Shown: piece by piece, positions 1 through 54,604 of the stretch
Layout of the letters: the number at the start of each line of letters is the position of its first letter
Position numbering within the stretch: the first letter of the stretch is position 1
UHGV virus genome: UHGV-0184235
DNA from: a virus
Direction: 5' to 3' (one strand)
Length of the DNA: 54,604 nt
Notes under the pieces: generated by a model
What the model was told of the DNA's origin: nothing
Databases searched by the model: none
Seen by the model: the letters and a program-made list of their open reading frames with translations, nothing else
Made by a program: the position numbers and the translations under genes

Positions 1-420
1 GTGTGTAAACTAACCATTTACAATGAGAGAATGAGAAAAGAAGAACCCAACAAAGCATTGATAGCGCGACTCAACGAGGTCTATGCCAGAGGCATTACCA
101 AAGCAGATATGGCGCGAATAGCCGGAGTCTCGCCTCAGGCGGTCAATAGCTGGTTTAAAAAAGGTGTTATTAGCAAAAAATCAGCACTGGCTATAGCCGA
201 TGCTGTTGGTGTTTCGGTCGCCTGGCTGCTCGGGGAAGATGTCGGCGAGAAAGATGGTATGAAGCCTGACGAACAGCGCCTGCTGGAACTCTATCGCCAG
301 CTGCCGGAAGAAGAGCAGCAGAACATGTTGCGGATCGTGTCTCTGCGCCTTAAGGAACTCGACGAGCTGTACGCCAAGTACATGGGGCGACGGATTAAGG
401 GTGATGGAGAATCGCAATAA
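1..420 (+). CDS. CI/RacR-like prophage repressor, HTH_XRE type (139 aa), with no LexA-like S24 peptidase domain
   Basis: N-terminal HTH signature (ITKADMARIAGVSPQAVNSWFKKG). The short coiled C-terminus has no Ser-Lys dyad segment. It is divergent to the Cro-like gene at the other window end. GTG at position 1 is preceded in frame by TGA at 54602-54604 if circular, and an alternative ATG lies at 31. Confidence 0.7.
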   Translation: MCKLTIYNERMRKEEPNKALIARLNEVYARGITKADMARIAGVSPQAVNSWFKKGVISKKSALAIADAVGVSVAWLLGEDVGEKDGMKPDEQRLLELYRQLPEEEQQNMLRIVSLRLKELDELYAKYMGRRIKGDGESQ

Positions 421-432
421 CTTGAGGTCAAC

Positions 433-588
433 ATGAACACATTCAGCATACTCGCGATACCTTTCTTTGCCCTTTCAGTGGTTCTGTTGACTCTTAGGGC
501 TACCAGGAAGAACCAAGCCAGCTTCATCGTTGGCGGCGTGTTTATGGCGTCAAGTGTGGTTAATGCCGTTATCGGCATGTCTCTTTGA
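433..588 (+). CDS. small two-TM membrane protein (51 aa) directly downstream of the repressor
   Basis: ATG at 433 with a GAGG SD 6 nt upstream. The translation is MNTFSILAIPFFALSVVLLTLRATRKNQASFIVGGVFMASSVVNAVIGMSL. It is not in the ORF track because it is under 60 aa. Confidence 0.4.
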   Translation: MNTFSILAIPFFALSVVLLTLRATRKNQASFIVGGVFMASSVVNAVIGMSL

Positions 589-780
589 GCGCTATGAGAT
601 CAGGCATCCTCGTTACTTTGTCATGTGTGACAGCCTGGTATGCACTCTGCGAGCTTTGATGTGGTTTACCACTTTAATAGTCACCGTATCACTAAACTGA
701 TTAGCTTTACTCATACTCTTGTGGATTCGCTATTTCTGATGTCAATGCAAAAAAATACTAAGGAAACAAAAAGGATACTT

Positions 781-1047
781 ATGTCAGATAACACTATTAA
801 AATCATACCTCAGCACATGACCGCCACATCAGTTCTTATTACGCCTGATCGTGCTGAAACAATCATTACTTTTTACCGCCATGAATTTGAGCATCACATG
901 CAGTCTGATGAGCAAGGAAAGAATAGCTTCCAAGTAAAAGTTGAGTTGACCCCTAACATGTCAGTCTCAATGAGCCCGGATCAAGCTGTTGCATTAGTAA
1001 AATCATTACAGGTAGCTCTCAGGGATAATGGGCTATGGAAAGACTGA
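781..1047 (+). CDS. hypothetical protein (88 aa), immunity-operon cargo
   Basis: ATG at 781 has an AAAGGA SD. The upstream part of the track ORF from 640 is AT-rich and lacks an RBS. It is co-oriented with the repressor. Confidence 0.45.
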   Translation: MSDNTIKIIPQHMTATSVLITPDRAETIITFYRHEFEHHMQSDEQGKNSFQVKVELTPNMSVSMSPDQAVALVKSLQVALRDNGLWKD

Positions 1048-1685
1048 AGCCAGTTTCTTCAGTTCAACCTACCTCAGGAACAACATCATCAGTTCTTCCA
1101 AGTATTATAGTTAGTGCAACCCTAGCAGCGACAACCGTTTCTCCTTATGGGGATCCATCTCAGTACCAAAGTATTGGTATTGATGCTAAGGTATCAAATA
1201 GAGTTTCATACGCCATGGACGAAACGGGTTTGCGCCCAAGTAAGGAAGATGTAGCGATGAAGAGTGATACCCTGGAGGTAAGCGTGAGCGGAATGTCCAG
1301 AGAAGAACTTGACGCAAAGCTTTCACAAAACAAATCAGAGGTAGAGTCTATTGCTGCGGAAATGCGTCGCGAATCAGCTGACTTTAAAACCTATTATACT
1401 CAGCAATTTTCTTCTATTGAGAGAGGTATTGCTGAAATTAAAGGTGAAATCGGCGGTTTGAAAACGGGACTTACAACGACTCAGTGGGCGATGGCCGTTG
1501 GCTTGACTTTAGTTACTGTGATTCTGTCTGGCGTGATGTTAGCCTCAAGTTGGATTATCTCCGGCAATGACAAGTCACCATCAGTAACCAGCCCGGCTCC
1601 AATTATAATACAGGTACCGACACAGCAACCATTAACGAGCGCTCCAACTAACCAATCGTCATCACAACAAGCTCCTAAGCAATAA
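1035..1685 (+). CDS. membrane-anchored protein (216 aa) with an S/T-rich N-terminus, a coiled coil, one TM helix and a P/Q/S-rich C-terminal tail
   Basis: The start overlaps the stop of the 88-aa gene. The TM segment is WAMAVGLTLVTVILSGVMLASSWIISG. It is the last gene before the operon terminator, in the position that rexB occupies in lambda. Confidence 0.5.
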   Translation: MERLKPVSSVQPTSGTTSSVLPSIIVSATLAATTVSPYGDPSQYQSIGIDAKVSNRVSYAMDETGLRPSKEDVAMKSDTLEVSVSGMSREELDAKLSQNKSEVESIAAEMRRESADFKTYYTQQFSSIERGIAEIKGEIGGLKTGLTTTQWAMAVGLTLVTVILSGVMLASSWIISGNDKSPSVTSPAPIIIQVPTQQPLTSAPTNQSSSQQAPKQ

Positions 1686-1687
1686 AT

Positions 1688-1716
1688 AAAACCGGCCACC
1701 GCGCCGGGTTTTTTAT
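1688..1716. terminator. bidirectional intrinsic terminator between the immunity operon and the convergent minus-strand gene
   Basis: The GC stem CCGGC/GCCGG (1692-1707) is flanked by an A-run upstream and TTTTTT downstream. Confidence 0.6.
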
Positions 1717-1720
1717 TGCC

Positions 1721-1990
1721 CTACTCTTCCAGTAACTTCACCGCCAGTTCCATAACCTGAATCTGGTCAGCATCCCACTTATCAAGCCCCTTCGATATTT
1801 CCGTTCGTATCACGTCAGCTATAGACACTTTTTTGGTTTCATGCCCTTCAGCCACCATCGCAAACACAACATCACCCACAATCCGGCACATTTCCTGATA
1901 GCGCAGCTGCGCGGCTTCTTCGTAGTCCATCACTAAACCCTCGGCAATTGATGTTTTTGTGAGCATAACACACGCTCCCTCTTCCAACAT
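1721..1990 (-). CDS. hypothetical protein (89 aa), antisense to the early-left operon
   Basis: Clean ORF ending at the bidirectional terminator. Possible starts are M1 or M9 (MLTKTSIAEG...). It sits between the immunity terminator and the pL-like promoter. Confidence 0.45.
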   Translation of the reverse strand: MLEEGACVMLTKTSIAEGLVMDYEEAAQLRYQEMCRIVGDVVFAMVAEGHETKKVSIADVIRTEISKGLDKWDADQIQVMELAVKLLEE

Positions 1991-2046
1991 ATAAACCTAA
2001 AATTTACACCAAACATCAATTCAAAGTTGACACAACTATAAACCAG

Positions 2047-2075
2047 TGATTTAATCAATATCACAGCAACACGAC
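2047..2075 (+). promoter_or_regulatory. sigma70-like promoter (TTGACA-17 nt-TTTAAT), candidate early-left (pL-like) promoter
   Basis: TTGACA at 2047-2052 and TTTAAT at 2070-2075 with a 17-nt spacer, upstream of the + strand early genes. Confidence 0.35.
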
Positions 2076-2253
2076 CACCCAGGCAGGACGCCCACGAAGT
2101 AGCCGCACCAGGCGTATGAAGATGGTGATGAGGTGGATGAGTTAACGCGCAGCAGGTATCAAACGTTCCGCCAGCTCAGCGATACGAGCAGAGAGATTCA
2201 GTAAATCCCCGCATCAAGAGTAATCATTTGATGCAGGGCCATAACTAATAGAG

Positions 2254-2529
2254 GTGGGGAAAATGAAGATTGAAGTGTCAAAGGTTGATAATCGAGTTTG
2301 CTTACTAATATCCCCAATCACGCTCACTATCGCGGATCGCCTTGCTGCCGCCTATGAAAGCCGCGAAGTCATTGCAGCTTTTGGTACTAGTGTCACGAAC
2401 ATTACTAAGACACCAGGAAGCGAACTCGTCAGCCTCGGCCTCTACTTTAATCACTTGGATACCGCTGTTTTCGTAACGCTCAACCATTTGATTAAAGCGG
2501 ATAAGCCAATCCCGATAGTATTCAGGTAA
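2254..2529 (+). CDS. hypothetical early protein (91 aa), which conflicts with the antisense ORF 2305..2622
   Basis: GAGGTGGGG SD before ATG 2254. It overlaps the minus-strand 105-aa ORF, which also has a good RBS. Only one of the two may be real. Confidence 0.3.
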   Translation: MGKMKIEVSKVDNRVCLLISPITLTIADRLAAAYESREVIAAFGTSVTNITKTPGSELVSLGLYFNHLDTAVFVTLNHLIKADKPIPIVFR

Positions 2530-2622
2530 TACCCATGCATCAGTTAGTACTTTTTTATAGGAATCATACTGTTCCTGGTTCTTGAACCAAAAAACACAGA
2601 TTGGACGTGATGCCATTTTCAT
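2305..2622 (-). CDS. hypothetical W/Y-rich protein (105 aa)
   Basis: AAGGA SD 5 nt before ATG 2622. It has a protein-like composition (FWFKNQEQYDSYKK...) and does not overlap the next + gene at 2709. Confidence 0.4.
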   Translation of the reverse strand: MKMASRPICVFWFKNQEQYDSYKKVLTDAWVLPEYYRDWLIRFNQMVERYENSGIQVIKVEAEADEFASWCLSNVRDTSTKSCNDFAAFIGGSKAIRDSERDWGY

Positions 2623-2708
2623 ATCCTTGCTGGCTGTGTGAGAACTACCAGCATATCACCACCGAGCCTGAAGTGGTGAAAAGACAGGCGCAACAATGGG
2701 GAGGGAAA

Positions 2709-2981
2709 ATGAAAATTGATTTAGATCTCAAGGCGCAGGGAGTTGACGTTTCAACCAGCGGTTATCGCGATTTTGTTAACGCCGAAATTCGCGGCGTTGA
2801 AGTGGATGACGTGCTGGAAGAAATCGAAAGCGATGTACTGTTCGCTGCTATCGACCTGCCGGATTACATCGACTGGGCTGACAACAACAGCAAGTTGCCG
2901 GAAATTCTGGATCGTCTTTCTCCTGACGAGGTCATTAGTTGGCTTCGCGATAACGGGCATCTGGAGGATAACAATGATTAA
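2709..2981 (+). CDS. acidic hypothetical protein (90 aa)
   Basis: ATG at 2709 with a GGGGAGGG SD. The longer track ORF from 2601 lacks an RBS. Confidence 0.45.
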   Translation: MKIDLDLKAQGVDVSTSGYRDFVNAEIRGVEVDDVLEEIESDVLFAAIDLPDYIDWADNNSKLPEILDRLSPDEVISWLRDNGHLEDNND

Positions 2982-3102
2982 CCAGCAGCAAGTCCGGGAG
3001 GCTCAACGCCTTGCATGGTTCGCCGTTCGGCATCGCAATATCCAAGTATGGGAAGAAGCCAAACGTATTTACGCACTTGCTATCGGGAGGACTCTTCACT
3101 GA
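2974..3102 (+). CDS. small hypothetical protein (42 aa)
   Basis: GGAGG SD 5 nt before ATG 2974. It overlaps the previous stop, which suggests translational coupling. Confidence 0.35.
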   Translation: MINQQQVREAQRLAWFAVRHRNIQVWEEAKRIYALAIGRTLH

Positions 3103-3287
3103 TGGAGACGCTATTCGCACTGGTATTAACGGTCGCAATGACCAACGGTGACTTTCAGGATGTGATTCTCGGTGTATATGACAACCAGCAGGAATGCCAG
3201 GCCGCAGTTGTCGAGCAAAAGGTTAATGGTGAGTGCTGGCCTGTTGAGGGAATTATTCGCAACGGAGAGCTGCCAGCAAGCATCTGA
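3102..3287 (+). CDS. small hypothetical protein (61 aa) with a hydrophobic N-terminus
   Basis: ATG at 3102 overlaps the TGA of the previous gene (ATGA-type coupling). Confidence 0.4.
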   Translation: METLFALVLTVAMTNGDFQDVILGVYDNQQECQAAVVEQKVNGECWPVEGIIRNGELPASI

Positions 3288-3296
3288 GGAGGGGTA

Positions 3297-3455
3297 ATGC
3301 AGAAAGAATGCGGTTACTGCCGCAAACCCGTTGAAGAAGGCAAGGAAGTAAAAAACGTATTGCTCTATCTCAACGGTCCGCAACTGGCACAGAAAGAAAA
3401 AGAATATTGCTCTAAACAATGCGCTGAATACGACCAGATGGCGCACGAGAGTTAA
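3297..3455 (+). CDS. small Cys-rich zinc-ribbon-like protein (52 aa)
   Basis: Perfect SD (GAGGAGGGG) before ATG 3297. It carries CGYC and CSKQC pairs. It is not in the ORF track because it is under 60 aa. Confidence 0.45.
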   Translation: MQKECGYCRKPVEEGKEVKNVLLYLNGPQLAQKEKEYCSKQCAEYDQMAHES

Positions 3456-3542
3456 CCAGCAGTCCTGAAATATGAAATAAAAAATTCGCCATTAATTTGG
3501 CGCGGCTTCTTACACCCTGAATTTAACAACCGGAGAAGTTTT

Positions 3543-3830
3543 ATGGAAATCGTAAAAATTGAAATGAACCTGAAAGCAGTGAATAAAGAATTGGCTGTAT
3601 TCAACTGCGAGAAGAAAGTATCAGGCGTTATTCATTCAGCCGAAACGGGTGCGGTCACGGTCATTCTCGACGGTGGCTATGTATTCGGCAAGTTCGACTG
3701 TCCTCTTTGTGCTGTAGAGGCAATTTCAATGCTGTCCGTGAAAGTAAGTGATGGCGATAACGCCGGGTTTGGTAACTACCGAAGCTACAAACTCGATTAC
3801 TCAGAAAAAGTTTTCAGCACCGTTCATTAA
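3543..3830 (+). CDS. hypothetical protein (95 aa)
   Basis: Clean ORF followed by a GC hairpin (GCCCAC-CGAA-GTGGGC) at 3838-3853. Confidence 0.5.
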   Translation: MEIVKIEMNLKAVNKELAVFNCEKKVSGVIHSAETGAVTVILDGGYVFGKFDCPLCAVEAISMLSVKVSDGDNAGFGNYRSYKLDYSEKVFSTVH

Positions 3831-3975
3831 GCGAAAGCCCACCGAAGTGGGCCCGCTATGTCCGGCCTCACCGACCAAAGCGAACCGGACATTCTACCAG
3901 GTAAATCAGAGGTGTTATTAAAGCACCTCTTATCTACACGGTATTAATTCTACACAATTTATTGAGGATAAAGCA

Positions 3976-6942
3976 ATGAGTGGAACTAATCCTGTATTTT
4001 TAGTCCGCAAAGCAAAGAAATCATCAGGCCAGAAAGATGCAGTTCTCTGGTGCAGCGATGATTTTGAAGCGGCAAATGCCACACTGGATTATCTCCTGAT
4101 TAAATCCGGCGCAAAGCTGAAAGATTATTTTAAAGCTGTTGCCACTAATTTCCCTGTCGTTAACGAATTGCCGCCGGAAGGCGAACTCAGCTTAACGTTC
4201 TGCGATTTCTACCAGCTCGGCAAAGACAACATGACCTGGGTACAGATCCCCGGTGTTACGTTGCCCTCTTCTGAGACCGTTGACGCCGCCCGTCAGCGTA
4301 TCGTTGATGGTGTTGATACCGAAACAGGTGAAGTGCTGGAAGATCACACGGAAGATTTTGGCAATGAAGAAGTTGCCAATACCGAAACTGACGAAATTAC
4401 CCAGCACGAACAGGCGTCAACTGAAGACAATGACGATCGACCTGAACACCCTCAGTTAACCGTTGTGGCAACGATGCCCTTCCGTCATCGCGTTCTGGCT
4501 CAACATATTGGCGATGGCGAGTATCTCTATCATGTCGATGCAGAGCAGAAAAAAGCAATTCTCGCTCTGGAAATGGACACAGATAACTCATATGTCCAGA
4601 ACCTTTTACTTGCCGCCGAGAATGTTGAACCATTCAAAAAGGCCATTGAACACGACATCCATAAAGTGGTGAATGCCGTTAAGAATGTGTTTCCTGCCGA
4701 TGGCAAAATCCCTGAGCTGGCAAGCGTTATCCAGTTTCTGAAAACATGGTTCGATACCCCTCATATTGATCGCGGGCTGCTCGTTAAAGAGTGGTGCAAA
4801 GGTAATCGTGTATCAGCTATTCAGCGTACTGAAAGCGGCGCGAACGCTGGCGGCGGAAACAAAACAGACCGCAACCCGGATTATGTCCACACGCTGGATA
4901 CGCTTGATCAGGAAATCGCGCTGGCCACCCTGCCGATGGATTTTAATATCTATGAATTACCTGGTAGCGTTTATCGTCGCGCGAAAGAAATCGTTAAGAA
5001 AAAAGAAAGTCCATTCAAAGAATGGTCCGCAGCACTTCGCGCAACACCGGGTATCCTGGACTATTCCCGCGCCGCTATTTTTGCGCTTATCCGTGGTTCT
5101 GGTGACAACGTTCATCATTTTCCTGACAGCTTACGCAGATACATTAATTCCAACCTGACAGAAATTAATCACGAGAAACCGTCCGCAGAAACTCTGACCG
5201 CCGCCCGCCATGCACCAGAAAAAGACGCAGTGGAAGAAGCTAACCGCCAGCTTGCTGCTGAGCGCGGCGAGTATGTTGAAGGTATCAGCGACCCGAATGA
5301 TCCGAAATGGGTGAAGACTGATGCAGGTAAGCAGGAAGCCGAACCAGAACTGGTGAAAAAGGTTGCCGCAGGCATATTTGACGTTTCTGCTCTGATGCAG
5401 AACTCCTCAACTCATGGCACAAAACAGGAAGCGGAGACCACCAGCGATGTGCAGGTTCAAGAAACTGACGGTAATGAAGAACAGACTGGTGATGCGCTGC
5501 TCGCAAGCGAAAGTGATTTGGGGAATGGTGAAGAGGCAGATACCGGCGAGCAAGCCGATGTAGACCACAATCAGCCGGAAGTGAGCCAGAACAACGATTC
5601 TGCAAGCCATTCTGAGCCAGAAGCGCAACAGGAAGAACCAATGCCAGTGTGGCCGGAATACTTCGAGCCGGGGCGTTATGAAGGCGTACCGAACGAGGTA
5701 TATCACGCGGCGAATGGCACCAGTTCGACGATGGTAAAAGATGCCCGGGTATCGCTGATGTATTTCGAGGCGCGCCACGTATCCAAAACCATCCAGAAAG
5801 AACGCACCAAAGTCCTGGATATGGGGAATCTGGTGCACGCGCTGGCATTACAGCCTGAACAACTGGAAAAAGAATTCAGCATAGAGCCGGAAATCCCGGA
5901 AGGCGCGCTCACGACGACAGCGACGATCCGCGCGGTTATCGACGAACACAACGCCAGCCTGCCGGCATTACTCACCGCAGACGATATCAAAGCGTTGCTG
6001 GAAGAGTACAACGCCACCCTGCCCGCGCCATTACCGCTTGGGGCATCCGTTGACGAATCGTATGCATCATATGAGCAATTGCCTGAAGAGTTCCAGCGTA
6101 TTGAGAACGGAACCAAGCATACCGCCACAGCAATGAAGGCCTGCATCAAAGAGTACAACGCCACCCTGCCGCCGCAGCTGAAAAACAGCGGAAGCCGTGA
6201 TGCGCTGCTTGAGCAACTGACGATCATCAATCCTGATCTCGTTGCACAGGAAGCGCAGAAGCCACAGCCGTTGAAAGTATCCGGCACCAAAGCGGATCTG
6301 ATTCAGGCAGTGAAATCCGTCAAACCTGAAACAGTATTTGCCGACGAGCTGCTTGACGCTTGGCGCGAAAACCCCGGCGATAAAATCCTGGTTACCCGCC
6401 AGCAGTTGAGCACCGCACAGGCCATCCAGAAAGCGCTACTGAATCACCCGACCGCCGGGAAGCTGCTGACGCATCCGAACCGCGCCGTAGAGGTGAGTTA
6501 TTTCGGTATTGATGAGGAAACCGGGCTGGAAATCCGCGTGCGGCCAGACCTTGAAATTGACATGGGAGGCCTGCGCATCGGCGCTGACCTGAAGACTATC
6601 AGCATGTGGAATATCAAGCAGGAAGGCCTGCGCGCCAAACTGCACCGGGAAATCATTGAGCGCGATTATCACCTGAGCGCTGCCATGTACTGCGAAACCG
6701 CAGCGCTGGACCAGTTTTTCTGGATATTCGTCAACAAAGACGAGAACTACCACTGGATCGCCATCATCGAGGCATCCGAAGAACTGCTTGAACTCGGCAT
6801 GCTGGAATACCGCAAAGCAATGCGCGCCATAGCGAACGGGTTCGACACTGGCGAATGGCCAGCGCCGATTACCGAAGATTACGCCGAAGAACTCAACGAT
6901 TTTGATGTGCGCCGCCTTGAAGCGCTTCGCGTACAAGCCTAA
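3976..6942 (+). CDS. recE: RecE-like exodeoxyribonuclease VIII (988 aa) with a C-terminal PD-(D/E)XK (YqaJ-type) nuclease domain
   Basis: GAGGA SD. The C-terminal 260 aa carries the motif RPDLEID...ADLKT...E.K and precedes a RecT-like gene. The long acidic N-terminal region is not conserved. Confidence 0.7.
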   Translation: MSGTNPVFLVRKAKKSSGQKDAVLWCSDDFEAANATLDYLLIKSGAKLKDYFKAVATNFPVVNELPPEGELSLTFCDFYQLGKDNMTWVQIPGVTLPSSETVDAARQRIVDGVDTETGEVLEDHTEDFGNEEVANTETDEITQHEQASTEDNDDRPEHPQLTVVATMPFRHRVLAQHIGDGEYLYHVDAEQKKAILALEMDTDNSYVQNLLLAAENVEPFKKAIEHDIHKVVNAVKNVFPADGKIPELASVIQFLKTWFDTPHIDRGLLVKEWCKGNRVSAIQRTESGANAGGGNKTDRNPDYVHTLDTLDQEIALATLPMDFNIYELPGSVYRRAKEIVKKKESPFKEWSAALRATPGILDYSRAAIFALIRGSGDNVHHFPDSLRRYINSNLTEINHEKPSAETLTAARHAPEKDAVEEANRQLAAERGEYVEGISDPNDPKWVKTDAGKQEAEPELVKKVAAGIFDVSALMQNSSTHGTKQEAETTSDVQVQETDGNEEQTGDALLASESDLGNGEEADTGEQADVDHNQPEVSQNNDSASHSEPEAQQEEPMPVWPEYFEPGRYEGVPNEVYHAANGTSSTMVKDARVSLMYFEARHVSKTIQKERTKVLDMGNLVHALALQPEQLEKEFSIEPEIPEGALTTTATIRAVIDEHNASLPALLTADDIKALLEEYNATLPAPLPLGASVDESYASYEQLPEEFQRIENGTKHTATAMKACIKEYNATLPPQLKNSGSRDALLEQLTIINPDLVAQEAQKPQPLKVSGTKADLIQAVKSVKPETVFADELLDAWRENPGDKILVTRQQLSTAQAIQKALLNHPTAGKLLTHPNRAVEVSYFGIDEETGLEIRVRPDLEIDMGGLRIGADLKTISMWNIKQEGLRAKLHREIIERDYHLSAAMYCETAALDQFFWIFVNKDENYHWIAIIEASEELLELGMLEYRKAMRAIANGFDTGEWPAPITEDYAEELNDFDVRRLEALRVQA

Positions 6943-6954
6943 GGGGGAACTGTC

Positions 6955-8064
6955 ATGGAAAATACCAACATTGTTACAGCCGAACAGCAGGCACCAAACA
7001 CAATCTCTGCAAGTAACTCAATTTTCAACGTACAGGCCCTGGGACAGTTGCAGTCTTTCGCCGGGCTGATGGCTCAATCCGTCGTTACCGTGCCCGCGCA
7101 CTTGGCAGGAAAGCCAGCAGATTGCATGGCTATCGTCATGCAAGCCATGCAATGGGGCATGAATCCATATGCAGTTGCGCAAAAGACGCACCTGGTCAAT
7201 GGGCAACTGGGTTACGAAGCACAGCTTGTTAATGCCGTTATCACCAGTTCCAGCGCCATCCATGGCCGCTTCCATTATCGCTACGGTGGTGACTGGGAAC
7301 GTTGCACCAGAACCAAAGAAGTGACCCGCGAGAAAACAGGGAAAAATGGCAAATACACTGTAACGGAACGCGTTCGCGACTGGACTGATGAAGATGAAGC
7401 AGGCCTCTACATCGAGGTCGGGGCAATTCTTCGTGGTGAAAGTGAAATCACTTGGGACAAACCACTCTACCTGTCTCAGGTAGTTACTCGAAATTCGCCG
7501 CTGTGGGTTTCAAAGCCTGACCAGCAAATAGCCTATCTTGGGGTGAAATATTGGGCGCGGTTGTACTGCCCGCATGTGATTCTCGGTGTTTACACACCAG
7601 ATGAGCTTGAGCAACGTACCGAGCGAGAAATCAATCCGGCGCCAGTCCAGCGCATGAGCGTACAGGAAATCACTGGCGAGGTTAGTACCACGACCAGCGC
7701 GCAGGAATCGGCAACTAACATTGACGCCGTTGCCGACGACCTACGCGACCGCATTGACACAGCAAGCTCCGTTGACCAGGCCAAAGCCATCCGCGTGGAT
7801 ATCGAATCGCAGAAAGCATTGCTGGGAACCGCTCTGTATACCGAACTGAAGAATAAGGCTGTGAAGCGCTACTACCAGGTCGATGCGCAGAACAAGGTCG
7901 AGGCTGTGATCAACTCACTTCCAAATCCTGGCGAACCGGAATCCGCAGCGATGTTCGCTAAAGCTGAAAGTGCTCTCAGCACTGCCAAACGTCATTTGGG
8001 CGACGAACTGTATGACCAGTTCCGCATCACCCTGGACGACATGAAACCGGAATACGTGGGCTAA
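6955..8064 (+). CDS. recT: single-strand annealing recombinase of the RecT/Redbeta superfamily (369 aa)
   Basis: It lies immediately downstream of recE. The N-terminal core pattern (QWGMNPYAVAQKTHLVNGQLGYEAQLVNAV) resembles the Bet motif (QYGLNPWTKEIYAFP...VVGVDGW). Confidence 0.6.
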   Translation: MENTNIVTAEQQAPNTISASNSIFNVQALGQLQSFAGLMAQSVVTVPAHLAGKPADCMAIVMQAMQWGMNPYAVAQKTHLVNGQLGYEAQLVNAVITSSSAIHGRFHYRYGGDWERCTRTKEVTREKTGKNGKYTVTERVRDWTDEDEAGLYIEVGAILRGESEITWDKPLYLSQVVTRNSPLWVSKPDQQIAYLGVKYWARLYCPHVILGVYTPDELEQRTEREINPAPVQRMSVQEITGEVSTTTSAQESATNIDAVADDLRDRIDTASSVDQAKAIRVDIESQKALLGTALYTELKNKAVKRYYQVDAQNKVEAVINSLPNPGEPESAAMFAKAESALSTAKRHLGDELYDQFRITLDDMKPEYVG

Positions 8065-8098
8065 GGGAGGCGGGAGGGGTCGCCCTCCCGGTAATGAC

Positions 8099-8443
8099 AT
8101 GAGCAAATCATTAAATGCACGCTGTATTCGCCGCTGGGAAGTCGAATTTAAACCGCTCTGCGATTCGAAAGTAAATCCGTACTGGCGCAAGCGCGACCTG
8201 CGCGGGTATATCCGCGAAGCGGCGCTCACCACTGCTTACAACATGGTTGAGAGCATGGCTGAGAACAACGCCAAATTTGACTATGAAGGCACGACTATTG
8301 GCTGGTCGCCTGAGTTCTCGGCCTGGTATAACGAACGCCGGGAACACTACCTCAAGGAGGCTCGGGAATACCTGAACGAAGACGCCACCAACGAAGAGAT
8401 AGACGAAGAGATCGAGAACGAGCTGGAGGCCTGGAATGACTAA
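8099..8443 (+). CDS. hypothetical protein (114 aa) with an acidic C-terminus
   Basis: Clean ORF preceded by the GGGAGG-GGTCGC-CCTCCC hairpin at 8071-8088. Confidence 0.5.
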   Translation: MSKSLNARCIRRWEVEFKPLCDSKVNPYWRKRDLRGYIREAALTTAYNMVESMAENNAKFDYEGTTIGWSPEFSAWYNERREHYLKEAREYLNEDATNEEIDEEIENELEAWND

Positions 8444-9044
8444 GCGCGGAATGATTTTTAACGGCGAGATGGTGCGCGCCATTCTTGAAGGTCGGAAAAC
8501 GCAGACGCGGCGCCCAGTTAATTCGTCAACTGCTGACCTGCTTGATTTGCAAAAACAATATCCGCATAAGAAATACAACATTGTTTGCCCGTTCGGTCAG
8601 CCAGGTGATTGCCTGTGGGTGCGAGAGACGTTCCAGGGGCCGCTTGTTTCTGAGGAGTTATTCGAAGAATACCGAGCCTATCCTGAAAAGTTCGAGACGC
8701 CGCAATACTGCGAATATGCCGCCGATGGTGGTGCCAAGCCTGAATACTGTGATCTTGACGATAACCTCCGTCATGGCTGGCGCCCATCCATACACATGCC
8801 GCGCTGGGCATCCCGTATTCTGCTGGAAATCACCGACGTGCGGGTTGAGCGGCTGAAGAGTATCAGCGACGGCGATGCGATACGCGAAGGGTGCAGTGCC
8901 ACCGACATGAAAAGTGGCGACTGTGTTGCTGATGTGTTCGCGCGCCTGTGGAAATCCATCTACGGCAAGGAAAGCTGGCAGGCCAATCCCTATGTCTGGG
9001 TAATCGAATTCAGACGGATCGACGGGGGTGACCATGCGTATTGA
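8436..9044 (+). CDS. ASCH-domain protein (202 aa)
   Basis: The N-terminal FNGEMVRAILEGRKTQTRR matches the ASCH beta-barrel signature (ILsGrKTqTrR). Confidence 0.55.
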   Translation: MTKRGMIFNGEMVRAILEGRKTQTRRPVNSSTADLLDLQKQYPHKKYNIVCPFGQPGDCLWVRETFQGPLVSEELFEEYRAYPEKFETPQYCEYAADGGAKPEYCDLDDNLRHGWRPSIHMPRWASRILLEITDVRVERLKSISDGDAIREGCSATDMKSGDCVADVFARLWKSIYGKESWQANPYVWVIEFRRIDGGDHAY

Positions 9045-9306
9045 AGAACTGAAAAAGCTTCCGAAATTATACCGGGTTATCACTGTTGAACTTGACGTAT
9101 TGCGTAACGGGTTCGGGGCTAATTACGGTGTAATTTACGATGTTGATACCGTTGTTAAACGCAAGGTTCGCCGTGTGTTAGATGCCGATGGCTGGCGCTG
9201 GGCAATGGTCCGTGAGCACCGCAATCAAGAGCAATGGGACTACTTCTTTGAGTACGACAAAGAATGCCTTCATGAACTTAATTACACACTTGGCCTAATT
9301 AAGTGA
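9034..9306 (+). CDS. hypothetical protein (about 90 aa)
   Basis: ATG at 9034 with a GGGGGTG SD. It overlaps the ASCH gene stop. Confidence 0.45.
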   Translation: MRIEELKKLPKLYRVITVELDVLRNGFGANYGVIYDVDTVVKRKVRRVLDADGWRWAMVREHRNQEQWDYFFEYDKECLHELNYTLGLIK

Positions 9307-9313
9307 GGTGAAT

Positions 9314-9553
9314 ATGCGATTGATAAACCGCAGCACGCAATCTCCGCTGGCGCGCCGGGCGTGCGATGCAGCACTGGCAAAGCATGTTGAGCTTTACGGG
9401 GAGTTTGGCCGACAGAAAACAAAGACCACTTATACCGTGGCGGTCGACGGCGTGAAGGTGACGGTAGAAGTTGTTAACCGACACAAGAGCTACGTGGCCA
9501 CGGCGATGACAGGTATGCGCCGACTGCGCGCACTGCCAGGGCAGATTGCCTGA
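9314..9553 (+). CDS. hypothetical protein (about 79 aa)
   Basis: GAGGTG SD 7 nt before ATG 9314. Confidence 0.45.
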   Translation: MRLINRSTQSPLARRACDAALAKHVELYGEFGRQKTKTTYTVAVDGVKVTVEVVNRHKSYVATAMTGMRRLRALPGQIA

Positions 9554-9614
9554 TAACGAATTATCAATAATTTTCCCCCGCCTGATACATGATATCAGGC
9601 GTCAAGAGGTACAA

Positions 9615-9887
9615 ATGAAATTAGTAACTCTGACCACCTGGGCAGCGAAGATTTATCCCGACAATCCCCCGGCGCGAGTGACCCTCAGACGCTGGGCGAG
9701 GAACGGAAACATCTACCCGCCCCCCGAGCTTCATGGGCGTGAATACCGCGTTAACCCGGAAGCGTTTTATATCAAGCCCAACAAAGCGGGAAAAGAGCTG
9801 CAACAGCACCATCCCAACGGGCGAACTGGTAAAAAAAGTGCGTTGCTGGAGCAGTTAATAAATGAGTCAAAAAAGATACGACGCTAA
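9615..9887 (+). CDS. xis: excisionase (lambda Xis-like)
   Basis: MKLVTLTTWAAKIYPDNPPARVTLRRWARNGNIYPPPELHGREYRV aligns with lambda Xis (LTLQEW...RWVRE..IFPPP..DGREY). AAGAGG SD. It overlaps the int start. Confidence 0.7.
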   Translation: MKLVTLTTWAAKIYPDNPPARVTLRRWARNGNIYPPPELHGREYRVNPEAFYIKPNKAGKELQQHHPNGRTGKKSALLEQLINESKKIRR

Positions 9888-10941
9888 TCTACCCAAGAAC
9901 CTCACCTATCGTAAAAATGACAGAGCGTTTTACTGGCGTAATCCGCTGACTAAAAAAGAAATTGCGCTGGGGCAAATTTCCCGCAGGGATGCGGTCGCAC
10001 AGGCGATCGAGGCCAACAACTTCATCGCGCAGAATTACACCCCTGTTGCGCTGATTGAAAAACTTAAAGGTCTGGACTCGCTTACTGTCACAAAGTGGAT
10101 CGAGCGCTATGAGGTACTGTTACAGCGTCGTAATCTGTCGGTGAACACATACAAGATTCGTGGCAACCAGTTAGCGACTATACGGGACAAGATGGGCGGA
10201 ATGCTCCTGGCGGAAGTGACCACAAAGCATATTGCTACGTTTCTGGAAACATGGATTGAAGGAGGGAAAAATACTATGGCGGGAGCAATGCGATCTGTCT
10301 TATCAGATATGTTCAGGGAGGCGGTTGTTGAGGGGCATATAACACAGAATCCGGTTGAGCCAACCCGCGCCCCAAAAATCGAGGTTGCGCGTGATCGTCT
10401 GAGACTGGACGTGTATAGAAAAATTCGTACAGCAGCAGAGAAACTGCCGACATGGTTTCCTCTGGCTATGGATCTCGCGTTGATCACTGGTCAGCGTCGC
10501 GAAGATGTTTCCTGCATGCGATTCAGTAATATTATTGATGACCGTCTATATGTAAAACAGATTAAAACGGGGATGAAAATAGCGTTACCGTTGTCGCTCA
10601 GTCTCCCATCCGTCGGCCTGCGCCTCGGAACGGTGGTCGATCGCTGCCGACTTGTGAGCAGGACTGACTATCTGATCAGCGCCGGGGTCAGGAAGAACAG
10701 CCCGGACGGGAGTATTCACCCTGACAGCCTGACGAAAAAGTTTGTCGCTGCCAGGAAATTAACTGACATTGCATTCAGCGAAAACCCGCCGCCGTTTCAT
10801 GAAATCCGCAGCTTGTCCGGGCGACTGTACAAAGATGCCTACGGTGAAGATTTCGCCCAGAAACTGCTGGGGCATACATCAGAAAACACAACAAAAATGT
10901 ATCTCGATGAGCGTGATGAAAAGGCGTATATGATGCTCTGA
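9862..10941 (+). CDS. int: tyrosine integrase (lambda Int family, 359 aa)
   Basis: N-terminal arm-binding domain, core-binding region, and a C-terminal catalytic region with HEIRSL...LLGHTSENTTKMYLD. Confidence 0.9.
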   Translation: MSQKRYDANLPKNLTYRKNDRAFYWRNPLTKKEIALGQISRRDAVAQAIEANNFIAQNYTPVALIEKLKGLDSLTVTKWIERYEVLLQRRNLSVNTYKIRGNQLATIRDKMGGMLLAEVTTKHIATFLETWIEGGKNTMAGAMRSVLSDMFREAVVEGHITQNPVEPTRAPKIEVARDRLRLDVYRKIRTAAEKLPTWFPLAMDLALITGQRREDVSCMRFSNIIDDRLYVKQIKTGMKIALPLSLSLPSVGLRLGTVVDRCRLVSRTDYLISAGVRKNSPDGSIHPDSLTKKFVAARKLTDIAFSENPPPFHEIRSLSGRLYKDAYGEDFAQKLLGHTSENTTKMYLDERDEKAYMML

Positions 10942-11003
10942 TTTTCAGTTTAAAAAATGTTAAATCTAATTTTGTTGTGGTATAAGGGAAAAAGACCGGA
11001 TAC

Positions 11004-11036
11004 GGAAATTCGAGGAAATTTCGAGGAATTTCGAGG
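11004..11036. repeat. three tandem copies of about 11 bp (GGAAATTCGAG / GAAATTTCGAG / GAATTTCGAG), candidate Int arm-type or Xis/IHF binding sites of attP
   Basis: Direct repeats seen in the sequence 60 bp downstream of the int stop, inside an AT-rich noncoding stretch. Confidence 0.4.
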
Positions 11037-11382
11037 GAAGATGCATAATCCTTTGATTTTAAAGGAAAATAAAAAGAGACCGAATACGATTCCTGTTATC
11101 GCCAGCACACAAATAAAACCAATGAATTCAATTAGATAGACACCACGCAGCGCATCTTTTATGCCCAAAAAACATCTTTTCATGTGCTTTTATAATCAAA
11201 TACATGCCACTTTTTCCGTTTTTATTCGGTGATATTTCGGTACGACACTCCATCGAAAGGGTTATCGTTCCACATCGTTGGGGAGCGGTAACACTGTCCA
11301 TGCATAGCACTCTTTGCCAAGAACTGTGCAGATCTTTTTTGGTAAAGTGCGTGGCTAGGAAATTTTTATTATTAGTTTTTTC

Positions 11383-12171
11383 ATGGTAGTCGTAATGAAA
11401 ATAACACGTAAAGAACTACAATTAATGAAAGAAACCACTTCTGATGGTTGCATCATTTATTTGTCTGGACCATCATCGTTAGATACTCCATTGGAGCTAT
11501 TGCGCGCCAAAAGCATCATCAGCGTGAACGGTAGCACAGGCTACTTACTGGAAAACAATATTCCAGTATTTGCATATATTGTCAGTGATGGTTCATTTTA
11601 TGAAAAAAATAAATCACTATTTTTAAAATACTCATCTTATGCCAGATATACTTTTATTAGTAATGACGTTCTCAAACGTGCAAACACTTCAGAAAAAGAA
11701 CAACTACTCAATACATGTTTTGTGTTAAATGATATCTGCAAATCACGGGGTGGGCCGGGAAGGAAAATAAGATACACAATAAAATCGGCAATTAACAGAA
11801 GTGTTTTTATCAAGTGTTCTGCATCAAGGAAAGAAAAGACAATTGCATTTTCCACTGATGTATATCATGGACACTTTGGCAGTGCAACGGTTGCATTTAG
11901 CGCATTACAACTTGCAATATCACTAAAATTCAGAGAAGTGCTTTTTTCAGGTTTAGATCTTAGCGGGGAATGTAAAAGGTTTTATAGCGAAGGTCAACCG
12001 CAACCAACAACCTTACCCACAGACTTTAATTTCATATTGAAATCTTTTGATTTTCTTATGAAAAAATATCGCGGAAACATTTTCAACCTTTCCAGTAGAA
12101 CTGCTATACCCTATGAAGTAATCCCCTTTGCGAGTGCAGCGGAAATAATGAATCAAACTACACTGGTATAA
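11383..12171 (+). CDS. AT-rich moron protein (262 aa), a putative CstII/DUF115(Maf)-like nucleotide-sugar glycosyltransferase
   Basis: Visibly low GC. The motif CIIYLSGPSSLD...ISVNGSTGY resembles the CstII VIIAGNGPSL...VFRCNQFY motif, and a later FSGLDLSG resembles YLSGIDFY. The family assignment is from memory. Confidence 0.45.
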   Translation: MVVVMKITRKELQLMKETTSDGCIIYLSGPSSLDTPLELLRAKSIISVNGSTGYLLENNIPVFAYIVSDGSFYEKNKSLFLKYSSYARYTFISNDVLKRANTSEKEQLLNTCFVLNDICKSRGGPGRKIRYTIKSAINRSVFIKCSASRKEKTIAFSTDVYHGHFGSATVAFSALQLAISLKFREVLFSGLDLSGECKRFYSEGQPQPTTLPTDFNFILKSFDFLMKKYRGNIFNLSSRTAIPYEVIPFASAAEIMNQTTLV

Positions 12172-12564
12172 CATAAGCACCTTGCGATAGACGTGATAAA
12201 TGCATCTACCGCTCCCCTCCATAGTATTTTCCGCGAATTTGAATCCAGTGTTCTGATATTATTTTTCATAATAATATCAGTCAGTAATAGAAGTATTTAT
12301 TAGATACTAACAGCAACCAGTCGTTTTGCCTATTCGCCATGCGTTGGATATCGAGCGGCCGGAGAAACCACTGTATGCACTCCCATGCGGCATGGTTACT
12401 GCTCTATTAATTCTACTGATGAAAACCTTGCCAACTCGATTGGAGATTTCTAGTTATTGACGCAAACACAGAACATGCAATCACATACGCTTCTTTACAT
12501 TTGGTGGTTTTTATGAATACTACTAGATGATTATGCTAACACGATGAGATCCAACGGATGAAAT

Positions 12565-12714
12565 ATGAATATATTTGAACAAACTCCACCAAATTGCAGG
12601 CGTTATGGCCTAGCTGCATTTATTGGGTTAATCGCTGGTACCGTATCAGCATTTGTTAAATGGGGCGCTGAAGCACCTTTGCCCCTCCCCAACCAGACTT
12701 CCCTGAGTGCTTGA
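12565..12714 (+). pseudogene. 49-codon fragment resembling the N-terminus of inner-membrane protein YagU (DUF1440), likely a host-gene 5' segment at the attP core
   Basis: The translation [40 protein letters not shown] matches my recollection of the E. coli YagU start ([40 protein letters not shown]), then diverges and stops. Confidence 0.4.
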
Positions 12715-12877
12715 GCGCCTAGTAATTGACCGATATGATGTAAAATTTAGTCTCCACACAAGGTCAACCTTATCGTATCTACTCCGTATTATGTATGTCG
12801 ATCAAGTACCGCGTTAGTGCTACACTTGCACTCTTTCAGAATTCACTGATTTTTCACATGTTAAAGCTATCTATCTC

Positions 12878-13264
12878 ATGGACATAAAACTGTCTGCGGT
12901 CTACCAAAATCAGGCCATTAGATACTGCATTGTCGGCGGTATGAACACGGCAGTCACAGCTTGCGTGATACTTGCCCTTACAGCCTCAGGCTTCGGCTTG
13001 TATGTATCTAATTTTTCTGGCTATGTTGTTGGGATATTGTTCAGTTACGTCCTTAACACATATTTTACTTTCTCGTCAAAGCCATCATTCAGAAGGTTGG
13101 TTAAGTTCATTGTATGTTGTGCAGCCTGCTACGTCATCAATCTCATAGCCATGAAAACAACTATAGCATTTGGTTTTGAAAATAAATATTTAATCCAGCT
13201 GGCAGGGATGTTTTTCTATACAATCTCTGGTTTTTTAATTAATAAACTCTGGGTAATGAAATAA
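12878..13264 (+). CDS. gtrA: GtrA-family flippase (128 aa, 4 TM)
   Basis: Small polytopic membrane protein immediately upstream of gtrB, in a low-GC region. Confidence 0.7.
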   Translation: MDIKLSAVYQNQAIRYCIVGGMNTAVTACVILALTASGFGLYVSNFSGYVVGILFSYVLNTYFTFSSKPSFRRLVKFIVCCAACYVINLIAMKTTIAFGFENKYLIQLAGMFFYTISGFLINKLWVMK

Positions 13265-14214
13265 TGAAAGCGCCTGTTCTTTCCATTGTTGTGCCTTGCT
13301 ATAACGAGCAAGATGTTTTTAGCCTTTGTCTTAATGAGTTATCATCTCGTATGAGTGAAATGAAAGACAAAGGGAAAATAGACAGAGAAAGTCATATAGT
13401 CTTTGTTGATGATGGAAGCAAAGATAATACCTGGCGATTAATAGAAGAAGCATCAAGTGACAGTTGTCTGGTGAAAGGGGTAAAACTTTCACGAAATAAA
13501 GGCCATCAGACTGCATTGATGGCAGGGTTATCATCATGCACTGCATCTGACATTACTGTAAGTATTGATGCTGACTTGCAAGATGACACCGCTGTGATTG
13601 AAAAAATGGTTGACTCCTATCTCTCTGGTCACGACATAGTATACGGAGTAAGGAACGACAGAACCTCAGATAGTTTTTTTAAGAAGTTTACAGCAGAAGC
13701 ATTCTATAAGGTAATGACCAGGCTCGGTGTAAGTCAGGTTGAAAATCATGCTGATTTTAGGCTGTTAAGTCGAAGAGCGCTCAACTCCCTTTTACAGTAT
13801 AAAGAACAAAACCTATATATTCGGGGTCTTATCCCCCTGATCGGATATCCGAGCGATAAAGTGTACTATTCTCGTCATGAGCGAGCAGCCGGAGAATCAA
13901 AGTACCCGCTCAGAAAAATGCTGGCTCTTGCACTTGAAGGAATCACATCGTTTTCGGTAACGCCATTAAGGATCGTAACCGCTTTAGGTTTCATTATTTC
14001 TATACTTTCATCAATTGGAGTTATATATACCCTTGCTCAGTATTTTCTTGGACATACCGTTAGTGGATGGGCGTCGATGATTTTGGCTGTCCTGTTTATA
14101 GGGGGGGTTCAAATGCTTTGCCTTGGTGTAATCGGTGAATATATCGGTAAAATTTATATGGAATCTAAGAAAAGACCAAAATTTTTCATTGAACAGAAGA
14201 AAGGATTTAAGTAA
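13264..14214 (+). CDS. gtrB: bactoprenol glycosyltransferase GtrB (GT2, DPM1-like, with 2 C-terminal TM helices)
   Basis: SIVVPCYNE...VDDGSKDNT...DADLQDD signature with two C-terminal TM helices. Confidence 0.85.
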   Translation: MKAPVLSIVVPCYNEQDVFSLCLNELSSRMSEMKDKGKIDRESHIVFVDDGSKDNTWRLIEEASSDSCLVKGVKLSRNKGHQTALMAGLSSCTASDITVSIDADLQDDTAVIEKMVDSYLSGHDIVYGVRNDRTSDSFFKKFTAEAFYKVMTRLGVSQVENHADFRLLSRRALNSLLQYKEQNLYIRGLIPLIGYPSDKVYYSRHERAAGESKYPLRKMLALALEGITSFSVTPLRIVTALGFIISILSSIGVIYTLAQYFLGHTVSGWASMILAVLFIGGVQMLCLGVIGEYIGKIYMESKKRPKFFIEQKKGFK

Positions 14215-15987
14215 ATGAGATTAAAAAACTTGCAATGCAGCCTTCCTTTTGATCTTGTGTATTTCGCACCAATTTTTTGCGGGATATTTGTAGTCATATC
14301 TTCTAATAAAATATTCAATTTATCACTAACTGACATTATATTATATGTATCTTCGTTTGTAATAGCGATTAGCCTCTACGTCAGGATCGCAATCGGTGCG
14401 AGCACTAAATGCAAATTAGGATATAACTCATTGTTCGTATTTGCCATAAGCATATTGATCATAACTTACGCATTGAGTTTCTATGACTCAAATATGAATA
14501 AGTATTTTAGCTTCAATCCAATTTTTGATGTTGATAATTATAATATTTGGCACAAAGATAGCGCTTACAACCTAGCAATAATTCAAAGCATTATTAACTT
14601 TGGATATCCAAGCATAGGATTAGACGGGCATGCATTGACCACATACCACGTATTAAGTCATTATGTAGATGCATTACTTTTAAAAATATCAGGGTTGCCA
14701 ATATACGAATCCTATGGGTTCTCATCATATGTCAAAGCCGTTTTCCTTATTTGTTCGATATATGTATTTTGCTACCAATATTCTAAGAATATAATATCCT
14801 CATCGGTCGCATTCCTTTTTATTAGCCCTTTTATTGTCGCATCATGGCATGCAATTAACTCTCATGCTCTATGGCTACCAAGCTTCATTCTTGTTTTTTC
14901 TGCGAGATTTACATTTAACTTCCTATACCAGTCCGAGGTTCCAACCTTTAAAAAATATAACATTATTGCAATAATTTCTGCGCTGCTATGTCTGGGTAAA
15001 ATATCAACTGGGCTGGCGTATATCACCATTGTATTTTCAGTAGCCTTTATAAGAGACTTAAAAAGCCTGAAGTTCTATTTTTATGCCGTCACTCTATTAT
15101 TATTTATTGTTTTTTATCAAAAAGTAATAAACTATTCGTATGGCATCCCAGCGGTTTTGGAACTACAAGCACTATCACCAACAGTAATTTACCATCATTT
15201 ATTAAATACCGATATCCGCTACGAGAAATTCTTTATTCCTTTTATCGCCGCAATTATATCACTGAGAATTTGCATCAAATCAGAATTTCTTACAAGGTTG
15301 ATCTTTGGAGTTATTTGTTCTTTTTCCTCAATCTTTGTCATAACCCAAACATTCACCTCATTTAACTGGAGCGATAAATATTATTTCTTCCAGGGGCTTT
15401 ATTCAGTTACAGTTTTGCTTTTTTGCTCTTATATTCTAACATGGGCCAATGCATCGAAAGAAGAAAAAAAAATAAAACATCTCACGTCTTTTGCTCTTAT
15501 TTCACTTCTTTCATTCTTTGTATATCAACCTGTATATTCAATAGCAAGCATTAATGCAAAAAGCATTGTGAGTAAATTTGAATACGTTAAAATAAAATTA
15601 TTCAAACCACATAAAACAGACGTTAACGGGAGTATGTATTCTTTAAAGCAATACGTATATCAAATAAAAGAAGGGAGTCACCTGAACAATAGAGATATAG
15701 CGTTATTCATCCCAAAATCCGTTATTCTAAACCAGGTAATTAAAATAAACGATGGGAATAAAAACTTCCATACCATGAATATCTATGCTGCAACTGGCAT
15801 TCAAATAATAAATGGTTTAATAGGAAATGAGAGGGCCTATGGATTGATTAATTATGGAAAACAATCAGCCCTTAAGGAAAGCATTGATTATAGTTATGAA
15901 TGTTCAAGGTTAGGGGTTAAGGCGATAATCACAGTGGAAAATTACACAGAAAAAAAATATCTATATCACCTGTGTGACGGCCAATAA
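14215..15987 (+). CDS. serotype-specific O-antigen glycosyltransferase (GtrC-type polytopic membrane protein, 590 aa)
   Basis: Large, very hydrophobic, low-GC protein in the third position of a gtr operon. Confidence 0.65.
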   Translation: MRLKNLQCSLPFDLVYFAPIFCGIFVVISSNKIFNLSLTDIILYVSSFVIAISLYVRIAIGASTKCKLGYNSLFVFAISILIITYALSFYDSNMNKYFSFNPIFDVDNYNIWHKDSAYNLAIIQSIINFGYPSIGLDGHALTTYHVLSHYVDALLLKISGLPIYESYGFSSYVKAVFLICSIYVFCYQYSKNIISSSVAFLFISPFIVASWHAINSHALWLPSFILVFSARFTFNFLYQSEVPTFKKYNIIAIISALLCLGKISTGLAYITIVFSVAFIRDLKSLKFYFYAVTLLLFIVFYQKVINYSYGIPAVLELQALSPTVIYHHLLNTDIRYEKFFIPFIAAIISLRICIKSEFLTRLIFGVICSFSSIFVITQTFTSFNWSDKYYFFQGLYSVTVLLFCSYILTWANASKEEKKIKHLTSFALISLLSFFVYQPVYSIASINAKSIVSKFEYVKIKLFKPHKTDVNGSMYSLKQYVYQIKEGSHLNNRDIALFIPKSVILNQVIKINDGNKNFHTMNIYAATGIQIINGLIGNERAYGLINYGKQSALKESIDYSYECSRLGVKAIITVENYTEKKYLYHLCDGQ

Positions 15988-16011
15988 TGTCGATTGCTAC
16001 GCTTATATTTA

Positions 16012-16036
16012 TATAAAGCCCCTTCCGGGGCTTTTC
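16012..16036. terminator. bidirectional intrinsic terminator between convergent gtrC and the tailspike gene
   Basis: AGCCCC-TTCC-GGGGCT flanked by A/T runs. Confidence 0.6.
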
Positions 16037-16037
16037 C

Positions 16038-18599
16038 TCATGAGGATGCGACTACCCCATAACCTACCCATGTCCCTGGTGAGCCAGCAGCGGAACAAAC
16101 CCACCCCTCCTGACCTCCAGCCACTATAGTTACCCTGTCAAGTTTATCGCCAACGTTCCAGTACCCAGCTGTTGGCACAGCATTGTTACGTACAGCACCT
16201 CTGTAATAGCCACCGACATAGAGACCTGTTGCTGTTGCTACTGGTGCCTGAATCCCATTAATATGGTTGCCGAAGATCTGCTGCATCGAATACGCTTCTG
16301 CAACTGTCGAGTTTCCGATACTGAACGCAACGGCGCTTGGATTTGTCCCGGTGTTCTCTGAAATAATAACTCCGGCGTGATCTGTCGTTGAGAATAAAAC
16401 ATGGTTATCGATGGTCGGATTTGTTTCGTCAGCATCAAACCGGCACCCATTAATGGTAACGTTTCTTACAGTTGTTGCTGTCACATGGATATTAACATTT
16501 ACTGCGGCACCATCTTCCCAGCCAACGCCGTCGTAAGAACCTGAGAATTTAGCAGAGCGACAATATGTACCATCACAAAGAATGCCTCCGCGATAACCTC
16601 TTTCAATGTTTACTGCGAAATCAATTCCCCATGTGTTAGTAGATTGTATGTTATACATAAACCCTGAAATTGTGCCGGTTACCTTGAGGCCTTCAGATGT
16701 CAGATATGATGTAATTGCTGACCCAGAGGATACGGCATTGGATGACTTGGTAACTGGAATGGTATTTGTCACTCCGGCGGTAAGCCAGGTTGTTCTCGTC
16801 ACTTTACCTATGTAGGCGGCTCCACTGTAAAGCATGGCACCATAGAAAATTATAGCGTCTGCTGTTGACTGAACGCTGACGGATGTGTTGCCTACCGATA
16901 CAGCAGACTGTAGCGTAATACCGGTTTGGGTAAATGTTTGCAGTTTAAAACCAACCATAGATGATGAGTACGTGACTGATTCATCACAATGTTGTGCATG
17001 ATCTGAAACTGAAGAGCTATACCCCCTTCCACTAACCCCACCAGGACACGAACCAGAAACCCTTATTTTAGATTTTACCGTGTAGTCAATTAAAGCCCAT
17101 GGATTCACCGTGTTTTTTCCGCCAACAACATTAAATGAACCTTTTACATTTTTGGCACCCCGGACAAGAATCATTGGGTTCGTATATGCTGCTGTTCCGA
17201 GATCTACTGTAATATTTTCTGCATTTATGTCCGATGGCGATGAAGGGTCAAGAGCAGAAAGTCTTGTCTCTGTTGTACGATATGTATCTGGAACTCCAGT
17301 AATCGCTATCATTGCGCTATTGGTATCTGGTGGCAATCGTGAGTGGCAATTGCGAATATCAATACCTGTATGGACTTTCCCTTTATCTCGCGCCACAGCA
17401 ACCTGCTCATAAACATCACCCGGCTTTGCGCTAATCAGTGCTGGGCATCTTTCCCCATAAATATTATTGGCCTTTACGTTGTAGCAAGCGCTGAAATAAA
17501 GACCAATTGCACGGGGAGTTACACCATCCGCACTTAGAAATTGAACATCTTCAACCTCAATATTTCTCGGGTGATGGCTATACGTAACGGTGCCAGTATG
17601 TGGGTTTGATAGATCTACATCACCTCCCCAATGGAAAAGCATACCGGTACCTTGTCCTATGCACTTCCCACGCTTAACTTTTACGTTTTCTATGTTCCCT
17701 AATCCCTCCATCGCCTGCCCACTAAAGGCAGTCGTCGTTCCGATTATGGTAAAATCATATACCTCAACATCACTCACAAGACCGGAATCATCTGCCGGCT
17801 GATAATAACCGCCAATGAGCAGTGCATTACCGTAGTTACCACTGGTAGGCCACGCGATACATCCAACACGAGCATTCAATCCATGCAGTTTCAAAGAATT
17901 CCTCGAAATTAATATGTTGTCAGTTGCGCCTAATGTTTCGTTAACAATCCATGCGCCAGAATCGAAAATATAATGGCCACCAATTTCGGCGTTTAAAATT
18001 TTATACTCCCCAGCCCGAACATAAACCGGACGACCGGTGCTGATGCTCCATTCGTCAGCAAGTAATAGCGCGGCTGTATCATCTGTTTCCCCATCACCAA
18101 CGGCGCCAAAATACTTCAGTGTACGGCCAAAAATGTTACCTATAGTGTCTTCACCATACGGCAACGTGCCGTTAGTAATTTCCTGTCTGAGTGTATCCCC
18201 ATCAATAAGAGAAAAATGCGTTACGTCCAATTCCCAGCTGGTAGCATCCGTACCAGTAGTTGTAAATGGAACATCTGTTTCCGTGTTGAGCCTCCAGTAT
18301 TGTCCTTCGTAACGCGTGTACTGGTTTCTCGCCGAGAATGTTAATGGCCCATCTTCGTAGTCACCAAGGAACTGATATCCAGAGTTTACAAGAAAATTAT
18401 TAAACTCATTTTCGAATGAATCCATTTGTTCTGAATGTTTAACTTCCATTCCATGCCAGGTAAGGCGCGGCACGCCAAAACGGTCATCCCACGTCTCATT
18501 GACCCGGTCATTTGAGAGGTGATCAAAATTCTGGGCGTTATCATAAAGAACCTTGGCGGATGCAGAACCGAGAGGTTCGTTGGTGTTATAAGTCGTCAT
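16038..18599 (-). CDS. tailspike or polysaccharide depolymerase with a right-handed beta-helix (pectate-lyase-like)
   Basis: The GAVGDGETDDTAAL motif indicates the Pectate_lyase_3 type. The start is taken at MTTYNT (GAGG SD). The alternative upstream start at 18689 overlaps the previous gene. Confidence 0.75.
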   Translation of the reverse strand: MTTYNTNEPLGSASAKVLYDNAQNFDHLSNDRVNETWDDRFGVPRLTWHGMEVKHSEQMDSFENEFNNFLVNSGYQFLGDYEDGPLTFSARNQYTRYEGQYWRLNTETDVPFTTTGTDATSWELDVTHFSLIDGDTLRQEITNGTLPYGEDTIGNIFGRTLKYFGAVGDGETDDTAALLLADEWSISTGRPVYVRAGEYKILNAEIGGHYIFDSGAWIVNETLGATDNILISRNSLKLHGLNARVGCIAWPTSGNYGNALLIGGYYQPADDSGLVSDVEVYDFTIIGTTTAFSGQAMEGLGNIENVKVKRGKCIGQGTGMLFHWGGDVDLSNPHTGTVTYSHHPRNIEVEDVQFLSADGVTPRAIGLYFSACYNVKANNIYGERCPALISAKPGDVYEQVAVARDKGKVHTGIDIRNCHSRLPPDTNSAMIAITGVPDTYRTTETRLSALDPSSPSDINAENITVDLGTAAYTNPMILVRGAKNVKGSFNVVGGKNTVNPWALIDYTVKSKIRVSGSCPGGVSGRGYSSSVSDHAQHCDESVTYSSSMVGFKLQTFTQTGITLQSAVSVGNTSVSVQSTADAIIFYGAMLYSGAAYIGKVTRTTWLTAGVTNTIPVTKSSNAVSSGSAITSYLTSEGLKVTGTISGFMYNIQSTNTWGIDFAVNIERGYRGGILCDGTYCRSAKFSGSYDGVGWEDGAAVNVNIHVTATTVRNVTINGCRFDADETNPTIDNHVLFSTTDHAGVIISENTGTNPSAVAFSIGNSTVAEAYSMQQIFGNHINGIQAPVATATGLYVGGYYRGAVRNNAVPTAGYWNVGDKLDRVTIVAGGQEGWVCSAAGSPGTWVGYGVVASS

Positions 18600-18654
18600 A
18601 TGGGCCTCATAAACGAAAAACCCGCCGAGCGGGTCTGTATTGGAGAGATTGTTG

Positions 18655-21372
18655 CTATGCGACGTTGCCGGGATAAGTGGCGTTGTCATAATCGTAGAAG
18701 CTGGGTTTATACTGTTTCGCCGTTATCTGGCATGTGCCATCAGATTGAGGCGCGATCTCAGAGATAATGGCGTTATAGCCAACGCGCGAAGAGTCGCAAA
18801 AAATAAGGCGCGGCGGCTCGATAGCCGGATCATTGAGAATAATAGAGCTGAATTCTGGTTGCTCGGGAACCAGCACCTGATAATCCCCCATTCTTGTTGC
18901 AACCATCAGGCCAGAAGCGGTGCCATCCTGGTAACGAATTAGTACCCGAGGGTTCTCGAAAGACCAGTCAAGAGGCTCCGTCACCGTAAACGTTGTCTTG
19001 TTCTCAGTGGTATCCATCTCTTCAATCAGCGCGCTAATCGTCTGGCTGCCCGGTATATCGTCGGTCAGCACGATACGATCGCCGACGTTATAGCAAAGCG
19101 CGTCCAGTTCAGTTGAGGTCGTATGCGTCAGCCGTTGCTGTAAATACTTCATCAGACGACGCATGCCGATCTGATATGCCCGGTCCCGGTCGAGAACGCC
19201 ATCAAGCGTATAGTCTTCAATTTTTACGGGCGTTGGATTATCTGGTGTCCGGCACTGTACCGTTTCCTCAGCCCATGTCGTTCCGTTGATATACGTAACG
19301 TCCACGCCGTCATAGTCATCGTCAGACGGAGCCACGAATGCGGTTTGCAGGTCTTCTGTCATCTCATGCGGGCTGATAACCCCCGACCAGGGCTTAACGC
19401 CTTCGCGCGCAACCGAGGCAAGCCCGTCTGCAAGCAGAAAATAGCTTTTCCCGGCGTTGGCGATCTTCTGCAAAACCTCCAGCGCAGATGTACTGTCGGT
19501 CGTCTCGAAGTCGAAAAACTCATTGTCAGGCGTCCAGTACGCACTTTCCAGCGCATCAATGGCGTCGGTGTCCATGTCCAGCCCCAGCGAGTTACCAACG
19601 TGGTACAGTGCGCCGGAGATGCTGCGCGCCGCGCCAGTGTCGTAAATCCTTGTAGCTACAACGTTTACGCGTCGATCGGACTGCGCTGCCAGCTTGCCAC
19701 CGGTTTCCACCGTGACGCCCATAGTCGTTACGCCAGCATACGATGACGGTCTGGTCAAAAGGCGGCCACGCAACGATTGCCAGTACATATTATCGCGGCT
19801 GTTATCCTGCCCTTGTTCGTTAGTGCGTCGGCACCGCACTTCAACAAGGCCGGGAGAACTCAGCGTGATGCGCTCAGTGAAACCAAGGCCATTAATATTT
19901 TTTGTGTTATACGAACCGGTTTTACTCATCCATCCCGAACCAGAGCCATAGACACGATACTGAGCTTCCCAGCGAACCGTTCTGTTTTGTTTTCTCCCTT
20001 TTTTGTCGTACCCGCAAATGCCATTCGGGAAGAAGAAATTCACTTCAAACATGTCGATGGTTTCATTATCCGGGCATGCCAGAAACGGGCCCATCCAGGA
20101 GTCGTTCTGGTTAACGCCAGATGCCTCAAAATCAAGCACGGTACGCGCCACGAAACCCGGCCATATGTTATCGACAACACCATCAATCAAGCGCTGAAGA
20201 GTCACACTGGTGCCGTCCACGTCGAAAATTTTGTACTGATATCCAGCGTGAGAAACGGAAAGCCTGATATACCCCTCAGGAATACCCGTAAAAGGCGCGC
20301 CGGTTTCACTCTCATAAGACAGCGTTATCGACGCGGTGACTTCCTCTTCTTCCTCTGTCGCGTCTGCATGCGGCGTATATGAAGCGATAAACAGGTTGTA
20401 GTCGACGCCGTTGTACCAGAGCGTTACCGGCATGCCGACATATGGCGCGATTTCTGCCAGATTGTCACTGGCAATACGGCTGTATGCGCCATCGTTGGTT
20501 ACAACAAACTGATCGGGTACGATTAGCTCAACCGTCGCACCAGTAACCCACGAATCAGGCAGCTCGTTTGTTGCAGTATCGTCGTCAGCGCTTAATCCGT
20601 TAAACGTGATTGTGCTTCCCGACACCATCAGTGACTGCGCTACAACATCATCCGTATCCGGCGCGGTCTGGGCCATATCCAGCCCGGCGCCAGAGCTGGT
20701 GCCGCCAACTTCAGTGGAGTTAAACCAGTTTTCGCTACGGCGATCACCGGCCACATTCTGGCCCGGCTGAAAAACGGTATACTCGAAACCATCACCCAGC
20801 GATGAAACTGGCGTGGCGCCGACGCGCATATCCCCTTCCCCGAATGAGAATTGTCCGAACCCCAGAGCAACGAACATTTCAACGGTCATCACTGTCGGAT
20901 CGTCCGGACTGAAGCGAGTTACCGGTTGCACTACGTAATCGGGGTAAATTCGGCGGCGTCCGAACAGCTCGCGGATTGGATCGCCCAGTTTTGCACGGTT
21001 CGCTTTTGCCGGGTTAACGTCCAGTGAATCGCCTGTCGACGAAGAAAAACCACCGGGGTCGGATGCGCCTGGCGCAAAGAACAACGCATAAGCAACAGAT
21101 GCGACCGAAACAGCAACGGCAATCCACGCCAGCGCAACGGCGCCATGAGGAACCGGATAAATGCGCACATCACTTGTCGGGCTGATCGCATAATCGAACC
21201 ATGCCGCAGCCGGGATATTCACACCGTCCACTTCGATTGCGATTGGATGCTTCATATCAGCGCGATAATTATCAACGTTCCGCGTCATCCACTGATGAAT
21301 AGTTACCGCGCCATGTTCATGCGTTTCCAGCGGCTCGCCGGGTAACCGGGAAGGATAAATTCTGATGGTCAC
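18655..21372 (-). CDS. tail tip or host-specificity protein (gpJ-like, 905 aa)
   Basis: Large protein after the K-like gene, at the end of the tail module. Confidence 0.6.
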   Translation of the reverse strand: MTIRIYPSRLPGEPLETHEHGAVTIHQWMTRNVDNYRADMKHPIAIEVDGVNIPAAAWFDYAISPTSDVRIYPVPHGAVALAWIAVAVSVASVAYALFFAPGASDPGGFSSSTGDSLDVNPAKANRAKLGDPIRELFGRRRIYPDYVVQPVTRFSPDDPTVMTVEMFVALGFGQFSFGEGDMRVGATPVSSLGDGFEYTVFQPGQNVAGDRRSENWFNSTEVGGTSSGAGLDMAQTAPDTDDVVAQSLMVSGSTITFNGLSADDDTATNELPDSWVTGATVELIVPDQFVVTNDGAYSRIASDNLAEIAPYVGMPVTLWYNGVDYNLFIASYTPHADATEEEEEVTASITLSYESETGAPFTGIPEGYIRLSVSHAGYQYKIFDVDGTSVTLQRLIDGVVDNIWPGFVARTVLDFEASGVNQNDSWMGPFLACPDNETIDMFEVNFFFPNGICGYDKKGRKQNRTVRWEAQYRVYGSGSGWMSKTGSYNTKNINGLGFTERITLSSPGLVEVRCRRTNEQGQDNSRDNMYWQSLRGRLLTRPSSYAGVTTMGVTVETGGKLAAQSDRRVNVVATRIYDTGAARSISGALYHVGNSLGLDMDTDAIDALESAYWTPDNEFFDFETTDSTSALEVLQKIANAGKSYFLLADGLASVAREGVKPWSGVISPHEMTEDLQTAFVAPSDDDYDGVDVTYINGTTWAEETVQCRTPDNPTPVKIEDYTLDGVLDRDRAYQIGMRRLMKYLQQRLTHTTSTELDALCYNVGDRIVLTDDIPGSQTISALIEEMDTTENKTTFTVTEPLDWSFENPRVLIRYQDGTASGLMVATRMGDYQVLVPEQPEFSSIILNDPAIEPPRLIFCDSSRVGYNAIISEIAPQSDGTCQITAKQYKPSFYDYDNATYPGNVA

Positions 21373-21749
21373 TTCCAGAACTCCACTTTAACGAAGCGGC
21401 GAACAAACTGCGCCACCGGCGTGAAAGAAACGTTGGATTTAGGGTTGCATTCGGCCACATGCAAACGACCATTAAGCACCACGACAACGCCGACATGCGT
21501 AACGGTTGAGCCTGAATAGCAAGCCACGCCAGCGCCTTCACATGGCTCGCAGCGTTGCAGGGAGAGCATCAGTTCTCGCGCTTCGCGATTAAGGCCGCCA
21601 TCATCTTTCGTTACCCCGGCAAAATCCGGCCATTCTGGCAATCCCAGGTCGCGACGCACTTCATTCACGATGCCGAAACAGTCAAGTTCAGGGTAAGCGC
21701 GTCCGCCCTTCAGCCATCTGACCGAAAGGTATTTATCTTGATTGAACAT
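21369..21749 (-). CDS. tail assembly protein with an NlpC/P60 (C40) peptidase domain (lambda gpK-like)
   Basis: Cys...His spacing (CFGIV ... HVGVV). GGAGG SD. Confidence 0.65.
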   Translation of the reverse strand: MFNQDKYLSVRWLKGGRAYPELDCFGIVNEVRRDLGLPEWPDFAGVTKDDGGLNREARELMLSLQRCEPCEGAGVACYSGSTVTHVGVVVVLNGRLHVAECNPKSNVSFTPVAQFVRRFVKVEFWK

Positions 21750-21769
21750 TAAGCCTCCGAATTTCAGGC

Positions 21770-21795
21770 AATAAAAAACCCCGCCGGAGCGAGGT
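21770..21795 (-). terminator. intrinsic terminator closing a small moron
   Basis: Minus-strand hairpin CCUCGC-UCCG-GCGGGG plus a U-run. It is nearly identical to the tR'-like hairpin at 43542-43557. Confidence 0.45.
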
Positions 21796-21815
21796 TTGAT
21801 AATGATTTTTTTGCT

Positions 21816-22040
21816 TTAGGTTAGCGAGGTAACCGTACCTGTTGCATTAATGCCCATTCCCATGAACCAACCAGATGCTATTTGAAAAAATGTAACTACC
21901 ATAAAATGCAATTTCCCCATACTTCCCCCTTCATTTTTTAGTACCACTGGTAAACTATTTGCAATAAACCCGAATAGAACCGCTAAACAATAAAGGAATG
22001 GGGCCCACAACATCGCTGGAGTCGAACCAGCACCCACCAC
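21816..22040 (-). CDS. possible small two-TM membrane protein (74 aa, GTG start) inside an AT-rich moron between tail genes
   Basis: Two hydrophobic helices. It has its own terminator, a weak AGGT SD, and a 5' region forming tRNA-arm-like hairpins. Confidence 0.3.
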   Translation of the reverse strand: MVGAGSTPAMLWAPFLYCLAVLFGFIANSLPVVLKNEGGSMGKLHFMVVTFFQIASGWFMGMGINATGTVTSLT

Positions 22041-22101
22041 CGCTAACCTAAAGCGGTATTATTTTAACATAACAGTCGATTTCGTCAAAATCGCTTCTGT
22101 A

Positions 22102-22602
22102 TTAGCTCATGTAACGAAGGCCAGGATAGAACGGGAGTGTGTAGCGATAGCGGGGCCAGGCAGTATCCAGCACATTCATGTATCCCGCGATAATCTGCGC
22201 CTGTGTTGCAGTCCAGTACCCGTTTTTAACCGTCAGGGTATAAGGGCGGTCTGCGGGCGCGGCTAAATCGTCAGATGTATATTGTCGGTAGGTCACCGTG
22301 GCGCCACGCAGATTTTCCAGCGCGCTACGCACGGATGTGGATGCTTCACCGTTGATGTTTGAGACAGCAAACTGCAAATCCTGAGTGCCGTCACTGTTCC
22401 GCGCCGGTAGCGCAACATCGATGGCGCTGGCGATGAATGTGACCTCTTCGCCAGTTTCCGTCGTCGCTGTTATGTTGTCGTAGCCATCACAGAGATACAG
22501 GACATCATCACCGATGTTGATCTGCAAAGTTTTGATAATGACCTCTTCACCGGAAGAGGCATACAGTCGTTTTAAAGTTGGACTGGTCATGCTTCCGGCC
22601 AC
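22102..22602 (-). CDS. minor tail protein (166 aa)
   Basis: Position after the tape measure. It overlaps the upstream gene. Confidence 0.55.
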   Translation of the reverse strand: MAGSMTSPTLKRLYASSGEEVIIKTLQINIGDDVLYLCDGYDNITATTETGEEVTFIASAIDVALPARNSDGTQDLQFAVSNINGEASTSVRSALENLRGATVTYRQYTSDDLAAPADRPYTLTVKNGYWTATQAQIIAGYMNVLDTAWPRYRYTLPFYPGLRYMS

Positions 22603-23051
22603 TCCCTGTTAAGTGCAATATCGATGATGCTGCTGTTGATGATGTAGTCCGGGAACTCAGCCCAGCCATCACCGAGGACAGGTCGAGTCCACAACTCAAG
22701 CTTCGCGGAGAACTGCCAGTAAATCGGGGCGACCAGCGTCGGCCCCTGATAGATGTCCATAAACCGGCATTTGTAGAGTTCAACGCCCAGCGGCGTTTGC
22801 AACCGCATAAAAAACCAGTCGGCACCGTCAGTAATGGTTTCGTGATACCAGCCCTCAAAAAGCTGAGCCTGAGCATCGTTTTCGAAAAGCCACTGCACAT
22901 TTGCCTGTGTCGGCGTCGAAATAAACGCGCGGCGCTGGCGGGCGCGGCCAGTGGTCATTTCGGTGCGCTTTAACGGGCTGACTGGCTGAAATGCATAACC
23001 GTCCTGAAGCGGCATAGGGAGATAATCGTGAGGGTAGTATTTTTCAGCCAT
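22587..23051 (-). CDS. minor tail protein (154 aa)
   Basis: Its start is adjacent to the tape measure stop at 23051. Confidence 0.55.
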   Translation of the reverse strand: MAEKYYPHDYLPMPLQDGYAFQPVSPLKRTEMTTGRARQRRAFISTPTQANVQWLFENDAQAQLFEGWYHETITDGADWFFMRLQTPLGVELYKCRFMDIYQGPTLVAPIYWQFSAKLELWTRPVLGDGWAEFPDYIINSSIIDIALNREWPEA

Positions 23052-26000
23052 CAGGTCGTTCTCCTTCCGGTGTACGTTCCTCGCATTGCGTTACCCACTT
23101 TCCCGTTACCCCGGACAATCTGGTTCGCCACCTGATCAACTGCGTCCGTCGTCGCCTTTTTGGCGGTGTTGGCGAGAGACATATCCATCTGCTCAGGCGT
23201 TACACCCTGCTGAATATAGAAGTCCTGCTGAATCTGGGGGCTGAATACAGTTGAATTACTGTTGTTATTGACGTTCTGCGCCCCCGTACCGAAACCGGGC
23301 TTTGATAACGTGGCGTCGAGACCATTCTTGCGTATCGATTCCAGATTCGAGACGCCGATGTTTTTCGTTGACGCAGCATCAAAAACAAACTCTTTACCAT
23401 GCACCAGACCACGCACATCATTAATGCTTGAACCGCCTGTGTAACCACCACCTTTGAATCCAACATCAGCTACGGCTGCGATATTAGAAACGATGCTCGC
23501 CGTCGCCGCTGCAACGGATGCCATCGCAGCGATGTTGTACGGGAACGGGTTAGCCGCCGCCATTGCAATCCCCTGCTGGATCGAAACCAGAGACTGTGCA
23601 ATAGCGAATGCCTTGCTGGCAGCGAACGCCGCTTTATAAATCCCGGACTGCTCCCCGAAACCAGTTGCCAGAATCTGCAAACCACTGTCGATCATGGTTT
23701 GCGTCGCACTGGTGATGATTTCGTTTTTCTGGGATTCGATTACCTGGTTGGCTTGCGCCGCCTGCTGGCGGATTGCCGTCATTCGCGCTTCGCCTTCCGT
23801 GGTGATTTGCGCAGCCTGGGCATATGCCGCTTCCTGAGCCTGCAACCACGTCTGTAACTGCTGTTGCGCCTGATCGATCTGCATGTACTGCTGTTGCATA
23901 CCGCCGAACGTGCCGGATAACTGGCCGCCAGTCGGTGACAGGTTGCCAACCACACTCTTCACTGAAGAAGGCAACTCCGCTGGGGTGTTTTTGTAAATAT
24001 CAGATCGGGTTTGCTCGTATTCCCCCGGAGCCAGCTTCCCTGTGGCTTTTGCTTTTTCCAGCAGCGCAAGCCGTTCGCGAAGCAAATCATTCTGCTGCTC
24101 ATCCTTCGCTTTAACCTGTTCCTGCATTTTCCGGTAATCGTCGAGCGTTTTAACGGAGTTTTGCAACGTCTCCTGTCGCTTGTAGGCCTGAACAATTTCT
24201 TCAGAGCGGGACAAAAGCGATTTTTGATCGGCGGTGAGCTGCGTTTTCGATTTGAGGTCAGCTATCTGCTGTTCAAACTTCACTCGCGCCTGAGTGGCGC
24301 TGGTGAGCTTATCGCTGGCGTCAAGCTGGGACTGCATTGCGGCGGTCTGCTGGTTAATCTGATCCAGTAGTCGTGTCGCGGCATCTTCGCTATATGCTTT
24401 TCCCTTCGGTGCTGTTGGCGATTTAGGGTCTTTGTACATTTCATTGATGCGCGCGATATTTTTCGCGTACTGATCTTCACTGATGGCCCCGGCATCAAGG
24501 AATTTCTTCTGCTGCTGAATCGCCTTGTTTCGCTTATCAGCATTCGACAGGAACTGCTGGTTAACGCGATCAGCTTCCTGCTGTATTTTAATTGCCTTAT
24601 CCTGCTCTTCTCTGCCAGCCGCGACAGCTTTTGTAAGGTCGCCTTGCAGGTCGATAGCACTTTGCAGAAAATTAGCCGCTGCTGCTGCTTCAGTTTGCCA
24701 CCCTGGCACACCGAAAATATTACCCACGGCTTTGCCGCGCGCATCATTTGCCTTTTTAGTTGCATCAGCCAAGCGTTGTTCAAGAGACTGCTCTCGCCCA
24801 ACGCCCAGCATTGCATCCCATGCGCCTTTTGCTGCGCCGGTGAGTCCGTTCCATGCCTTTTCGAGATAACCGAGGTTATCCTGAATATCTGCGGCACGCT
24901 GCTGCATGGTGGTGGCGTAAGCATCAGTAGCAACGCGCGCCGCTTCCTGCTGATTCCCTTCATCCTGGAGGGCCTTAATCTGGTTGTAAGTTGCCAGCGT
25001 AAGGAAGTGATACTGATCGTTCAGTTTAGTGATTGCCTCAACCGGATCTGCGGCAATTTTGTTGAAATCGTCCACCAGTTTATCGGTCGCAATACCAGTG
25101 GCTTCACTCGTTTTAACAACGGCAGTGGTCACGCGCTCAAGCGAATCACCGGCAACCTTTCCAGATTCCACCAGTAGATTTAGCGCTGATGCTGCTTTGC
25201 CAGTGGTAGAGTTCGCCGCCACGCCAGCGCGCGCGGCAATGTCCGCCAGTTGACCCGATGTTTTCCCTACCTGGTTACCCGTCAGGATGAGTGATTTATT
25301 GAAAGCGTCCTGTTCCTGCGTGCCTTTGTAGTACGCCACACCCAGCACGCCGACCGCAGCAGCCGCCAGCGTGAAAGGGTTAACCAGTCCAAGAATATAT
25401 CCCCCCATAGCCTTGGCTGCTGGACCAATACCGCCAAACATATCCTTAAGCTGGCCGCCCTGCTGTAACAGAACCATCAATGGTGGTTGCCCTGCGGCTA
25501 AGCTTGTGACGATATCGGTCATTTGCATCGGAACAAGTCGCATCGCAAAAGCGGTTTGTTTTGCTGACATGCCAGTTTTGCCTAACTGCGCCTGTGTTTT
25601 TTCTAACTCGGTACGCATTTCACCGAGCGTGCCGGAAAGTTTTGCGTATGACTCAGGGGAAAGCAGCCCTGACGATTTCGCAGAGTCGAGCTGCTTTTGC
25701 TGCTCCGCTAGTCGGCGGAATCCCTCGCCAACTGGATCAAGCTGAGCGACCAGTCTTTTTAGTGAAGCACTTTGCTGCTCACGCGCTATTGCCGCTTCTC
25801 TTTCAGCCCGAGCCTCGCCATTTAACGCTTTTTCTGTCTCACGTATTTTTCCTGATAAATCTTCGAAATCAGCATCAGGGAGAATACCAGCCTTATAATG
25901 ACTCTGAAGCTGCTGTAGTTGGTCATCAAGCTTGTTAAGGGCGGCCCCCACAGGGTCTATCTGGTCGCGTAGCTTTTTTAATGCCTCGCGCTGTTCATCC

Positions 26001-26209
26001 GTAGCCTTAGCATTTTCGCTTGCGTGTTTCGGTCCGACTTTTAGCCATGCGTTCAGGTCTTTGGTGGCGCTACTCAGATCGTCAGTGGCTTTTTCTGCCT
26101 GTTCACCAGCCTGGGTAATTTTAACTAATGCAGTAGCAAGGTTATCTGCGTTGCGCTGCGCGCCCGTACTGTCAAGAATTATTGCGAGGCGGGATGTCTG
26201 TTCTGACAT
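23051..26209 (-). CDS. tail tape measure protein (1052 aa)
   Basis: Long, alpha-helical, Ala/Gln-rich protein downstream of the G/GT pair. Confidence 0.9.
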   Translation of the reverse strand: MSEQTSRLAIILDSTGAQRNADNLATALVKITQAGEQAEKATDDLSSATKDLNAWLKVGPKHASENAKATDEQREALKKLRDQIDPVGAALNKLDDQLQQLQSHYKAGILPDADFEDLSGKIRETEKALNGEARAEREAAIAREQQSASLKRLVAQLDPVGEGFRRLAEQQKQLDSAKSSGLLSPESYAKLSGTLGEMRTELEKTQAQLGKTGMSAKQTAFAMRLVPMQMTDIVTSLAAGQPPLMVLLQQGGQLKDMFGGIGPAAKAMGGYILGLVNPFTLAAAAVGVLGVAYYKGTQEQDAFNKSLILTGNQVGKTSGQLADIAARAGVAANSTTGKAASALNLLVESGKVAGDSLERVTTAVVKTSEATGIATDKLVDDFNKIAADPVEAITKLNDQYHFLTLATYNQIKALQDEGNQQEAARVATDAYATTMQQRAADIQDNLGYLEKAWNGLTGAAKGAWDAMLGVGREQSLEQRLADATKKANDARGKAVGNIFGVPGWQTEAAAAANFLQSAIDLQGDLTKAVAAGREEQDKAIKIQQEADRVNQQFLSNADKRNKAIQQQKKFLDAGAISEDQYAKNIARINEMYKDPKSPTAPKGKAYSEDAATRLLDQINQQTAAMQSQLDASDKLTSATQARVKFEQQIADLKSKTQLTADQKSLLSRSEEIVQAYKRQETLQNSVKTLDDYRKMQEQVKAKDEQQNDLLRERLALLEKAKATGKLAPGEYEQTRSDIYKNTPAELPSSVKSVVGNLSPTGGQLSGTFGGMQQQYMQIDQAQQQLQTWLQAQEAAYAQAAQITTEGEARMTAIRQQAAQANQVIESQKNEIITSATQTMIDSGLQILATGFGEQSGIYKAAFAASKAFAIAQSLVSIQQGIAMAAANPFPYNIAAMASVAAATASIVSNIAAVADVGFKGGGYTGGSSINDVRGLVHGKEFVFDAASTKNIGVSNLESIRKNGLDATLSKPGFGTGAQNVNNNSNSTVFSPQIQQDFYIQQGVTPEQMDMSLANTAKKATTDAVDQVANQIVRGNGKVGNAMRGTYTGRRTT

Positions 26210-26248
26210 TGCGATCTCCGGGCATAAAAATACCCGGACATGCCGGGC

Positions 26249-26599
26249 TTATTGTTTCTGTTTGCCGTGTTTTTTCTGTTCCTGCGCCCACTGCTCACGC
26301 CATGCGTCATCGAGGGCAAATATCGCCGCGTCAAATTCATCACGATCAATGAGGACGGGACGCGCAGAAAGAAAGCGCTCAATATCATGAAGTGAGATCG
26401 GCAGCGGCGCACCAGCCATCCCGGCATAAAGCCGGGATCGGGAAATAACGGAGTAAGCGTTGAGGATTTCCCCTGTCACACCGTCAATTTCAGGTTCGGG
26501 AATTGGCGGGAGTTTTAATTTCTCCCTTCGCCACTTTGCCTTTTCGCCCTTCTCCCCGCCGAATTCGCTGAACCATTGTTGCGCTTCGATGGCTTTTTT
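26249..26599 (-). CDS. T segment of the tail assembly chaperone GT, reached by a -1 frameshift from G
   Basis: The -1 frame stays open from the AAAAAAG heptamer (26593-26599) to 26249 and reads KKAIEAQQWF...MTGEILNAY.... The frame arithmetic was checked. Confidence 0.6.
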   Translation of the reverse strand, partial: KKAIEAQQWFSEFGGEKGEKAKWRREKLKLPPIPEPEIDGVTGEILNAYSVISRSRLYAGMAGAPLPISLHDIERFLSARPVLIDRDEFDAAIFALDDAWREQWAQEQKKHGKQKQ

Positions 26600-27069
26600 A
26601 CGGTTTCCTGCTTTTGCCGCTCTTTGCCCTGGGCGATGCTGGCGGCTTCAGCCAGTACCATCCAGTACAACTCAGGATTCTGCTTGAGTAATGCGATACC
26701 GTTTTCTGGCGAGTACTCGATCGGGACTTCCTTACCGTCGATCAACTCTCCTACGCCCTCCCAATCTTTGAGTAGGTGGCGTGCGCAGTTATTAATCAGC
26801 AAATCGTCAATGGAGTCGATATCACCGACGCTGGAAATGTCGAACTGCCTAGTGCCGACATGATAACTGGCATCCAGTTTGTCGATGTGACGGCGCACCA
26901 GAGCGTTCATTGAGCGAAATTGAGGGTTTTCACTGCTGACGACAAGCAGGCGTAGTCTGAATTTCGCCTCCTCTTCCTCTGTGTACGGTTTCGTACGTTT
27001 TTCGTCTCGCTTATACGGAAAAAACCAGCGCTCGCCGCCAACATCAATTCGTGGTGTTAGGATAATCAT
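26515..27069 (-). CDS. tail assembly chaperone G
   Basis: Between the major tail and tape measure genes. The start is taken at MIILTPR (AGGAG SD), and TTG at 27123 is an alternative. Confidence 0.65.
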   Translation of the reverse strand: MIILTPRIDVGGERWFFPYKRDEKRTKPYTEEEEAKFRLRLLVVSSENPQFRSMNALVRRHIDKLDASYHVGTRQFDISSVGDIDSIDDLLINNCARHLLKDWEGVGELIDGKEVPIEYSPENGIALLKQNPELYWMVLAEAASIAQGKERQKQETVKKPSKRNNGSANSAGRRAKRQSGEGRN

Positions 27070-27131
27070 TCGAAACTCCTGCATGAAAAAAGCCCGCGCC
27101 GCCATGCAGAGCGGAACGGGCAAGGGAAATT

Positions 27132-28295
27132 TTATGGTTCAGTTACGGTAATGGTTGCCGTATCGGTAAAAGTGCGTGCCTTAGCGGTGATGGTTGCCGT
27201 TCCGGCCGCAACACCAGTAACGACGCCTGATGCACTAACTGTTGCCACTTCAGGATCGGATGACTCCCACGTAACAGTATCCGTTGCACCTGCGGGAGAC
27301 AGCGTTGCAGTGAGGCTGGTTGTATCGCCCACATCAACGGAAGCTGTTTCCGGGGTTACCGTGATGCCGGTTGCCGGAATGGTAACAGCGCGGGTAATTG
27401 TCGGCGACTCGTCGGCCGCAGTGATATCCAGTTGAACCTGAATAATGTCGGTATTGCCGCCATCCGGCCAGTCACCAGCGACCTGCACTTTCGGGAAGTT
27501 GAAAGTGTACTGCCCTTCGTCGTTCGCCAGGGTGAAGCTAAACGGCACCGTCGCCCCGGTCAGCGTCTTGCTCCATACCTCCCACGCAGCTTTAGACCAG
27601 GATAATGTGATCGAACCTGAAGGCGTGAAGGTGGTTGGGATATTAGCCCCGGCATAGGGTGAACCGGTGCCGATGCAACGCTGGGTCTGGACGTTGTTAT
27701 CGAACTGGATGTTGAAGGTGTCGATACAGAAACCATCACCACCGTCGATTCCGTTCAGGTTGATTGCGGTGACCTCTTTGAACGAGTAACGCAGCTCGCC
27801 AGCGTTATCAGCAGGTGTACCTTCGATATAACTGGTGTCATCGGCTTTCGAATCCCAGCCCAGCCCCGCAAAAGTAATAGTCGCAGTAACGTCACCGTCG
27901 TTAGGAACTTCCAACTGGAACACGCTTACCTGCGCGCCGCGAACGATAGAGGCGATACCAACATCGGAGGCATATGTTGCAAGTGAGAAAGAGATACGGT
28001 CATTCCCCATCGTCAACACATTGCCTGCCCATTCCGCGCCAAAACACGAAGCCAGGAAGTCATCATGCTGGCCGTAGCGGAATTTTGCCCCGACATCGCC
28101 GCCAACATCGACTGTTCCAAGCGTAGCGCCCTGCGCCATTCGGGTGCCGCCGATCTCGTCGTTGTCGTTGGTATTCTGGGACGGGCCAACGCCCCAACTT
28201 GTGCGTTTTAAAAGGTTCCACGGAATACCCGTTGGGGTTACGCCGGGAGTGGTTTCGCGCACGAATGCACTAAGAACTTTGGCTCCAGATGACAT
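27132..28295 (-). CDS. major tail tube protein with a C-terminal Ig-like (Big_2) domain
   Basis: AGGAGG SD. The C-terminal ITVTPETASVDVGDTTSLTATLSP...ATITAKA matches the Big_2 signature. Confidence 0.8.
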   Translation of the reverse strand: MSSGAKVLSAFVRETTPGVTPTGIPWNLLKRTSWGVGPSQNTNDNDEIGGTRMAQGATLGTVDVGGDVGAKFRYGQHDDFLASCFGAEWAGNVLTMGNDRISFSLATYASDVGIASIVRGAQVSVFQLEVPNDGDVTATITFAGLGWDSKADDTSYIEGTPADNAGELRYSFKEVTAINLNGIDGGDGFCIDTFNIQFDNNVQTQRCIGTGSPYAGANIPTTFTPSGSITLSWSKAAWEVWSKTLTGATVPFSFTLANDEGQYTFNFPKVQVAGDWPDGGNTDIIQVQLDITAADESPTITRAVTIPATGITVTPETASVDVGDTTSLTATLSPAGATDTVTWESSDPEVATVSASGVVTGVAAGTATITAKARTFTDTATITVTEP

Positions 28296-28319
28296 CTGGT
28301 TACCTCCTGTTATTTGGCG

Positions 28320-28712
28320 CTAAGTCGCGCGGTAAGGGATGTTGATGTTCCATTGATACCAACCATTGGCATCACCGACTTCGTATGCTGATGCAGCGAA
28401 ATAGCTCAGCGCGCCGTCATCCTGGAACTCGAACAAAGAAACAATTTTGTCGGCGGCCTGAGTTATTGGTAATGAGTGAGAGCCGGTGGGAACAAAAAGT
28501 TGGATAATGACAATCCCCGTTCTGTGTACAACGGGGCCCGCGCCGATTTCCGTCGCGCCTGCCTGACCGGCTATGTTTGTCACACGCGCCCATATATCCT
28601 TTCCTTTCGGGTCGAATGTCGGGTCGTTAGGGTATGTCACGTCACTTTCAGCAATAGCCGTCTGCGCCGTCATACGAGCAATGACAGCGTTACGAATTTC
28701 TGTGAGGGTCAT
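28320..28712 (-). CDS. tail completion or terminator-type protein (130 aa)
   Basis: Position immediately upstream of the major tail gene. Confidence 0.5.
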   Translation of the reverse strand: MTLTEIRNAVIARMTAQTAIAESDVTYPNDPTFDPKGKDIWARVTNIAGQAGATEIGAGPVVHRTGIVIIQLFVPTGSHSLPITQAADKIVSLFEFQDDGALSYFAASAYEVGDANGWYQWNINIPYRAT

Positions 28713-29089
28713 TTGTAGGCCTGTGTTACACCGTGGAATGAGACAGCGTAGATACCCGCCGGAGCCTGCTGCGAGTGACCATTCTCCAGAGGTTCCGCGT
28801 ATGGGAGGTTATTCTGAATGTAGATCACTGAATAAGGTTTTCCCTGCGCTATAACAGCGCTGCCTTGCTGCAAAGTCGCCGATCCATTTTTATCTGTTGT
28901 ATCGGTGGTGCCGTATTCAGGAGAGCCAATACTCACCTGATTATTCGCACGGAAACGCCCGGTATCGACCGGAGAGCGAGAGACAATTTCATTCAGCAAC
29001 TGAAGCGAGATAAAACGCAATTTTTTACCAACGTCTTCCTCAACCTGATTCATAAAAACAGAAGGGTCGATACTCCACCCGTTCGCCAT
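28709..29089 (-). CDS. head-tail joining protein (126 aa)
   Basis: Position in the connector cluster. Confidence 0.45.
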   Translation of the reverse strand: MANGWSIDPSVFMNQVEEDVGKKLRFISLQLLNEIVSRSPVDTGRFRANNQVSIGSPEYGTTDTTDKNGSATLQQGSAVIAQGKPYSVIYIQNNLPYAEPLENGHSQQAPAGIYAVSFHGVTQAYK

Positions 29090-29090
29090 A

Positions 29091-29474
29091 TCACACCCTC
29101 CGCAACTGAATGGAATATGTTGCTTTCGCCGGATCGGTTCCTGCCGTAATGACTTTGTAGCGTTGCTGTTCGCCGGTAATCAGGTCTGGTGCAGTGATGA
29201 TGTGATCGACTTTCGGTTCGTCGGTAACTTCATTCGTCAGCGCTGTTAATTTCAGGTCGCCGTGCAGGATATTGACGCCATCAATGCGGTTGAGGCTGTA
29301 TTTCGACAGAACGCCACGCCCGGTGTAGGTCACTGTGGTTTCACCGCCCGTTTCCGTTACCGGGTCCCATCCGGTTTGGATGACGTAAGAGCCGGTGAAA
29401 TCGTTGACGGCATCCGCCAGCTTGGTATCAAAGGCCTTTGCGACCTTCGTCTGTAATTTTTCACGAATTCCCAT
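29091..29474 (-). CDS. head-tail joining or head closure protein (127 aa)
   Basis: Position in the connector cluster. Confidence 0.45.
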   Translation of the reverse strand: MGIREKLQTKVAKAFDTKLADAVNDFTGSYVIQTGWDPVTETGGETTVTYTGRGVLSKYSLNRIDGVNILHGDLKLTALTNEVTDEPKVDHIITAPDLITGEQQRYKVITAGTDPAKATYSIQLRRV

Positions 29475-29661
29475 GAATCAGCCTCAACCACTCAGCGATA
29501 ATCGCCCTGACCACCTGGTCCCTGTCAGCAATGTCATCTGGCGACATTTTCCCATCAGCGATCGCTCGCATAAGGGATACCGGAATGACATGCACATTGC
29601 CGTCAGAAGTCTGTAGGCAAACATGCGGCTTGCGCGGTTCAATGTTGACTACTTCGCCCAT
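29461..29661 (-). CDS. small hypothetical protein (66 aa)
   Basis: Clean ORF with coupled overlaps on both sides. Confidence 0.4.
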   Translation of the reverse strand: MGEVVNIEPRKPHVCLQTSDGNVHVIPVSLMRAIADGKMSPDDIADRDQVVRAIIAEWLRLIHGNS

Positions 29662-29662
29662 A

Positions 29663-30058
29663 TCAAGCCCTCACAAAGTACGTTTGAAAAGGACTCAGCC
29701 GCCACGGGCCCAGCAATGCCAGCGCCAGTTGAAGATCAGGGTCAAGAAGTGATGAACTGTCTACCGATAATTCAGCATACGATTCAGATACACTCACTCC
29801 ATCCGCTGTAACTGACTCACTCGTAACGACGCCAGAACTGGTTTTCTGTTGGTAAAGGTTTCCAACAGCCGCGACGGAAGCTGCGTATGCGCCAGCCTGT
29901 TTTACATCATCAGGAATATTATTGAGGTCGATATCCTGAAGATTGAGGCTTGTCATCCAGGCATTAGCCATCAGAACCGCTTTTGCTTTTTTATCTGGCT
30001 CAGTCCAGTTTTCACCAAGCAACTGGTCAACATCAGCGACGGTTATATAGGTTGTCAT
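29663..30058 (-). CDS. head-tail connector or adaptor (gp6-like)
   Basis: MTTYITVADVDQLLG... is the typical adaptor N-terminus. Confidence 0.5.
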   Translation of the reverse strand: MTTYITVADVDQLLGENWTEPDKKAKAVLMANAWMTSLNLQDIDLNNIPDDVKQAGAYAASVAAVGNLYQQKTSSGVVTSESVTADGVSVSESYAELSVDSSSLLDPDLQLALALLGPWRLSPFQTYFVRA

Positions 30059-30636
30059 TGAGATAATCTCCACGCCCGGCGGCGCTCTGTGCGCGGTGTT
30101 CTGTCTGGATGGCGCTCTACCGGTTCACCGTCGGCATGATCCACCAGTGAGTAACACGGATAGACTACTGAACCACCCCAGGCATCACCCACGGCATAAT
30201 CGGCTGGCTTACTGCTGTCCCATCGAGATAACACGCGCTCAATATGCTGGGGCGGGACGCTGTAGCAAACGCCATGTATCAATCGCGGCAACGTGATGAA
30301 GTCTGCCCGAGTCTTATCAGCAACTATCAGCCGTTCGGCTATCTGCATCTGGTACTGAGGTGGCCGCCCGGTTCCCAGGTAAAAACTCACCAGGGAATCA
30401 GGGAAGCGGTTAAGCCAGTCGAATACCTTTTCACGAAACCCATCAACGGGTAATGCATCCTCTTCGATGATAATCACTCTGTCTGACTGCTCAACTGCCC
30501 AACGAAGAGCGCGAAGATGATTTGCATTTGCACCAGCGCTATGCTCATCCATGAAGACAATGTCAGCATCAAGCTGACTCGCTAACTCATCAGCTATGAT
30601 GCGGCGAGAGTGGTGAGCCACGATGGCGATCAACAT
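30055..30636 (-). CDS. hypothetical protein (193 aa), possibly GT-A-like
   Basis: The beta-alpha pattern IAIVAH...DADIVFMDEH...RVIIIEEDALP resembles a DxD/EED nucleotide-sugar transferase core, but the signal is weak. Confidence 0.45.
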   Translation of the reverse strand: MLIAIVAHHSRRIIADELASQLDADIVFMDEHSAGANANHLRALRWAVEQSDRVIIIEEDALPVDGFREKVFDWLNRFPDSLVSFYLGTGRPPQYQMQIAERLIVADKTRADFITLPRLIHGVCYSVPPQHIERVLSRWDSSKPADYAVGDAWGGSVVYPCYSLVDHADGEPVERHPDRTPRTERRRAWRLSQ

Positions 30637-31214
30637 CTGTCAGCCTCATTGTGTGAGAAGTGTTCAAGCCTGGCGGCTACAGCTGCGTCCCTGGCTTCTT
30701 CAAGTGACATGAATGTTTTCCTTAGAACAAACTTGCCATTGAGCTTAACTTGCGCAAGCCAGCGCCTGTTGCCGCGATTTAGATAAGTAACCCCGAGTAC
30801 TCCAGTTTTACTATTTTTCTTAGCGCCGCCGAGGTTCTGATTGTTCTCACTTCTGCTGGCCAACCTGAGGTGATTGATATTGCAGCAGAGCCTGTTGCGA
30901 CAAATATGGTCGACATCCATTCCATCAGGAACAGGACCATTCACGGATTCCCAAACAAAGCGATGCACACGTAATGCCTTACCGCCAGTTCGTATGCTGC
31001 CGTAACCTGTTTTTAACCTTGCTCCAGTCCATACCTGGCATTCGCCTTCAATCTTTGTCCTGGCCTTAATTGCTTCCTGTGGAGAGCTATAAACTGTGTT
31101 CCGCACAACCAATGGGTCACCGTATTTCCGCCATCTGAAATAGTGCTTTCCACACATCCTTCTTTTTTCAGAACGATTATCGCAGTCATTCACGCAACAT
31201 TTTTTAGTCATGTG
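30630..31214 (-). CDS. HNH homing endonuclease with a C-terminal AP2 DNA-binding domain
   Basis: HNH motif DVDHICRNRLCCNINHL...SENNQN plus an AP2-like segment GVTYLNRGNRRWLAQVKLNGK. Confidence 0.7.
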   Translation of the reverse strand, partial: HMTKKCCVNDCDNRSEKRRMCGKHYFRWRKYGDPLVVRNTVYSSPQEAIKARTKIEGECQVWTGARLKTGYGSIRTGGKALRVHRFVWESVNGPVPDGMDVDHICRNRLCCNINHLRLASRSENNQNLGGAKKNSKTGVLGVTYLNRGNRRWLAQVKLNGKFVLRKTFMSLEEARDAAVAARLEHFSHNEADRC

Positions 31215-31230
31215 CATATCTCGCAACCAA

Positions 31231-31254
31231 TAAAAAAGCCGCGCGGTGGCGGCT
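31231..31254 (-). terminator. intrinsic terminator between the glycosyltransferase block and the HNH gene
   Basis: AGCCGC-GCGGTG-GCGGCT hairpin followed by a U-run on the minus strand. Confidence 0.4.
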
Positions 31255-31328
31255 ACTGTCTGCATATCAGGATTTTCAACGAATTAAAGTGCGGATAGGC
31301 TGAAGGCTCATTAATACAAGGAGTAAAT

Positions 31329-31505
31329 ATGTCTGGACTTATCAATCCTCAAAATGCCCCAGAAGAATCAGCTTATGCATTACTGATTGAAATGATTAGA
31401 GCCCAAAGAGTTCCTGTTTATTCAGGAGGAGATATATCTAATCTCCTCTCAATGTATGACCAGGCTGTTCAGCACTTCCAAAAGAGTAGCGATGACGATA
31501 ATTAA
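31329..31505 (+). CDS. small antisense-oriented protein (58 aa)
   Basis: AAGGAG SD 6 nt before ATG. The translation is MSGLINPQNAPEESAYALLIEMIRAQRVPVYSGGDISNLLSMYDQAVQHFQKSSDDDN. It is absent from the ORF track because it is under 60 aa. Confidence 0.4.
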   Translation: MSGLINPQNAPEESAYALLIEMIRAQRVPVYSGGDISNLLSMYDQAVQHFQKSSDDDN

Positions 31506-31596
31506 AGATTTTCTTACTTTTTGTTAAACGTTTCACGGATTGAATTTGCCATTAATCAGCACCTTCAATCCGTGTCTCGCTTTGAACTTCTCTCCA

Positions 31597-33057
31597 CTAT
31601 TTATGGCGCCACCAGGCGTACTCCTTACCGGTACCTTCAGACTTGAACACTGTGTGGATGCGCGGGCCGGTTACTATCCGATCCCCCAAAGACTTCGCCA
31701 CGATGCCGAATGCCAGCATGTCACCCACTGCGGCGCCAGCCTGCTCTTTCTTCCAGAATCGGTAGCTCTCAATCCGGTAGTAAAGGCGGATGATGCCGTG
31801 AGCGAACGCCATTACATCTGCGCGCGTACCGCCCAGCAGCCCGGCGTTAAGCATCACATCGTTGCGGTGCTGTTCGATAAACTCCTGATAGATGCGTTCC
31901 GGGTGATTCTGTTTCGCCCATGCGTCAGCGTAGGTTTTCGGCTCCGAACCAACGTAGAGTTTTCCGGCCTCCATCTCTTCCCACGGCGCGCAAAGCATTT
32001 CGACATCAGTACCATCGGTACACCAGGCGAACCGGTATTCAGGATGATCGCGCAGGTGCTGCCAGATATGCAGCCAGCGCCGGAAGTAGACGTTCATTGC
32101 GACATCTGGAACTGTCACCAGTTGAGCACCATCGGGAGCGGAGGTTAGCTGGTCTGCCAGCACTACGGCATCGGCACCCCGGATTGATTTAGCCCAGGTG
32201 GTCAGCGCGGCCGGGTCAGGCTGCATTCTGCTACCGCGCTGCGGGTCCGGTTGGCTCGTCAGTAATGTTGTGATCACAACGTCGCGCTGGCGCCGGTATT
32301 CGACATAGCCGGTATACCCCTTATCGCGACGCTCGTTGTGGATTTTTACATTACGTTCCACCAGCGCTTTCCGGTCTGCCGTTGGTACTGAACGGTCTAC
32401 GGCTTCATGCTCATCGAGCGAATGAATCAACTTTTCGGAACCAGTTACATCGGCATAAGCCCAAGTAGTCAGGCCAGCGTTATGGATGCGCAGGGCAAGG
32501 TCACTGTGTTCGTACATGCCGCGCCCGTATACCGGATCAAATCCGCCTACCTTCTCGATCGCACTGCGATGGTAATAAAGCATCACGCCGCGCTGTCCGG
32601 TATACGCCACATGCTTATCGTCGCTATAAAGCACAGCGAGATCGTTAAGTTTTCGCGGTCCGGCAAGGTCGAGGAACTGGTAAGCCAGGTGCGCCTCGGG
32701 TGATTCGATATACGGAAGATGCCAGCCATCGGCAATCGGCCATGCGTCGTCGTCCCACAGGAAAAGGTGTTCGCACCCGGTATCCATCAGCGCTGTAAGA
32801 CTGGCGTTCTTCGAAGCAACAATGCCTTTTGAATTATCGTGCCGGATTAAATTACACCAACCCGGAGCTGTTGCTGGCGGATTTGAACCATCATCAATGA
32901 CGAACACGACCGCACCGGGAGGTAAATATTTTCGATGTTGCTCAAGTGATCTTGCGAGGACATCCGGCCTGTTATGAGTGGTTATCGCGATTCCGATTTT
33001 ATTATGGGAAACGCTATCGGCGCGGACATAAGGAACCCCACCAACAATGACATCCAT
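31597..33057 (-). CDS. two-domain glycosyltransferase (486 aa), with an N-terminal GT2-like GT-A domain and an unassigned C-terminal domain
   Basis: IGIAITTHNRPDVL...VFVIDDGSN...LFLWDDDAWP...VGGFDPVYGRGMYEHSDLALRI. It is coupled to the upstream 67-aa gene. Confidence 0.75.
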   Translation of the reverse strand: MDVIVGGVPYVRADSVSHNKIGIAITTHNRPDVLARSLEQHRKYLPPGAVVFVIDDGSNPPATAPGWCNLIRHDNSKGIVASKNASLTALMDTGCEHLFLWDDDAWPIADGWHLPYIESPEAHLAYQFLDLAGPRKLNDLAVLYSDDKHVAYTGQRGVMLYYHRSAIEKVGGFDPVYGRGMYEHSDLALRIHNAGLTTWAYADVTGSEKLIHSLDEHEAVDRSVPTADRKALVERNVKIHNERRDKGYTGYVEYRRQRDVVITTLLTSQPDPQRGSRMQPDPAALTTWAKSIRGADAVVLADQLTSAPDGAQLVTVPDVAMNVYFRRWLHIWQHLRDHPEYRFAWCTDGTDVEMLCAPWEEMEAGKLYVGSEPKTYADAWAKQNHPERIYQEFIEQHRNDVMLNAGLLGGTRADVMAFAHGIIRLYYRIESYRFWKKEQAGAAVGDMLAFGIVAKSLGDRIVTGPRIHTVFKSEGTGKEYAWWRHK

Positions 33058-33060
33058 TGC

Positions 33061-33264
33061 TTATACCTTCTCGTCAAGGTCAATGGTGATTTGATTTTCG
33101 GCGTGGTCTTTATTGAGGTTAAAAACCACTGTGACCGTTGGCAAGGAAGTTATTTCGGTGTTAATGCTGGTCGAGGCCTGTCCATCCAGTAGTTGACCAT
33201 CCACGGCAATACCGTAACCAAGGAAATGGTCTCCACGGTATAACTTCGCTATCTGGTATTTCAT
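33061..33264 (-). CDS. small hypothetical protein (67 aa) coupled to the glycosyltransferase
   Basis: AAAGGA SD. Its stop is 3 nt from the glycosyltransferase start. Confidence 0.5.
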   Translation of the reverse strand: MKYQIAKLYRGDHFLGYGIAVDGQLLDGQASTSINTEITSLPTVTVVFNLNKDHAENQITIDLDEKV

Positions 33265-33390
33265 CTGCGTTTCCTTTTAAAAAGTGAGCCTGTCCACCAG
33301 AACGCAGCCCGAGAGAGGTCGCCACCTGTACGGCGTTCTCAGGCTCACTTTCTGAAAGACTCTCGTTTGTCAGGCGCGGTGGACGCGCAA

Positions 33391-33414
33391 TAAAAAAGGG
33401 GCCGAAGCCCCTGG
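33391..33414 (-). terminator. strong intrinsic terminator after the major capsid gene
   Basis: AGGGGC-UUCG-GCCCCU followed by UUUUUUAUU on the minus strand. Confidence 0.65.
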
Positions 33415-33417
33415 TGA

Positions 33418-34365
33418 TTAGCTGCCGCCGCCGAGCTGAATCAAAACCCCAGCAGTGGATTTGTTGCTGGTGAAGTGTTTCTTCCAGTTCCCCTGCGTGC
33501 CAATGGCGGTAAGGTCCGGGTTTTCGCCTTTGGTGGTATCCCAGCTGTACCCCAGCAGTTCGACGTTCACCGTACCTTCAGCGCGATAGCCGATCGCGAG
33601 GTTTTCCTGGTCGTTGATGTCATAGGAGCGGAACCCCGGCGCCTGAGACTCAGTTACTGATACAGCACCGGCCACCAGCCCCAGAATTGCATCAACAGGC
33701 ATCGTATCGGTCACCAGAACCGGTTTACCCAGCGTACCTGGCTGGCCGCCGTACACGACCACGCCCGCTTCTTCGTAGATTTTGTTGTCGATAGCCTGAT
33801 CAACAATATCGAAGTAGGTAGTGGAGTGCATAACGAACAGGGAAACGCGGTTGAATTTATCGCCGTAGGTGCGCAGACCGCGAGTCAGCGTTTTCTTGCC
33901 ATCAGTGGCAATATCCGCAGTCACGACCATATCAGCGTTGGCACCGATAGCGGCAATCAGCCCCTGAAGCGCGTACTTGATGTAGCCCTCCAGTGTCGCG
34001 TCAGCCACATCGACACCAATCACCTCAGAAAACTCGCTCACATCACGCCCGCGACGTTTGAACGCTTCCTCCGTAGTTTCGTACGGGCCATATTTCCATG
34101 GTGCTTTTACGCTGACGGACTCGCCAGCGCCGATTTTTTTACCCGTTACCGGGTCAGTAGAGTTAACGTCACGCGCTTCGATAGAACCGCCGACTTTATA
34201 GAAAGCGCGCTTACGGAAATCACCTTCGATCAGTTCGTTATCGAGAATGATTGCACCATTAGACGCCTGGTTAAAAACATCCAGATTATCCTGACGGCGC
34301 TCCAGAAACGCAGTTTGCGCGAGATCGTCATAAATAATCAGATCAGTATTAACGGTCGTAGCCAT
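33418..34365 (-). CDS. major capsid protein (315 aa)
   Basis: Position after the scaffold gene. AAGGAA SD. It is followed by a strong terminator. Confidence 0.8.
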   Translation of the reverse strand: MATTVNTDLIIYDDLAQTAFLERRQDNLDVFNQASNGAIILDNELIEGDFRKRAFYKVGGSIEARDVNSTDPVTGKKIGAGESVSVKAPWKYGPYETTEEAFKRRGRDVSEFSEVIGVDVADATLEGYIKYALQGLIAAIGANADMVVTADIATDGKKTLTRGLRTYGDKFNRVSLFVMHSTTYFDIVDQAIDNKIYEEAGVVVYGGQPGTLGKPVLVTDTMPVDAILGLVAGAVSVTESQAPGFRSYDINDQENLAIGYRAEGTVNVELLGYSWDTTKGENPDLTAIGTQGNWKKHFTSNKSTAGVLIQLGGGS

Positions 34366-34374
34366 TGTTGTTCC

Positions 34375-35163
34375 TTACTTTGGTAACCTGAGGAAGGCCT
34401 GTTGTCCGTGTTTACGGATGTAGGCTGTTTTATCGGCCGATGTCATTTCAGAGCGTTTAAGAGCGCCGCTTCCCTGCTGCTTATGACCACCTGCATCCGT
34501 GCCTTCAGCGCGGGGGAACAGGTGCGGCGCGGATTCTTTCAGGGATTCCGCCCACTCAGCAGGGCTTAACGGGGTCTTGCCGTCTTTGCCGAACAGAACA
34601 TCACCGTTTGCATCAACAGCTACGGCCTCGCCTTCGTCGTTGAGCTGGAATGTGCCTTTGGCACGGAGGATCAGGTCGTCGGACGCTTCAGGCAGCGCGC
34701 CGACGGTTGCAGCCGCCGCGCGAATTGCATCAGCCAGCACCCGATCCCGGAATTTATTCGAGAACGCTTCAGCTTTATCCGCACGCTCGTTAGCGGCCTT
34801 GATTTGCTTATCAACGTCAGCGCGTAAACGTTCAGTACGTTTGTTCAGCACCTCATCAATTTTTCCATCGGCGATCAGCTTTGCTTCTTCGTCGTCGGAA
34901 AAACGTTGCAGAATGCTGCGAACAGCGTCAGGGTCGATACCGTCAAAACGTTTGAGGGACTCGGTTGACTCCCTGAGCTTTCCGAGCAGCTCTGTATTTT
35001 TGTTTTTCAGCCCTGACACCTGAGCCGATACCTGCTCATCAATCAGCTTCTGAATTTCCGGCGTAATTTCTGGTGCGCCACCTTCACCGCCGCCACCGCC
35101 ACCTTCACCACCTTCACCACCAGCCGCCGAATAATATTTGATGAGCATGTTACGAATAAGCAT
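34375..35163 (-). CDS. scaffolding protein
   Basis: Gly/Glu-rich N-terminus, charged coiled coil, position upstream of the capsid gene. Confidence 0.7.
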   Translation of the reverse strand: MLIRNMLIKYYSAAGGEGGEGGGGGGEGGAPEITPEIQKLIDEQVSAQVSGLKNKNTELLGKLRESTESLKRFDGIDPDAVRSILQRFSDDEEAKLIADGKIDEVLNKRTERLRADVDKQIKAANERADKAEAFSNKFRDRVLADAIRAAAATVGALPEASDDLILRAKGTFQLNDEGEAVAVDANGDVLFGKDGKTPLSPAEWAESLKESAPHLFPRAEGTDAGGHKQQGSGALKRSEMTSADKTAYIRKHGQQAFLRLPK

Positions 35164-35277
35164 ATTGTCCCCTTGGGATATTCAGTGTGGGCCTGGCCCA
35201 ATAAAAAAGGCCGCCCGGAGGCAGCCTGTTGTGAATTTCAGATAATAAAAAAGGCCGCGCTATGGCGACCTCTTTAT

Positions 35278-35754
35278 TTAGATATTTTCAAGCATATCTT
35301 TTGCATCTTTAATGGCTTTATCCATTCTCTGCAAAGAAGCCTTTGGCTCCGCAATGCTTCGCACTGTGCAAATCTCTTTAATGAGTCCCCTTGCGATTAC
35401 TAACTCTTCATGCAGGCTTGCAATAAGGTCTCTTTGTTTTTGTGAATCCATATCAACCTGGCCGACTTTAGTGTATCCGCCATCAACGATAACAGTCATC
35501 GTTTCATGCTGACTGAATTTTTTAAATAGATCTTTGCATGGACCAACATGAGCACCGACGCGTACTACCGTATCGGATGGTTCTATGTATCCAATGCCAT
35601 TGCGCTCAACAACATCGCGCAGCGCGTTCAATAATTCAGCATTTGTTAGGTCGTTCGGACTAACATAGCGATAAAACTGATCGGGTCCGTCACCTGAATC
35701 ATGAATAATCAATTCATTACCGGCGTAATGTAAATTGTTTTCTGGAGCAGCCAT
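35278..35754 (-). CDS. hypothetical protein (158 aa), an AT-rich moron in the head module
   Basis: GAGG SD before ATG 35754. A hairpin plus T-run lies after its stop. Confidence 0.45.
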   Translation of the reverse strand: MAAPENNLHYAGNELIIHDSGDGPDQFYRYVSPNDLTNAELLNALRDVVERNGIGYIEPSDTVVRVGAHVGPCKDLFKKFSQHETMTVIVDGGYTKVGQVDMDSQKQRDLIASLHEELVIARGLIKEICTVRSIAEPKASLQRMDKAIKDAKDMLENI

Positions 35755-35845
35755 CGTCAACCTCGTCTCGTTGCTCGTCAGGTTATTAGTGGCAGGCGGT
35801 GACGATGCCGCTTTTCGGGAGCTACCCTAGCCACTGATTATTTTA

Positions 35846-36097
35846 TCACAACCCGACTGGCTCGTAGGTTTTATCGAAAATGTCCGGCTTGCAGGGGTAA
35901 TGTTCACCATTCACGCCGCGAATAATGTAATCGCCAGCGCTTGCTGTCATGGTGCCTTCCAGTGTCTTAATTAGCAGATCATCCCCCATAACATGGCAGT
36001 CCCGACTGCCTGAGTTACAGAAATCGTAAATCTCCTGCGTGTTTGTTCCGGTCCACTGAACAGCATCAATAACAACCGGCTTTTTGCGGAATTTCAT
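35846..36097 (-). CDS. hypothetical protein (83 aa)
   Basis: Good SD (AGGAGAACATAATG). Confidence 0.5.
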
Positions 36098-36249
36098 TAT
36101 GTTCTCCTGTTAAATACCTGCGTCTTTTAAGCCAGCACGGTATCCGCGCTGAAATGTAGAGAGTTGCTTCTCTTGCGCGGTGTGTGCATGCCCGCTTTTT
36201 ACCGTTAGTATTTCCCAGCACAATTTCAGCCGGTTAATTAATGTTAGTT

Positions 36250-37362
36250 TCATAAACCCGCCTCTCTGAATGCCTGTTCGTCACGTTCCCGCAACTGCGC
36301 CAGCGTGAGCCATTCTCCTTTATCGGTGTAGAACTCATCTGGCGACATACCGCCATCGCGGATAAGCCGCGCACGCTTCTCGCCAACGATTTGCTTCTGG
36401 CGATCGAACGACTGGCGTGTGAACCATTCCTGATAAGTTGTATCACCGGCAACCTGTCCGTCCATGCTGGCGCGAGTGCCTGGCGGAATATCGCGAACAT
36501 CGATACCCAGTTCTTTCGCTGATTTGAGAACGTAGGTCTCGGTTGAGCGGCAACAGAAATGCAATCGCCCAGCGCCCTGGAGGTATGGAATTTTATGCCC
36601 GATTGGTTTCTTATCTAACGTCCATTGCAGACGGTCCCTTATTCTGCATTGAGATGACGTCCTGTTGTCCAGGGTCGATAGTTGCTGCCTCGCCTTAATG
36701 ATGTCGTCATTGGCACTGACGAAGCTGTTACGCGCCGTTGCCGCGAGATGACCCACCGCTGTTTTCGCTATACTGGCGGCATTGGCGCGGCTCATCTGTA
36801 ACGCACCGTCCTGGTATCCACGATTAGCGTGGCCGCGAACATTGCGCGCTATCTGCTCTGTCGTATCGCCCAGCAAAAAGCCCTGCCGCACTGTATTGCT
36901 GATGCGGTTTAGGCGATCCGCTTCAAGGTTTGACGCCCATTCGCTGAGCAATCGTCCCTGGAATGGTTGCGCCATCGCTGCGGCATACACCGCGTCAGGA
37001 GAGATGCCCACCAGCGGATGAACGTCGGTCACAAAATCAGGCAGCAGAGAATCAAACAGGCTCAACTGATAACCAGCCTCATGTTGCGCCAGGTCGTTCA
37101 GCTCTGTGGACAACCCTTGCAGCATTGACTGAATAGCCTGATGGTTCACTGCCCTGACACTGGCGAGCAATGCCTGAAGGCGCGTTACAGTGAAACTGTC
37201 TGCATCAAGCCCATCCATAGCCACCAGCAGGCGCGCTGTCAGCTCAGCATCACTTTCGTTGAGCAGCTTCACCATCCGGTTAGCAACGCCGGTACTGTAA
37301 CGACTTATCCAGATAGCGTGCGCGATTGATTCATCACGCAGTTGCTCGTTAACCGTCGCCAT
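36250..37362 (-). CDS. head morphogenesis protein (Mu gpF / SPP1 gp7 family)
   Basis: Position after the portal gene. The 370-aa size and composition fit this family. Confidence 0.65.
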   Translation of the reverse strand: MATVNEQLRDESIAHAIWISRYSTGVANRMVKLLNESDAELTARLLVAMDGLDADSFTVTRLQALLASVRAVNHQAIQSMLQGLSTELNDLAQHEAGYQLSLFDSLLPDFVTDVHPLVGISPDAVYAAAMAQPFQGRLLSEWASNLEADRLNRISNTVRQGFLLGDTTEQIARNVRGHANRGYQDGALQMSRANAASIAKTAVGHLAATARNSFVSANDDIIKARQQLSTLDNRTSSQCRIRDRLQWTLDKKPIGHKIPYLQGAGRLHFCCRSTETYVLKSAKELGIDVRDIPPGTRASMDGQVAGDTTYQEWFTRQSFDRQKQIVGEKRARLIRDGGMSPDEFYTDKGEWLTLAQLRERDEQAFREAGL

Positions 37363-38752
37363 TACCGCCTCCGATCAACGTTGGCTCCTGATTGCGGATT
37401 GTGTCGATCACATCTTCAACACTGTCTGCGGGGTCAATGATGTCCAGTTTCTGCAACGCACGTACCATATCGGAATCACGAATCGCGCCGTACTGCCATG
37501 CCGCAACAATAGCCGTTACGATCCCTGACTCAGCCACTCTGGCGATAAATTCCTGACTGATAACGAATGTCGGTGTTTCATTTTTCACACCAAGATAGCG
37601 CGCGCACCACGCGAGAACGCGACCATAGGCTTCGGTGACGTTCGCTGCGCAGATACCCAGAACAGAAGTCGATGACGTCTGTTCTCCGGTAGCCTGCGTG
37701 GCTGTTTTGACAGCAGAATTCTGCTCAATTAACCGGGCTCCGAGCTGCACCATATAATCACGCTTGCTGTCCATTGCCTCTTTAGCGAGGGTATTAGGTT
37801 GCGCCTGTGCGTAGGTGAAACTTCCGTCTTTCGGAAGTAAGAATGGCGTTCTGGAACCAACTTTAATGCCAGCCTTTTGCAACCAGTCTCGCCAGTTTGT
37901 ATCAAGACCAGTAATAACTGGCTGCACCTGACCGCAGAAAAACACACTGTCCTCATAGTCAGCGGAATTCCGGTAATGACCCAGATTGATTTCTGTCAGC
38001 GCTGCAAGTGGGGATTCATCAATTGTCGGATCGTTATTTTGCGCACCAACAAAGGTGAACGGGATTTCATCCCAGTAGTTTTCTCCTTTGGGCTTAGGCC
38101 AGTACTCGGTGCTGACTTCATATGCCCCAGATTGCGTATCACCCGACCTACGCCAGACCCGGCAAACGAATTTTCCCTCCTTCAGCGCCAGTTCACGATA
38201 CTGGATGCGTTCCTGAAATCCGTAACCGTCAGGCTCTTCAATGCATTCGCGCAGCACCACCAGCACTAGCTGATCGCGTCCGTTAATCCTTTCCGTGCGC
38301 CAGTTGATGATGTTCTCTGCCAGATAGCGGAGAATAATGGCTTCATCACTGGCGCTGGCGTAATCAACGTAAAGCCCGTCACGGGCCGCCTCAAGGACAT
38401 TTTCAAGCACCTGCTGCGCCTGCTGGTAGATACTTGTCCCGGCACCATCAGCATTGTTCTGAACGTAGGTGAGCTTTTCCGGTGCGGTCAGAGTCGGGTC
38501 TTTGCGAAAGGCAAGGCCCATCAGGCCGATTTTCGTATTTCCCGTTACCGCATAGAACACTGCTCTTTCAATGTACGCCTCGTTGCGTTTTTTGTTCCGT
38601 GATGATTTATCGGAGGGATCGAGATACGGGAGATACGCGTTCCCGTCAGCCTTAACGGCGTCCGCCCCCTTACAAACATCGCGAATTTTTTTCCACACGG
38701 GCAACGCCGCCCTGACCTCAGGGCGAACAAATGTAATGTCGTTATTAGCCAT
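37349..38752 (-). CDS. portal protein
   Basis: Position after TerL. The start is taken at MANNDITF, coupled to the TerL stop. Confidence 0.7.
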   Translation of the reverse strand: MANNDITFVRPEVRAALPVWKKIRDVCKGADAVKADGNAYLPYLDPSDKSSRNKKRNEAYIERAVFYAVTGNTKIGLMGLAFRKDPTLTAPEKLTYVQNNADGAGTSIYQQAQQVLENVLEAARDGLYVDYASASDEAIILRYLAENIINWRTERINGRDQLVLVVLRECIEEPDGYGFQERIQYRELALKEGKFVCRVWRRSGDTQSGAYEVSTEYWPKPKGENYWDEIPFTFVGAQNNDPTIDESPLAALTEINLGHYRNSADYEDSVFFCGQVQPVITGLDTNWRDWLQKAGIKVGSRTPFLLPKDGSFTYAQAQPNTLAKEAMDSKRDYMVQLGARLIEQNSAVKTATQATGEQTSSTSVLGICAANVTEAYGRVLAWCARYLGVKNETPTFVISQEFIARVAESGIVTAIVAAWQYGAIRDSDMVRALQKLDIIDPADSVEDVIDTIRNQEPTLIGGGNGDG

Positions 38753-38753
38753 A

Positions 38754-40082
38754 TCAGAATGTCGTATCGAGGGTGATGTCGAACGCTGTAGCGTTAACAG
38801 GGAACAGGAACACGATTGGATAACCACCGCCATCATTGCCGTGGTCAAAGCCGCCTTTCTTATCAGGCTCGCCTTTATCGTTATAAACCTGTCGCTCAAG
38901 GCATTGAGTGAATTTCGGGCAGGTTACCGTGTTAACCATCATCCTGCGCTCACCGTAGGTATTGCACAACATAGAGTTAACCGCATTTATCCTGTCCCTT
39001 ACTGCCGGGTTGCTGTCGTTAACCAGCACAGAGAATCCGGCATCATAGAGAAGTGAAATATCGGACTCACTGGCGTTGCTGGACTTCCGGTTTTTCCCCG
39101 AAGCATCAGGGTAAATACTGATTGTGTGTTTCCCTTCTGCATATCGCGTCTTAATCGCTTCAATCATTGCTGGAGTATCGAAAATATCCATAAACTCATC
39201 TACAGCGCGGGGAAGGCCATCACGCAGCACGTATACCACTGCCGCCATTTTCCCCACGTTAAAGTCCATGCCAATATGAAGCGCTTCACCAGGTTTAACG
39301 ATCTCATCAGTATGATTTTTACGGCGATCAAAGCAGTAATAGACAACGCCCTGATAGTTTTCGAACGAGGCTTCATATTCCTGCCTGAACGTTCTGGGAT
39401 CCATTCGCCGGCGAGCTGCTGCCAGCTCTTCAGGCGGGACATTTCCGCCGTCCACAGAAGTATAAAGCCAGCTTTTATGATCAGGTTCTCGGTTGTCCTG
39501 CCCGGCAAGCCATGAGTCATAACAATGGTTGAATCCCTTGGGTGTGCCAATTCGAAGAGCATGCCCGCCTATATACTGCACACCGTTTACGATATACCGA
39601 CATGTCGACAGCATCGGGCGCAATACTTCCTCCCACGCTGCATAGGGGCAATCCGCCCATTCATCCACCAACACGAAAAACAAGCCGGAACCACGCAAAT
39701 CATCGTAGTTATTCAACCCGACGCATCGCATTATGTGGCCGCTTTTGAGTGTGATCGATAATTCGGTCTCGTTCGGCTTCGATGCCCGCCAGTGTGGAGG
39801 TATTGATTGTTTCAGCCTCCGCCAAAAAACACGCTTTGCCTGTTTTTGGGTTGGCGCGCAGTACCAGATTTCATCCTCTACACTGACTTTCCATTTCTGC
39901 GCCAGTCTGGCGGCTCTGCGCATCTCCGCTTTGCCCAGGAATGTTTTACCAAATCGGCGACCACATACAGCATCCCTGAAACGCGCTGAACGCTGCCAGC
40001 CCCAGACGTAAATATTTGCCTGTTTCGGTGTCAGGCTGACGGCATCGCTATTAGAGGATTGGATCATCTGGAGATTCCTCAT
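38754..40082 (-). CDS. terminase large subunit
   Basis: N-terminal ATPase with a Walker A-like GRRFGKT, and a C-terminal nuclease region. Confidence 0.85.
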   Translation of the reverse strand: MRNLQMIQSSNSDAVSLTPKQANIYVWGWQRSARFRDAVCGRRFGKTFLGKAEMRRAARLAQKWKVSVEDEIWYCAPTQKQAKRVFWRRLKQSIPPHWRASKPNETELSITLKSGHIMRCVGLNNYDDLRGSGLFFVLVDEWADCPYAAWEEVLRPMLSTCRYIVNGVQYIGGHALRIGTPKGFNHCYDSWLAGQDNREPDHKSWLYTSVDGGNVPPEELAAARRRMDPRTFRQEYEASFENYQGVVYYCFDRRKNHTDEIVKPGEALHIGMDFNVGKMAAVVYVLRDGLPRAVDEFMDIFDTPAMIEAIKTRYAEGKHTISIYPDASGKNRKSSNASESDISLLYDAGFSVLVNDSNPAVRDRINAVNSMLCNTYGERRMMVNTVTCPKFTQCLERQVYNDKGEPDKKGGFDHGNDGGGYPIVFLFPVNATAFDITLDTTF

Positions 40083-41046
40083 CGGGAGTTATTGGCTGAA
40101 GTTGATAATCCTCTTCAAATCCCGTCGGGTTTTTACCCAAAGCTATCTCCCTTCGAAGTTGGTCAACCTCCAATTGTCGTCGTTCAATTTCCAATTGTTG
40201 AAGTCGCTGCGCAAATTCACTGTCCGCCAGGCCGAGGCGCTTCATTACGGCTTCAAACATCCGTTCGCGGCTTATCGCGGTAATTTCAACGCCGTGCTTG
40301 CCGAGCTTAACGCCGGAATATGCCAGCGCTGCCGTAGTGGGCAACTTGCGGGTATCAGCAAAAAATGGCTGGCCTATTCCATCGCCATTGCAGCGTGGAC
40401 ATTCCGGGTTTGGTTCCTGCGTATGGTCATATCCATATCCGCCCACGTCCTCAGGCTCGCGACGTTTGCGTTCAACCGCTTCGATTCGCTTTTCTTCATA
40501 CTCAACAGCATCCCGCCACTGGTACTGATGACCGAAGCCCCAGCAATAACGACAGCATCCACGACGATATTGCGAAAGCTGGTTTGCGTCGAAAGTGGCG
40601 AGTTGCCACATCTGCGCAAGCACCTCGTCTGCACTGCCGAGTGTGCGCATTAACGATTCTTTCTGCTGCTGCGCAATCGCCTGGGCAATTGAAGTTTTCT
40701 GAAGCAGTTGATAACCAATTTGTTCAGCGGTCTTCTTGCTGTACCCGGCGCGAATGGCGGACTGCGTGGCATTGTTGTCCTTCAGGTACTCTGCGACAAA
40801 TAAACGCTGCTGAGCAGTAAGGCCGTCATCATCCACCAGCTCTTTTGCGCACTTTTCCTTTTGCGCAGTGCGCAATTTCTTCTGCGCAGGTTTTTGCGCA
40901 TTTTGCGCAGGTGCCTTTTTGATATATCGACGGGCGGTAGCGTAGTTCAGTCCCTGCGCTTCACACCAATCCTTCGGTGATACGCCGGTTGCGGCATGAT
41001 CGGACAGGAACCGTTGCTGAAGCTCGCCCCAGTCCGGTTTTGCCAT
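40051..41046 (-). CDS. terminase small subunit (Terminase_2 family plus an N-terminal HTH)
   Basis: LFVAEYLKDNNATQSAIRAGYSKKTAEQIGYQLL signature. Confidence 0.75.
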   Translation of the reverse strand: MAKPDWGELQQRFLSDHAATGVSPKDWCEAQGLNYATARRYIKKAPAQNAQKPAQKKLRTAQKEKCAKELVDDDGLTAQQRLFVAEYLKDNNATQSAIRAGYSKKTAEQIGYQLLQKTSIAQAIAQQQKESLMRTLGSADEVLAQMWQLATFDANQLSQYRRGCCRYCWGFGHQYQWRDAVEYEEKRIEAVERKRREPEDVGGYGYDHTQEPNPECPRCNGDGIGQPFFADTRKLPTTAALAYSGVKLGKHGVEITAISRERMFEAVMKRLGLADSEFAQRLQQLEIERRQLEVDQLRREIALGKNPTGFEEDYQLQPITPDEESPDDPIL

Positions 41047-41422
41047 GAGTTAATCCTGTTTGAAGAAAAGGTAAGTAACCAGATTCGCCCGCCACGGCTC
41101 CGGCTGGCCGCTATGAAGGTAAAAGCTCGCGTTACCATCGCGAGGAAAACCCGGCGTGACCCGTTTTTGAATAACCGCGCCCACTCGCGCAGGGAGAATC
41201 CTCCTCAGGGAGGCTGCGGTCATAGTTCGGGCGTGGAGACTGCGACGAATCGGCGCTATGGGCATTCTTGTCGCAGCGGTCGCCACCATCTCACGATGTT
41301 GCTATGCCACTTCCGTCTGTTCCGGCTGCCAAGATGTGGATCACCTCACTGGTTGATGCCAATCTATGCTTCTTGTCGGGTAAGCATTATCGAAGCCCCT
41401 CAGTGAAGAGCTTCTGTAATAC

Positions 41423-41986
41423 TTAATGCGTGGTCACCAGATTGTTATTCGACTCTCTCACCGAGTCGTAAATACGCTCACACGTCATTCCTGCTGTGTA
41501 GCGTTCGTCAGCGATTCCAGCATAACGTTTAGCTTCTGCTGCAATATCTCCGAGCATGTCGGCGAGCATTCCGGCATCGGCTCCGGCTGTTTTGCTTCTG
41601 ACGGCAGCGGCAAGATCTGCGGTGTGCTTTGCGGCGTCCAGGCGGGCGGCAAGCTTTGTTGCTTCGGTGCGCAACTGGTTAACAGTGGCAGACAAGCCAG
41701 CAGCAGTGGCAGCAGCTTTTGCCGCTTGTTGTTGTGCATCTTTCACAGCCTCTTCACGGGCAACGGCTCGCCCTTGCTCAATCATGCGGGCGGCGGTCTG
41801 CGCGTTCGCGGTCTGTGACGACTCCGCGCTGTCGCGCTCTGCCCACTTCTTTTCCCAGCCCCGATTGCTCCAGACATTTCCGGTGATAAACGCGCCAGCC
41901 ACCAGAAGTAAAACGACAACGGGTTTCCACCAGGCTTTTATGCCAGCAATTAACGGCACCGGGTTCACTGGTCTATCCCCCAGCAT
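41423..41986 (-). CDS. i-spanin (Rz-like)
   Basis: N-terminal TM helix and a periplasmic Ala/Gln-rich coiled coil. It lies downstream of the endolysin. Confidence 0.7.
41485..41739 (-). CDS. o-spanin (Rz1-like lipoprotein) embedded in the +1 frame of Rz
   Basis: Lipobox LLTSC after a signal peptide, with a Pro-rich mature part. Its reading frame differs from that of Rz. Confidence 0.6.
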
Positions 41987-42495
41987 GCCAGCGCGCTTTC
42001 CTGGTCGCGACGGGAAACCTGCCCAAAGCAGTTATTGGAACGGATACGGCAATCTTTTCCGCCGTCGAATATCCAGCGTCTAATTTCAGCACAGGCCCCT
42101 TTGCGGTCTCCTGCATTCAGCTTACGAAAAAATCCAGATGGCAGGCATTTACCAGAGCCGATGTTGTACGGGCAGAACGACGCGATCCCCGCTTTCTGTG
42201 GCTCTGTCAGCGGCACTTTGATGTTTCGGTTTACCCACGCCAGCGCCTTATTGCGCTCGATGGCATTAACCTGGTCGCATTTCTGCTGTGTCAGCTTCAT
42301 ACCCTGCACCACCGGTTTACCATCAACCATTGTGGCGCCACGGCAAATCGTCCAGATCCCGCCACCATCTTTGTACGCTGTCAGACTGTTACCCTCTTTC
42401 TCATTCAGGAACTGATCGAGAATAACCGACGCTGGCGCACCGGCGAGAACCAGTGCCAGAACGGCGGCACTAAGTTTTGCTCTCCACCCCATCAT
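41965..42495 (-). CDS. SAR endolysin (T4-lysozyme-like GH24 with a signal-anchor-release N-terminus)
   Basis: N-terminal [19 protein letters not shown] hydrophobic segment followed by E...D...T catalytic spacing ([20 protein letters not shown]). Confidence 0.8.
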
Positions 42496-42797
42496 TCACC
42501 AGCCTTAGTAAGCGCGTCGGCAACAACACTTACAGCCGCCGGGCGTTCAGCAATGGGTTTATCACTGATGCCATCCAGGTAATCGCGGATCATGGCTGTG
42601 CGCTTCTCGTCTTCTTTACGTTTACGACGGGCATCAATTCGGCCATTTACGTAAGAGATCAGAGAAATAAGCAGGCCGACAGCACCAAAGAACATGTAGA
42701 CCATATCCTGTGTGGTAAAACCCAATGCTGCCGCGAGGGTTCCAACCCACGCGAAAAACTGCGTGAAAATATTCCCTGAGTGATCGTTCATTCTCAT
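42492..42797 (-). CDS. holin with an M-R-M dual start
   Basis: Three TM helices. Starts at codons 1 and 3 mirror lambda S107/S105. Confidence 0.7.
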   Translation of the reverse strand: MRMNDHSGNIFTQFFAWVGTLAAALGFTTQDMVYMFFGAVGLLISLISYVNGRIDARRKRKEDEKRTAMIRDYLDGISDKPIAERPAAVSVVADALTKAGE

Positions 42798-43273
42798 GGT
42801 CTCTTACCTCGCGTTTTTCGGAGGCTGTGTGTAAGGGAAAGGCCGCCCGGTGGATTAACGACAAAACACAGAGGAATCGTTCCGAACGGCACAAATAAAA
42901 AACCCGCCAGAAGCGGGAATAGAAGATAAGCGCACGGCTTTAATCGCCCACAATGCGCGGGCTAATTGTCCCAAGGTAGAGGGATTTGATTGTGACACCA
43001 GGGCGCTACCCCTGCTTACTTCCTGCCGCTCTGTTTTGGTATTGGCCGCCAGTAACTGCGGCTCAGTCGATTTACAGGTCTTTGCGTCGACCGGCGCTGC
43101 AACTCGCCTGAGTACGTCACAACGGAAAAAGCATTGGCACGTTTATATTCCCTCCCTGTTGGCTAACACCAATGGGTCCGACGTCAACGTGCAATGCTTT
43201 TTCCTGTTGTGTGCTCCGTTTCGTGGAGCTGACGCCATCGGAATCACACCGACAGAATCTTCACAGGGATATG

Positions 43274-43349
43274 TGGTGCTGATTGACGGAATCGAACCGC
43301 CGACATCCTGCTTACAAGGTAGTTGCTCTACCTACTGAGCTAAATCAGC
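43274..43349 (-). tRNA. tRNA-Thr(UGU)-like gene with a poorly paired anticodon stem
   Basis: 76 nt with encoded CCA, a good acceptor, D arm and T arm (GGCGG-TTCGATT-CCGTC), and anticodon loop CTTGTAA. It is very similar to my recollection of E. coli thrU, but only 3 of 5 anticodon-stem pairs form. Confidence 0.45.
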
Positions 43350-43350
43350 C

Positions 43351-43380
43351 AATAAAAAAGCCCCGGCAATCACCGAGGCT
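43351..43380 (-). terminator. intrinsic terminator immediately upstream of the tRNA-like gene
   Basis: GCCUCGG-UGAUUG-CCGGGGC followed by UUUUUUAUU. Confidence 0.4.
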
Positions 43381-43530
43381 TACATTGTTGCCGGTTACCG
43401 CTCCGGCGCGATCAGCAAAAGCTATCGCGGTATCAGATTGTGGTCCTGCCTATGTGAGCTTTTGCGGACGGCTGGAACATGTAGGCTCCGCAACACTCCC
43501 CGCACTTTGTCTTATTGGCGTCGGGAATCC

Positions 43531-43565
43531 ATAAAAGAAAACCCCGCCGAGGCGAGGTTTTTTTT
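43531..43565 (-). terminator. tR'-like terminator downstream of Q
   Basis: CCUCGC-CUCG-GCGGGG followed by UUUUCUUUU. Confidence 0.5.
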
Positions 43566-43608
43566 AATTCTTGTAACGTCACAGGCGTAATAACCCATCG
43601 TTGGAATC

Positions 43609-43637
43609 AGGTTAGCCATTTTCCGTTAATTTTGCAA
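43609..43637 (-). promoter_or_regulatory. candidate late promoter pR' (TTGCAA-17-TAACCT)
   Basis: It lies between the Q stop and the tR'-like terminator. The match to consensus is weak. Confidence 0.25.
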
Positions 43638-43654
43638 TAGCTAAATTATGCTGG

Positions 43655-44452
43655 TCATCGGGTCACGTTTCCCAGAACCTTTTCTGCATATGATTCCTCA
43701 ATATGGCAATGCTCCACCAGCCGATCGAAAAACTGTTTATAGTTGTACCGCCATACCATTTCCGTTATCCCCAGCGCTTTAAAAATCTCGGTATCTTTCA
43801 GGCGTGGGTAACCTCTTCCCTTGCATCTCGGGCATTTTTTATAAACCGGCACGCCCTGCAACTCTGATTTTTTCTTATCGAGAATTTCTCCGCGCCCCCG
43901 GCAACGGCATTCGTTTTTCACATGGCCTTTACCATCACATGTTTTACACACGACGCGCACTTGCTCACGTACTGATTTCCACACCTCCCAGTCAGAAGGA
44001 GAAATGCCTTTCGTATCTTTTACCCATTTTGGTGGCTTACCATCCGGGTAAGTAACCTTGTTCGTGAAAACCTCAGCATCAATAAATTTTGCGCCATGAC
44101 AGCTACCGCACGCCACCAGGCTTGCAGCACTGAGGGAATAATCGCGGAAAACATACCGAGCCAGAATACCGAGAAATTTTGAGCGTTCACTTTCTTCCAT
44201 TTTCCGCAGCGATCCGTGCCGTTCTGCGCGCTGTTCTGCCAGTTTCTTGATGTAGGCAATAATATTGTCTGAAGATAAAACCCCGGCTTTTGCCAGATAC
44301 AATTCAATACCCACCGCTGCTTTTGCGGAAAGTAGCCCGAGGGATGCCATTACGTCAGTAATAGTCAACGTATCTGCTGAAATACCGCATGGAACAGCGC
44401 CGGGCATCATGGATTTAGGCGAAAAATATTTTGGTAAGGACTCAAGCTTCAT
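43655..44452 (-). CDS. late antiterminator Q (phage-21/82-type Q with a zinc finger)
   Basis: CKTCDGKGHVKNECRCRGRGE...CPRCKGRGY cysteine clusters. The start is taken at MKLESLPKY. Confidence 0.75.
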   Translation of the reverse strand: MKLESLPKYFSPKSMMPGAVPCGISADTLTITDVMASLGLLSAKAAVGIELYLAKAGVLSSDNIIAYIKKLAEQRAERHGSLRKMEESERSKFLGILARYVFRDYSLSAASLVACGSCHGAKFIDAEVFTNKVTYPDGKPPKWVKDTKGISPSDWEVWKSVREQVRVVCKTCDGKGHVKNECRCRGRGEILDKKKSELQGVPVYKKCPRCKGRGYPRLKDTEIFKALGITEMVWRYNYKQFFDRLVEHCHIEESYAEKVLGNVTR

Positions 44453-44584
44453 TTTGATGCTCCCGTTTTGCTTCAATGCGGATGTAATTGCGAAGGATGC
44501 GGTATGCCACCAGCACCGATCCCCGATACCGGAAAAGGTTAAGGCGCTGCCAGCGCTGGCGAAGAGACTCAATAACCTCGGGTT

Positions 44585-44941
44585 TCATGTGGCATCCTCG
44601 ATAATGATCCGCCCTCTCTCGCCCCAGATTTTTGTTACCCGGCCATCCCAGACATGGCTATCCTCGTCAAACACTGCATCCAGCAGCGCCTTTTCCAGGT
44701 TGTCTTTGTCTGGCTTCTGCTGATGTGGCTGCCCGGCGTGTTGGGCTCGCTTCTTCTTGCTCCAGCTTTGGGGCATGGGGATAACGAATGTGATGTGATA
44801 ACCGGATTCCGGTAACTCGATGCCCAGCAGACGAACCTGCGCTTTGTATGACCAGTACGCCGCTGTCGCTGGCCGTTTGTGCCATCTGTCGCGCTGAGTC
44901 ATTCTGGGCTTGCCGATCGGCGTGATGTCGTAGACTGTCAT
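44585..44941 (-). CDS. rusA: RusA Holliday junction resolvase
   Basis: The DKDNLEKALLDAV motif matches the RusA DLDNLQKAAFDAL motif. Confidence 0.8.
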   Translation of the reverse strand: MTVYDITPIGKPRMTQRDRWHKRPATAAYWSYKAQVRLLGIELPESGYHITFVIPMPQSWSKKKRAQHAGQPHQQKPDKDNLEKALLDAVFDEDSHVWDGRVTKIWGERGRIIIEDAT

Positions 44942-45228
44942 GATTTAATGAGCCCCTCTTTCAGCCAGATAACCTGCGTTCGGGCCATACCTTCCAGCGC
45001 ACACTCCTTTGCATATTCAGCATCAACCTGGTGAGTACGGCGGTCGATCTCGTCATGGCATGATGAGCATGCGATAGTCGCGATAAGGTCTGGCGGTTTG
45101 ATGCCGGTGCCACATAACCCGGCGATACGGATATGGGCCAGAACAGATGTCTCAGGGTTGCCGTTGCATACCCCCGGAATACGCACCTGGCATTCCCGGC
45201 CACGCGCAGCTTTTCGAAGATTAGCCAT
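44938..45228 (-). CDS. YbcO-like (DUF1364) Cys-rich putative nuclease
   Basis: MANLRKAARGRECQVRIPGVCNGNPETSVLAHIR... matches my memory of DLP12 YbcO. Confidence 0.55.
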   Translation of the reverse strand: MANLRKAARGRECQVRIPGVCNGNPETSVLAHIRIAGLCGTGIKPPDLIATIACSSCHDEIDRRTHQVDAEYAKECALEGMARTQVIWLKEGLIKS

Positions 45229-45230
45229 GC

Positions 45231-45437
45231 TCACCCCCAGCCTTTTTGTCGGAAGGTTCTCGGCGTCCGCGCCGGACGTTCGCACTCTTGTAATTTCGCG
45301 CTGACCGTCCAGGTAAGGAAATCAGGGTTGAGGCTTTTTTCGGTCCTGATACCGCGAGCCCGATAATCGGCAATCAGGCGCTCTGCCTGCTCGGTGGTGC
45401 ATTCCGTATGGTGAAAATATGAATACTTCATCGCCAT
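45231..45437 (-). CDS. small hypothetical nin-region protein (68 aa)
   Basis: The start is coupled to the upstream stop. Confidence 0.4.
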   Translation of the reverse strand: MAMKYSYFHHTECTTEQAERLIADYRARGIRTEKSLNPDFLTWTVSAKLQECERPARTPRTFRQKGWG

Positions 45438-46036
45438 CACCCCGCAAAGCTCATAAGCTGGGCGGCGGCGTTCTCGGCCTCTTCCCTGCTGTTGAAGGTA
45501 CGGGACAAGATCCAGCGCCACAGGACATCGAGCGCGGCCTTATAGAGGTGCTGGAATTCGGTTTCGTCCATACTGGCGAACGCGATGCTGCGAGGGTGTT
45601 TGCGGAGCGTGCCATCTGGTAACTGGATGGCGTCAAAGTGACCGGCCTCGACAGTTACCCAGGCGCGGTATGCATCAAAGGATTTACACAGGCTGATTCC
45701 GTTCGTGATACGGCGACTGGCGATCTGCTCCAGATACTGCTCGGCAGCATCCAGCAGAGCGCTTTCATTGCCGCCGTATGAGGCAAGGAATCTGGCATAA
45801 CCATTCACCAGTTTTCGCTCGTTAGCTGATATGGCGCCGCCCGTTGGTTCCCAGTATTCGAATCCAAGATTCAGGAGCGCAAAGAAACGGCGATGAAACG
45901 CCGGATTGCGGACAAGCTTAAAGTCGGCAACCAGAACGGAGCCGAGCTTGCATTTTGATTGCAGAAAATCACTGGTCTCCGGCGTAGCGGGGATCAGTAT
46001 TCCGGTTGACTGCTTAATGAGTTGTAATTGCGCCAT
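45437..46036 (-). CDS. hypothetical nin-region protein (199 aa)
   Basis: Clean ORF with a GGAG SD. Confidence 0.5.
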   Translation of the reverse strand: MAQLQLIKQSTGILIPATPETSDFLQSKCKLGSVLVADFKLVRNPAFHRRFFALLNLGFEYWEPTGGAISANERKLVNGYARFLASYGGNESALLDAAEQYLEQIASRRITNGISLCKSFDAYRAWVTVEAGHFDAIQLPDGTLRKHPRSIAFASMDETEFQHLYKAALDVLWRWILSRTFNSREEAENAAAQLMSFAG

Positions 46037-46073
46037 GGTTGTTCACTCCGTGGCGCAGCAGGTTAACGGCTGT

Positions 46074-46322
46074 TCAGACCGTTGATTTCATATTATCAGA
46101 AGGTGGCGTTACCCGGTAGCCGAGACGGCGAATAAATTGCATAAAGCCATTGGGAGTAAAGACTTCTTCATCATCCAGCAAAGGCCGCATGGAAACCATG
46201 CCATTTACACGATAAATAAGATGCCTGCCCGACGAAGGAAAGCTAAACACCACGCAGCCGTCAGACCGTCTTACAATGTCATACCAGTTATCTTCTGACG
46301 TTTGCAAAGCTGAATTACTCAC
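46074..46322 (-). CDS. hypothetical protein (82 aa) downstream of dinI, a candidate LexA-controlled antirepressor by position
   Basis: It is co-oriented with the dinI homologue, 117 nt downstream of it, with no terminator between them. Confidence 0.4.
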   Translation of the reverse strand: MSNSALQTSEDNWYDIVRRSDGCVVFSFPSSGRHLIYRVNGMVSMRPLLDDEEVFTPNGFMQFIRRLGYRVTPPSDNMKSTV

Positions 46323-46439
46323 ATTCTGTTCTCCCTTCGAGCGACATACAGACGCGGTTAAAAATTGTCGGCAGCAGCATCAAAGGGATACGCAAATTGC
46401 GGTATTCTGAAAAAATGCGCGCCAGCCCCAATCGCAATG

Positions 46440-46673
46440 TTAGTAAAACCAGTCGTCAGCGCTTTCCCAGGTATCCTGGAGGATCTTTTCAATTTTCTTT
46501 TTATCGTCCTTATCGCCACCGAAAACGCTCAGCCCATCTGATCCTGCGCGACGGATTGTCAGGCGGCAATTCTCATACTGATCATTTAGTCGTTTAAGTA
46601 ATTCTTTTTCCAGTGCTGGCACTGCACCATCAGGAAGTTTCTTTGTTCGATCAATAGTTAACTCAACTTTCAT
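46440..46673 (-). CDS. dinI: DinI-family protein
   Basis: MKVELTIDRTKKLPDGAVPALEKEL...ILQDTWESADDWFY aligns with E. coli DinI (MRIEVTIAKTSPLPAGAIDALAGEL...ILQETWESADDWF). GGAGG SD. Confidence 0.8.
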   Translation of the reverse strand: MKVELTIDRTKKLPDGAVPALEKELLKRLNDQYENCRLTIRRAGSDGLSVFGGDKDDKKKIEKILQDTWESADDWFY

Positions 46674-46691
46674 AGTGGCCTCCACTGCGCA

Positions 46692-46711
46692 TACTGTGTT
46701 TTTATACAGTA
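46692..46711. promoter_or_regulatory. canonical LexA (SOS) box overlapping the dinI -10
   Basis: The minus strand reads TACTGTATAAAAACACAGTA, which fits CTGT-N8-ACAG and the consensus TACTGTATATATATACAGTA. It overlaps a TATACT -10 element. Confidence 0.7.
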
Positions 46712-46808
46712 TACCTATAAAACGAAATGATCAACGTTTTAAGAGCACAAATTGTTAACCTGTAGACACTAATACACGCCTTTCAATTCCGTGATACAAA
46801 TCACTTTA

Positions 46809-46831
46809 ATTGTACCCATTTTGTAGGTACA
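46809..46831. promoter_or_regulatory. 7-bp perfect inverted repeat TTGTACC-N9-GGTACAA, a candidate operator in the promoter region of the + strand cluster
   Basis: It lies 40 bp upstream of ATG 46871 and overlaps a TACAAT -10-like hexamer. Confidence 0.35.
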
Positions 46832-46870
46832 ATTTATTTAACGAACAGGAACAATCAAAAAGGACACATC

Positions 46871-47419
46871 ATGACGATTTACGCAGTGACCAGGCAAAAA
46901 AATGCCGAAATGACAATGTTCAACATGGGCGATCGCGTGGTGGACCTGAACGGGTTTGTCGAGCTTGCAGGGCTCGGAGAGTCAGCAGAGGCCGCAAAAA
47001 TCAGCGCCGTGCAGTTCTATGAAGATCAATCATGGAATGGCGAGGATTACGTTGATGTATCAGTCCATTCCCCACTTGTTAATAACGTCAGGAAACTCTC
47101 TGATTCTCTCGAAAGTCACTACAGAAACGGTGAGGAAGCCAGAGCTATTGTTAACGCATACATCACCGAAACTGAGCACGAGTGGCGGCCAGCAACTGAA
47201 TCTGAAATTCAGGCAGACATGAAAATCAGCCTGTTTCAGTACCTGATACCGTTCTTTTTCATTAACGGCGACGGCGATGTTGATTATCTTCCGATAGTCG
47301 GTGACAACTTCCCCTATGGCGCGCGCGTCGGAACGGATGAAGATGTGATGGCATTTATCCGCGAAAACCATCGTTCTAATCGTGCGTTCATGTACGACGA
47401 AGTTAACGATCTGGATTAA
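46871..47419 (+). CDS. acidic hypothetical protein (182 aa), in the opposite orientation to the surrounding nin genes
   Basis: Clean ORF. The AT-rich upstream region contains the inverted-repeat operator. Confidence 0.55.
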   Translation: MTIYAVTRQKNAEMTMFNMGDRVVDLNGFVELAGLGESAEAAKISAVQFYEDQSWNGEDYVDVSVHSPLVNNVRKLSDSLESHYRNGEEARAIVNAYITETEHEWRPATESEIQADMKISLFQYLIPFFFINGDGDVDYLPIVGDNFPYGARVGTDEDVMAFIRENHRSNRAFMYDEVNDLD

Positions 47420-47421
47420 AT

Positions 47422-47760
47422 ATGACTGAACTCGACCTGAGAAAACTCAGCAAAAAGGCTTTGCTTCAGTTAATTTCTGAAGCCGCAAACGAGCTGCACC
47501 GCCGTGAATCCTCATCTTCTTTTGTCGAACCGGCCGCAGCAGAAGAGACTGCCCTGTCACCCGGACAGGCCGATCTGGTTTTTATTAATAACTGCCTGAA
47601 CGCAAGTGATTATGTGCATGCTGATGCAAAAGACCGATACAAACAGTTAGCATCTAAATACTCAGCGTGGTTCGCGTACAAGGGATATCCGCGAGATTTG
47701 CGTGGTTCAGACCTCAAAAAATGGAAACAGTATTTCAGGCCCAACACGAGAGAACAGTAA
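47422..47760 (+). CDS. hypothetical protein (112 aa)
   Basis: Its start is 3 nt after the upstream stop. Confidence 0.5.
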   Translation: MTELDLRKLSKKALLQLISEAANELHRRESSSSFVEPAAAEETALSPGQADLVFINNCLNASDYVHADAKDRYKQLASKYSAWFAYKGYPRDLRGSDLKKWKQYFRPNTREQ

Positions 47761-47945
47761 TGCAGCTTAAACAGTACATTGATGATCACTTTGGGGGGAA
47801 TAAATCGGAGTTTGCCCGGGTGATGGGGGTCAGACGAGACAAGCCGAATCGCTGGATCTCTGAAGGCTGGATAGTCGTTGACGGAAGGCTCTACAGTCCA
47901 CAGCGAGAGATACCGGAGAAAAATGAATCCCCCTCGATGCTTTGA
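47760..47945 (+). CDS. lambda-Cro-family DNA-binding protein (61 aa), an orphan copy
   Basis: LKQYIDDHFGGNKSEFARVMGVRRDKPNRWISEGWIVVDGRLY parallels lambda Cro ([45 protein letters not shown]). The ATG overlaps the TAA of the upstream gene. Confidence 0.5.
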   Translation: MQLKQYIDDHFGGNKSEFARVMGVRRDKPNRWISEGWIVVDGRLYSPQREIPEKNESPSML

Positions 47946-47999
47946 GAGGGATTATACATCACAGTAGGGCTGCTTTACGCTCTGCTGGGAATTTAGGCA

Positions 48000-48227
48000 T
48001 CAACCTTCTCTCCATGCCTGATTTCTGGTTTTAAGTCCATTGCGCTTGGCGTTGCGCTGAATGCGTTTCAGTTCTTCCCTGGACTGCTCTGGAGTGATTT
48101 CACCTCTCATAACGCGCTCAACCAAGCTCTTTCTAACTTCCATGCTATCAGCGATTATACCTTGTTCTTCTAGTCTCTCGATGTTAACTCGTTTATCAAG
48201 CCGTGCATCAAATCGTGAGCGCCCCAT
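48000..48227 (-). CDS. hypothetical protein (about 75 aa)
   Basis: The start is taken at MGRSRFD, coupled to the upstream stop. A longer version runs to 48284. Confidence 0.4.
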   Translation of the reverse strand: MGRSRFDARLDKRVNIERLEEQGIIADSMEVRKSLVERVMRGEITPEQSREELKRIQRNAKRNGLKTRNQAWREG

Positions 48228-48832
48228 CACTTCACCTCCTGCTGCGGCGCTGCTGGCAGTGGCATCCAGTGGGTTGGCTTGCAATAAACGCCACCACCAT
48301 TCGGAAGCGATGCAAACCTAAACCATCCCTCTGTTTCATTGCGCTCCATGTAGCCAACCATCTGCTCTTTCGTATCAGCGCAGTAAACCTGAATTTCAGC
48401 ATCGCGCTCCGGCATCCGCTCGCTTACCGGAATCCATCTGCCTGGCAACTTGTAAGCGTCACTTACAGGTTCATCGTTCTGAGCATCACGCAGAGCGTAA
48501 AAGACTTTATTACGCAATTCGTTGAACTCGTCTGTGTGCGTTCCACTGGTGATGTAGGGTGGCGTCATCCAGCTAAGAATTGCAGACAGTTCATTCGCTG
48601 TCAGGGTGGCGGGCACCGACCCGGCATTATTTTGCAAAGAATTCAGTTCTGGAGCGCTCTGGATGCCGGGCAGCGACTGCATATCGGCATTACCTTTCCA
48701 CCCTTCCCACATAGCCGCCATCATCATGAACCATACGTTGCCACATCCATTTTTTTTGTTATCAAAGAACCAGTCGACAAATTCGCGAGACATGCCGTTT
48801 TTTTCGGCAATTTCATAACGATTACCCATTGT
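48227..48832 (-). CDS. DUF551-domain protein
   Basis: The C-terminal WIPVSERMPERDAEIQVYC...WFRFASLPNGG...THWMPLP matches the DUF551 signature. The start is taken at MGNRYEI. Confidence 0.55.
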   Translation of the reverse strand, partial: TMGNRYEIAEKNGMSREFVDWFFDNKKNGCGNVWFMMMAAMWEGWKGNADMQSLPGIQSAPELNSLQNNAGSVPATLTANELSAILSWMTPPYITSGTHTDEFNELRNKVFYALRDAQNDEPVSDAYKLPGRWIPVSERMPERDAEIQVYCADTKEQMVGYMERNETEGWFRFASLPNGGGVYCKPTHWMPLPAAPQQEVK

Positions 48833-49688
48833 TTTTATCCTTGTTGAGCATGGCGGCGCGGATGATTCGAACCAGGAATGACTTTCTGTTAATCGGTACG
48901 AGCTGTTCAGGGTATTCGTCCAGAGCCGCAAGTAAATCACTTACCGCTTCGTGCAAATCATCATTATCTACCGGTGCTGGCTTCCAACCCTCGCTGTCGT
49001 GATATCCCTGCATGTATGCGTCAGTGATGGCAGGGTCTACACCGTTCTGTTCTGCAATTTCGTCAACGAATACCAGAGAGCTGGCATTGTTTGACGGTTG
49101 CTTGACTGCATCACCTGACATAGCGCCATTGCTGGTATGAATGCTTGACTGTTGCTTGATGGCTTCCCCCATTTCGGTGACATCACCGGAATGGTTGAGC
49201 ATCGCGGCTCGGCAGGAGTTCCAGCCGTGGTCAAACTCGGACGTGGTATTCCCGTCATCGTCACACTTTGCCTCTGGCACTACCGGCTCTGGCGGGGCGG
49301 TGTAGAGTGGAATGGTTCCCGGTCGTTGCTCTGTAGGACTAGCAAAATAAAATCCATCACTGCCTTTTCGATAGTAGCCAACAGGCTCCGCCTTCCGCAC
49401 ATCAAGCAATTCATCAATCGCTTTCACAGCATCAGACATTGCGTAACCGATGTTACCGCCGTCGCTTTGTGCTGCTGCTTTGCCCAAGATTTCACGAATG
49501 CGGTGCAGGCGGTCATTTGAGAGCGGGCCGTGAGCCGGGTGGCTGTTGCTGCCAGCGTCAAGCGATGCCAGTGCGATACGCGCCAGCTCCTCCGCTTCTT
49601 CTGCTGGCAGCACAACGTTGCTACCTGGTCCGTATGTTTCGCGCCACTGCTGGATTTTAAGTAGGCGTTCCCTGGTAATAGTGGTCAT
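48822..49688 (-). CDS. hypothetical protein (288 aa)
   Basis: Clean ORF. Confidence 0.5.
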   Translation of the reverse strand: MTTITRERLLKIQQWRETYGPGSNVVLPAEEAEELARIALASLDAGSNSHPAHGPLSNDRLHRIREILGKAAAQSDGGNIGYAMSDAVKAIDELLDVRKAEPVGYYRKGSDGFYFASPTEQRPGTIPLYTAPPEPVVPEAKCDDDGNTTSEFDHGWNSCRAAMLNHSGDVTEMGEAIKQQSSIHTSNGAMSGDAVKQPSNNASSLVFVDEIAEQNGVDPAITDAYMQGYHDSEGWKPAPVDNDDLHEAVSDLLAALDEYPEQLVPINRKSFLVRIIRAAMLNKDKNNG

Positions 49689-50200
49689 GCCGCGCTTCCT
49701 TCTGTCTTGTTTACGATTACGCCGTCATAAACCTCTTTGAGGTGACCACGTAAATCCATTCGACGCAGAGCGCTAAACATATAGTCGCACTCAGCCTGTT
49801 TATTAGCCTGGAATGGCTTGCTATCTTTGTTTACCCAGAGGCCATTGCCCGGCCAGCCGTGAACCTTTTTTACCCGGTCTTTGACAACGTGGAGTAACCC
49901 CCATCCAGTAGGCAAGTCTTCAACATTCACTATTCCCGGCTCGCTAATCATAAAGCGCCAATCGCCCATACCCTTCTCTGGTTCAATCCGAAAAGGTTTC
50001 TTGCGGTCTGCCAACAGGTCAGAACGGGAACACTTAGCCTCAATCAGGCAGCTGGCGCCATTGCGAAATCCGATTGCGTCAGCCTGCTCGCCGTAAGGTG
50101 TCCATGCGCGGAACCGGTCATGGAAAGCAACCTTGAAACCATTGTTTTGAAGAAAGCGGCAAGCGATCTGGCAAAGCTCATCGTGTGTTAGTGCCATCAC
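49685..50200 (-). CDS. hypothetical protein with a PD-(D/E)XK-like motif (171 aa)
   Basis: DAIGF...CLIEAKCS fits the D-x(n)-E-x-K pattern. The call is tentative. Confidence 0.45.
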   Translation of the reverse strand: MMALTHDELCQIACRFLQNNGFKVAFHDRFRAWTPYGEQADAIGFRNGASCLIEAKCSRSDLLADRKKPFRIEPEKGMGDWRFMISEPGIVNVEDLPTGWGLLHVVKDRVKKVHGWPGNGLWVNKDSKPFQANKQAECDYMFSALRRMDLRGHLKEVYDGVIVNKTEGSAA

Positions 50201-50424
50201 TAAGCCTCCTGAGCAGGATGTTTTGCGATAACTTCCGGTGGTGAAATGGCAAATTCTTCAATATCAGAAATTAGCTCAATAATCTCAGCGCTAGCGCCAG
50301 CACCCCTTACAGCCTTTATCAGCTTCCTCACCTTGTACATCATGATATTTTGAAAGTGAGCACACTCTCTTGACTCGCTTTCGAGATTCGAAATGTAAAT
50401 TTGCATATTGACCTCACTCATCAC
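50200..50424 (-). CDS. small hypothetical protein (74 aa)
   Basis: Coupled overlaps on both sides. Confidence 0.4.
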   Translation of the reverse strand: MMSEVNMQIYISNLESESRECAHFQNIMMYKVRKLIKAVRGAGASAEIIELISDIEEFAISPPEVIAKHPAQEA

Positions 50425-51017
50425 TCCCCCTTACCGATGCCAGCGGCGTTAAGCGCTTTGTTGTAATTGTTCTGGCAGTCGATATAGCCTTTCGCATAGT
50501 CCTCAGTTGCGCCGTAGTGGCAAATCTGGAATTCATCGAACTGCTTTATAGTCACCGTCCGCGCCTCCAGTTCTGCTATGCACTGCTCTGCGGCTTCAAG
50601 TTTTCGCTTCAGCTCTTCGTTTTCTTCGACCAGAGAACATGCCGCTTCGTGGTCTACTGCTGCTGTGTGTTCTGCGGCTTCCAGATTTGATTCCAGATGA
50701 TCGATATAGAGCTTCAGAACGTCGGCGCGATGCTTACCCCACGGCTTAATGACGTCAAGCCGCTTATCCGTCTGCACCCAATCGGTTTTATCGCTCCACT
50801 CCATGTATGCAGTGCGGAAAGACTGGAGCACTTCCATCTCATCCAGCAGCGCCAGAATGGTGGCGGGGCTAGCGGCGGCGATGAATTTAGCGTCTGCATC
50901 ATGCAGAGCGAGACCATCCTCGTGTGATAGCTGGTGCTCACTCCACCAAGTCACCCCCTCTGCCGAGATAGCTTTCTCTGCTAATTGGCGTAGCGCCTTT
51001 TTGTCGATGTTGCTCAT
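50421..51017 (-). CDS. hypothetical coiled-coil protein (198 aa)
   Basis: Clean ORF. Confidence 0.5.
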   Translation of the reverse strand: MSNIDKKALRQLAEKAISAEGVTWWSEHQLSHEDGLALHDADAKFIAAASPATILALLDEMEVLQSFRTAYMEWSDKTDWVQTDKRLDVIKPWGKHRADVLKLYIDHLESNLEAAEHTAAVDHEAACSLVEENEELKRKLEAAEQCIAELEARTVTIKQFDEFQICHYGATEDYAKGYIDCQNNYNKALNAAGIGKGE

Positions 51018-51625
51018 TGGGCTGCTCCTTTGCGAAGCTGGGCTGCGATGTCTTCGAGTACACCATCAGCGAACGAGCGATCGAAATCGCCTTCCGGCGC
51101 ATCAGCCATAAACCCTGTGGAGGTCAGTATCATTCGTGCGATGTCCGCAGCGTTCTTTGCGGTGTCGTCGATAAATCCGGCATCCCATGCAGCAAGCATT
51201 CTATTAGCAACAAAGTAAGCACCTTCTTCGCGAGATTTTGACCGCACTTCAGCCAAGAAAGCGGAGGTTTCAGGGAATGCAATTTCCTCTGCGCATGGAA
51301 TTACCTCTCCGTAAATTCGCTCCATTGCTTCATCCCATCCGTAACGGCAAGCATCGTATCGGCCAGTAATGCCACGGTCTTCCAGTCCGCAACCCATGCC
51401 CTCAGCGTGGTACTGAGGCTCGTTGCTGAAGTCAGTGACGGAATCAACGATTTGCTTCAGCCCCGCATTCTCCGCAGCCAGCGCATTGCTACGCACCAGT
51501 TGCACTTCCAGTTGAGATGCCAGATCGCTCACCAGCGCGGCAGACTCAGCACAATGCAGTTCTTTCGCCAGCTCATGCCCTAACTTCATTAACTCACTGA
51601 TTTTTGTTTCTACCGTTGATTTCAT
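51014..51625 (-). CDS. hypothetical protein (about 203 aa)
   Basis: The start is taken at MKSTVET, coupled to the upstream stop. Confidence 0.5.
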   Translation of the reverse strand: MKSTVETKISELMKLGHELAKELHCAESAALVSDLASQLEVQLVRSNALAAENAGLKQIVDSVTDFSNEPQYHAEGMGCGLEDRGITGRYDACRYGWDEAMERIYGEVIPCAEEIAFPETSAFLAEVRSKSREEGAYFVANRMLAAWDAGFIDDTAKNAADIARMILTSTGFMADAPEGDFDRSFADGVLEDIAAQLRKGAAQ

Positions 51626-51939
51626 GCTGATGCCCTCCCGTAAAATGCCAGAACTCGCTTCATCGCCGGGCTTGTGCGGCACACTGAAGTAACCATGTTT
51701 TTTCGCACGGTCGATTTGAAGCGCTTGATATTCAGTTCTCCGCCGGGCAACAGCGAATAGACCGGGTGATGCGGCTCGCCTGTACGGATCACTACCGCTT
51801 TGCGCGTCAGGTGAAGCAACAGGTTGTGAGATTTCTTGCAGTCACATCCCAGCAACTTCTGAACCTGTCTCGGCGTGATGGTCTGGTTTTCCCGAAGGAA
51901 ATCAACAATTGCCCACAGTGATTTGCTTGCCATCGTCAT
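51622..51939 (-). CDS. hypothetical protein (105 aa)
   Basis: Clean ORF downstream of the P-like gene. Confidence 0.5.
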   Translation of the reverse strand: MTMASKSLWAIVDFLRENQTITPRQVQKLLGCDCKKSHNLLLHLTRKAVVIRTGEPHHPVYSLLPGGELNIKRFKSTVRKNMVTSVCRTSPAMKRVLAFYGRASA

Positions 51940-51949
51940 TCCCCTCCCG

Positions 51950-52645
51950 TTAAATCAGCCCAGCGTCTTTACGCTGCTTGTACTTCGCCATTAACATCTC
52001 GGCTGGTGTTGGCCCACGATCCTGCGAAGGCGCAGCTATAGCGCGACGAACGGGTGGTATAGGCTTGCCAGCAAGAGTGCGTTTTTCCCAATCATGCAGG
52101 ATGTCGCCAGCGGCCCGGATAAGTTCCTTTTCGCTGAGTTGCCCCTCCGTTCCACGACGGCGCAACTCCAGGCAGACGTGGTAATACAGCGGGTTTTTAT
52201 CCCTCCAGGGGAACTGCTCACTCGTCGGATAGCGAAAAACAAGTTTCCGCCAGCGCCAGTATTCGCTCATGATGTCGTCCACACTGACTCCCAGCGCGCC
52301 ACTCCCTTCACGGCACCACGAAATAAACTGCCCCGGCGACGGCCAGAACGGTGACTGACTGGATCGGGCTTTCTGCATTCCGGCGGAAAGTTGCTCACGG
52401 GAGGTGATGCCTGATTCAGCGAAAGCGGCGATCCATTGCTGCTTTGCAACGCGAATATCATCGCCAGTACGTAGGTTCGTCTGAGTGGATGCCGGAAATA
52501 CCTGCATGAGATTTTCAAAAAGCATATCCACCAGCTTTTCAGCGTCACTGTTAACAACCTTACGGCCGTCGTAAGAATCTCCAGCCATGCGCGATAGCAT
52601 TTCGCTGTCGCGATTCTGAATTGCACGATAAAGATCCGGGGTCAT
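51950..52645 (-). CDS. lambda P-like replicative helicase loader
   Basis: PFWPSPGQFISWCREG matches lambda P PFLPSPGQFVAWCREE. The length is about 231 aa against 233 aa for lambda P. An ATGA overlap joins it to the O-like stop. Confidence 0.8.
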   Translation of the reverse strand: MTPDLYRAIQNRDSEMLSRMAGDSYDGRKVVNSDAEKLVDMLFENLMQVFPASTQTNLRTGDDIRVAKQQWIAAFAESGITSREQLSAGMQKARSSQSPFWPSPGQFISWCREGSGALGVSVDDIMSEYWRWRKLVFRYPTSEQFPWRDKNPLYYHVCLELRRRGTEGQLSEKELIRAAGDILHDWEKRTLAGKPIPPVRRAIAAPSQDRGPTPAEMLMAKYKQRKDAGLI

Positions 52646-53640
52646 AAAAATTTCTCCCATGCTTCAGCACTGTTCCAGTGCGGGCCAGTTTCGGATTTGC
52701 TTGCGCTGACATCTGCGCGTGGCTTGCGGGTAGTGTCTTCACGGTGAAGGGTTAACGTGTCCCACTTGGCACGGAGCTTTGCGGGGGAGAGAATATTTTT
52801 GTACCAGAACGAGTCTTTGCAGGCCCATCTGAACAACTCACAAATCTCTTTGTGGGTGCGTCCGTCCAGCTGGCGCATCAGGCGTATGTCATTCGCCCAG
52901 CCAGCCATGTTTGGTTTTTTCAGGGATGGTTTGGTGATGTCACGCAGTGCCAACATCCACTCTGCGCAACGGAGATCGTCAGATGTTCCCCACTTGTCAC
53001 CTTTCGGAGTCTGGACTGCTGCATCAGGAACAACTTTGGAAATTCTCTGACGTACATTAAATACGTTAGTATTTAATATATATTGTTCATGATGTGCGCT
53101 TGTTTGTGCGGATGTATGTGCGCCTTCATGTGCGCAACCTCCCGACAAACCCGCGCCGTGACTGGCCTCGCCATGTGCGGATGTATGTGCGCTTTCATGT
53201 GCGGAAGTTTGTGCGGGCAAATTGTCCATTTTTTGAGCATATTCGGCATAATTTGAGATCGTGATCACACGCCCTCTTTGCCGCTCCCCCTCAATGGAAA
53301 TCATCCCTTCGCGCACAAAAAACGTCAGCATTCTCTCAACAGCATCACGGCTTGTTGGGTTGCCTTTTCTGTCACGTAGTTTCAGGCCCAGATCGGCCGC
53401 CGTGGTCACCAGTTGTCCGGTTTGTAGCGGCCATTGGCGACCTTTAAAGCTCGCTGTGTATGGCTGGCTGGCAGCGCCCAAAAGCAGGTTATCCCACAAC
53501 GTACGCAGGTAAACATCTTCTGACCAGGGCTGCTTAAGTACACTCCGGTACAACGGGATGAATCCGGTCTTCTGGTTTTCCATCCGGTTGCTCCTGACGG
53601 CGGTACGCGCCGCAAAATCGGCGTAGGCGACATTCGACAT
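52642..53640 (-). CDS. lambda O-like replication initiator
   Basis: It lies immediately upstream of the P-like gene. Internal tandem AH(T/E)S tetrapeptide repeats are encoded by 12-bp DNA repeats. GGGAGG SD. Confidence 0.7.
   Translation of the reverse strand: MSNVAYADFAARTAVRSNRMENQKTGFIPLYRSVLKQPWSEDVYLRTLWDNLLLGAASQPYTASFKGRQWPLQTGQLVTTAADLGLKLRDRKGNPTSRDAVERMLTFFVREGMISIEGERQRGRVITISNYAEYAQKMDNLPAQTSAHESAHTSAHGEASHGAGLSGGCAHEGAHTSAQTSAHHEQYILNTNVFNVRQRISKVVPDAAVQTPKGDKWGTSDDLRCAEWMLALRDITKPSLKKPNMAGWANDIRLMRQLDGRTHKEICELFRWACKDSFWYKNILSPAKLRAKWDTLTLHREDTTRKPRADVSASKSETGPHWNSAEAWEKFL
53040..53215. repeat. putative replication origin inside the O-like gene, made of two arrays of four 12-bp-phased TGTGCG iterons with a flanking AT-rich stretch
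   Basis: TGTGCG occurs at 53093, 53105, 53117, 53129 and at 53174, 53186, 53198, 53210. The AT-rich segment 53040-53090 lies downstream on the coding strand, as in lambda ori. Confidence 0.55.
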
Positions 53641-53754
53641 AGCTATGCCTCCCTTGCCTGGTGTTTTGAAAAACTCTTTGTCATAATGACCTCGTGATTT
53701 CTGCCTGGAATTACACCGAAGGCCGTCTGTGTTGGCGCACAGCGGTCTTCACCC

Positions 53755-54297
53755 TCACATGACACCCGGCGCTATGGCCGCGATACCACTCAGAACCTGA
53801 ACGACAGCATCACCCGGCAACATATTCAGCAGATGCTCAATCCCTTCCCTGACCTCTTTCACCAGCTGATGCTTTGGCGCATTCAGCATTACGGCCTGTT
53901 TCGCCTCGCTGATTTCCTTCTCCATCGCTGCAAAACGCGTCATGAAACAATCCTGTCCGATAAGACGCCCACGAAATTCCAGCGGTAAAACAGCCAGAAT
54001 CGCCGGAGTCAACTGGCGGATGTTTTCGCGCGCATATCCGGTGTCGCTGTCCAGCCAGCGGAAAAGCTTCTGCCGCTTACGGCTCAGGTCGTCAGGAAAA
54101 TCCAGCCCGGCGCCGCCCTGCCGTTCCCATTCTTCAACGATGATCCCGGCAACTACGTCCTGGTTGTCCAGCGATGCCGACCACGCACGAACGGCAGCCC
54201 GAATCTGGTCATGCTTATCCGCCGGATCAGGCTGATTGCGATTTATCATCGTGTCCGGAGGAAACCCGGTATTTTGTTGAAATGAAATTGAATGCAC
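53755..54297 (-). CDS. YdaT-family protein (occupying the cII position)
   Basis: LTPAILAVLPLEFRGRL matches my memory of YdaT LIPAILAILPRELRHRL. GTG start with a GAGGG SD. Confidence 0.65.
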   Translation of the reverse strand: MHSISFQQNTGFPPDTMINRNQPDPADKHDQIRAAVRAWSASLDNQDVVAGIIVEEWERQGGAGLDFPDDLSRKRQKLFRWLDSDTGYARENIRQLTPAILAVLPLEFRGRLIGQDCFMTRFAAMEKEISEAKQAVMLNAPKHQLVKEVREGIEHLLNMLPGDAVVQVLSGIAAIAPGVM

Positions 54298-54299
54298 GG

Positions 54300-54533
54300 T
54301 TACGCCCTCGCTTCCTGCGCCGGTAATCCATCCGTTGGGTTCGGATACAGATCAGGGCGCAATTCGTGGGGAGTAACACCGGTTATGCTGTGAATTTTTA
54401 ATATGTAATCTGGCGGCACAATGCCTCTGTCGCGATGTTTCCAATGGCTAATTGACATACTGGTTACACCAAGTGCCATGCTTAGCTTTCTCGCTGAACC
54501 AGCGGCCTTAATTGCTTTATCAAGTGCTGTCAT
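54300..54533 (-). CDS. Cro/YdaS-like HTH regulator
   Basis: The KLSMALGVTSMSISHWKHRDRGIVPP HTH pattern and the first-gene position of the rightward early operon. Confidence 0.7.
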   Translation of the reverse strand: MTALDKAIKAAGSARKLSMALGVTSMSISHWKHRDRGIVPPDYILKIHSITGVTPHELRPDLYPNPTDGLPAQEARA

Positions 54534-54604
54534 TTTCTTCTCCTGACTATCAACGAAGAAAGTAAACCACAGATTTATATTTCAAGCAATATTCAATTTA
54601 TTGA

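Follow-up and report, generated by a model that had tools for sequence, protein, structure and literature searches.

In the literature, we found virion glycosylation demonstrated in mycobacteriophages only. The systems described by Freeman et al. (2023, Cell Host Microbe; as outlined in PMC12363180, PMC11600133 and PMC11256854) comprise genes 108-110 of Che8, an O-methyltransferase with three glycosyltransferases (GTs) in Corndog and Catdawg, and the system of Myrna. In the account given by a review, Che8 gp110 is essential for the O-glycosylation of capsid and tail tube shown by Freeman et al. 2023, and Corndog gp38 is likewise described as essential for capsid glycosylation (PMC12363180); the cluster O GTs are outlined elsewhere as acting on capsid and tail tube (PMC11600133). 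Virion glycosylation in mycobacteriophages lowers antibody binding and neutralisation. A survey of ten unrelated phages saw no glycoprotein bands (PMC12894461), and our literature search found no report of a virion glycosylation cassette in phages of Gram-negative hosts. Beyond phages, chlorovirus PBCV-1 encodes GTs that glycosylate its capsid (A64R; PDB 2p6w), but the likeness to the proteins discussed here is limited to the generic GT-A fold, and PBCV-1 is a eukaryotic virus with atypical, N-linked glycans.

Here, we analysed a 54,604-nt stretch of DNA (the window) from a phage whose host, in contrast to those of Che8 and Corndog, is a Gram-negative enterobacterium. An insert in its head module carries two GT genes, and we consider it likely that this insert is a mobile virion-glycosylation cassette whose enzymes act on the C-terminal serine of the capsid protein.

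Position of the insert in the head module

On the minus strand, the gene order is capsid, terminator, 67-aa ORF, 486-aa GT (GT486), antisense 58-aa ORF, HNH endonuclease, 193-aa GT (GT193) and head-tail adaptor. The same genes, the antisense 58-aa ORF included, were called by independent gene callers in two public assemblies, and every ORF of an earlier note on this DNA was recovered at the position given there. The capsid gene (33418..34365, minus strand) encodes a 315-aa, SPP1 gp13-like major capsid protein (Pfam Gp13-like, E 4e-105). Just 3' of its stop codon lies the intrinsic terminator that the note had described (33397..33412, minus strand; AGGGGC-TTCG-GCCCCT followed by T6). An equivalent hairpin stands before the adaptor gene in a GT-less relative (L004). 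The capsid-proximal terminator is part of the head module; the insertion that the note proposed is real, but the terminator does not belong to it. The head module resumes with the adaptor gene Ad1 (29663..30058, minus strand; phrog_493, E 5e-43). The note had also held that related modules usually run from the capsid gene straight into connector genes, which is not quite right, as the interval between capsid and adaptor genes in the closest GT-less relatives measures 322 nt and encodes a Big_1 Ig-like domain, with a terminator after it.

A Q-like antiterminator is encoded upstream of the lysis and structural genes, all of which lie on the minus strand. Start and stop codons in the cassette overlap those of the neighbouring structural genes; GT193 has overlaps on both sides, with the HNH stop at its start (ATGTTGA) and with the ATG of Ad1 at its stop (ATGA).

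The two glycosyltransferases and their relatives

GT193 (30055..30636, minus strand) is a GT25-like enzyme homologous to mycobacteriophage Che8 gp110, (E 3e-29; 33% identity over 195 aa). End-to-end alignment with Doomphist gp108 and with Catdawg gp36, also a homologue, gives 33 invariant columns, and relatives of GT193 occur in 727 phage records, about 92% of them from mycobacteriophages. The fold of GT193 is Rossmann-like (alpha/beta/alpha), and an acidic motif follows the fourth strand, which bears out the GT-A assignment proposed earlier. GT193 is predicted to be the initiating protein O-glycosyltransferase.

GT486 (31597..33057, minus strand) has two domains and is 44-46% identical, over its full length, to GTs of cluster F mycobacteriophages. 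The N-terminal domain is GT-A/GT2-like, with DDGS at residues 55-58 and DDD at 102-104, and the catalytic-type DxD motifs are invariant from enterobacterial through mycobacterial phages. The C-terminal domain (about 256-486) contains the conserved motifs DGTD (348-351) and NAGxxGG (404-410), which together with a beta-alpha-beta pattern only suggest a nucleotide-sugar transferase. Ten stand-alone relatives of this domain gave no Pfam match, a 50-sequence profile gave no sequence match in the PDB, and hhalign gave no link to the GT193 family; the structure model of GT486 is poor (pLDDT 47), with low confidence in this domain. Thus, the fold assignment succeeded for GT193 as a GT-A protein, whereas the second domain of GT486 is without any fold match. 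GT486 is predicted to extend the glycan.

The closest counterpart is found in cluster F, in which Doomphist (as well as PMC and Ramsey) encodes the same two proteins in the same order, gp106 and gp108, with a small ORF between them. Doomphist gp106 is collinear with GT486 over both domains (46% identity), and Doomphist gp108 shares 33% identity with GT193. Gene order and position agree between the enterobacterial and cluster F cassettes, a GT486-like gene, a small ORF and a GT193-like gene beside the HNH and terminase genes. However, the host belongs to another phylum, the virion proteins to other families, and the Doomphist cassette lies at the genome end, whereas that of the window follows the capsid gene and is split by the HNH gene and the antisense ORF. 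The likeness to Che8 and Corndog extends to soluble, phage-encoded enzymes whose genes adjoin HNH and terminase genes or sit inside the head operon. Neither Che8 gp108 nor gp109, in contrast, shows homology to GT486. A methyltransferase domain is present in Che8 gp108, and Catdawg gp33 bears a methyltransferase annotation; no methyltransferase match was obtained among the ORFs of the insert, and the Doomphist-type cassette has none either.

The window also carries a gtrABC-type conversion module at 12878-15987, with a GtrB homologue (phrog_841) and flanking ORFs in the GtrA and GtrC positions. It resembles the insert in that both encode GTs with a GT2-type catalytic domain. Gtr proteins, though, are membrane proteins that act on undecaprenyl-phosphate and on periplasmic O-antigen and are expressed in the lysogen. 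The proteins of the insert gave no match to any Gtr profile, and neither GT486 nor GT193 has a TM-like stretch, which indicates soluble enzymes; as the earlier note had argued, the insert is distinct from the gtr module and its GTs are unrelated to it. This bears on the possibility that the substrates of the two GTs are glycans of the host envelope (LPS core, O-antigen, ECA or capsule), remodelled either for superinfection exclusion or to prevent progeny from sticking to debris at lysis. The GT25 and GT2 families are known mostly from LPS and polysaccharide synthesis, the PHROG class of both GTs is 'moron, auxiliary metabolic gene', and the prophage already invests in O-antigen conversion. Nevertheless, we hold host-glycan remodelling to be very unlikely, because the enzymes have no membrane-spanning segments, unlike GtrB, and their genes lie in a Q-dependent late operon, translationally coupled to structural genes, whereas known conversion genes are expressed in the lysogen. 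Host-glycan remodelling also leaves unexplained the serine tag that distinct capsid and tail-tube families share in GT-carrying phages (see below). Moreover, the Che8 and Corndog homologues, as outlined in PMC12363180 and PMC11600133, target virion proteins. Of the two targets that the earlier note had weighed, virion proteins are favoured over host glycans by the homology to Che8 gp110 and by a capsid Gly-Ser ending that GT-less relatives lack.

Phage DNA glycosyltransferases are common, and late expression beside packaging genes would fit an enzyme that hypermodifies bases before packaging and so evades restriction. The weak Pfam match to a TET-associated glycosyltransferase (E 0.09) points in the same direction but does not come near the threshold. 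No genes for making hydroxymethyl-pyrimidine or another acceptor base are encoded in the cassette or its flanks, and the cassette moves as a two-gene unit among otherwise canonical lambdoid phages. As DNA glycosylation would also leave the covariation of the protein tag unexplained, we regard it as extremely unlikely.

C-terminal serines and Ig-like domains

The capsid protein of the window ends in ...LIQLGGGS, the final four codons lying at 33421-33432, and this end is predicted to be a glycan acceptor tag. The endings are comparable in the mycobacteriophages: ...KTGS on the capsid and ...SDGS on the tail tube in Che8, identical ones in Doomphist, and ...LVGS and ...KGDS, respectively, in Catdawg. 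Because its capsid carries a matching Gly-Ser tail, the phage, a prophage in an enteric bacterium, probably covers its own head with sugars. In contrast to Che8 and Corndog, the tag is on the capsid alone, and glycosylation here is predicted from the genes. Of the window's 241 ORFs that reach 60 aa, the capsid alone ends in GS. A 66-aa ORF ends in ...GNS. The major tail protein ends in ...ITVTEP after a Big_2 domain, as in a GT-less relative; since its tail tube thus ends in ...VTEP, at most the capsid is a target in this phage, and of the 'capsid or tail' proposed earlier only the capsid carries a tag. Most other GT-carrying enterobacterial phages do have the tail-tube tag.

Across loci, the tag covaries with the GTs. 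All three Gp13-like capsids ending in GGGS have both GTs immediately downstream, whereas for 76 of the 77 ending in ...GE or ...GK, no GT lies within 10 kb; in the remaining one (L091), GT486 is present and GT193 has been lost. For phrog_10 capsids, a terminal serine is present in 47/48 GT-carrying loci and 2/12 GT-less ones (p 9e-9, although p-values overstate independence because the compared loci are kin); the latter two end in GS. When one genome per species was considered, the identified capsids were Ser-terminal in 34/34. HK97-type tail tubes are 234 aa long with an Ig domain in GT-less phages and 147 aa long, ending in ...SGS, in GT-carrying ones. More generally, 119 of 1676 coding-strand ORFs end in GS in 74 GT-carrying loci, as against 3 of 1765 in GT-less loci; these 119 include 62 major head proteins, 41 major tail proteins and 13 adaptors. 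As in Che8, a C-terminal serine, mostly Gly-Ser, is shared by several distinct families of major capsid and tail-tube proteins in GT-carrying phages. Tag and GTs do not always go together: HK97 has no GTs, yet its capsid ends in SSGS. The GGGS codons of the window adjoin the insertion and could have hitch-hiked with the cassette. Hitch-hiking cannot account for phages in which the GTs lie 6-9 kb from the ends of the capsid and tail-tube genes.

It may also be asked whether the GTs modify another protein, either of the host (in takeover or anti-defence) or a minor virion component, the capsid serine being coincidental or serving another purpose. In 13 GT-carrying loci, the Ad1 adaptor ends in GS, the 66-aa ORF mentioned above has a similar end, and the tag persists in some GT-less phages. 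However, the tagged classes are exactly the two that are glycosylated in mycobacteriophages, and the association spans several capsid and tail-tube families and two bacterial phyla. We therefore consider modification of another protein unlikely, and return to the capsid as the predicted target.

Fraser and colleagues reportedly described, in 2006, Ig-like domains displayed on the capsids and tails of phages, often added through programmed frameshifting. In GT-less relatives of this capsid, the Big_1 domain lies just after the capsid stop codon, in the -1 frame, at the place of the cassette, and most of the 77 relatives whose capsids end in GE or GK carry an ORF with an Ig-like domain where the insert sits. 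Likewise, the C-terminal Ig domain of GT-less HK97-type tail tubes occupies the exact place of the GS tail in GT-carrying ones; two GT-carrying loci retain the Ig-domain tail tube. Although the two differ in kind, protein domain versus glycan, we infer from this reciprocal replacement that they may be functionally equivalent.

Taken at the level of gene content and sequence, the most likely role of the cassette is O-glycosylation of the C-terminal end of the capsid protein, late in infection. Q-antiterminated late lytic transcription would read through the capsid-proximal terminator, so that both soluble enzymes would be expressed below the level of the capsid protein. GT193 would then add the first sugar to the C-terminal serine of the ...GGGS capsid, and the two domains of GT486 may add further sugars, covering the head surface in short O-glycans. 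In capsids of this family, the tag with its glycan would stand where GT-less relatives encode an Ig-like domain. The benefit may be shielding or altered surface adhesion.

The cassette in enterobacterial phages and its passengers

Both GTs form one conserved mobile cassette in temperate Enterobacterales phages. HK542 (gp54/55), ECP1 (gp22/23), mEp390, ENT39118, FSL SP-016 and AsXd-1 carry it, with identities of 76-81% for GT486 and 56-78% for GT193; their GTs are annotated as 'glycosyltransferase' or 'glucosyltransferase' (PHROG 1579 and 854), and our literature search found no functional study of the GT genes of HK542-, ECP1- or mEp390-type phages. HNH genes accompany the cassette in these phages too. 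The usual site is upstream of the terminase genes, and the site after the capsid gene, as in the window, is less frequent. HK542-type phages differ from the window in that their cassette has the lysis genes on one side and HNH-TerS on the other and in that their capsids are HK97-type or protease-fused rather than Gp13-like.

On balance, we lean slightly towards a general proposal: that temperate phages of Enterobacterales (of E. coli, Citrobacter, Enterobacter, Klebsiella, Salmonella, Pantoea and others) bear an O-glycan coat on the head and usually also on the tail, made with a portable two-gene, three-domain GT cassette and a minimal, likewise portable acceptor, a C-terminal Gly/Thr-Ser on the major capsid and tail-tube proteins, this coat being evolutionarily interchangeable with displayed Ig-like domains. 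If so, phages of Gram-negative bacteria would gain their first known case of virion glycosylation, and the phenomenon would reach phages of the gut and of major pathogens as well as genetically easy coliphages (HK542, ECP1 and mEp390, with HK97 as a control). The acceptor tag so defined would be very short, with a C-terminal serine preceded by a small residue, and such a two-residue tag could allow phage particles to be glycosylated at will, providing a simple route to less immunogenic therapeutic phages. A glycan coat would also appear as an alternative to Ig-like surface domains, and for two widespread PHROG families the generic label 'moron / glucosyltransferase' would be corrected.

The cassette might instead be selfish cargo spread by homing endonucleases, its GTs inactive or decaying and without function for the phage. 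Small inserts, HNH genes among them, occur repeatedly beside or within it, and the second GT has been lost in L091. Against this, both ORFs are intact, the identical GT486 protein is present in hundreds of assemblies, and the DxD motifs are invariant between the phages of the two phyla. The pair is kept linked in 43/49 loci, each from the genome of a different species, over many genera, and its start and stop codons overlap those of structural neighbours. We thus judge selfish cargo highly improbable for the GT genes. The HNH gene and the antisense 58-aa gene, by contrast, are unrelated selfish passengers between them.

The 67-aa ORF (33061..33264, minus strand; phrog_10235, function unknown) adjoins GT486 as the earlier note stated, its stop lying 3 nt before the GT486 start codon. 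It is also found upstream of GT486 at some other loci (for example, L010, L018 and L025), and shows no conservation with the small ORFs of mycobacteriophage cassettes. The antisense 58-aa ORF (31329..31505, plus strand; phrog_27767) indeed has the Shine-Dalgarno sequence noted before, AGGAG, 5 nt upstream of its ATG. At five loci (L006, L010, L031, L036 and L041), a 97-100% identical ORF lies antisense between GT486 and the second GT, with or without the HNH gene; it is a separate small mobile gene lodged between the GT genes.

The homing endonuclease (30630..31217, minus strand; about 195 aa) had been described as AP2-HNH; the HNH part is clear (Pfam HNH_3, E 7e-20; PADLOC homing endonuclease, E 1.5e-14), whereas the AP2 match (E 0.036) falls below the Pfam threshold. 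The gene is present at the identical site, with 96-97% protein identity, in AsXd-1 and many IMG/VR loci, and is missing from others. Upstream of its start lies a second terminator-like hairpin (31237..31254, minus strand; AGCCGC...GCGGCT followed by T6). The listed 211-aa form of the ORF contains this hairpin (31254-31237), and the true start is probably 31217 or 31211.

Layout of the prophage and its head operon

The window is a lambdoid prophage. The integrase gene (9862-10941) and a gtrABC-like O-antigen conversion module (12878-15987) with a GtrB homologue (phrog_841) are on the plus strand. The Q-like antiterminator gene (43655-44572), the holin, endolysin and spanin genes (41423-42797) and, in that order, the genes for TerS, TerL, portal, MuF-like protein, scaffold, capsid, connectors, tail tube, tape measure and tail fibres are all on the minus strand. 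The gtr module falls in a low-GC block (11000-16000; 32-41% versus about 52%) that adjoins the integrase gene and also holds ORFs in the GtrA and GtrC positions, the latter of 590 aa and without a PHROG match.

The capsid gene (33418-34365, minus strand; Pfam Gp13-like, E 4e-105) is followed by a terminator (33412-33397, minus strand). Beyond it lie a 67-aa ORF (p67), the gene for a 486-aa two-domain glycosyltransferase (GT486; 31597-33057, minus strand), an antisense 58-aa ORF (p58; 31329-31505, plus strand; phrog_27767) with AGGAG 5 nt before its ATG, a second hairpin with a T-run (31254-31237), an HNH endonuclease gene (Pfam HNH_3, E 7e-20) and the gene for a 193-aa GT-A, GT25-like protein (GT193; 30055-30636, minus strand). 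The GT193 gene is tightly packed, its start overlapping the HNH stop and its stop overlapping the start of the gene for the head-tail adaptor Ad1 (29663-30058; phrog_493). All of the ORFs that the earlier note placed between the capsid and adaptor genes are present, and public annotation of two assemblies makes the same calls. The identical GT486 protein occurs in hundreds of assemblies, and the nearest named proteins are those of Citrobacter koseri. Species-representative genomes gave no exact match to the sequence of the capsid end and terminator. A consensus scan found no promoter for the 58-aa ORF. Between the convergent stops of this ORF and GT486 sits a perfect 11-bp inverted repeat (31534-31574; CACGGATTGAA ... 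TTCAATCCGTG, 19-nt loop), with a T-run on neither side.

A mobile glycosyltransferase pair with mycobacteriophage relatives

The pair is also found in HK542, ECP1, mEp390, ENT39118, FSL SP-016, AsXd-1 and 80 IMG/VR contigs, in which GT486 is 76-89% identical. Where each species was represented by a single genome, both genes occurred in 43 of 49 loci, from Enterobacter, Citrobacter, Kosakonia, Pantoea, Erwinia, Rahnella, Sodalis, Leminorella and other genera. The usual site is between the lysis genes and HNH-TerS-TerL; the arrangement of the window, with GT486 directly 3' of the capsid gene, is that of a minority (for example, loci L006, L008, L010, L049 and L329), with more distant versions in Sodalis, Rahnella, Leminorella and Superficieibacter. 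Judged by this distribution, the two GTs are one mobile cassette, and the spacer between them is a hot spot for passengers, which can be an HNH gene (of which there are two kinds), the antisense 58-aa ORF or a 76-aa ORF. The 58-aa ORF recurs in five other loci (97-100% identical), always antisense and always between the GT genes, with or without an HNH gene, and behaves as a small mobile unit of its own. Because no mutual relationship was detectable among p67, p58, ECP1 gp25, Doomphist gp107, Che8 gp107 and gp111 and the 76-aa ORF of FSL SP-016, none of these small ORFs is a conserved third component.

Relatives of GT486 were also seen at 75-77% identity on contigs labelled Pseudomonas (L336, Pseudomonas lundensis) and Martelella (L362, Martelella alba), and at 35-45% in L367 (Flavobacterium) and L373 (a Rhizobium MAG); horizontal transfer or contamination may account for these four. 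In L336, L362 and L373, a capsid-sized ORF nearby also ends in GS. Among Klebsiella jumbo phages of about 300 kb, vB_kp_MJ359 (PQ182779) carries a GT486 relative (56% identical) and KpLz-2_45 (NC_061418) a GT193 relative (50%).

When GT486 and GT193 were compared by tblastn with 50,697 phage records, GT486 gave full-length matches in mycobacteriophages of cluster F (44-46% identity). GT193 matched 727 records, 666 of them with mycobacterial hosts (clusters F, C and O) and the others mostly with Gordonia (29) and enterobacterial hosts. GT193 is homologous to Che8 gp110 (E 3e-29); GT486 is homologous to neither gp108 nor gp109 of Che8. Both genes of the cassette also occur in Doomphist, in unchanged order, at the right end of its genome and adjoining the terminase genes. 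In the Corndog-like phage Catdawg, the portal and protease genes of the head operon flank a methyltransferase and three GTs, which provides a precedent for GTs within such an operon. Freeman et al. (2023) are said to have found little evidence for glycosylation in other phages. Our literature searches (HK542 with glycosyltransferase; glycosylated capsid or tail tube in other phages) returned no study on enterobacterial phages, and none of ten unrelated phages showed glycoproteins when surveyed (PMC12894461). [quoted passage not shown]

GT193 belongs to PHROG 854, annotated as 'glucosyltransferase'; it has no Pfam match itself, and its homologues Che8 gp110, Doomphist gp108 and Catdawg gp36 exceed the GT25 threshold. 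GT486 belongs to PHROG 1579. Its C-terminal half (about 256-486) defines a family of 437 clusters at 50% identity, which occurs in fusions as well as in stand-alone form (210-240 aa) and in which the motifs DGTD and NAGxxGG are kept; ten stand-alone relatives had no Pfam match, and hhalign did not connect this family with that of GT193. Profiles of GT193, of GT486 and of its C-terminal domain, searched against PDB sequences, returned nothing useful, NCBIfam and PADLOC had no match for the GTs or the small ORFs, and the AF2 model of GT486 was poor (pLDDT 47), its input alignment being shallow (74-96% identity to the query). Unlike GtrB, neither GT193 nor GT486 has a membrane-spanning stretch.

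A C-terminal serine that varies with the glycosyltransferases

In Che8-type systems, Freeman et al. [quoted passage not shown] These proteins end ...NKTGS and ...YSDGS, respectively, in Che8, identically in Doomphist, and ...PLVGS and ...IKGDS in Catdawg. The window capsid ends ...QLGGGS, the sole GS ending among 241 ORFs of at least 60 aa in six frames. Within its family, all three GGGS capsids have both GTs directly downstream, and so do the capsids of L049 and L329 (91% identical to that of the window), whereas GT193 is absent for 77 of 77 capsids ending ...GE or ...GK. One of the latter loci, L091, has GT486 and lost the GT193 gene; GT486 lies upstream of TerS there (2383-4208), an antisense 79-aa ORF takes the place of the second GT, and the untagged capsid ends ...LGSAVGE. 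This single case fits GT193 as the putative tag-requiring enzyme.

The same association was found in other virion protein families. Capsids of phrog_10 (about 403 aa) end in Ser in 47 of 48 GT-carrying phages and in ...GA in 10 of 12 GT-less ones (p 9e-9, descriptive only, as are all such p-values here, because the compared loci are related). The HK97-type tail tube has 234 aa with a C-terminal Ig domain in GT-less phages (HK97, L199), whereas in GT-carrying phages the same tube domain is cut to 147 aa and ends ...ESGS or ...DPGS. The most frequent C-terminal dipeptide over 74 GT-carrying loci is GS, which closes 119 of 1676 coding-strand ORFs (7.1%); as controls, the opposite strand has 3 such ORFs among 1190, and GT-less loci have 3 among 1765. 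Major head proteins, from three PHROG/Pfam families, account for 62 of the 119 and major tail proteins for 41; a further 13 are Ad1 adaptors, and the last 3 are other proteins. In species-representative genomes, each of the 34 capsids identified at GT loci has a terminal Ser (25 GS, 7 TS, 1 NS and 1 KS); where GS is lacking, capsids end ...QTS and tail tubes ...ATS or ...PTS. A strict GS motif is ruled out by the ...TS, ...NS or ...DS endings of some GT-carrying phages, and the tag, the predicted glycan acceptor, is therefore better defined as a C-terminal Ser with a small residue before it.

Ad1 (phrog_40, 108-119 aa) ends ...PEEGS in L268 (17887-18213) and 12 other GT-carrying loci with HK97-like heads, and may be a third tagged virion protein in these 13. 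The window Ad1 ends ...YFVRA. A 66-aa ORF between the window's Ad1 and Hc1 genes (29461-29661, minus strand; phrog_30574) ends ...HGNS, like the rarer tag variants.

The association has exceptions. The capsid of HK97 ends SSGS although this phage lacks the GTs, GS also terminates two GT-less phrog_10 capsids, and the Ig-domain tail tube persists in two GT-carrying loci. The tag can outlast the enzymes, and not all tail tubes are tagged. As the GGGS codons of the window abut the insertion, they could have arrived together with it; this cannot account for those phages in which 6-9 kb separate the GTs from the 3' ends of the genes for capsid and tail tube. The window tail tube retains a Big_2 domain and ends ...VTEP, and the predicted substrate in the window is the capsid only.

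Replacement of an Ig-like domain and predicted virion glycosylation

The same head module occurs in Klebsiella phage ST974-OXA48phi18.2 and 76 IMG/VR relatives (capsids 93-97% identical), none of which has a GT at the capsid-adaptor position. In most GT-less relatives this interval is 322 nt and codes for an Ig-like domain (Big_1; Pfam E 1.6e-16) in the -1 frame, a frame that is open across the capsid stop; the terminator then follows and is therefore part of the head module. The domain was seen in L004 (6700-6975, minus strand as shown), in most GT-less relatives among L096-L167 and in L091 (11008-11235). One possibility is that it extends the capsid through frameshifting, with no canonical slippery heptamer seen; the other is a separate ORF from a GTG 11 nt after GGAG. 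The earlier note's view of a GT insertion between capsid and connector genes holds in that relatives lack GTs there, but the interval is mostly not empty in them; the comparison indicates a replacement at the expense of an Ig-like appendage on the capsid. The C-terminus of the capsid protein must lie at the outer surface, given that relatives have an Ig-like domain attached to it. The repeated reciprocal swap of an Ig-like domain for a Ser tag, on both capsid and tail tube, suggests related surface roles of the two decorations.

We propose that Q-antiterminated late transcription would pass through the capsid terminator, that GT193 would initiate O-glycosylation at the capsid protein's terminal Ser, and that both GT486 domains would lengthen the glycan. 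Modification of DNA, remodelling of O-antigen or other envelope glycans, and carriage as purely selfish cargo were each rejected as the main reading, as they leave the covariation of tag and GTs unexplained; the same objection applies to another protein as substrate, and all four are at odds with soluble, late-expressed and structurally coupled genes. Glycosylation of a virion protein, suggested in the earlier note, is supported by homology and, independently, by the capsid tag predicted from sequence. These lines of evidence support the cassette as a predicted mycobacteriophage-type virion glycosylation system, for which we found no prior report in enterobacterial phages, and this is directly testable with existing coliphages.

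The head operon of the window has a second insertion (35208-36240), between the MuF-like and scaffold genes. It holds an 83-aa ORF (phrog_419) and a 160-aa ORF (C-terminal part phrog_12238), neither with an NCBIfam or PADLOC match, and terminator-like hairpins at 35275-35248 and 35227-35208; in L004, the MuF-like and scaffold genes are about 85 nt apart.

Follow-up and report, generated by a model that had tools for sequence, protein, structure and literature searches.

A tRNA-Thr(UGU) gene with two unpaired anticodon-stem positions in the late-operon leader of a lambda-like Citrobacter koseri phage, and its possible relation to escape from an OLD-type nuclease

The window, i.e. the whole stretch of 54,604 nucleotides that was analysed (UHGV-0184235), is a complete lambdoid phage genome. 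In its Q-to-holin region all genes lie on the minus strand, and the gap between Q and the holin gene is 857 bp, because Q ends at 43655 and the holin gene starts at 42797. The order of the features in this gap is Q, the promoter PR' with its pause element, tR', a back-up terminator, a tRNA gene, a long hairpin, a third terminator and the holin gene (Table 1).

Table 1. Features between the Q gene and the lysis genes of the window
Feature	Position	Strand	Description
Q late-gene antiterminator, 265 aa	43655..44452	-	PF03589 Antiterm, E = 8e-50
PR' late promoter	43609..43637	-	-35 TTGCAA (43637-43632), spacer 17 nt, -10 TAACCT (43614-43609)
AACGAT, inferred transcription start and sigma-dependent pause element	43597..43602	-	followed by GGGTTA, as in lambda
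Terminator 1 (tR' equivalent)	43530..43566	-	A run, 10-bp stem 43561-43538, T run
Terminator 2	43350..43381	-	10-bp stem 43381-43358 and TTTTTTATTG; ends 8 nt 5' of the tRNA
tRNA-Thr(UGU), CCA encoded	43274..43349	-	ARAGORN; Rfam RF00005
Conserved tRNA 3' flank	43212..43273	-	T-arm-like stretch 43253-43237; small hairpin GCUCCACGAAACGGAGC 43229-43213
Long imperfect hairpin	43118..43211	-	arms CACAACAGGAAAAAGCAUUG... / ...CAAUGCUUUUUCCGUUGUG, loop 42 nt; inverted repeats
450-bp block (tRNA, flank, hairpin, terminator-3 stem)	42906..43355		missing from the otherwise collinear Salmonella phage SPN3UB
Conserved module tail including terminator 3	42894..42986	-	stem 42917-42903 (6 bp) and T run
Holin-position gene, 101 aa	42492..42797	-	Met-Arg-Met dual start; first gene of the lysis cassette

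The Q protein is a homologue of lambda Q (27% identity, E = 2e-28) with an inserted CXXCXGXG zinc-finger segment, public assemblies also call it as 265 aa, and 210 contigs with this protein are on record. For the 101-aa ORF in the holin position no Pfam match was obtained; UniRef names the exact sequence 'Holin' (Citrobacter), and the genes 3' of it encode a lysozyme and then a DUF2514 spanin. The exact Q and holin sequences carry the name Citrobacter koseri in database records, and the owner of the leader is a lambda-like temperate phage of this species. In two genomes with close relatives of this Q (P0001 and P0002) the cargo is a different one (PipA, HSP20), and a tRNA is lacking.

The interval lies directly 3' of the Q gene and 5' of the lysis cassette, and alignment to lambda PR' together with a terminator scan revealed a predicted promoter with a start-proximal pause element, followed by an intrinsic terminator. 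The promoter matches lambda PR' (TTGACT / TAAATT) column for column and is identical in SPN3UB; a stricter consensus promoter scan did not list it. The block AACGATGGGTTA is invariant and is shared with lambda at an equal distance from the -10 element. We take the AACGAT block to have the start and pause role that it has in lambda, and an equivalent pause element is annotated in the record of phage 21. Terminator 1 lies about 40 nt 3' of the inferred start, the same position as tR' in lambda and phage 21, and would end the PR' transcript after about 70 nt, whereas the terminated leader RNA of lambda (6S) is about 194 nt in length. Short PR'-tR' RNAs are a general feature of lambdoid phages (PMC7547250). 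Terminator 2 is also present in SPN3UB, and the module tail with terminator 3 is 82% identical to that of contig L096, where it follows a tRNA remnant directly. The three stems match the three terminator intervals given by the first-pass annotation, and the 2.3-kb region as a whole holds 7 terminator-like sites versus 2.9 +/- 1.6 in shuffled sequences.

A promoter belonging to the tRNA itself was considered and rejected, as the promoter scan detected no sigma-70-like site on the coding strand of the gap and none was seen by eye between the terminators. Hidden protein genes were likewise rejected: the longest coding-strand ORF in the gap has 49 aa and passes through a terminator, and the ORFs of 100 and 83 aa are on the opposite strand, antisense to the tRNA. 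The distance from the tRNA end to the holin gene, previously put at about 475 bp of ORF-free DNA, is 476 bp and is indeed devoid of any credible ORF. Apart from tRNA, no Rfam family came anywhere near its gathering score in 42400-44000, and the lambda leader did not yield one either. The lambda late leader has the same PR' and pause layout, a homologous Q, an early terminator, a long ORF-poor leader and a long hairpin; its Q-S distance is 677 bp versus 857 bp here, and it has no tRNA. ORF-free DNA with multiple terminators is the normal anatomy of a lambda-type late leader and needs no special explanation. We concluded that the 857-bp interval is a lambda-type late-operon leader which contains a phage tRNA-Thr gene and is otherwise ordinary.

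ARAGORN called a single tRNA in the whole window, a tRNA-Thr (anticodon tgt) at 43349-43274, and Rfam RF00005 matched it over its full length (64.2 bits, gathering score 29, E = 3e-13). The first-pass annotation had placed a tRNA-Thr(UGU) gene in this cargo slot between Q and the lysis genes and was ready to give it up if tRNA predictors rejected it and no stable small RNA was detected; since both predictors accept the gene, this ground for doubt falls away. Read directly, the acceptor stem has 7/7 pairs, the D stem 4/4 and the T stem 5/5 (one G-U), so that the perfect acceptor and T arms and the encoded CCA reported earlier are borne out. The sequence and the Rfam alignment show a T loop of the GTTCGATTC type and an anticodon loop of 7 nt with U33 and A37. 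The anticodon is at 43316-43314 and its stem at 43323-43319 / 43311-43307. This stem reads ACUAC/GCAGG, and because A27.G43 and A30.C40 are unpaired only 3/5 of its pairs are standard, exactly as had been counted before. The 5-bp anticodon stem of an elongator tRNA (RF00005) is therefore absent, and the other stem and loop features are present. A stem of 4 bp is nevertheless usual in the phage-21 tRNA-Thr family and occurs in the T4-type copies sampled.

The window tRNA is identical to a canonical copy of its family at 73/76 positions and to Escherichia coli thrU at 62/76, and its allele-specific bases are A26 (43324), A27 (43323) and A30 (43320). The bases which we take to be the threonine identity elements (G1-C72, C2-G71, G35, U36, A73 and CCA) are all intact, and may allow charging by ThrRS. 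In ViennaRNA the cloverleaf has -17.8 kcal/mol versus -24.3 kcal/mol for an alternative fold that arises from G30A. Canonical and T4-type copies have the cloverleaf as their minimum-energy fold; in E. coli thrU, a functional tRNA, another fold is again preferred, though the difference is smaller. Of the threonine codons, 25.5% are ACA in the late genes and 21% in the early genes, and the share in enterobacterial hosts is about 13-15%.

The family to which this tRNA belongs comprises about 80 copies, most of them in the Q-holin slot. The nearest upstream ORF codes for Q at 50 of 78 loci, with three mutually unrelated Pfam families represented, and for a DUF1133 protein at 11 more, the nearest downstream ORF is a holin gene at many loci, and about 20 other copies have a terminator T run directly 5' of the tRNA. 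Cloverleaf pairing is kept in 97.8% of the cells of the alignment, with compensatory changes at 10 pairs, a level that 0/500 shuffles reach. Just three substitutions (G26A, C27A and G30A) separate the window allele from a copy that it matches everywhere else, and among the 80 members this allele is the only one with two unpaired anticodon-stem positions. Partial-step alleles occur in unrelated contigs, namely GCCTAC in L097 (G30A alone) and ACCTAC in L096 (G26A and G30A). The ENA assembly ERZ28589622, reached via exact-protein look-ups only, contains the identical 857 bp (100%) including AACTAC and may share its source with the window. The exact allele gave 0 matches in the JGI metagenome contigs, and it is absent from 76 IMG/VR copies and from 2 matched species-representative genomes.

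Sister copies in L096 and L006 each have a 1-nt deletion in the 3' strand of the acceptor stem; ARAGORN rejected the former and called the latter as a shifted 75-nt tRNA-Thr. Between the window and L096, which share G26A and G30A, 72/76 positions of the tRNA but 48/63 of the adjacent flank are identical (P = 1.6e-5), a contrast that mosaic recombination could inflate. Gene conversion from the host thrU or a T4-like tRNA was considered as the source of A26 and A27; given that A26 occurs with C27 in L096, stepwise mutation was judged the more likely route.

The conserved 3' flank of the tRNA is common to about 10 other tRNA-Thr loci at 75-87% identity, and its T-arm-like stretch is a direct repeat of the tRNA T arm. 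The long hairpin that follows is also found in lambda, just 3' of tR' (L083 989-1063), and in more than 119 viral contigs with 84 distinct loops, in which pairing is preserved at the free positions; tRNA-Arg(UCU) and tRNA-Met(CAU) genes adjoin it in several contigs. The fold of 43273-42895 has a z of -4.77. The 450-bp block begins and ends within T runs, those of terminators 2 and 3. When the interval was compared with SPN3UB (L003) by BLAST, positions 6-299 (counted from window position 43654 on the minus strand) matched 2501-2790 at 96% and positions 750-831 matched 2784-2865, the two matches overlapping by 7 nt in L003. The block resembles a moron in being an insert relative to the collinear SPN3UB and in ending in a terminator of its own (terminator 3); it differs from one in having no promoter of its own, and besides, a terminator ends 8 nt 5' of the tRNA.

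Recent work on the P2 nuclease Old has shown that it cuts after the C in the paired CNG motifs C28-N-G30 / C40-N-G42 of tRNA-ThrU, and that resistance requires both an alteration of CNG and loss of the 27-43 pair (PMC12445682). Phage tRNA-Thr(UGU), including that of phage 21, rescues cells from Old toxicity (PMC12445682), and of all classes of phage tRNAs it alone was enriched when rescue from Old was screened for (PMC12445682), which shows a defence-related role for the class. The window tRNA is phage-encoded with a UGU anticodon and A37, and it has lost the 27-43 pair, its A27.G43 being the same as that of the T4-like copy L004. Its 5' CNG motif is changed from CUG to CUA, which leaves C40 unpaired in an A.C mismatch, and the 3' CAG is unchanged. 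A 27.43 mismatch is also found as G27.A43 in 119/121 copies of the phage-21 family, and each of the four T4-type copies sampled has one as well, T4-like copies showing A27.A43 or A27.G43. Citrobacter, Klebsiella and other enterobacteria have close homologues of Old (68-81% identity). Among the best 120 bacterial matches none is named C. koseri, and in sequenced phages the only match was P2 itself.

The closest counterpart in position is tRNA-Thr21 of the lambdoid phage 21 (OL657228, 39671-39746), a tRNA-Thr(UGU) likewise located between the PR' terminator and the holin gene. The annotated order there is Q, PR', start, terminator, tRNA-Asn, tRNA-Thr and the S21 holin, and the window has the same order without the tRNA-Asn. 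The two tRNAs are identical at 55/76 positions and both are without the 27-43 pair; for tRNA-Thr21, Old resistance and rescue have been demonstrated (PMC12445682). Its stem, GUCGC/GCGAA, differs from that of the window in keeping four pairs and in having both CNG motifs changed by a swap (C28U/G42A), and the 27.43 mismatch is fixed in its family whereas it occurs in a single allele of the window's family. In sequence, the tRNA-Thr of T-even phages (tRNA-Thr6 of PMC12445682; L004 and L089) is much nearer, being identical at 70-71/76 positions with all differences in positions 30-46 (anticodon stem and variable region). It shares A26, A27 and the 27.43 mismatch with the window tRNA, and its two-factor resistance to Old has been shown experimentally (PMC12445682). 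Its 30-40 pair is C-G (CUC/GAG) whereas that of the window is A.C, and its gene lies in the tRNA array of a virulent phage and not in a late leader. The tested resistant tRNAs have both CNG strands changed by a pair swap with 30-40 still paired (PMC12445682); the window stem retains only three standard pairs, an observation that runs against an escape reading.

The canonical prophage or P1 trnT-type tRNA, i.e. the window's own family, occupies the same Q-holin slot, often directly behind a terminator. Its arm, CCUGC/GCAGG, is the same in P1 trnT and has five pairs and intact CUG/CAG, whereas the window allele has A26, A27 and A30. Since 75/80 family copies and P1 trnT keep a perfect 5-bp stem with CUG/CAG, the family overall does not look as if it were selected for Old resistance. 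Shiga toxin phages also carry tRNA cargo in the lambdoid late-leader slot, the cluster ileZ-argN-argO between Q/tR' and stx; the tRNAs are different, and those of the Stx2 phage seem to be transcribed from a promoter of their own that lies 3' of tR' (PMC7547250), whereas no such promoter is evident in the window.

We propose, with about an even chance of being right, that the window tRNA serves as a replacement for a host tRNA, depends on Q for its expression and has a stem of the escape type. Transcription from PR' in the lysogen would halt at tR', so that no more than a short leader RNA is formed. Once the prophage is induced, RNA polymerase modified by Q would pass all three terminators, the tRNA would be made within the late transcript and excised by the host tRNA-processing enzymes, and it would be present when the ACA-rich late genes are translated. 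There it may replace the host tRNA-Thr(UGU) once an OLD-type defence nuclease has removed the anticodon arm of the latter, in the way of tRNA-Thr21 and the T-even tRNA-Thr. C27A would remove the 27-43 pair and shorten the stem, and G30A would turn the cleavage motif C28-U29-G30 into CUA with C40 left unpaired. That the two 'broken' pairs are a resistance signature is, in our judgement, about equally likely to be true or false, resistance being argued by analogy with the published changes. More tentatively, and with somewhat less than an even chance, AACUAC may be a naturally selected escape variant which arose stepwise in a family with an Old-sensitive-looking consensus stem, by G30A alone (as in L097), then G26A with G30A (as in L096), with C27A added in the window. 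It would then represent a third independent route to resistance, a mid-stem A.C with a lost 27-43 pair, while ACA is still decoded; the nuclease escaped may be P2 Old-like or another Citrobacter enzyme that cuts off the anticodon arm.

The first-pass annotation had also thought of a decaying cargo site, and this reading stays a live rival, and the main one, because the sister copies in L096 and L006 are broken. The tRNA would be once-functional cargo of a resident C. koseri prophage, harmed by three substitutions, which predictors still recognise but which folds or decodes poorly, selection being weak because the gene is silent in the lysogen, and its match to the Old signature would be coincidence. 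We regard this as rather unlikely, in spite of several points that speak for it. The cloverleaf is 6.5 kcal/mol less stable than the fold created by G30A, no other family member has two unpaired anticodon-stem positions, the nearest module relatives L096 and L006 have acceptor-stem deletions (although L006 is still called by ARAGORN), and the T-arm-like remnant directly 3' of the tRNA suggests an eroded tRNA array. Besides, the allele is missing from the IMG/VR and JGI metagenomes, and all three changes are from G or C to A. Against it, no difference from an intact copy exists at the other 73 positions, among which are U33, A37, CCA, the discriminator base and all of the acceptor, D and T arms, and in the lineage with G26A and G30A the tRNA is much more conserved than its flank. 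A 27.43 mismatch is the conserved state among phage-21 tRNA-Thr genes and is seen in every T4-type copy sampled; the chance that three random changes in 76 nt include one at 27/43 and one at 28/30/40/42 is about 0.008, a post-hoc estimate.

Plain codon supply, in which the tRNA would provide extra ACA decoding for the late genes and the stem mismatches would be neutral drift with no link to a nuclease, is improbable. It agrees with the higher ACA share of the late genes, with a position that ties expression to late transcription and with the Old-sensitive CUG/CAG stem of most family copies, but it leaves unexplained why the changes hit just the two determinants of Old resistance, and the Old-rescue screen shows a defence-related role for the tRNA-Thr(UGU) class (PMC12445682). 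Less probable still is a tRNA-like RNA that does not decode; it might be expressed late as a regulator, act as a decoy for a nuclease or simply mark the late transcript for processing. Such a role would suit a predicted minimum-energy fold other than the cloverleaf and the processing-type hairpins that adjoin tRNAs in several late leaders. The presumed threonine identity elements and other tRNA features are intact, however, the family shows strong tRNA-type covariation, and tRNA is the only Rfam family that reaches its threshold in the region, so the 'regulatory tRNA-like RNA' of the first-pass annotation is not supported. Finally, an error of sequencing or assembly in the anticodon stem, to which the singleton status of the allele in the collections scanned by pattern might point, is scarcely credible: ERZ28589622 has the same 857 bp with AACTAC, even if it may share a source with the window, and the intermediates GCCTAC and ACCTAC occur in unrelated contigs.

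Should the replacement reading with an escape-type stem prove wrong, what is left is a decaying tRNA in an ordinary late leader. If it is right, the window tRNA would be a natural example of the resistance rule described for P2 Old in 2025, reached via point mutation in a third separate phage tRNA-Thr family, and the canonical, single-step and triple alleles would offer a direct test of the generality of the rule. It would also suggest that phage tRNAs with imperfect anticodon stems should not be taken as pseudogenes by default. Should the stepwise escape be true as well, the alleles would give a snapshot of an ongoing arms race among resident prophages.

The 857-bp interval between the Q gene and the holin gene contains no coding-strand ORF longer than 49 aa according to the ORF list, and the terminator scan detected three strong terminators in it, numbered here in the order of transcription. 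The tRNA-Thr(UGU) gene in this gap is the only tRNA found by ARAGORN in the whole 54.6-kb window; it scores 64.2 bits with the Rfam tRNA model (threshold 29) and has intact acceptor, D and T arms and an encoded CCA. Its anticodon stem, ACUAC/GCAGG, has three standard pairs out of five, with A27.G43 and A30.C40 unpaired. The first-pass annotation, which had described a tRNA-like gene with perfect acceptor and T arms, an encoded CCA and only three anticodon-stem pairs, accompanied by three terminators and no ORF, was therefore correct in every particular, and the gene was accepted by ARAGORN.

Features of the Q-to-holin interval and its borders
Feature	Position	Strand	Basis
Q, 265 aa (end 43655)	43655-44452	minus	PF03589
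Terminator 1, hairpin and T run	43561-43538	minus	terminator scan; strong
Terminator 2, hairpin and T run	43381-43358	minus	terminator scan; strong
tRNA-Thr(UGU)	43349-43274	minus	ARAGORN
62-nt flank directly 3' of the tRNA	43212-43273	minus	common to about ten other tRNA-Thr loci
Long imperfect hairpin, about 19 bp	43211-43118	minus	near-invariant arms CACAACAGGuAAGAGCAUUG / CAGUGCUCUUUCCGUUGUG
Terminator 3, hairpin and T run	42917-42903	minus	terminator scan; strong
Holin-position ORF, first lysis gene, 101 aa	begins 42797	minus	ORF list; no Pfam match

The relevant genes all lie on the minus strand, and the holin-position ORF is followed by a lysozyme and then a DUF2514 spanin gene. The holin gene starts with Met-Arg-Met (42789-42797, minus), a dual-start motif like those of lambda S (Met-Lys-Met) and S21, which suggests a holin/antiholin pair. 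This neighbourhood was common to all 24-25 contigs read. The exact Q and holin proteins, on record in 210 and 405 contigs, respectively, carry the name Citrobacter koseri, and by these exact matches the host is that species. The window appears to be a complete, circularly permuted genome of a lambdoid phage. RecE (3976-6942), RecT (6955-8064), an integrase (9862-10941) and a family-2 glycosyltransferase (13264-14214) were seen on the plus strand within 3976-15987; a replication protein O and a YdaT-like protein are also present (regions 3976-15987, plus, and 52642-54297, minus).

The Q protein is homologous to lambda Q (27% identity, E = 2e-28) and has an inserted zinc-finger segment; this insertion, about 58 aa that lambda Q lacks, contains CXXCXGXG repeats with a weak similarity to the DnaJ zinc-finger domain (PF00684, 26.5 bits, below the cut-off). 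The DNA directly downstream of Q aligns with lambda PR', with a -35 element TTGCAA (43637-43632), a 17-nt spacer, a -10 element TAACCT (43614-43609) and, at a spacing equal to that in lambda, the invariant block AACGATGGGTTA. In lambda, transcription starts within this block, and the sigma-dependent pause required by Q also lies there. Terminator 1 would be the equivalent of tR' and would stop the leader RNA at about 70 nt. The predicted leader RNA (43531-43602, minus) consists of an A run, a GC hairpin and a U tail, and corresponds to lambda 6S RNA and to StxS; short PR'-tR' RNAs are general among lambdoid phages (PMC7547250). StxS binds Hfq; the leader RNA may have a small-RNA role in the lysogen. 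The lambda Q-to-S gap is 677 bp, its sole annotated ORF being a doubtful one of 64 codons, and the annotated order in the classic lambdoid phage 21 matches: Q, PR', start site, pause element, terminator, tRNA-Asn, tRNA-Thr and holin. We concluded that the interval is an ordinary late leader of the lambda type, in which a long ORF-free stretch and several terminators are expected and not odd.

The tRNA gene starts 8 nt after terminator 2, and the promoter scan found no promoter-like site on the coding strand of the gap. The tRNA would be silent in the lysogen; its synthesis would depend on Q-modified polymerase passing the terminators, after which it would be excised from the late transcript. 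This is unlike the Stx2 phage, in which the tRNAs appear to be transcribed from a promoter separate from the late one (PMC7547250).

Comparison with relatives showed that Salmonella phage SPN3UB shares Q, PR' and terminators 1 and 2 with the window at 90-96% identity but lacks 43355-42906, comprising the tRNA, its 3' flank, the long hairpin and the terminator 3 stem. The junctions fall within the T runs of terminators 2 and 3, and the block is, as judged from this alignment, mobile. The last 90 nt including terminator 3 also accompany the tRNA in L096, a contig with a related tRNA-Thr. This slot often takes up varied cargo: HSP20, a reversed PipA gene, a DNA methylase and a 106-aa ORF occupy it in prophages whose Q is near-identical or whose holin is identical (L085, L086, L093, L095).

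The arms of the long hairpin are nearly identical to those of the lambda hairpin just after tR' (lambda 44788-44862; L083 989-1063), and a pattern scan found it in at least 119 viral contigs. Among the matches listed, the 84 distinct loops are hypervariable (35-65 nt or longer); the stem keeps a bulged A and a U.U mismatch, and its free positions remain paired. No Rfam family covering the hairpin was found in the window region or the lambda leader. RNase III sites were reportedly mapped in the lambda late transcript in 1988, and the hairpin may be such a site. In several contigs, a tRNA gene begins exactly at the 3' end of the hairpin. Six tRNA genes lie upstream of the same hairpin in the viral contig L123; one (9535-9610), with anticodon CUA and labelled 'tRNA-Pyl' by ARAGORN, would be an amber-suppressor-type tRNA. 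In the 62-nt flank, about ten tRNA-Thr loci conserve both a T-arm-like stretch, GUCGGUGUGAUUCCGAU (43237-43253, minus; GCCGGUGCGAUUCCGGC in relatives), and a small hairpin, GCUCCACGAAACGGAGC (43213-43229, minus), which together may be what is left of a second tRNA.

Close relatives of the tRNA-Thr were recovered by pattern scans from 75 viral contigs, from 2 bacterial genomes and from a number of phage and E. coli records. Among 78 loci, the closest upstream ORF encodes a Q protein in 50 cases (from one of three Pfam Q families unrelated to each other), DUF1133 in a further 11 and a methylase in 12; downstream, the closest ORF frequently encodes a holin, which may belong to any of several families. 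Among 22 distinct sequences, with T4-like copies and E. coli thrU included, 97.8% of the stem cells are paired and ten pairs show compensatory change, values that no shuffle attains; on this comparative evidence the family is under tRNA-type selection. The family and the T4-like tRNA-Thr (L004, L089) differ only in the anticodon arm and variable region; the window tRNA matches the T4-like type at 71/76 positions versus 62/76 for host-type thrU, and the anticodon arm of phage P1 trnT is the prophage consensus arm. These likenesses point to one tRNA gene exchanged among virulent, lambdoid and P1-type phages.

The perfect stem CCUGC/GCAGG is present in 75 of 80 family copies, and the window allele differs from one such copy only by G26A, C27A and G30A. 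The identical 857 bp, AACTAC at positions 26-31 included, occur in one ENA assembly, which may share the window's source. A scan for non-G at position 30 recovered two intermediates: a contig with G30A alone in an otherwise intact tRNA (L097), and L096, with G26A and G30A and flanks in common with the window, which lacks one base in the acceptor 3' strand and was rejected by ARAGORN. Another copy, in L342, has C40U. Given the intermediates L097 and L096, the window allele appears to be the final member of a stepwise series.

The P2 defence nuclease Old cleaves a paired CNG motif, C28-N-G30 / C40-N-G42, on the 3' side of the C, and the only phage tRNAs rescuing cells were tRNA-Thr(UGU), that of phage 21 (tRNA-Thr21) among them; resistance of the T-even tRNA requires an altered CNG (G30C/C40G) together with loss of the 27-43 pair (U43A), either change singly having no effect (PMC12445682, NAR 2025). 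T4-like copies have the stem ACUCA/UGAGA or UGAGG with 27.43 mismatched, and phage 21 has GUCGC/GCGAA with G27.A43, which is kept in 119 of 121 phage-21-type copies among the matches listed; a 'broken' 27-43 pair is thus normal for the functional tRNAs of two phage tRNA-Thr families. The phage-21 type is very common (at least 120 viral contigs; L222-L301 and further loci), with an A/G polymorphism at position 26 among the matches listed. In the window allele, C27A produces exactly the 27.43 mismatch, and G30A changes CUG to CUA and leaves C40 unpaired. Relative to the family consensus, the allele would thus have gained one change of each kind required for Old resistance.

We give about an even chance to the window tRNA being an escape-type replacement tRNA. 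A functional and perhaps adaptive allele is favoured by the 73 remaining bases being unchanged, by the comparison with L096, in which the tRNAs are identical at 72/76 positions versus 48/63 in the flank (P = 1.6e-5), by the probability of about 0.008 for a chance match to the two-factor rule (a post-hoc estimate), by ACA making up 25.5% of Thr codons in late genes, and by the occurrence of close Old homologues in enterobacteria, Citrobacter among them. It appears improbable that this is simply a tRNA for codon supply whose mismatches are neutral.

That the tRNA is a decaying copy is a possible but less probable reading. The tested T-even tRNA swaps the 30-40 pair, whereas the window has an A30.C40 mismatch and an unchanged 3' CAG motif, and most family copies and P1 trnT retain an Old-sensitive-looking stem. 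Folding predictions favour an alternative structure, which G30A creates, over the cloverleaf by 6.5 kcal/mol, although E. coli thrU mildly fails the same test; an acceptor-stem deletion is found in both L096 and L006, another contig with a relative, yet ARAGORN still calls a shifted tRNA in L006. The interpretation of the first-pass annotation, which offered a decaying cargo site, a regulatory tRNA-like RNA or a late-expressed ncRNA, is partly supported: cargo stands, while decay ranks below an escape-type tRNA. We concluded that the locus is of a known kind, a tRNA cargo gene within a lambdoid late leader, and that, by analogy with the tested tRNAs, its striking stem most probably represents the newly reported signature of phage tRNA-Thr that resist the nuclease, arrived at through other substitutions.

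Follow-up and report, generated by a model that had tools for sequence, protein, structure and literature searches.

In the Gifsy prophages of Salmonella, induction depends on a small ORF with a GUG or UUG start codon that lies between dinI and irsA (Lemire et al. 2011, PMC3121763). The antirepressors encoded by these ORFs in strain ATCC14028, namely GftA from Gifsy-2, GfoA from Gifsy-1 and GfhA from Gifsy-3, are under LexA control and suffice to bring about induction; the antirepressor associates with the repressor in its uncleaved form, and none of the repressors GfoR, GfhR and GtgR is cleaved during induction (PMC3121763). GfoA is cotranscribed with dinI under the control of LexA, binds GfoR and is able on its own to induce both Gifsy-1 and Gifsy-3 (PMC3121763, PMC5322425). 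It inactivates both GfoR and GfhR, whereas GtgR reportedly does not respond to it (PMC3121763). The dinI-irsA region is also conserved in prophages of Citrobacter, Escherichia, Klebsiella and Enterobacter (PMC3121763).

The mechanism of LexA-controlled antirepressor induction of Gifsy-type prophages is therefore already known, having been established in 2011. Here we describe a locus with the same organization in the virus genome UHGV-0184235, of which a stretch of 54,604 nucleotides (hereafter the window) was analysed. The locus very probably represents a working Gifsy-type SOS induction module, in which a LexA-controlled orthologue of GfoA would inactivate a non-cleavable repressor, and it probably belongs to a lambdoid prophage of Citrobacter koseri. 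The Gifsy-like layout suggested by the initial annotation recurs gene for gene: the LexA box is followed by dinI, by a small gene with a non-ATG start and by an irsA/DUF1367 homologue, and the repressor is short and devoid of an S24 domain. For comparison, 392 relatives of the GfoA family were identified in IMG/VR and the best 80 loci were fetched.

The closest counterparts are the GfoA/GfoR and GfhA/GfhR pairs of Gifsy-1 and Gifsy-3, with which the locus shares a LexA box over the -10 element, dinI, an antirepressor gene with a non-ATG start and irsA/DUF1367, as well as a short repressor without S24 whose C-terminal half is near-identical. It differs from them by its apparent host (Citrobacter instead of Salmonella), by the start codon of the antirepressor (GTG instead of TTG) and by the presence of YdaS- and YdaT-type genes at the cro and cII positions. 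The GftA/GtgR (GftR) pair of Gifsy-2 likewise has an antirepressor gene between dinI and irsA, a LexA-controlled promoter and a shared spacer, but GftA has 73 aa and no significant similarity to the 82-aa protein of the window by BLASTP (E=0.72 against GftA of LT2 Gifsy-1/2), and GtgR is only 27% identical overall to the window repressor. At the level of sequence, the locus has all the features of a GfoA-type module, and the repressor lacks what defines the S24 type.

More distant parallels exist. Coliphage 186 encodes Tum, an antirepressor under LexA repression whose target is a repressor that is not cleavable and to which a DinI-like sequence is linked; Tum has 146 aa and is a fusion in which the DinI-like part forms the C-terminus, and PSP3 and Fels-2 have split tum and dinI genes. 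By its layout the locus is similar to this system, combining a putative LexA-repressed antirepressor, a predicted non-cleavable repressor and a linkage to DinI, but in the window dinI stands as a gene of its own and occupies the first place. In the cryptic prophage Qin of E. coli, the Rem/DicA pair also consists of a small antirepressor relieving a short repressor similar to DicA and GfoR. Iterated searches starting from GfoA led to Rem, and no LexA control is reported for the pair (bioRxiv 10.1101/2023.04.14.536235). In our hands, an hhalign comparison of Rem as a single sequence with the GfoA-family profile gave a probability of 5.8%, which is not significant.

The dinI promoter and its LexA box

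A scan of the 54.6 kb of the window for sites with at most three mismatches to TACTG(TA)5CAGTA returned a single LexA (SOS) box, TACTGTATAAAAACACAGTA, at positions 46692-46711, with 0.00 sites expected from shuffled sequences at the same threshold. It is read on the minus strand, which is the coding strand of dinI. The CTGT/ACAG arms are perfect and the three mismatches all fall in the AT-rich centre. The near-consensus SOS box over the -10 of dinI noted in the initial annotation is thus a solid feature of this DNA, and its position is that of the Gifsy-2 box.

The dinI-antirepressor promoter, as read from the sequence, is sigma-70-like. It consists of a -35 hexamer TTGATC (46729-46734, minus strand) and a candidate -10 TATACT (46708-46713, minus strand) that covers the first four bases of the LexA box, with a spacing of 15 nt. 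This spacing is short, which speaks somewhat against a functional module, although that of Gifsy-2 is equal. The -35 hexamer is conserved in related loci and aligns without gaps with TTGAAT of the Gifsy-2 promoter PdinI and with TTGATC of mEp237, and the window, Gifsy-2 of LT2 and mEp237 share the promoter stretch AGGTATACTGT without any difference. PdinI of Gifsy-2 is mitomycin-inducible, and replacement of its LexA box abolishes mitomycin induction (PMC3121763); the identity of AGGTATACTGT to this inducible promoter hence supports the promoter context of the window. Among the best 80 of the 392 relatives, a CTG-N10-CAG box is present 5' of the dinI ATG in every locus (80/80), and in 79 of these 80 loci the LexA box has the same position; it varies in its centre and is conserved in its arms.

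Organization of the dinI operon

The first gene of the operon codes for a DinI homologue of 77 aa (46440-46673, minus strand; Pfam DinI E=3.1e-26). Its start is the ATG at 46673, preceded by the ribosome binding site GGAGG at 46679-46683, and the upstream GTG at 46685 is not the real start; the same 77-aa dinI was called in the source annotation of a near-identical Citrobacter koseri contig. An over-extended dinI of 130 aa (989-1381) is annotated in the Klebsiella phage ST974-OXA48phi18.2 (L089, MK448237.1), where the annotated ORF contains, 120 nt into its length, the LexA box TACTGTTTGTTTATACAGTA; the true start must therefore lie downstream of the box.

The second gene is the 82-aa antirepressor candidate (46074-46322, minus strand), which is followed after a gap of 37 nt by the third, an irsA/DUF1367 homologue (45437-46036, minus strand; Pfam DUF1367 E=7e-95). 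The arrangement with dinI 5' and DUF1367 3' of the antirepressor gene is found in 80/80 loci (the best 80 of 392 relatives). The operon is oriented in the early-right direction, upstream of the YbcO, RusA, YlcG and Q genes, a position identical to that in Gifsy phages.

The spacer that separates dinI from the antirepressor gene is 117 nt long (46323-46439, minus strand). No terminator-like site was detected on its minus strand, in line with the earlier proposal that the 82-aa gene follows dinI with no terminator in between. It contains no consensus promoter either, and both results would fit a joint transcript of dinI and the antirepressor gene. Its nucleotides are more conserved than those of the flanking genes, being 87-92% identical to the Salmonella loci, as compared with 74-78% for dinI and 67-80% for irsA, and its core, GCTGGCGCGCATTTTTCAGAATACCGCAATTTGCGTATCCCTTTGATGCTGCTGCCGACAAT, hardly varies. 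In Gifsy-2 the spacer likewise precedes the very different gftA (92% over 101 nt). No Rfam family matched in or near the operon, either at the gathering threshold over the whole window or at an E-value of at most 1 over 45900-46900, and with a fold z-score of -0.35 the predicted folding of the spacer is on a par with that of shuffled sequence. This lack of excess folding energy and of any Rfam match gives no support to a structured RNA. It is conceivable, if rather unlikely, that the spacer harbors an unrecognised cis-acting element, RNA or DNA, gating the expression of the antirepressor. Such an element could for example impose a threshold or a delay between the onset of the SOS response and the commitment to lysis.

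An ORF of 21 codons (MLLPTIFNRVCMSLEGRTECE; 46320-46385, minus strand) has a TGA stop that shares nucleotides with the GTG start of the antirepressor gene (GTGA). A role of this ORF in translational coupling was considered and rejected. A TAG ends this ORF earlier in mEp237-type loci and it is longer in Gifsy-2, and because its length is not conserved a coupling role is improbable.

The 82-aa protein as an orthologue of GfoA

The antirepressor gene starts with a GTG at 46320-46322, with the ribosome binding site AAGGGAG at 46331-46337, 8 nt upstream. In all 80 loci examined (the best 80 of 392 relatives) the start codon is GTG or TTG, and never ATG. The identity of the gene was established by homology and by means of published primers. 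The annealing part of pp866, the forward cloning primer of gfoA (GTAATTCAGCTTTGCAA), matches exactly at 46302-46318, corresponding to codons 2-7. Two Salmonella-type loci (L054 and L075) match exactly pp866, both gfoR primers (le144 and le145) and the 20-nt core of pp867, and also match the gfoR C-terminal tagging primer. The 82-aa protein of the window is identical to the antirepressor allele of these two loci at 78 of 82 positions (95%). The full 22-nt pp867 together with primer le163 indicates that GfoA of strain 14028 ends in ...PPSDI; the last residues of the reference GfoA hence differ from those of the L054/L075 alleles, and the window protein ends in ...PPSDNMKSTV. On this basis the 82-aa protein is, by sequence, an orthologue of GfoA, the Gifsy-1 antirepressor. 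Its earlier designation as an antirepressor candidate stands and is strengthened by the exact pp866 match and the 95% identity, but the label "untested" no longer applies to the family, GfoA having been tested experimentally.

GfoA homologues of lower identity (38-72%) were found directly after dinI, behind a LexA box, in Klebsiella phages, in the Salmonella phage SPN3UB and in the Citrobacter phage Chris1. The relationship with GftA is more remote. GfoA and GftA have been stated to be distantly related (PMC3121763), and comparison of a narrow GfoA profile with GftA by hhalign gave a weak probability of 19%, whereas a profile including distant representatives reached 87% against the GftA family (E=3.8e-6, 54 columns). 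The sequence P0082 bridges the GfoA-type and GftA profiles. The GftA family itself is small, and searches started from the GftA side yielded no bridge to GfoA. The comparison with the two Gifsy antirepressors that had been proposed as a check is accordingly positive in both cases, directly for GfoA and at the profile level for GftA. In sequence terms the 82-aa protein would be only a remote homologue of GftA, outside the GftA subfamily.

AlphaFold2 predicted four strands and one helix for the 82-aa protein, with modest confidence (pLDDT 67, pTM 0.39). A Foldseek search of this model against the PDB retrieved nothing (best E=5.6), and against BFVD only an uncharacterised homologue at 60% identity. 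The predicted structure and the fold searches thus lend no independent support to the function and provide no link to an antirepressor fold.

Repressor and immunity region

The window opens with a reading frame on the plus strand (1-420) that is open from its first base and codes for a repressor of the GfoR/GfhR family. Comparison with relatives indicates that translation probably begins at the ATG at position 31 (MRKEEP...), which gives a protein of 129 aa (31-420). Pfam recognised only HTH_3 (E=3e-8) and Phage_CI_repr in this ORF. No S24 peptidase was matched in it by Pfam at E<=0.1, and the approximately 65 residues that follow the HTH are too few for an S24 domain. A PDB sequence search with the repressor returned only spurious matches to polyubiquitin. 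The initial annotation, which described a repressor with an HTH and without an S24 autopeptidase domain, was right on both points, and only the start has been corrected to 31.

Among the fetched loci, GfoR (MKEKTHQIN...RIRTRED) and GfhR (MTKVKHH.../...MSRRIKGEGA) were identified via published primers. The window repressor is 56% identical to GfoR overall and 63.5% in the C-terminal half, and 74% identical to GfhR overall and 89% in the C-terminal half; GfoR and GfhR are 56% identical to each other, with 65% in the C-terminal half. Since GfoR and GfhR share only 56% identity and are nevertheless both inactivated by GfoA, the window repressor lies inside the tested range. GtgR, far more divergent, has in common with the window repressor the motif LLxLxxQLPExE. 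The related repressors display several types of N-terminal HTH, and their helical C-terminal half is nearly invariant, which suggests that the antirepressor may recognise this conserved half. If the C-terminal half is the target, one antirepressor would be able to induce heteroimmune prophages. The N-terminal HTH half of the window repressor differs from those of Gifsy-1 and Gifsy-3, so that its immunity specificity is probably different.

A homologue of the window repressor (56-98% identity) is encoded on the opposite strand in 65 of the 69 loci that have at least 7 kb of upstream sequence among the best 80 of 392 relatives, which indirectly supports the predicted binding of the repressor by the antirepressor. 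Four loci are exceptions: L056 carries GtgR, and L030, L060 and L085 have no repressor homologue despite long upstream sequences. L060 and L085 seem to be prophages that have undergone rearrangement or truncation and not counter-examples, and inspection of the upstream region of L030 revealed no recognisable repressor. L056 (IMGVR_UViG_2724679262_000001) associates an antirepressor (10001-10246) that is 94% identical to that of the window with a repressor (3785-4198) that is 100% identical to GtgR. This locus possibly arose by recombination and may thus have an antirepressor unable to induce its own prophage.

At the other end of the window, a cro-like gene of the YdaS family (54300-54533, minus strand; Pfam YdaS_toxin E=4e-14, P22_Cro E=9e-4) is followed on the minus strand by a gene of the YdaT family in the cII position (53755-54297; Pfam YdaT_toxin E=8e-48) and by O/P-type replication genes. 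The end and the start of the window are contiguous in the related locus L009 (positions 1276|1275), indicating that the window is circularly permuted, with the cut between cro and the repressor; the repressor (plus strand) and the cro-like gene (minus strand) are therefore adjacent and divergent. This pair is located approximately 8 kb upstream of dinI. The cut falls inside the intergenic region between the two genes (54534-54604 joined to 1-30), and the operators of the immunity region are consequently split across the two ends of the window.

Proposed mechanism and alternatives

In the lysogen, host LexA bound to the box over the -10 of PdinI would keep the dinI-gfoA-irsA operon off, and the 129-aa HTH repressor would hold the divergent early promoters shut. 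Upon DNA damage, RecA would be activated and LexA would cleave itself, whereupon PdinI would fire and DinI, the antirepressor and IrsA would be made. The GfoA orthologue would be synthesised at a low rate, which we propose to result from its GTG start. It would then bind the repressor, itself presumably unable to self-cleave because the S24 domain is missing, and strip it from its operators, leading to lytic development. The case for these steps operating in this phage is made by orthology with the Salmonella systems.

The module could be present without driving the induction of this prophage, owing to a defective promoter or a defective antirepressor-repressor pairing, or because it acts mainly by crosstalk in trans. 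Several observations point this way: in strain D23580, one SNP in the -10 of PdinI-gfoA is enough to leave Gifsy-1 non-inducible (PMC5322425), the Gifsy antirepressors work in trans on non-cognate repressors (PMC3121763), and L056 has a GfoA-type gene beside GtgR, the repressor reported as GfoA-insensitive. Moreover, the LexA box is directly preceded in Gifsy and mEp237 by a rho-independent terminator, a context that is replaced in the window by a plus-strand module of ORFans. We nonetheless consider a non-driving module improbable, as the context of the -10 and the LexA box is identical to that of functional promoters, the antirepressor shares 95% of its residues with the Salmonella allele, and the repressor is in its C-terminal half 89% identical to GfhR, a proven target of GfoA. 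These same features favor a working module in which the GfoA orthologue inactivates the resident repressor.

Homology with the relatives is lost at about 46773, roughly 60 nt upstream of the LexA box. The ORFan module comprises three plus-strand genes coding for proteins of 182, 112 and 61 aa (46871-47945), lies between the early-right operon and PdinI, and is absent from 80/80 loci (the best 80 of 392 relatives). Among 5.8 billion proteins, the 182-aa protein occurs in just one cluster, which is from Citrobacter koseri. For the 182-aa and 112-aa ORFs there is no match in PADLOC, PHROGs or Pfam, and the only match of the 61-aa protein is phrog_10103, with no assigned function. The promoter region of the module (46774-46870) contains a perfect 9-bp inverted repeat, AATTGTACC-N9-GGTACAATT (46808-46834), that may be an operator. 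Beyond the module, a terminator-like hairpin on the minus strand (47926-47953), with a stem of 10 pairs followed by a T run, would be expected from its sequence to end early-right transcription upstream of the dinI operon.

The 182-aa protein (46871-47419, plus strand), which adjoins the LexA box region and has no known function, had been put forward as a possible antirepressor instead of or besides the 82-aa protein. This proposal is not sustained and retains a very small probability. The gene is on the opposite strand and outside the LexA-controlled operon, with its start codon 160 nt from the LexA box and a promoter-proximal inverted repeat of its own, and it occurs in none of the 80 loci (again the best 80 of 392 relatives) that keep the system.

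Least credible of all, to the point of being negligible, is a lambda-like induction by RecA-stimulated autocleavage of the repressor, with a dinI operon that only modulates the SOS response: this default expectation for a lambdoid phage found no support, as against a 129-aa repressor without S24, the lack of any match at E<=1 in any frame of the window when LexA, UmuD and lambda CI were used as phmmer queries, and the uncleaved state of the homologues GfoR, GfhR and GtgR during induction (PMC3121763).

Annotation of the GfoA family and additional features

The assignment of the 82-aa protein is mainly of value for annotation. The GfoA family has no Pfam family, corresponds to phrog_340 and phrog_1813, both without function, and is labelled "hypothetical protein" at NCBI. 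As a result, prophages carrying it are likely to be mis-scored as having no SOS induction route, and the gap concerns 392 relatives in IMG/VR alone. The co-occurrence data further single out the repressor's conserved C-terminal half as the likely target of the antirepressor, which would be useful for studies of crosstalk between prophages.

Rfam searches detected three further elements in the window, all on the minus strand: the Hfq-binding small RNA isrB in the early-left region (3832-3919; 71.8 bits, with a gathering threshold of 35), an int-alpA RNA (35773-35837; 42.8 bits) and a tRNA gene (43277-43349) located just 3' of the Q antiterminator gene.

Follow-up and report, generated by a model that had tools for sequence, protein, structure and literature searches.

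[quoted passage not shown] A feature of its own of ori-lambda is a series of four imperfect inverted repeats of ~19 bp, spaced 20-24 bp apart, each of which is bound by an O dimer (PMC7466680). The Stx phages 933W and P27 carry six iterons of the lambda type, and the number of iterons is variable, lengthening the linker of O (PMC7466680). Gene 18 of P22 likewise encodes an O-like initiator and contains the origin within the gene; its repeats are ~20 bp long and a rep_origin is annotated. Six imprecise 11-bp repeats in gene 18 of phage L have been proposed as its origin (PMC8022706), which makes them a published precedent for O-type origins with short units. Neither P22 nor phage L has been described as having two arrays around a fixed spacer.

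Here we analyze the O-like gene of the virus genome UHGV-0184235, a stretch of 54,604 nucleotides that we refer to as the window. The part of this gene that encodes the linker contains two arrays of 12-bp direct repeats, which, as judged from sequence comparisons, very probably serve a lambdoid temperate phage as its origin of vegetative replication. The first-pass annotation had proposed an iteron origin inside the O-like gene, and all in silico tests (position, order of elements, selection at the nucleotide level and covariation with the N-terminal domain of O) agree with this proposal. The principle of iterons and an AT-rich tract inside O is textbook knowledge, and the layout seen here is a widespread variant of it, for which we found no description: the literature yielded no paper on a 12-bp, two-array type of O-gene iterons, only general work on lambda and Stx phages and the phage L precedent.

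Results

O and P genes of the window

The O-like gene product (Table 1) matches the Pfam model Phage_rep_O (PF04492) with a score of 68.4 bits against a cutoff of 28.7, with the full profile covered by residues 19-131; the same model scores 123 bits with lambda O and 130 bits with P22 gp18. Direct profile-to-sequence comparison of the window N-terminal domain (N-domain) with lambda O gave no signal. By these searches, the window N-domain is a remote subfamily, which is tied to the N-domain of lambda O through the Pfam profile only. It is also a mosaic, the second half of which is of type A (defined below), like its iterons. The C-terminal domain is, by homology, the putative P-recruiting part, and the lambda-P-like product shares 37% identity with lambda P. 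An identical O-like protein is present in many chromosomal contigs.

Table 1. Coordinates of the replication genes and the elements of the candidate origin in the window.
Feature	Position	Strand	Evidence or remark
O-like initiator gene, 332 aa, contains the candidate origin	52642..53640	-	ORF and Pfam
Predicted winged-helix origin-binding domain, O residues 20-135	53236..53583	-	Pfam Phage_rep_O
Gene-proximal (upstream) iteron array	53173..53216	-	Four 12-bp units; layout kept in related loci
Upstream-array cores (coding strand)	53209-53216 CCGCACAA; 53197-53204 CCGCACAT; 53185-53192 GCGCACAT; 53173-53180 CCGCACAT	-	
GC-rich spacer between the arrays, 37 bp	53136..53172	-	GC ~0.70; encodes GEASHGAGLSGG
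Second iteron array, adjoining the AT-rich tract	53092..53135	-	Four cores
Second-array cores	53128-53135 GCGCACAT; 53116-53123 GCGCACAT; 53104-53111 CCGCACAA; 53092-53099 GCGCACAT	-	
Junction CATGAACAA, encodes HEQ	53083..53091	-	Kept in nearly all relatives, with any iteron type
AT-rich tract, candidate DNA-unwinding element	53054..53082	.	40-bp GC minimum 0.175
Right-boundary box ACGTCAGAGAATTT	53040..53053	-	12/14 match to lambda 39160-39173 TCGTCAGAGAATTC
C-terminal domain, O residues 200-315	52696..53043	-	57% identity to lambda O 174-283
Lambda-P-like gene, 236 aa, presumed DnaB loader, overlaps the end of O	51950..52660	-	PF06992, 178 bits

Two arrays of 12-bp direct repeats

Two sets of four TGTGCG repeats in exact 12-bp phase, encoding AH(T/E)S tetrapeptides, had been noted before, and both observations were borne out. 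All eight copies start where expected on the plus strand (53093, 53105, 53117 and 53129; 53174, 53186, 53198 and 53210), Tandem Repeats Finder reports two arrays of period 12 (53088-53136 and 53173-53216), and translation of the 332-aa frame gives the tetrapeptides within codons ~141-183 (...AQTSAHESAHTSAHGE...CAHEGAHTSAQTSAHHEQ...). Counting both strands, the 54.6-kb window as a whole has 25 copies of the hexamer, where 40 +/- 6.6 copies are expected, and eight of the 25 fall within a single 123-bp stretch, on one strand and in phase. Since only ~0.045 copies per strand are expected in 123 bp (by arithmetic from the window counts), chance is excluded. When extended, the repeat core is 8 bp long and reads (C/G)CGCACA(T/A) on the coding strand. 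The core CCGCACAT lacks dyad symmetry, and all eight units have the same orientation. As lambda iterons do, the repeats begin ~10 codons past the N-domain; they are located after the Phage_rep_O N-domain and before the lambda-O-like C-terminus, which is the same place as that of ori-lambda.

AT-rich flank and boundary elements

The GC fraction in 40-bp windows has its minimum for the gene, 0.175-0.20, at 53050-53095; values that low are reached in only 0.15% of all 40-bp windows. The earlier description of a 50-bp AT-rich tract following the repeats was correct as to composition and too generous as to length: strictly AT-rich sequence extends over ~40 bp (53054-53091), and the remainder down to 53040 is the conserved right-boundary box. 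This box is kept in relatives from Klebsiella, Yersinia and Citrobacter, and its alignment columns are invariant across five loci. The AT-rich tract holds a 12-nt inverted repeat (53053-53064 and 53069-53080), although the corresponding hairpin is not significant on its own (z = -1.65). An Rfam scan of positions 51900-54604 returned two sub-threshold, chance-level matches only, and an RNA explanation was set aside; a scan for promoters and terminators gave nothing beyond shuffled expectation.

The locus had also been likened to lambda ori architecture with a shorter repeat unit. The likeness holds for position and order of elements: in both cases initiator sites are followed by an AT-rich tract of ~40 bp and by a box (T/A)CGTCAGAGAATT, with a homologous O C-terminus and with P downstream. 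It does not extend to dyad symmetry or to the arrangement of two arrays around a 37-bp spacer. In contrast to ori-lambda, origins of the window type are built from direct repeats of 12 bp whose 8-bp core is asymmetric; the repeats form two arrays, each of 3-6 units, with a spacer of constant length (37 bp) in between, and the AT-rich tract of the window is palindromic, whereas that of ori-lambda is purine-skewed. Because the window iterons lack dyad symmetry, the binding mode is not simply transferable from lambda.

The repeats could instead be O-binding sites that serve mainly control (by titrating or handcuffing O, by autoregulation or a roadblock to rightward transcription, or by exclusion of related phages), with the true start of replication elsewhere. 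A bipartite array with a fixed spacer does resemble some regulatory or partition sites, and plasmid iterons have copy-number control as an additional job. We nevertheless consider this explanation unlikely: the arrays are found exactly at the place of ori-lambda, abutting both the most AT-rich tract of the gene and the box of the ori-lambda right end, and the 54.6-kb genome has no second repeat cluster comparable to this one, nor any clustered iteron copies elsewhere. Moreover, lambda sites do both jobs, which makes control an added role more than an alternative.

Conservation across related loci

The comparison covered ~140 related phage and prophage loci. Among the carriers are the K1-capsule-modifying phage CUS-3, a set of Stx2a-converting phages and temperate phages of Klebsiella, as well as prophages of Citrobacter, Enterobacter, Yersinia, Xenorhabdus and others. 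A search for plasmids whose only replicon is this module yielded small circular Salmonella records, but their O is truncated and they may be artefacts of assembly; they were not counted as evidence.

The loci include two sister types of repeat. The type B core, CCG(C/A)GCAT (as in CCGCGCAT), is one synonymous base (GCA vs GCG) away from the type A core, CCGCACAT, and within a locus every unit has the same distinguishing base. Cores in the 24 type-A loci from genomes and phages are spaced 12,12,45,12,12 (15 loci) or 12,12,12,45,12,12,12 (7 loci), and the same spacing is seen in 34 of the 37 type-A loci from IMG/VR. The spacer measures 37 bp in each of 21 type-A loci measured, and its motif (consensus CCAGTAATGGCGCGG) is kept even across iteron types. 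Array size ranges from 3 to 6 units among loci, in steps of 12 bp, or four codons; strict equality of both arrays (n+n) was ruled out by one 6+5 locus from IMG/VR. Phasing by 12 bp and the step of 45 bp from one array to the next are conserved, with synonymous sites elsewhere being scrambled. Concerted evolution does not consistently equalize the 4 bp between cores across the two arrays, their identity being 0.08-0.92 within a locus vs 0.46 between loci.

These comparisons bear on the possibility that the repeats matter at the protein level only, the His/Ala-rich tetrapeptide being a flexible or metal-binding linker and the DNA periodicity secondary. The repeats are indeed in frame, encode AH(E/T)(A/S) and are situated between two domains. 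However, the residue encoded just before the core Ala varies over nine amino acids (P, A, G, T, S by both AGC and TCC, N, C, V or Y), while the third base of its codon is always C, and the Ala codon itself is GCA in 160 of 160 units. The flanking N-domain served as a control: there, GCA accounts for 26% of Ala codons, C for 27% of third bases, and codons of conserved residues agree in just 51% of comparisons. Furthermore, type B tolerates Glu (GAG) in place of Ala, the two types differ by a synonymous base, and more distant relatives retain the 12-bp layout with unrelated peptides (e.g. PDEPCDKPSD and VTNEVTNQ). A purely protein-level explanation is thus extremely improbable. As judged from codon usage in the aligned units, the core CCGCACA(T/A) is held by selection at the nucleotide level, not at the amino acid level.

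Covariation of the repeats with the N-domain of O

The repeat type is matched by residue 99 of O. In the first set, this residue is Asp in 24/24 type-A loci and His in 29/29 type-B loci; an independent set from IMG/VR obeys the same rule (37/37 and 43/43, with locus L108 counted after inspection). When both sets are pooled, Asp99 is found in 61 type-A loci and His99 in 72 type-B loci with no exception. More distant N-domains, with Gln or Lys at this position, are accompanied by 12-bp repeats that share the layout and have a quite different sequence. Physical linkage could partly account for the association, because the second half of the N-domain is only 50-300 bp away from the repeats and mosaic recombination would tend to carry both together.

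The replication region has a modular organization, in which one N-domain with its repeats is joined either to a lambda-O-like C-terminus and P or to a P22-gp18-like C-terminus and a DnaB-type helicase. The N-domain and the repeats travel together, whereas the C-terminal half is swapped along with the helicase or loader gene. The P22-type C-terminus and a DnaB-like helicase are combined with a window-type N-domain and iterons in CUS-3, Kapi1 and Stx2a phages.

Such exchange raises the question of whether the conserved elements are mainly recombination linkers, kept for swapping N- and C-terminal replication modules among lambdoid phages. The sequence CATGAACAA, the spacer motif and CGTCAGAGAATT are common to different iteron types and C-terminal modules, and module junctions directly follow the AT-rich tract; the lambda record has annotated recombination junctions at 39157/8 and 39165/6, that is, within 39157-39166. 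Recombination alone leaves the type-specific cores, the 12-bp phasing, the nucleotide constraint and the covariation with residue 99 unexplained, and for the flanking boxes it is compatible with a simultaneous origin function. We regard it as a very unlikely main role.

It is equally improbable that the repeats are bound by a protein other than O, either one from the host, such as DnaA, or one from the phage, for example the small winged-helix product encoded downstream of P. The sequence TGTGCGGAT loosely resembles the DnaA box, TGTGGATAA, and the gene after P encodes a 105-aa protein which has no Pfam match and whose counterparts in the Klebsiella phage and E. coli relatives are annotated as winged-helix/MarR-type DNA-binding proteins. 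Against both candidates, phage lineages that share hosts differ in their cores, and the core follows the N-domain of O. The variable 4 bp between cores breaks any match to a DnaA box, and loci of the CUS-3 type retain the repeats beside different neighbor genes.

Predicted structure of the N-domain

The AlphaFold2 model of the N-domain is a single winged-helix domain with a pLDDT of ~80-90 in its core, and we place moderate confidence in it. The best fold matches in PDB are all winged-helix DNA binders, albeit weak ones (E >= 9e-3), and a PDB sequence search found no solved structure of a sequence relative. In the model, helix 3 (98-111), the predicted recognition helix, carries residue 99 at its start, as helix 2 does residue 81, and residues 116, 117 and 124 are in the wing. 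Candidate specificity residues of O are A81, D99, I116, E117 and R124.

Discussion

Proposed mechanism

The constraint on the core, the covariation with residue 99, the predicted fold and the homologous flanks support the reading of the repeats as an origin. From these data we infer O binding at the window repeats, its stoichiometry, DNA unwinding and origin firing. In each of the two four-unit arrays, the winged-helix N-domain of O would bind the 8-bp core (C/G)CGCACA(T/A), whose copies follow one another head-to-tail with a period of 12 bp. Since such direct repeats recur at ~1.1 helical turns, the bound O subunits would form two short filaments with a slight spiral, unlike the O dimers on the palindromic 19-bp iterons of lambda. 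The resulting nucleoprotein complex ("O-some") would destabilize the AT-rich tract at 53054-53091, and the lambda-like C-terminal domain of O would bring the P-DnaB complex to the unwound stretch. The AH(T/E)S tetrapeptides would be a by-product of DNA sites that are read in frame.

A further proposal, which is possible but rather doubtful, is that this subfamily uses a geometry different from that of the lambda O-some, in which single winged helices polymerize head-to-tail on the 12-bp repeats in two arrays 37 bp apart. The spacer might then be a hinge or a site for a further factor, and residue 99 would largely set specificity, Asp99 reading A and His99 reading G at core position 5, with Gln or Lys being paired with other cores. 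If true, initiators and origins would follow a natural code whose parts can be swapped, and co-resident prophages, those of Stx2a-converting and Klebsiella phages among them, would have several mutually orthogonal origins.

Comparison with other iteron systems

Variation in the number of units is shared by 933W and P27 with arrays of the window type; unlike the window, these two phages have 19-bp palindromic iterons and a lambda-type N-domain. The Stx2a phages that carry the 12-bp iteron type are a different set. P22 gene 18 also differs from the window in having a lambda-like N-domain. The phage L repeat, TGTCCAACGGA (PMC8022706), is unrelated to the window repeat, and phage L is absent among the 69 phage records that match the window N-domain (tblastn, E <= 1e-8).

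Similarities to more remote systems concern the arrangement of sites. Like the window, Rep/iteron replicons of plasmids combine in-phase, direct initiator sites with an AT-rich unwinding element and a winged-helix initiator encoded in cis. Their units, however, are ~17-22 bp long (two helical turns) and are bound by a Rep monomer with two winged helices, whereas the window has 12-bp units and, according to the model, a single winged helix. Head-to-tail binding of winged-helix or other small DNA-binding domains per 11-12 bp is known from the pho boxes of PhoB/OmpR proteins and from bipartite short-iteron sites such as parC of plasmid R1, where two arrays flanking a spacer can build one complex. 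These belong to other protein families with roles in transcription and partition, and the likeness is architectural only.

Significance

These results refine the view of lambdoid replication and do not change it. The locus is an unusually clean case of dual coding, in which a DNA-binding site dictates the codons that are used. The correspondence between Asp or His at position 99 and A or G in the core offers a simple hypothesis for the diversification of initiators and origins, bears on replication compatibility of co-resident prophages and may provide a source of orthogonal replicons for engineering. The replication module is common in prophages of Enterobacterales, and its likely origin has now been pinned down.

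Repeat arrays and AT-rich tract of the O gene

The hexamer TGTGCG occurs 25 times on both strands of the whole window, against 40 +/- 6.6 copies expected, and eight of the 25 are packed into one 123-bp stretch of the lambda-O-like initiator gene (O), on a single strand and in phase. All eight positions listed in the first-pass annotation read back as claimed, and the exact 12-bp phasing that it described agrees with two period-12 arrays called by Tandem Repeats Finder. On the coding strand, the repeat unit (iteron) consists of an 8-bp core, (C/G)CGCACA(T/A), and four variable bases; its translation (...SAHESAHTSAH...) bears out the proposed AH(T/E)S tetrapeptide repeats. The AT-rich flank is present as well: directly downstream of the repeats in the direction of transcription, the 40-bp GC fraction is 0.175-0.20, which is the minimum of the gene and within the lowest 0.15% of the window. 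The Pfam Phage_rep_O model matches O residues 19-131 (68.4 bits; cutoff 28.7), and we refer to this part as the N-domain. Further towards the C-terminus, O residues 200-315 share 57% identity with lambda O residues 174-283; the P protein shares 37% with lambda P. Upstream of O lie YdaT-like and YdaS/Cro-like genes. Within the whole 54,604-bp genome the O/P module is single, and repeats of the iteron kind form no other cluster. Taking both parts of the claim together, it is quite likely that the repeats are the replication origin and that the cores are O-binding sites.

Features of the window and of its O protein
Feature	Position	Strand	Description
RecE and RecT genes	3976-8064	opposite to replication and structural genes	RecE: exonuclease VIII, 988 aa
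Integrase gene	9862-10941
Low-GC island	11000-16000		32-41% GC vs 50% overall
11-bp tandem repeats	11004-11039		three copies of GGAATTTCGAG
Glycosyltransferase gene	13264-14214		family 2
P gene	51950-52660		lambda-P-like; follows O
O gene	52642-53640	minus	332 codons; contains the repeats
12-nt inverted repeat	53022-53033 / 53083-53094		CATCAGGAACAA / TTGTTCATGATG; 11/12 complementary
TGTGCG, one array	53093, 53105, 53117, 53129	plus
Spacer	53136-53172		motif consensus CCAGTAATGGCGCGGCTT
TGTGCG, other array	53174, 53186, 53198, 53210	plus
P22 sar match	53695-53754	plus	20.5 bits vs gathering score 43; E = 0.76
Winged helix (AlphaFold2)	O residues 43-58, 81-87, 98-111		helices; also three short strands
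Beta-hairpin wing (AlphaFold2)	O residues 114-119 and 123-128

The inverted repeat brackets the AT tract, and its arms are also constrained by coding (VVPD, HHEQ). The sub-threshold Rfam match to P22 sar antisense RNA falls in the YdaT-O intergenic region, where lambda has oop, and is probably due to chance.

Conservation of the layout

Klebsiella phages (2b LV-2017, Mulock and others) and several E. coli prophages, with about 79% DNA identity in this region, retain TGTGCG at the exact spacing of 12,12,12,45,12,12,12. The N-domain is also carried by phages CUS-3, Kapi1 and HF4s, by a set of Stx2a-converting phages, by Yersinia phages, by 60 species-representative Enterobacterales genomes and by at least 530 IMG/VR contigs, 80 of which were examined. 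Among loci with the CGCACA core (type A, which includes the window), nearly all follow one of two spacings. In genomes and phages (24 loci), 15 show 12,12,45,12,12 and seven show 12,12,12,45,12,12,12; the other two are each off by one extra or one degenerate core. The corresponding numbers for 37 IMG/VR loci are 16 and 18, the remaining three comprising two with one degenerate core and one expanded 6+5 array. The inter-array distance is constant, with a 37-bp spacer in all 21 type-A loci measured. This invariance is notable because this region codes for a low-complexity linker, where in-frame indels should not harm the protein. Distant N-domain relatives (45-50% identity) keep the whole layout of 12-bp units, central spacer, second array, GAACA(A/G) and then AT tract, with unrelated cores (for example CCGATGAACCA, GTCGAA and GGTAACAAA) and unrelated peptides.

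The spacer motif (peptide S-N-G-A-A) persists also in relatives whose iterons are unrelated; it has synonymous variants, and the constraint could act on DNA or protein. Array size varies: IMG/VR locus L153, with 6+5 units, has runs of identical GCACATGAAGCC, which suggests slippage, and locus L068 has three arrays in an 81-bp super-repeat. The O gene of L039 stops after the first array, which makes a decayed prophage probable. Among database homologues of the O N-domain (P0001-P0059), most are "partial" proteins of about 110-210 aa, and their contigs often stop at or just past the origin region; co-resident prophages with a common downstream C-terminal module are a likely cause.

Selection on DNA rather than peptide

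In 160 type-A units, the codon before the core specifies Pro, Ala, Gly, Thr, Ser (both TCC and AGC), Asn, Cys, Val or Tyr, and its third base is C throughout; the core Ala codon is always GCA, and the four inter-core bases vary freely. In the N-domain of the same loci, GCA makes up 26% of Ala codons, third-base C is found in 27%, and conserved amino acids have identical codons in only 51% of pairwise comparisons. This contrast in codon usage contradicts a purely protein-level repeat, which we exclude, and the sequence pattern argues that selection on the repeats is at the level of DNA.

Covariation of core type with the N-domain

A large sister group (type B) has the core CCG(C/A)GCAT. Since GCA and GCG both encode Ala, the Ala-His peptide is common to both types, and yet the type-specific base is present in every unit of a locus. 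Residue 99 of O (numbering of the window) is Asp in 24/24 type-A and His in 29/29 type-B loci from genomes and phages. The rule derived from this set was then tested on the IMG/VR set, where it gave Asp in 37/37 and His in 43/43 loci, the latter including L108, counted after inspection because the script had missed the residue. Residue 81 is Ala/Pro in type A and Ser/Thr in type B, residues 116, 117 and 124 discriminate nearly as well, and more distant types have Gln or Lys at position 99. Repeats serving as a site for a host factor do not fit these data, as the core varies along with the phage's own N-domain.

An AlphaFold2 model built with 35 homologues (mean pLDDT 73.5, about 80-90 in the folded core; residues 1-27 disordered) is a winged helix. 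Among PDB folds, its best matches are without exception winged-helix DNA binders (CRP, CodY, ArsR/HlyU, MarR, Fur and TubR), although weak (E 9e-3 or worse). On the basis of this predicted fold and its matches, the covarying residues map to the wing and to the beginnings of helix 2 and of the recognition helix, the usual DNA-touching parts of a winged helix. Asp with A:T and His with G:C are chemically sensible contacts, and we infer that Asp99-A:T and His99-G:C pairing could be the readout. The window N-domain is a natural mosaic: residues 1-58 are nearer type B (84% vs 70% for type A), residues 59-112 are nearer type A (77% vs 67% for type B), and the iterons are type A, which locates the determinants in the second half of the domain. 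Of the two halves, this one is also nearer to the repeats on the DNA, and linkage therefore contributes to the association of residue 99 with the core.

Genome context

The window represents a complete temperate phage genome in circularly permuted form. Three chromosomal contigs of more than 1 Mb (L075-L077), all coding for the identical O protein, pass straight from window position 54541 to position 37; this continuity across the 54604/1 junction places the cI-like repressor gene (HTH_3), found at the window start, immediately beyond the end of the window. In the sequence collection, 595 blocks are indexed for the exact O protein, and a partial protein with 99% identity carries the label Citrobacter koseri. 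A single project supplied about 20 records of small circular Salmonella Infantis "plasmids" (e.g. L078, NZ_CP148879.1, 5555 bp; L079, NZ_CP148834.1, 5872 bp), which carry cI-cro-cII and an O truncated directly past the putative origin, after CCCCCCTACCCCCCAATGGGGG, and joined to a common left-arm sequence (CAATGCGGAATCACAG). Their iterons are type A in one record and of the CCGATGAACCA type in the others; the records represent either genuine mini-circles that bear the origin or an assembly artefact that recurs.

Of the ten most AT-rich 40-bp stretches in the window, nine fall in the low-GC island between the integrase and tail-fibre genes. Besides the glycosyltransferase, the island encodes an MptE-like protein that scores under the Pfam cutoff and a 590-aa protein that has no Pfam match, and may be surface-polysaccharide-modification cargo. 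The 11-bp repeats lie some 60 bp beyond the integrase gene and could be Int arm-type sites or belong to attP. Its RecE and RecT genes give the phage a Rac-like recombination module, alongside early genes of the YdaS/YdaT type and an O/P module of the lambda type.

Relation to ori-lambda and proposed mechanism

Iterons and an AT tract within O are the textbook principle for lambda. Its four annotated iterons (39034-39118) start one codon past the Pfam domain and are followed by an AT-rich stretch and TCGTCAGAGAATTC (39160-39173). The box (T/A)CGTC(A/C)GAGAATT is conserved in a five-way alignment of lambda, a Klebsiella phage, a Yersinia phage, a Citrobacter prophage and the window; upstream of it, the 12-bp arrays stand in place of the lambda iterons. 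The earlier description as lambda ori architecture with a shorter unit holds for positional homology on both sides but understates the differences. A 19-bp dyad-symmetric unit is one of the features that define lambda-type iterons; these arrays lack it and, strictly taken, do not belong to the ori-lambda iteron family. Recombination linkers are a possible additional role for the conserved flanking boxes, compatible with the origin reading. The repeats could conceivably have a control-only role; however, lambda's sites do both jobs, and the genome has no other candidate origin.

By analogy with lambda (PMC7466680), O binding, its stoichiometry, unwinding and firing at the proposed origin can be pictured as follows. 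O N-domains would occupy the 8-bp cores head-to-tail at 12-bp intervals, or about 1.14 helical turns, successive subunits being rotated by about 50 degrees (arithmetic, assuming 10.5 bp per turn). The initiation complex would comprise two short O filaments held 37 bp apart, whose strain would open the neighbouring AT tract, and the O C-terminal domain would recruit P-DnaB. We hold the head-to-tail monomer geometry and the residue-99 readout with clearly less confidence than the origin itself.

Iteron number in such origins varies (PMC7466680). The paper on the phage L genome proposes six 11-bp repeats in gene 18 as an origin and reports that distant O-like proteins bind different iterons within their own genes (PMC8022706). 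We found no description of the present subfamily layout in the literature searched; an earlier one is possible in older subscription journals, which were not covered. The features that appear undescribed are asymmetric direct repeats with a 12-bp unit, their arrangement as two arrays of 3-6 units on either side of an invariant 37-bp spacer, and discrete specificity types tied to one recognition-helix residue.

The N-domain and arrays are found with a lambda-type C-terminus and P in the window and in Klebsiella and Yersinia phages, and with a P22-gp18-type C-terminus and a DnaB-like helicase in CUS-3, Kapi1 and Stx2a phages; in every case, the junction with the C-terminal module lies directly past the AT tract. 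Judged from these arrangements, the N-domain and arrays behave as would be expected if they formed one module for origin recognition that could be paired with various modules for helicase recruitment.
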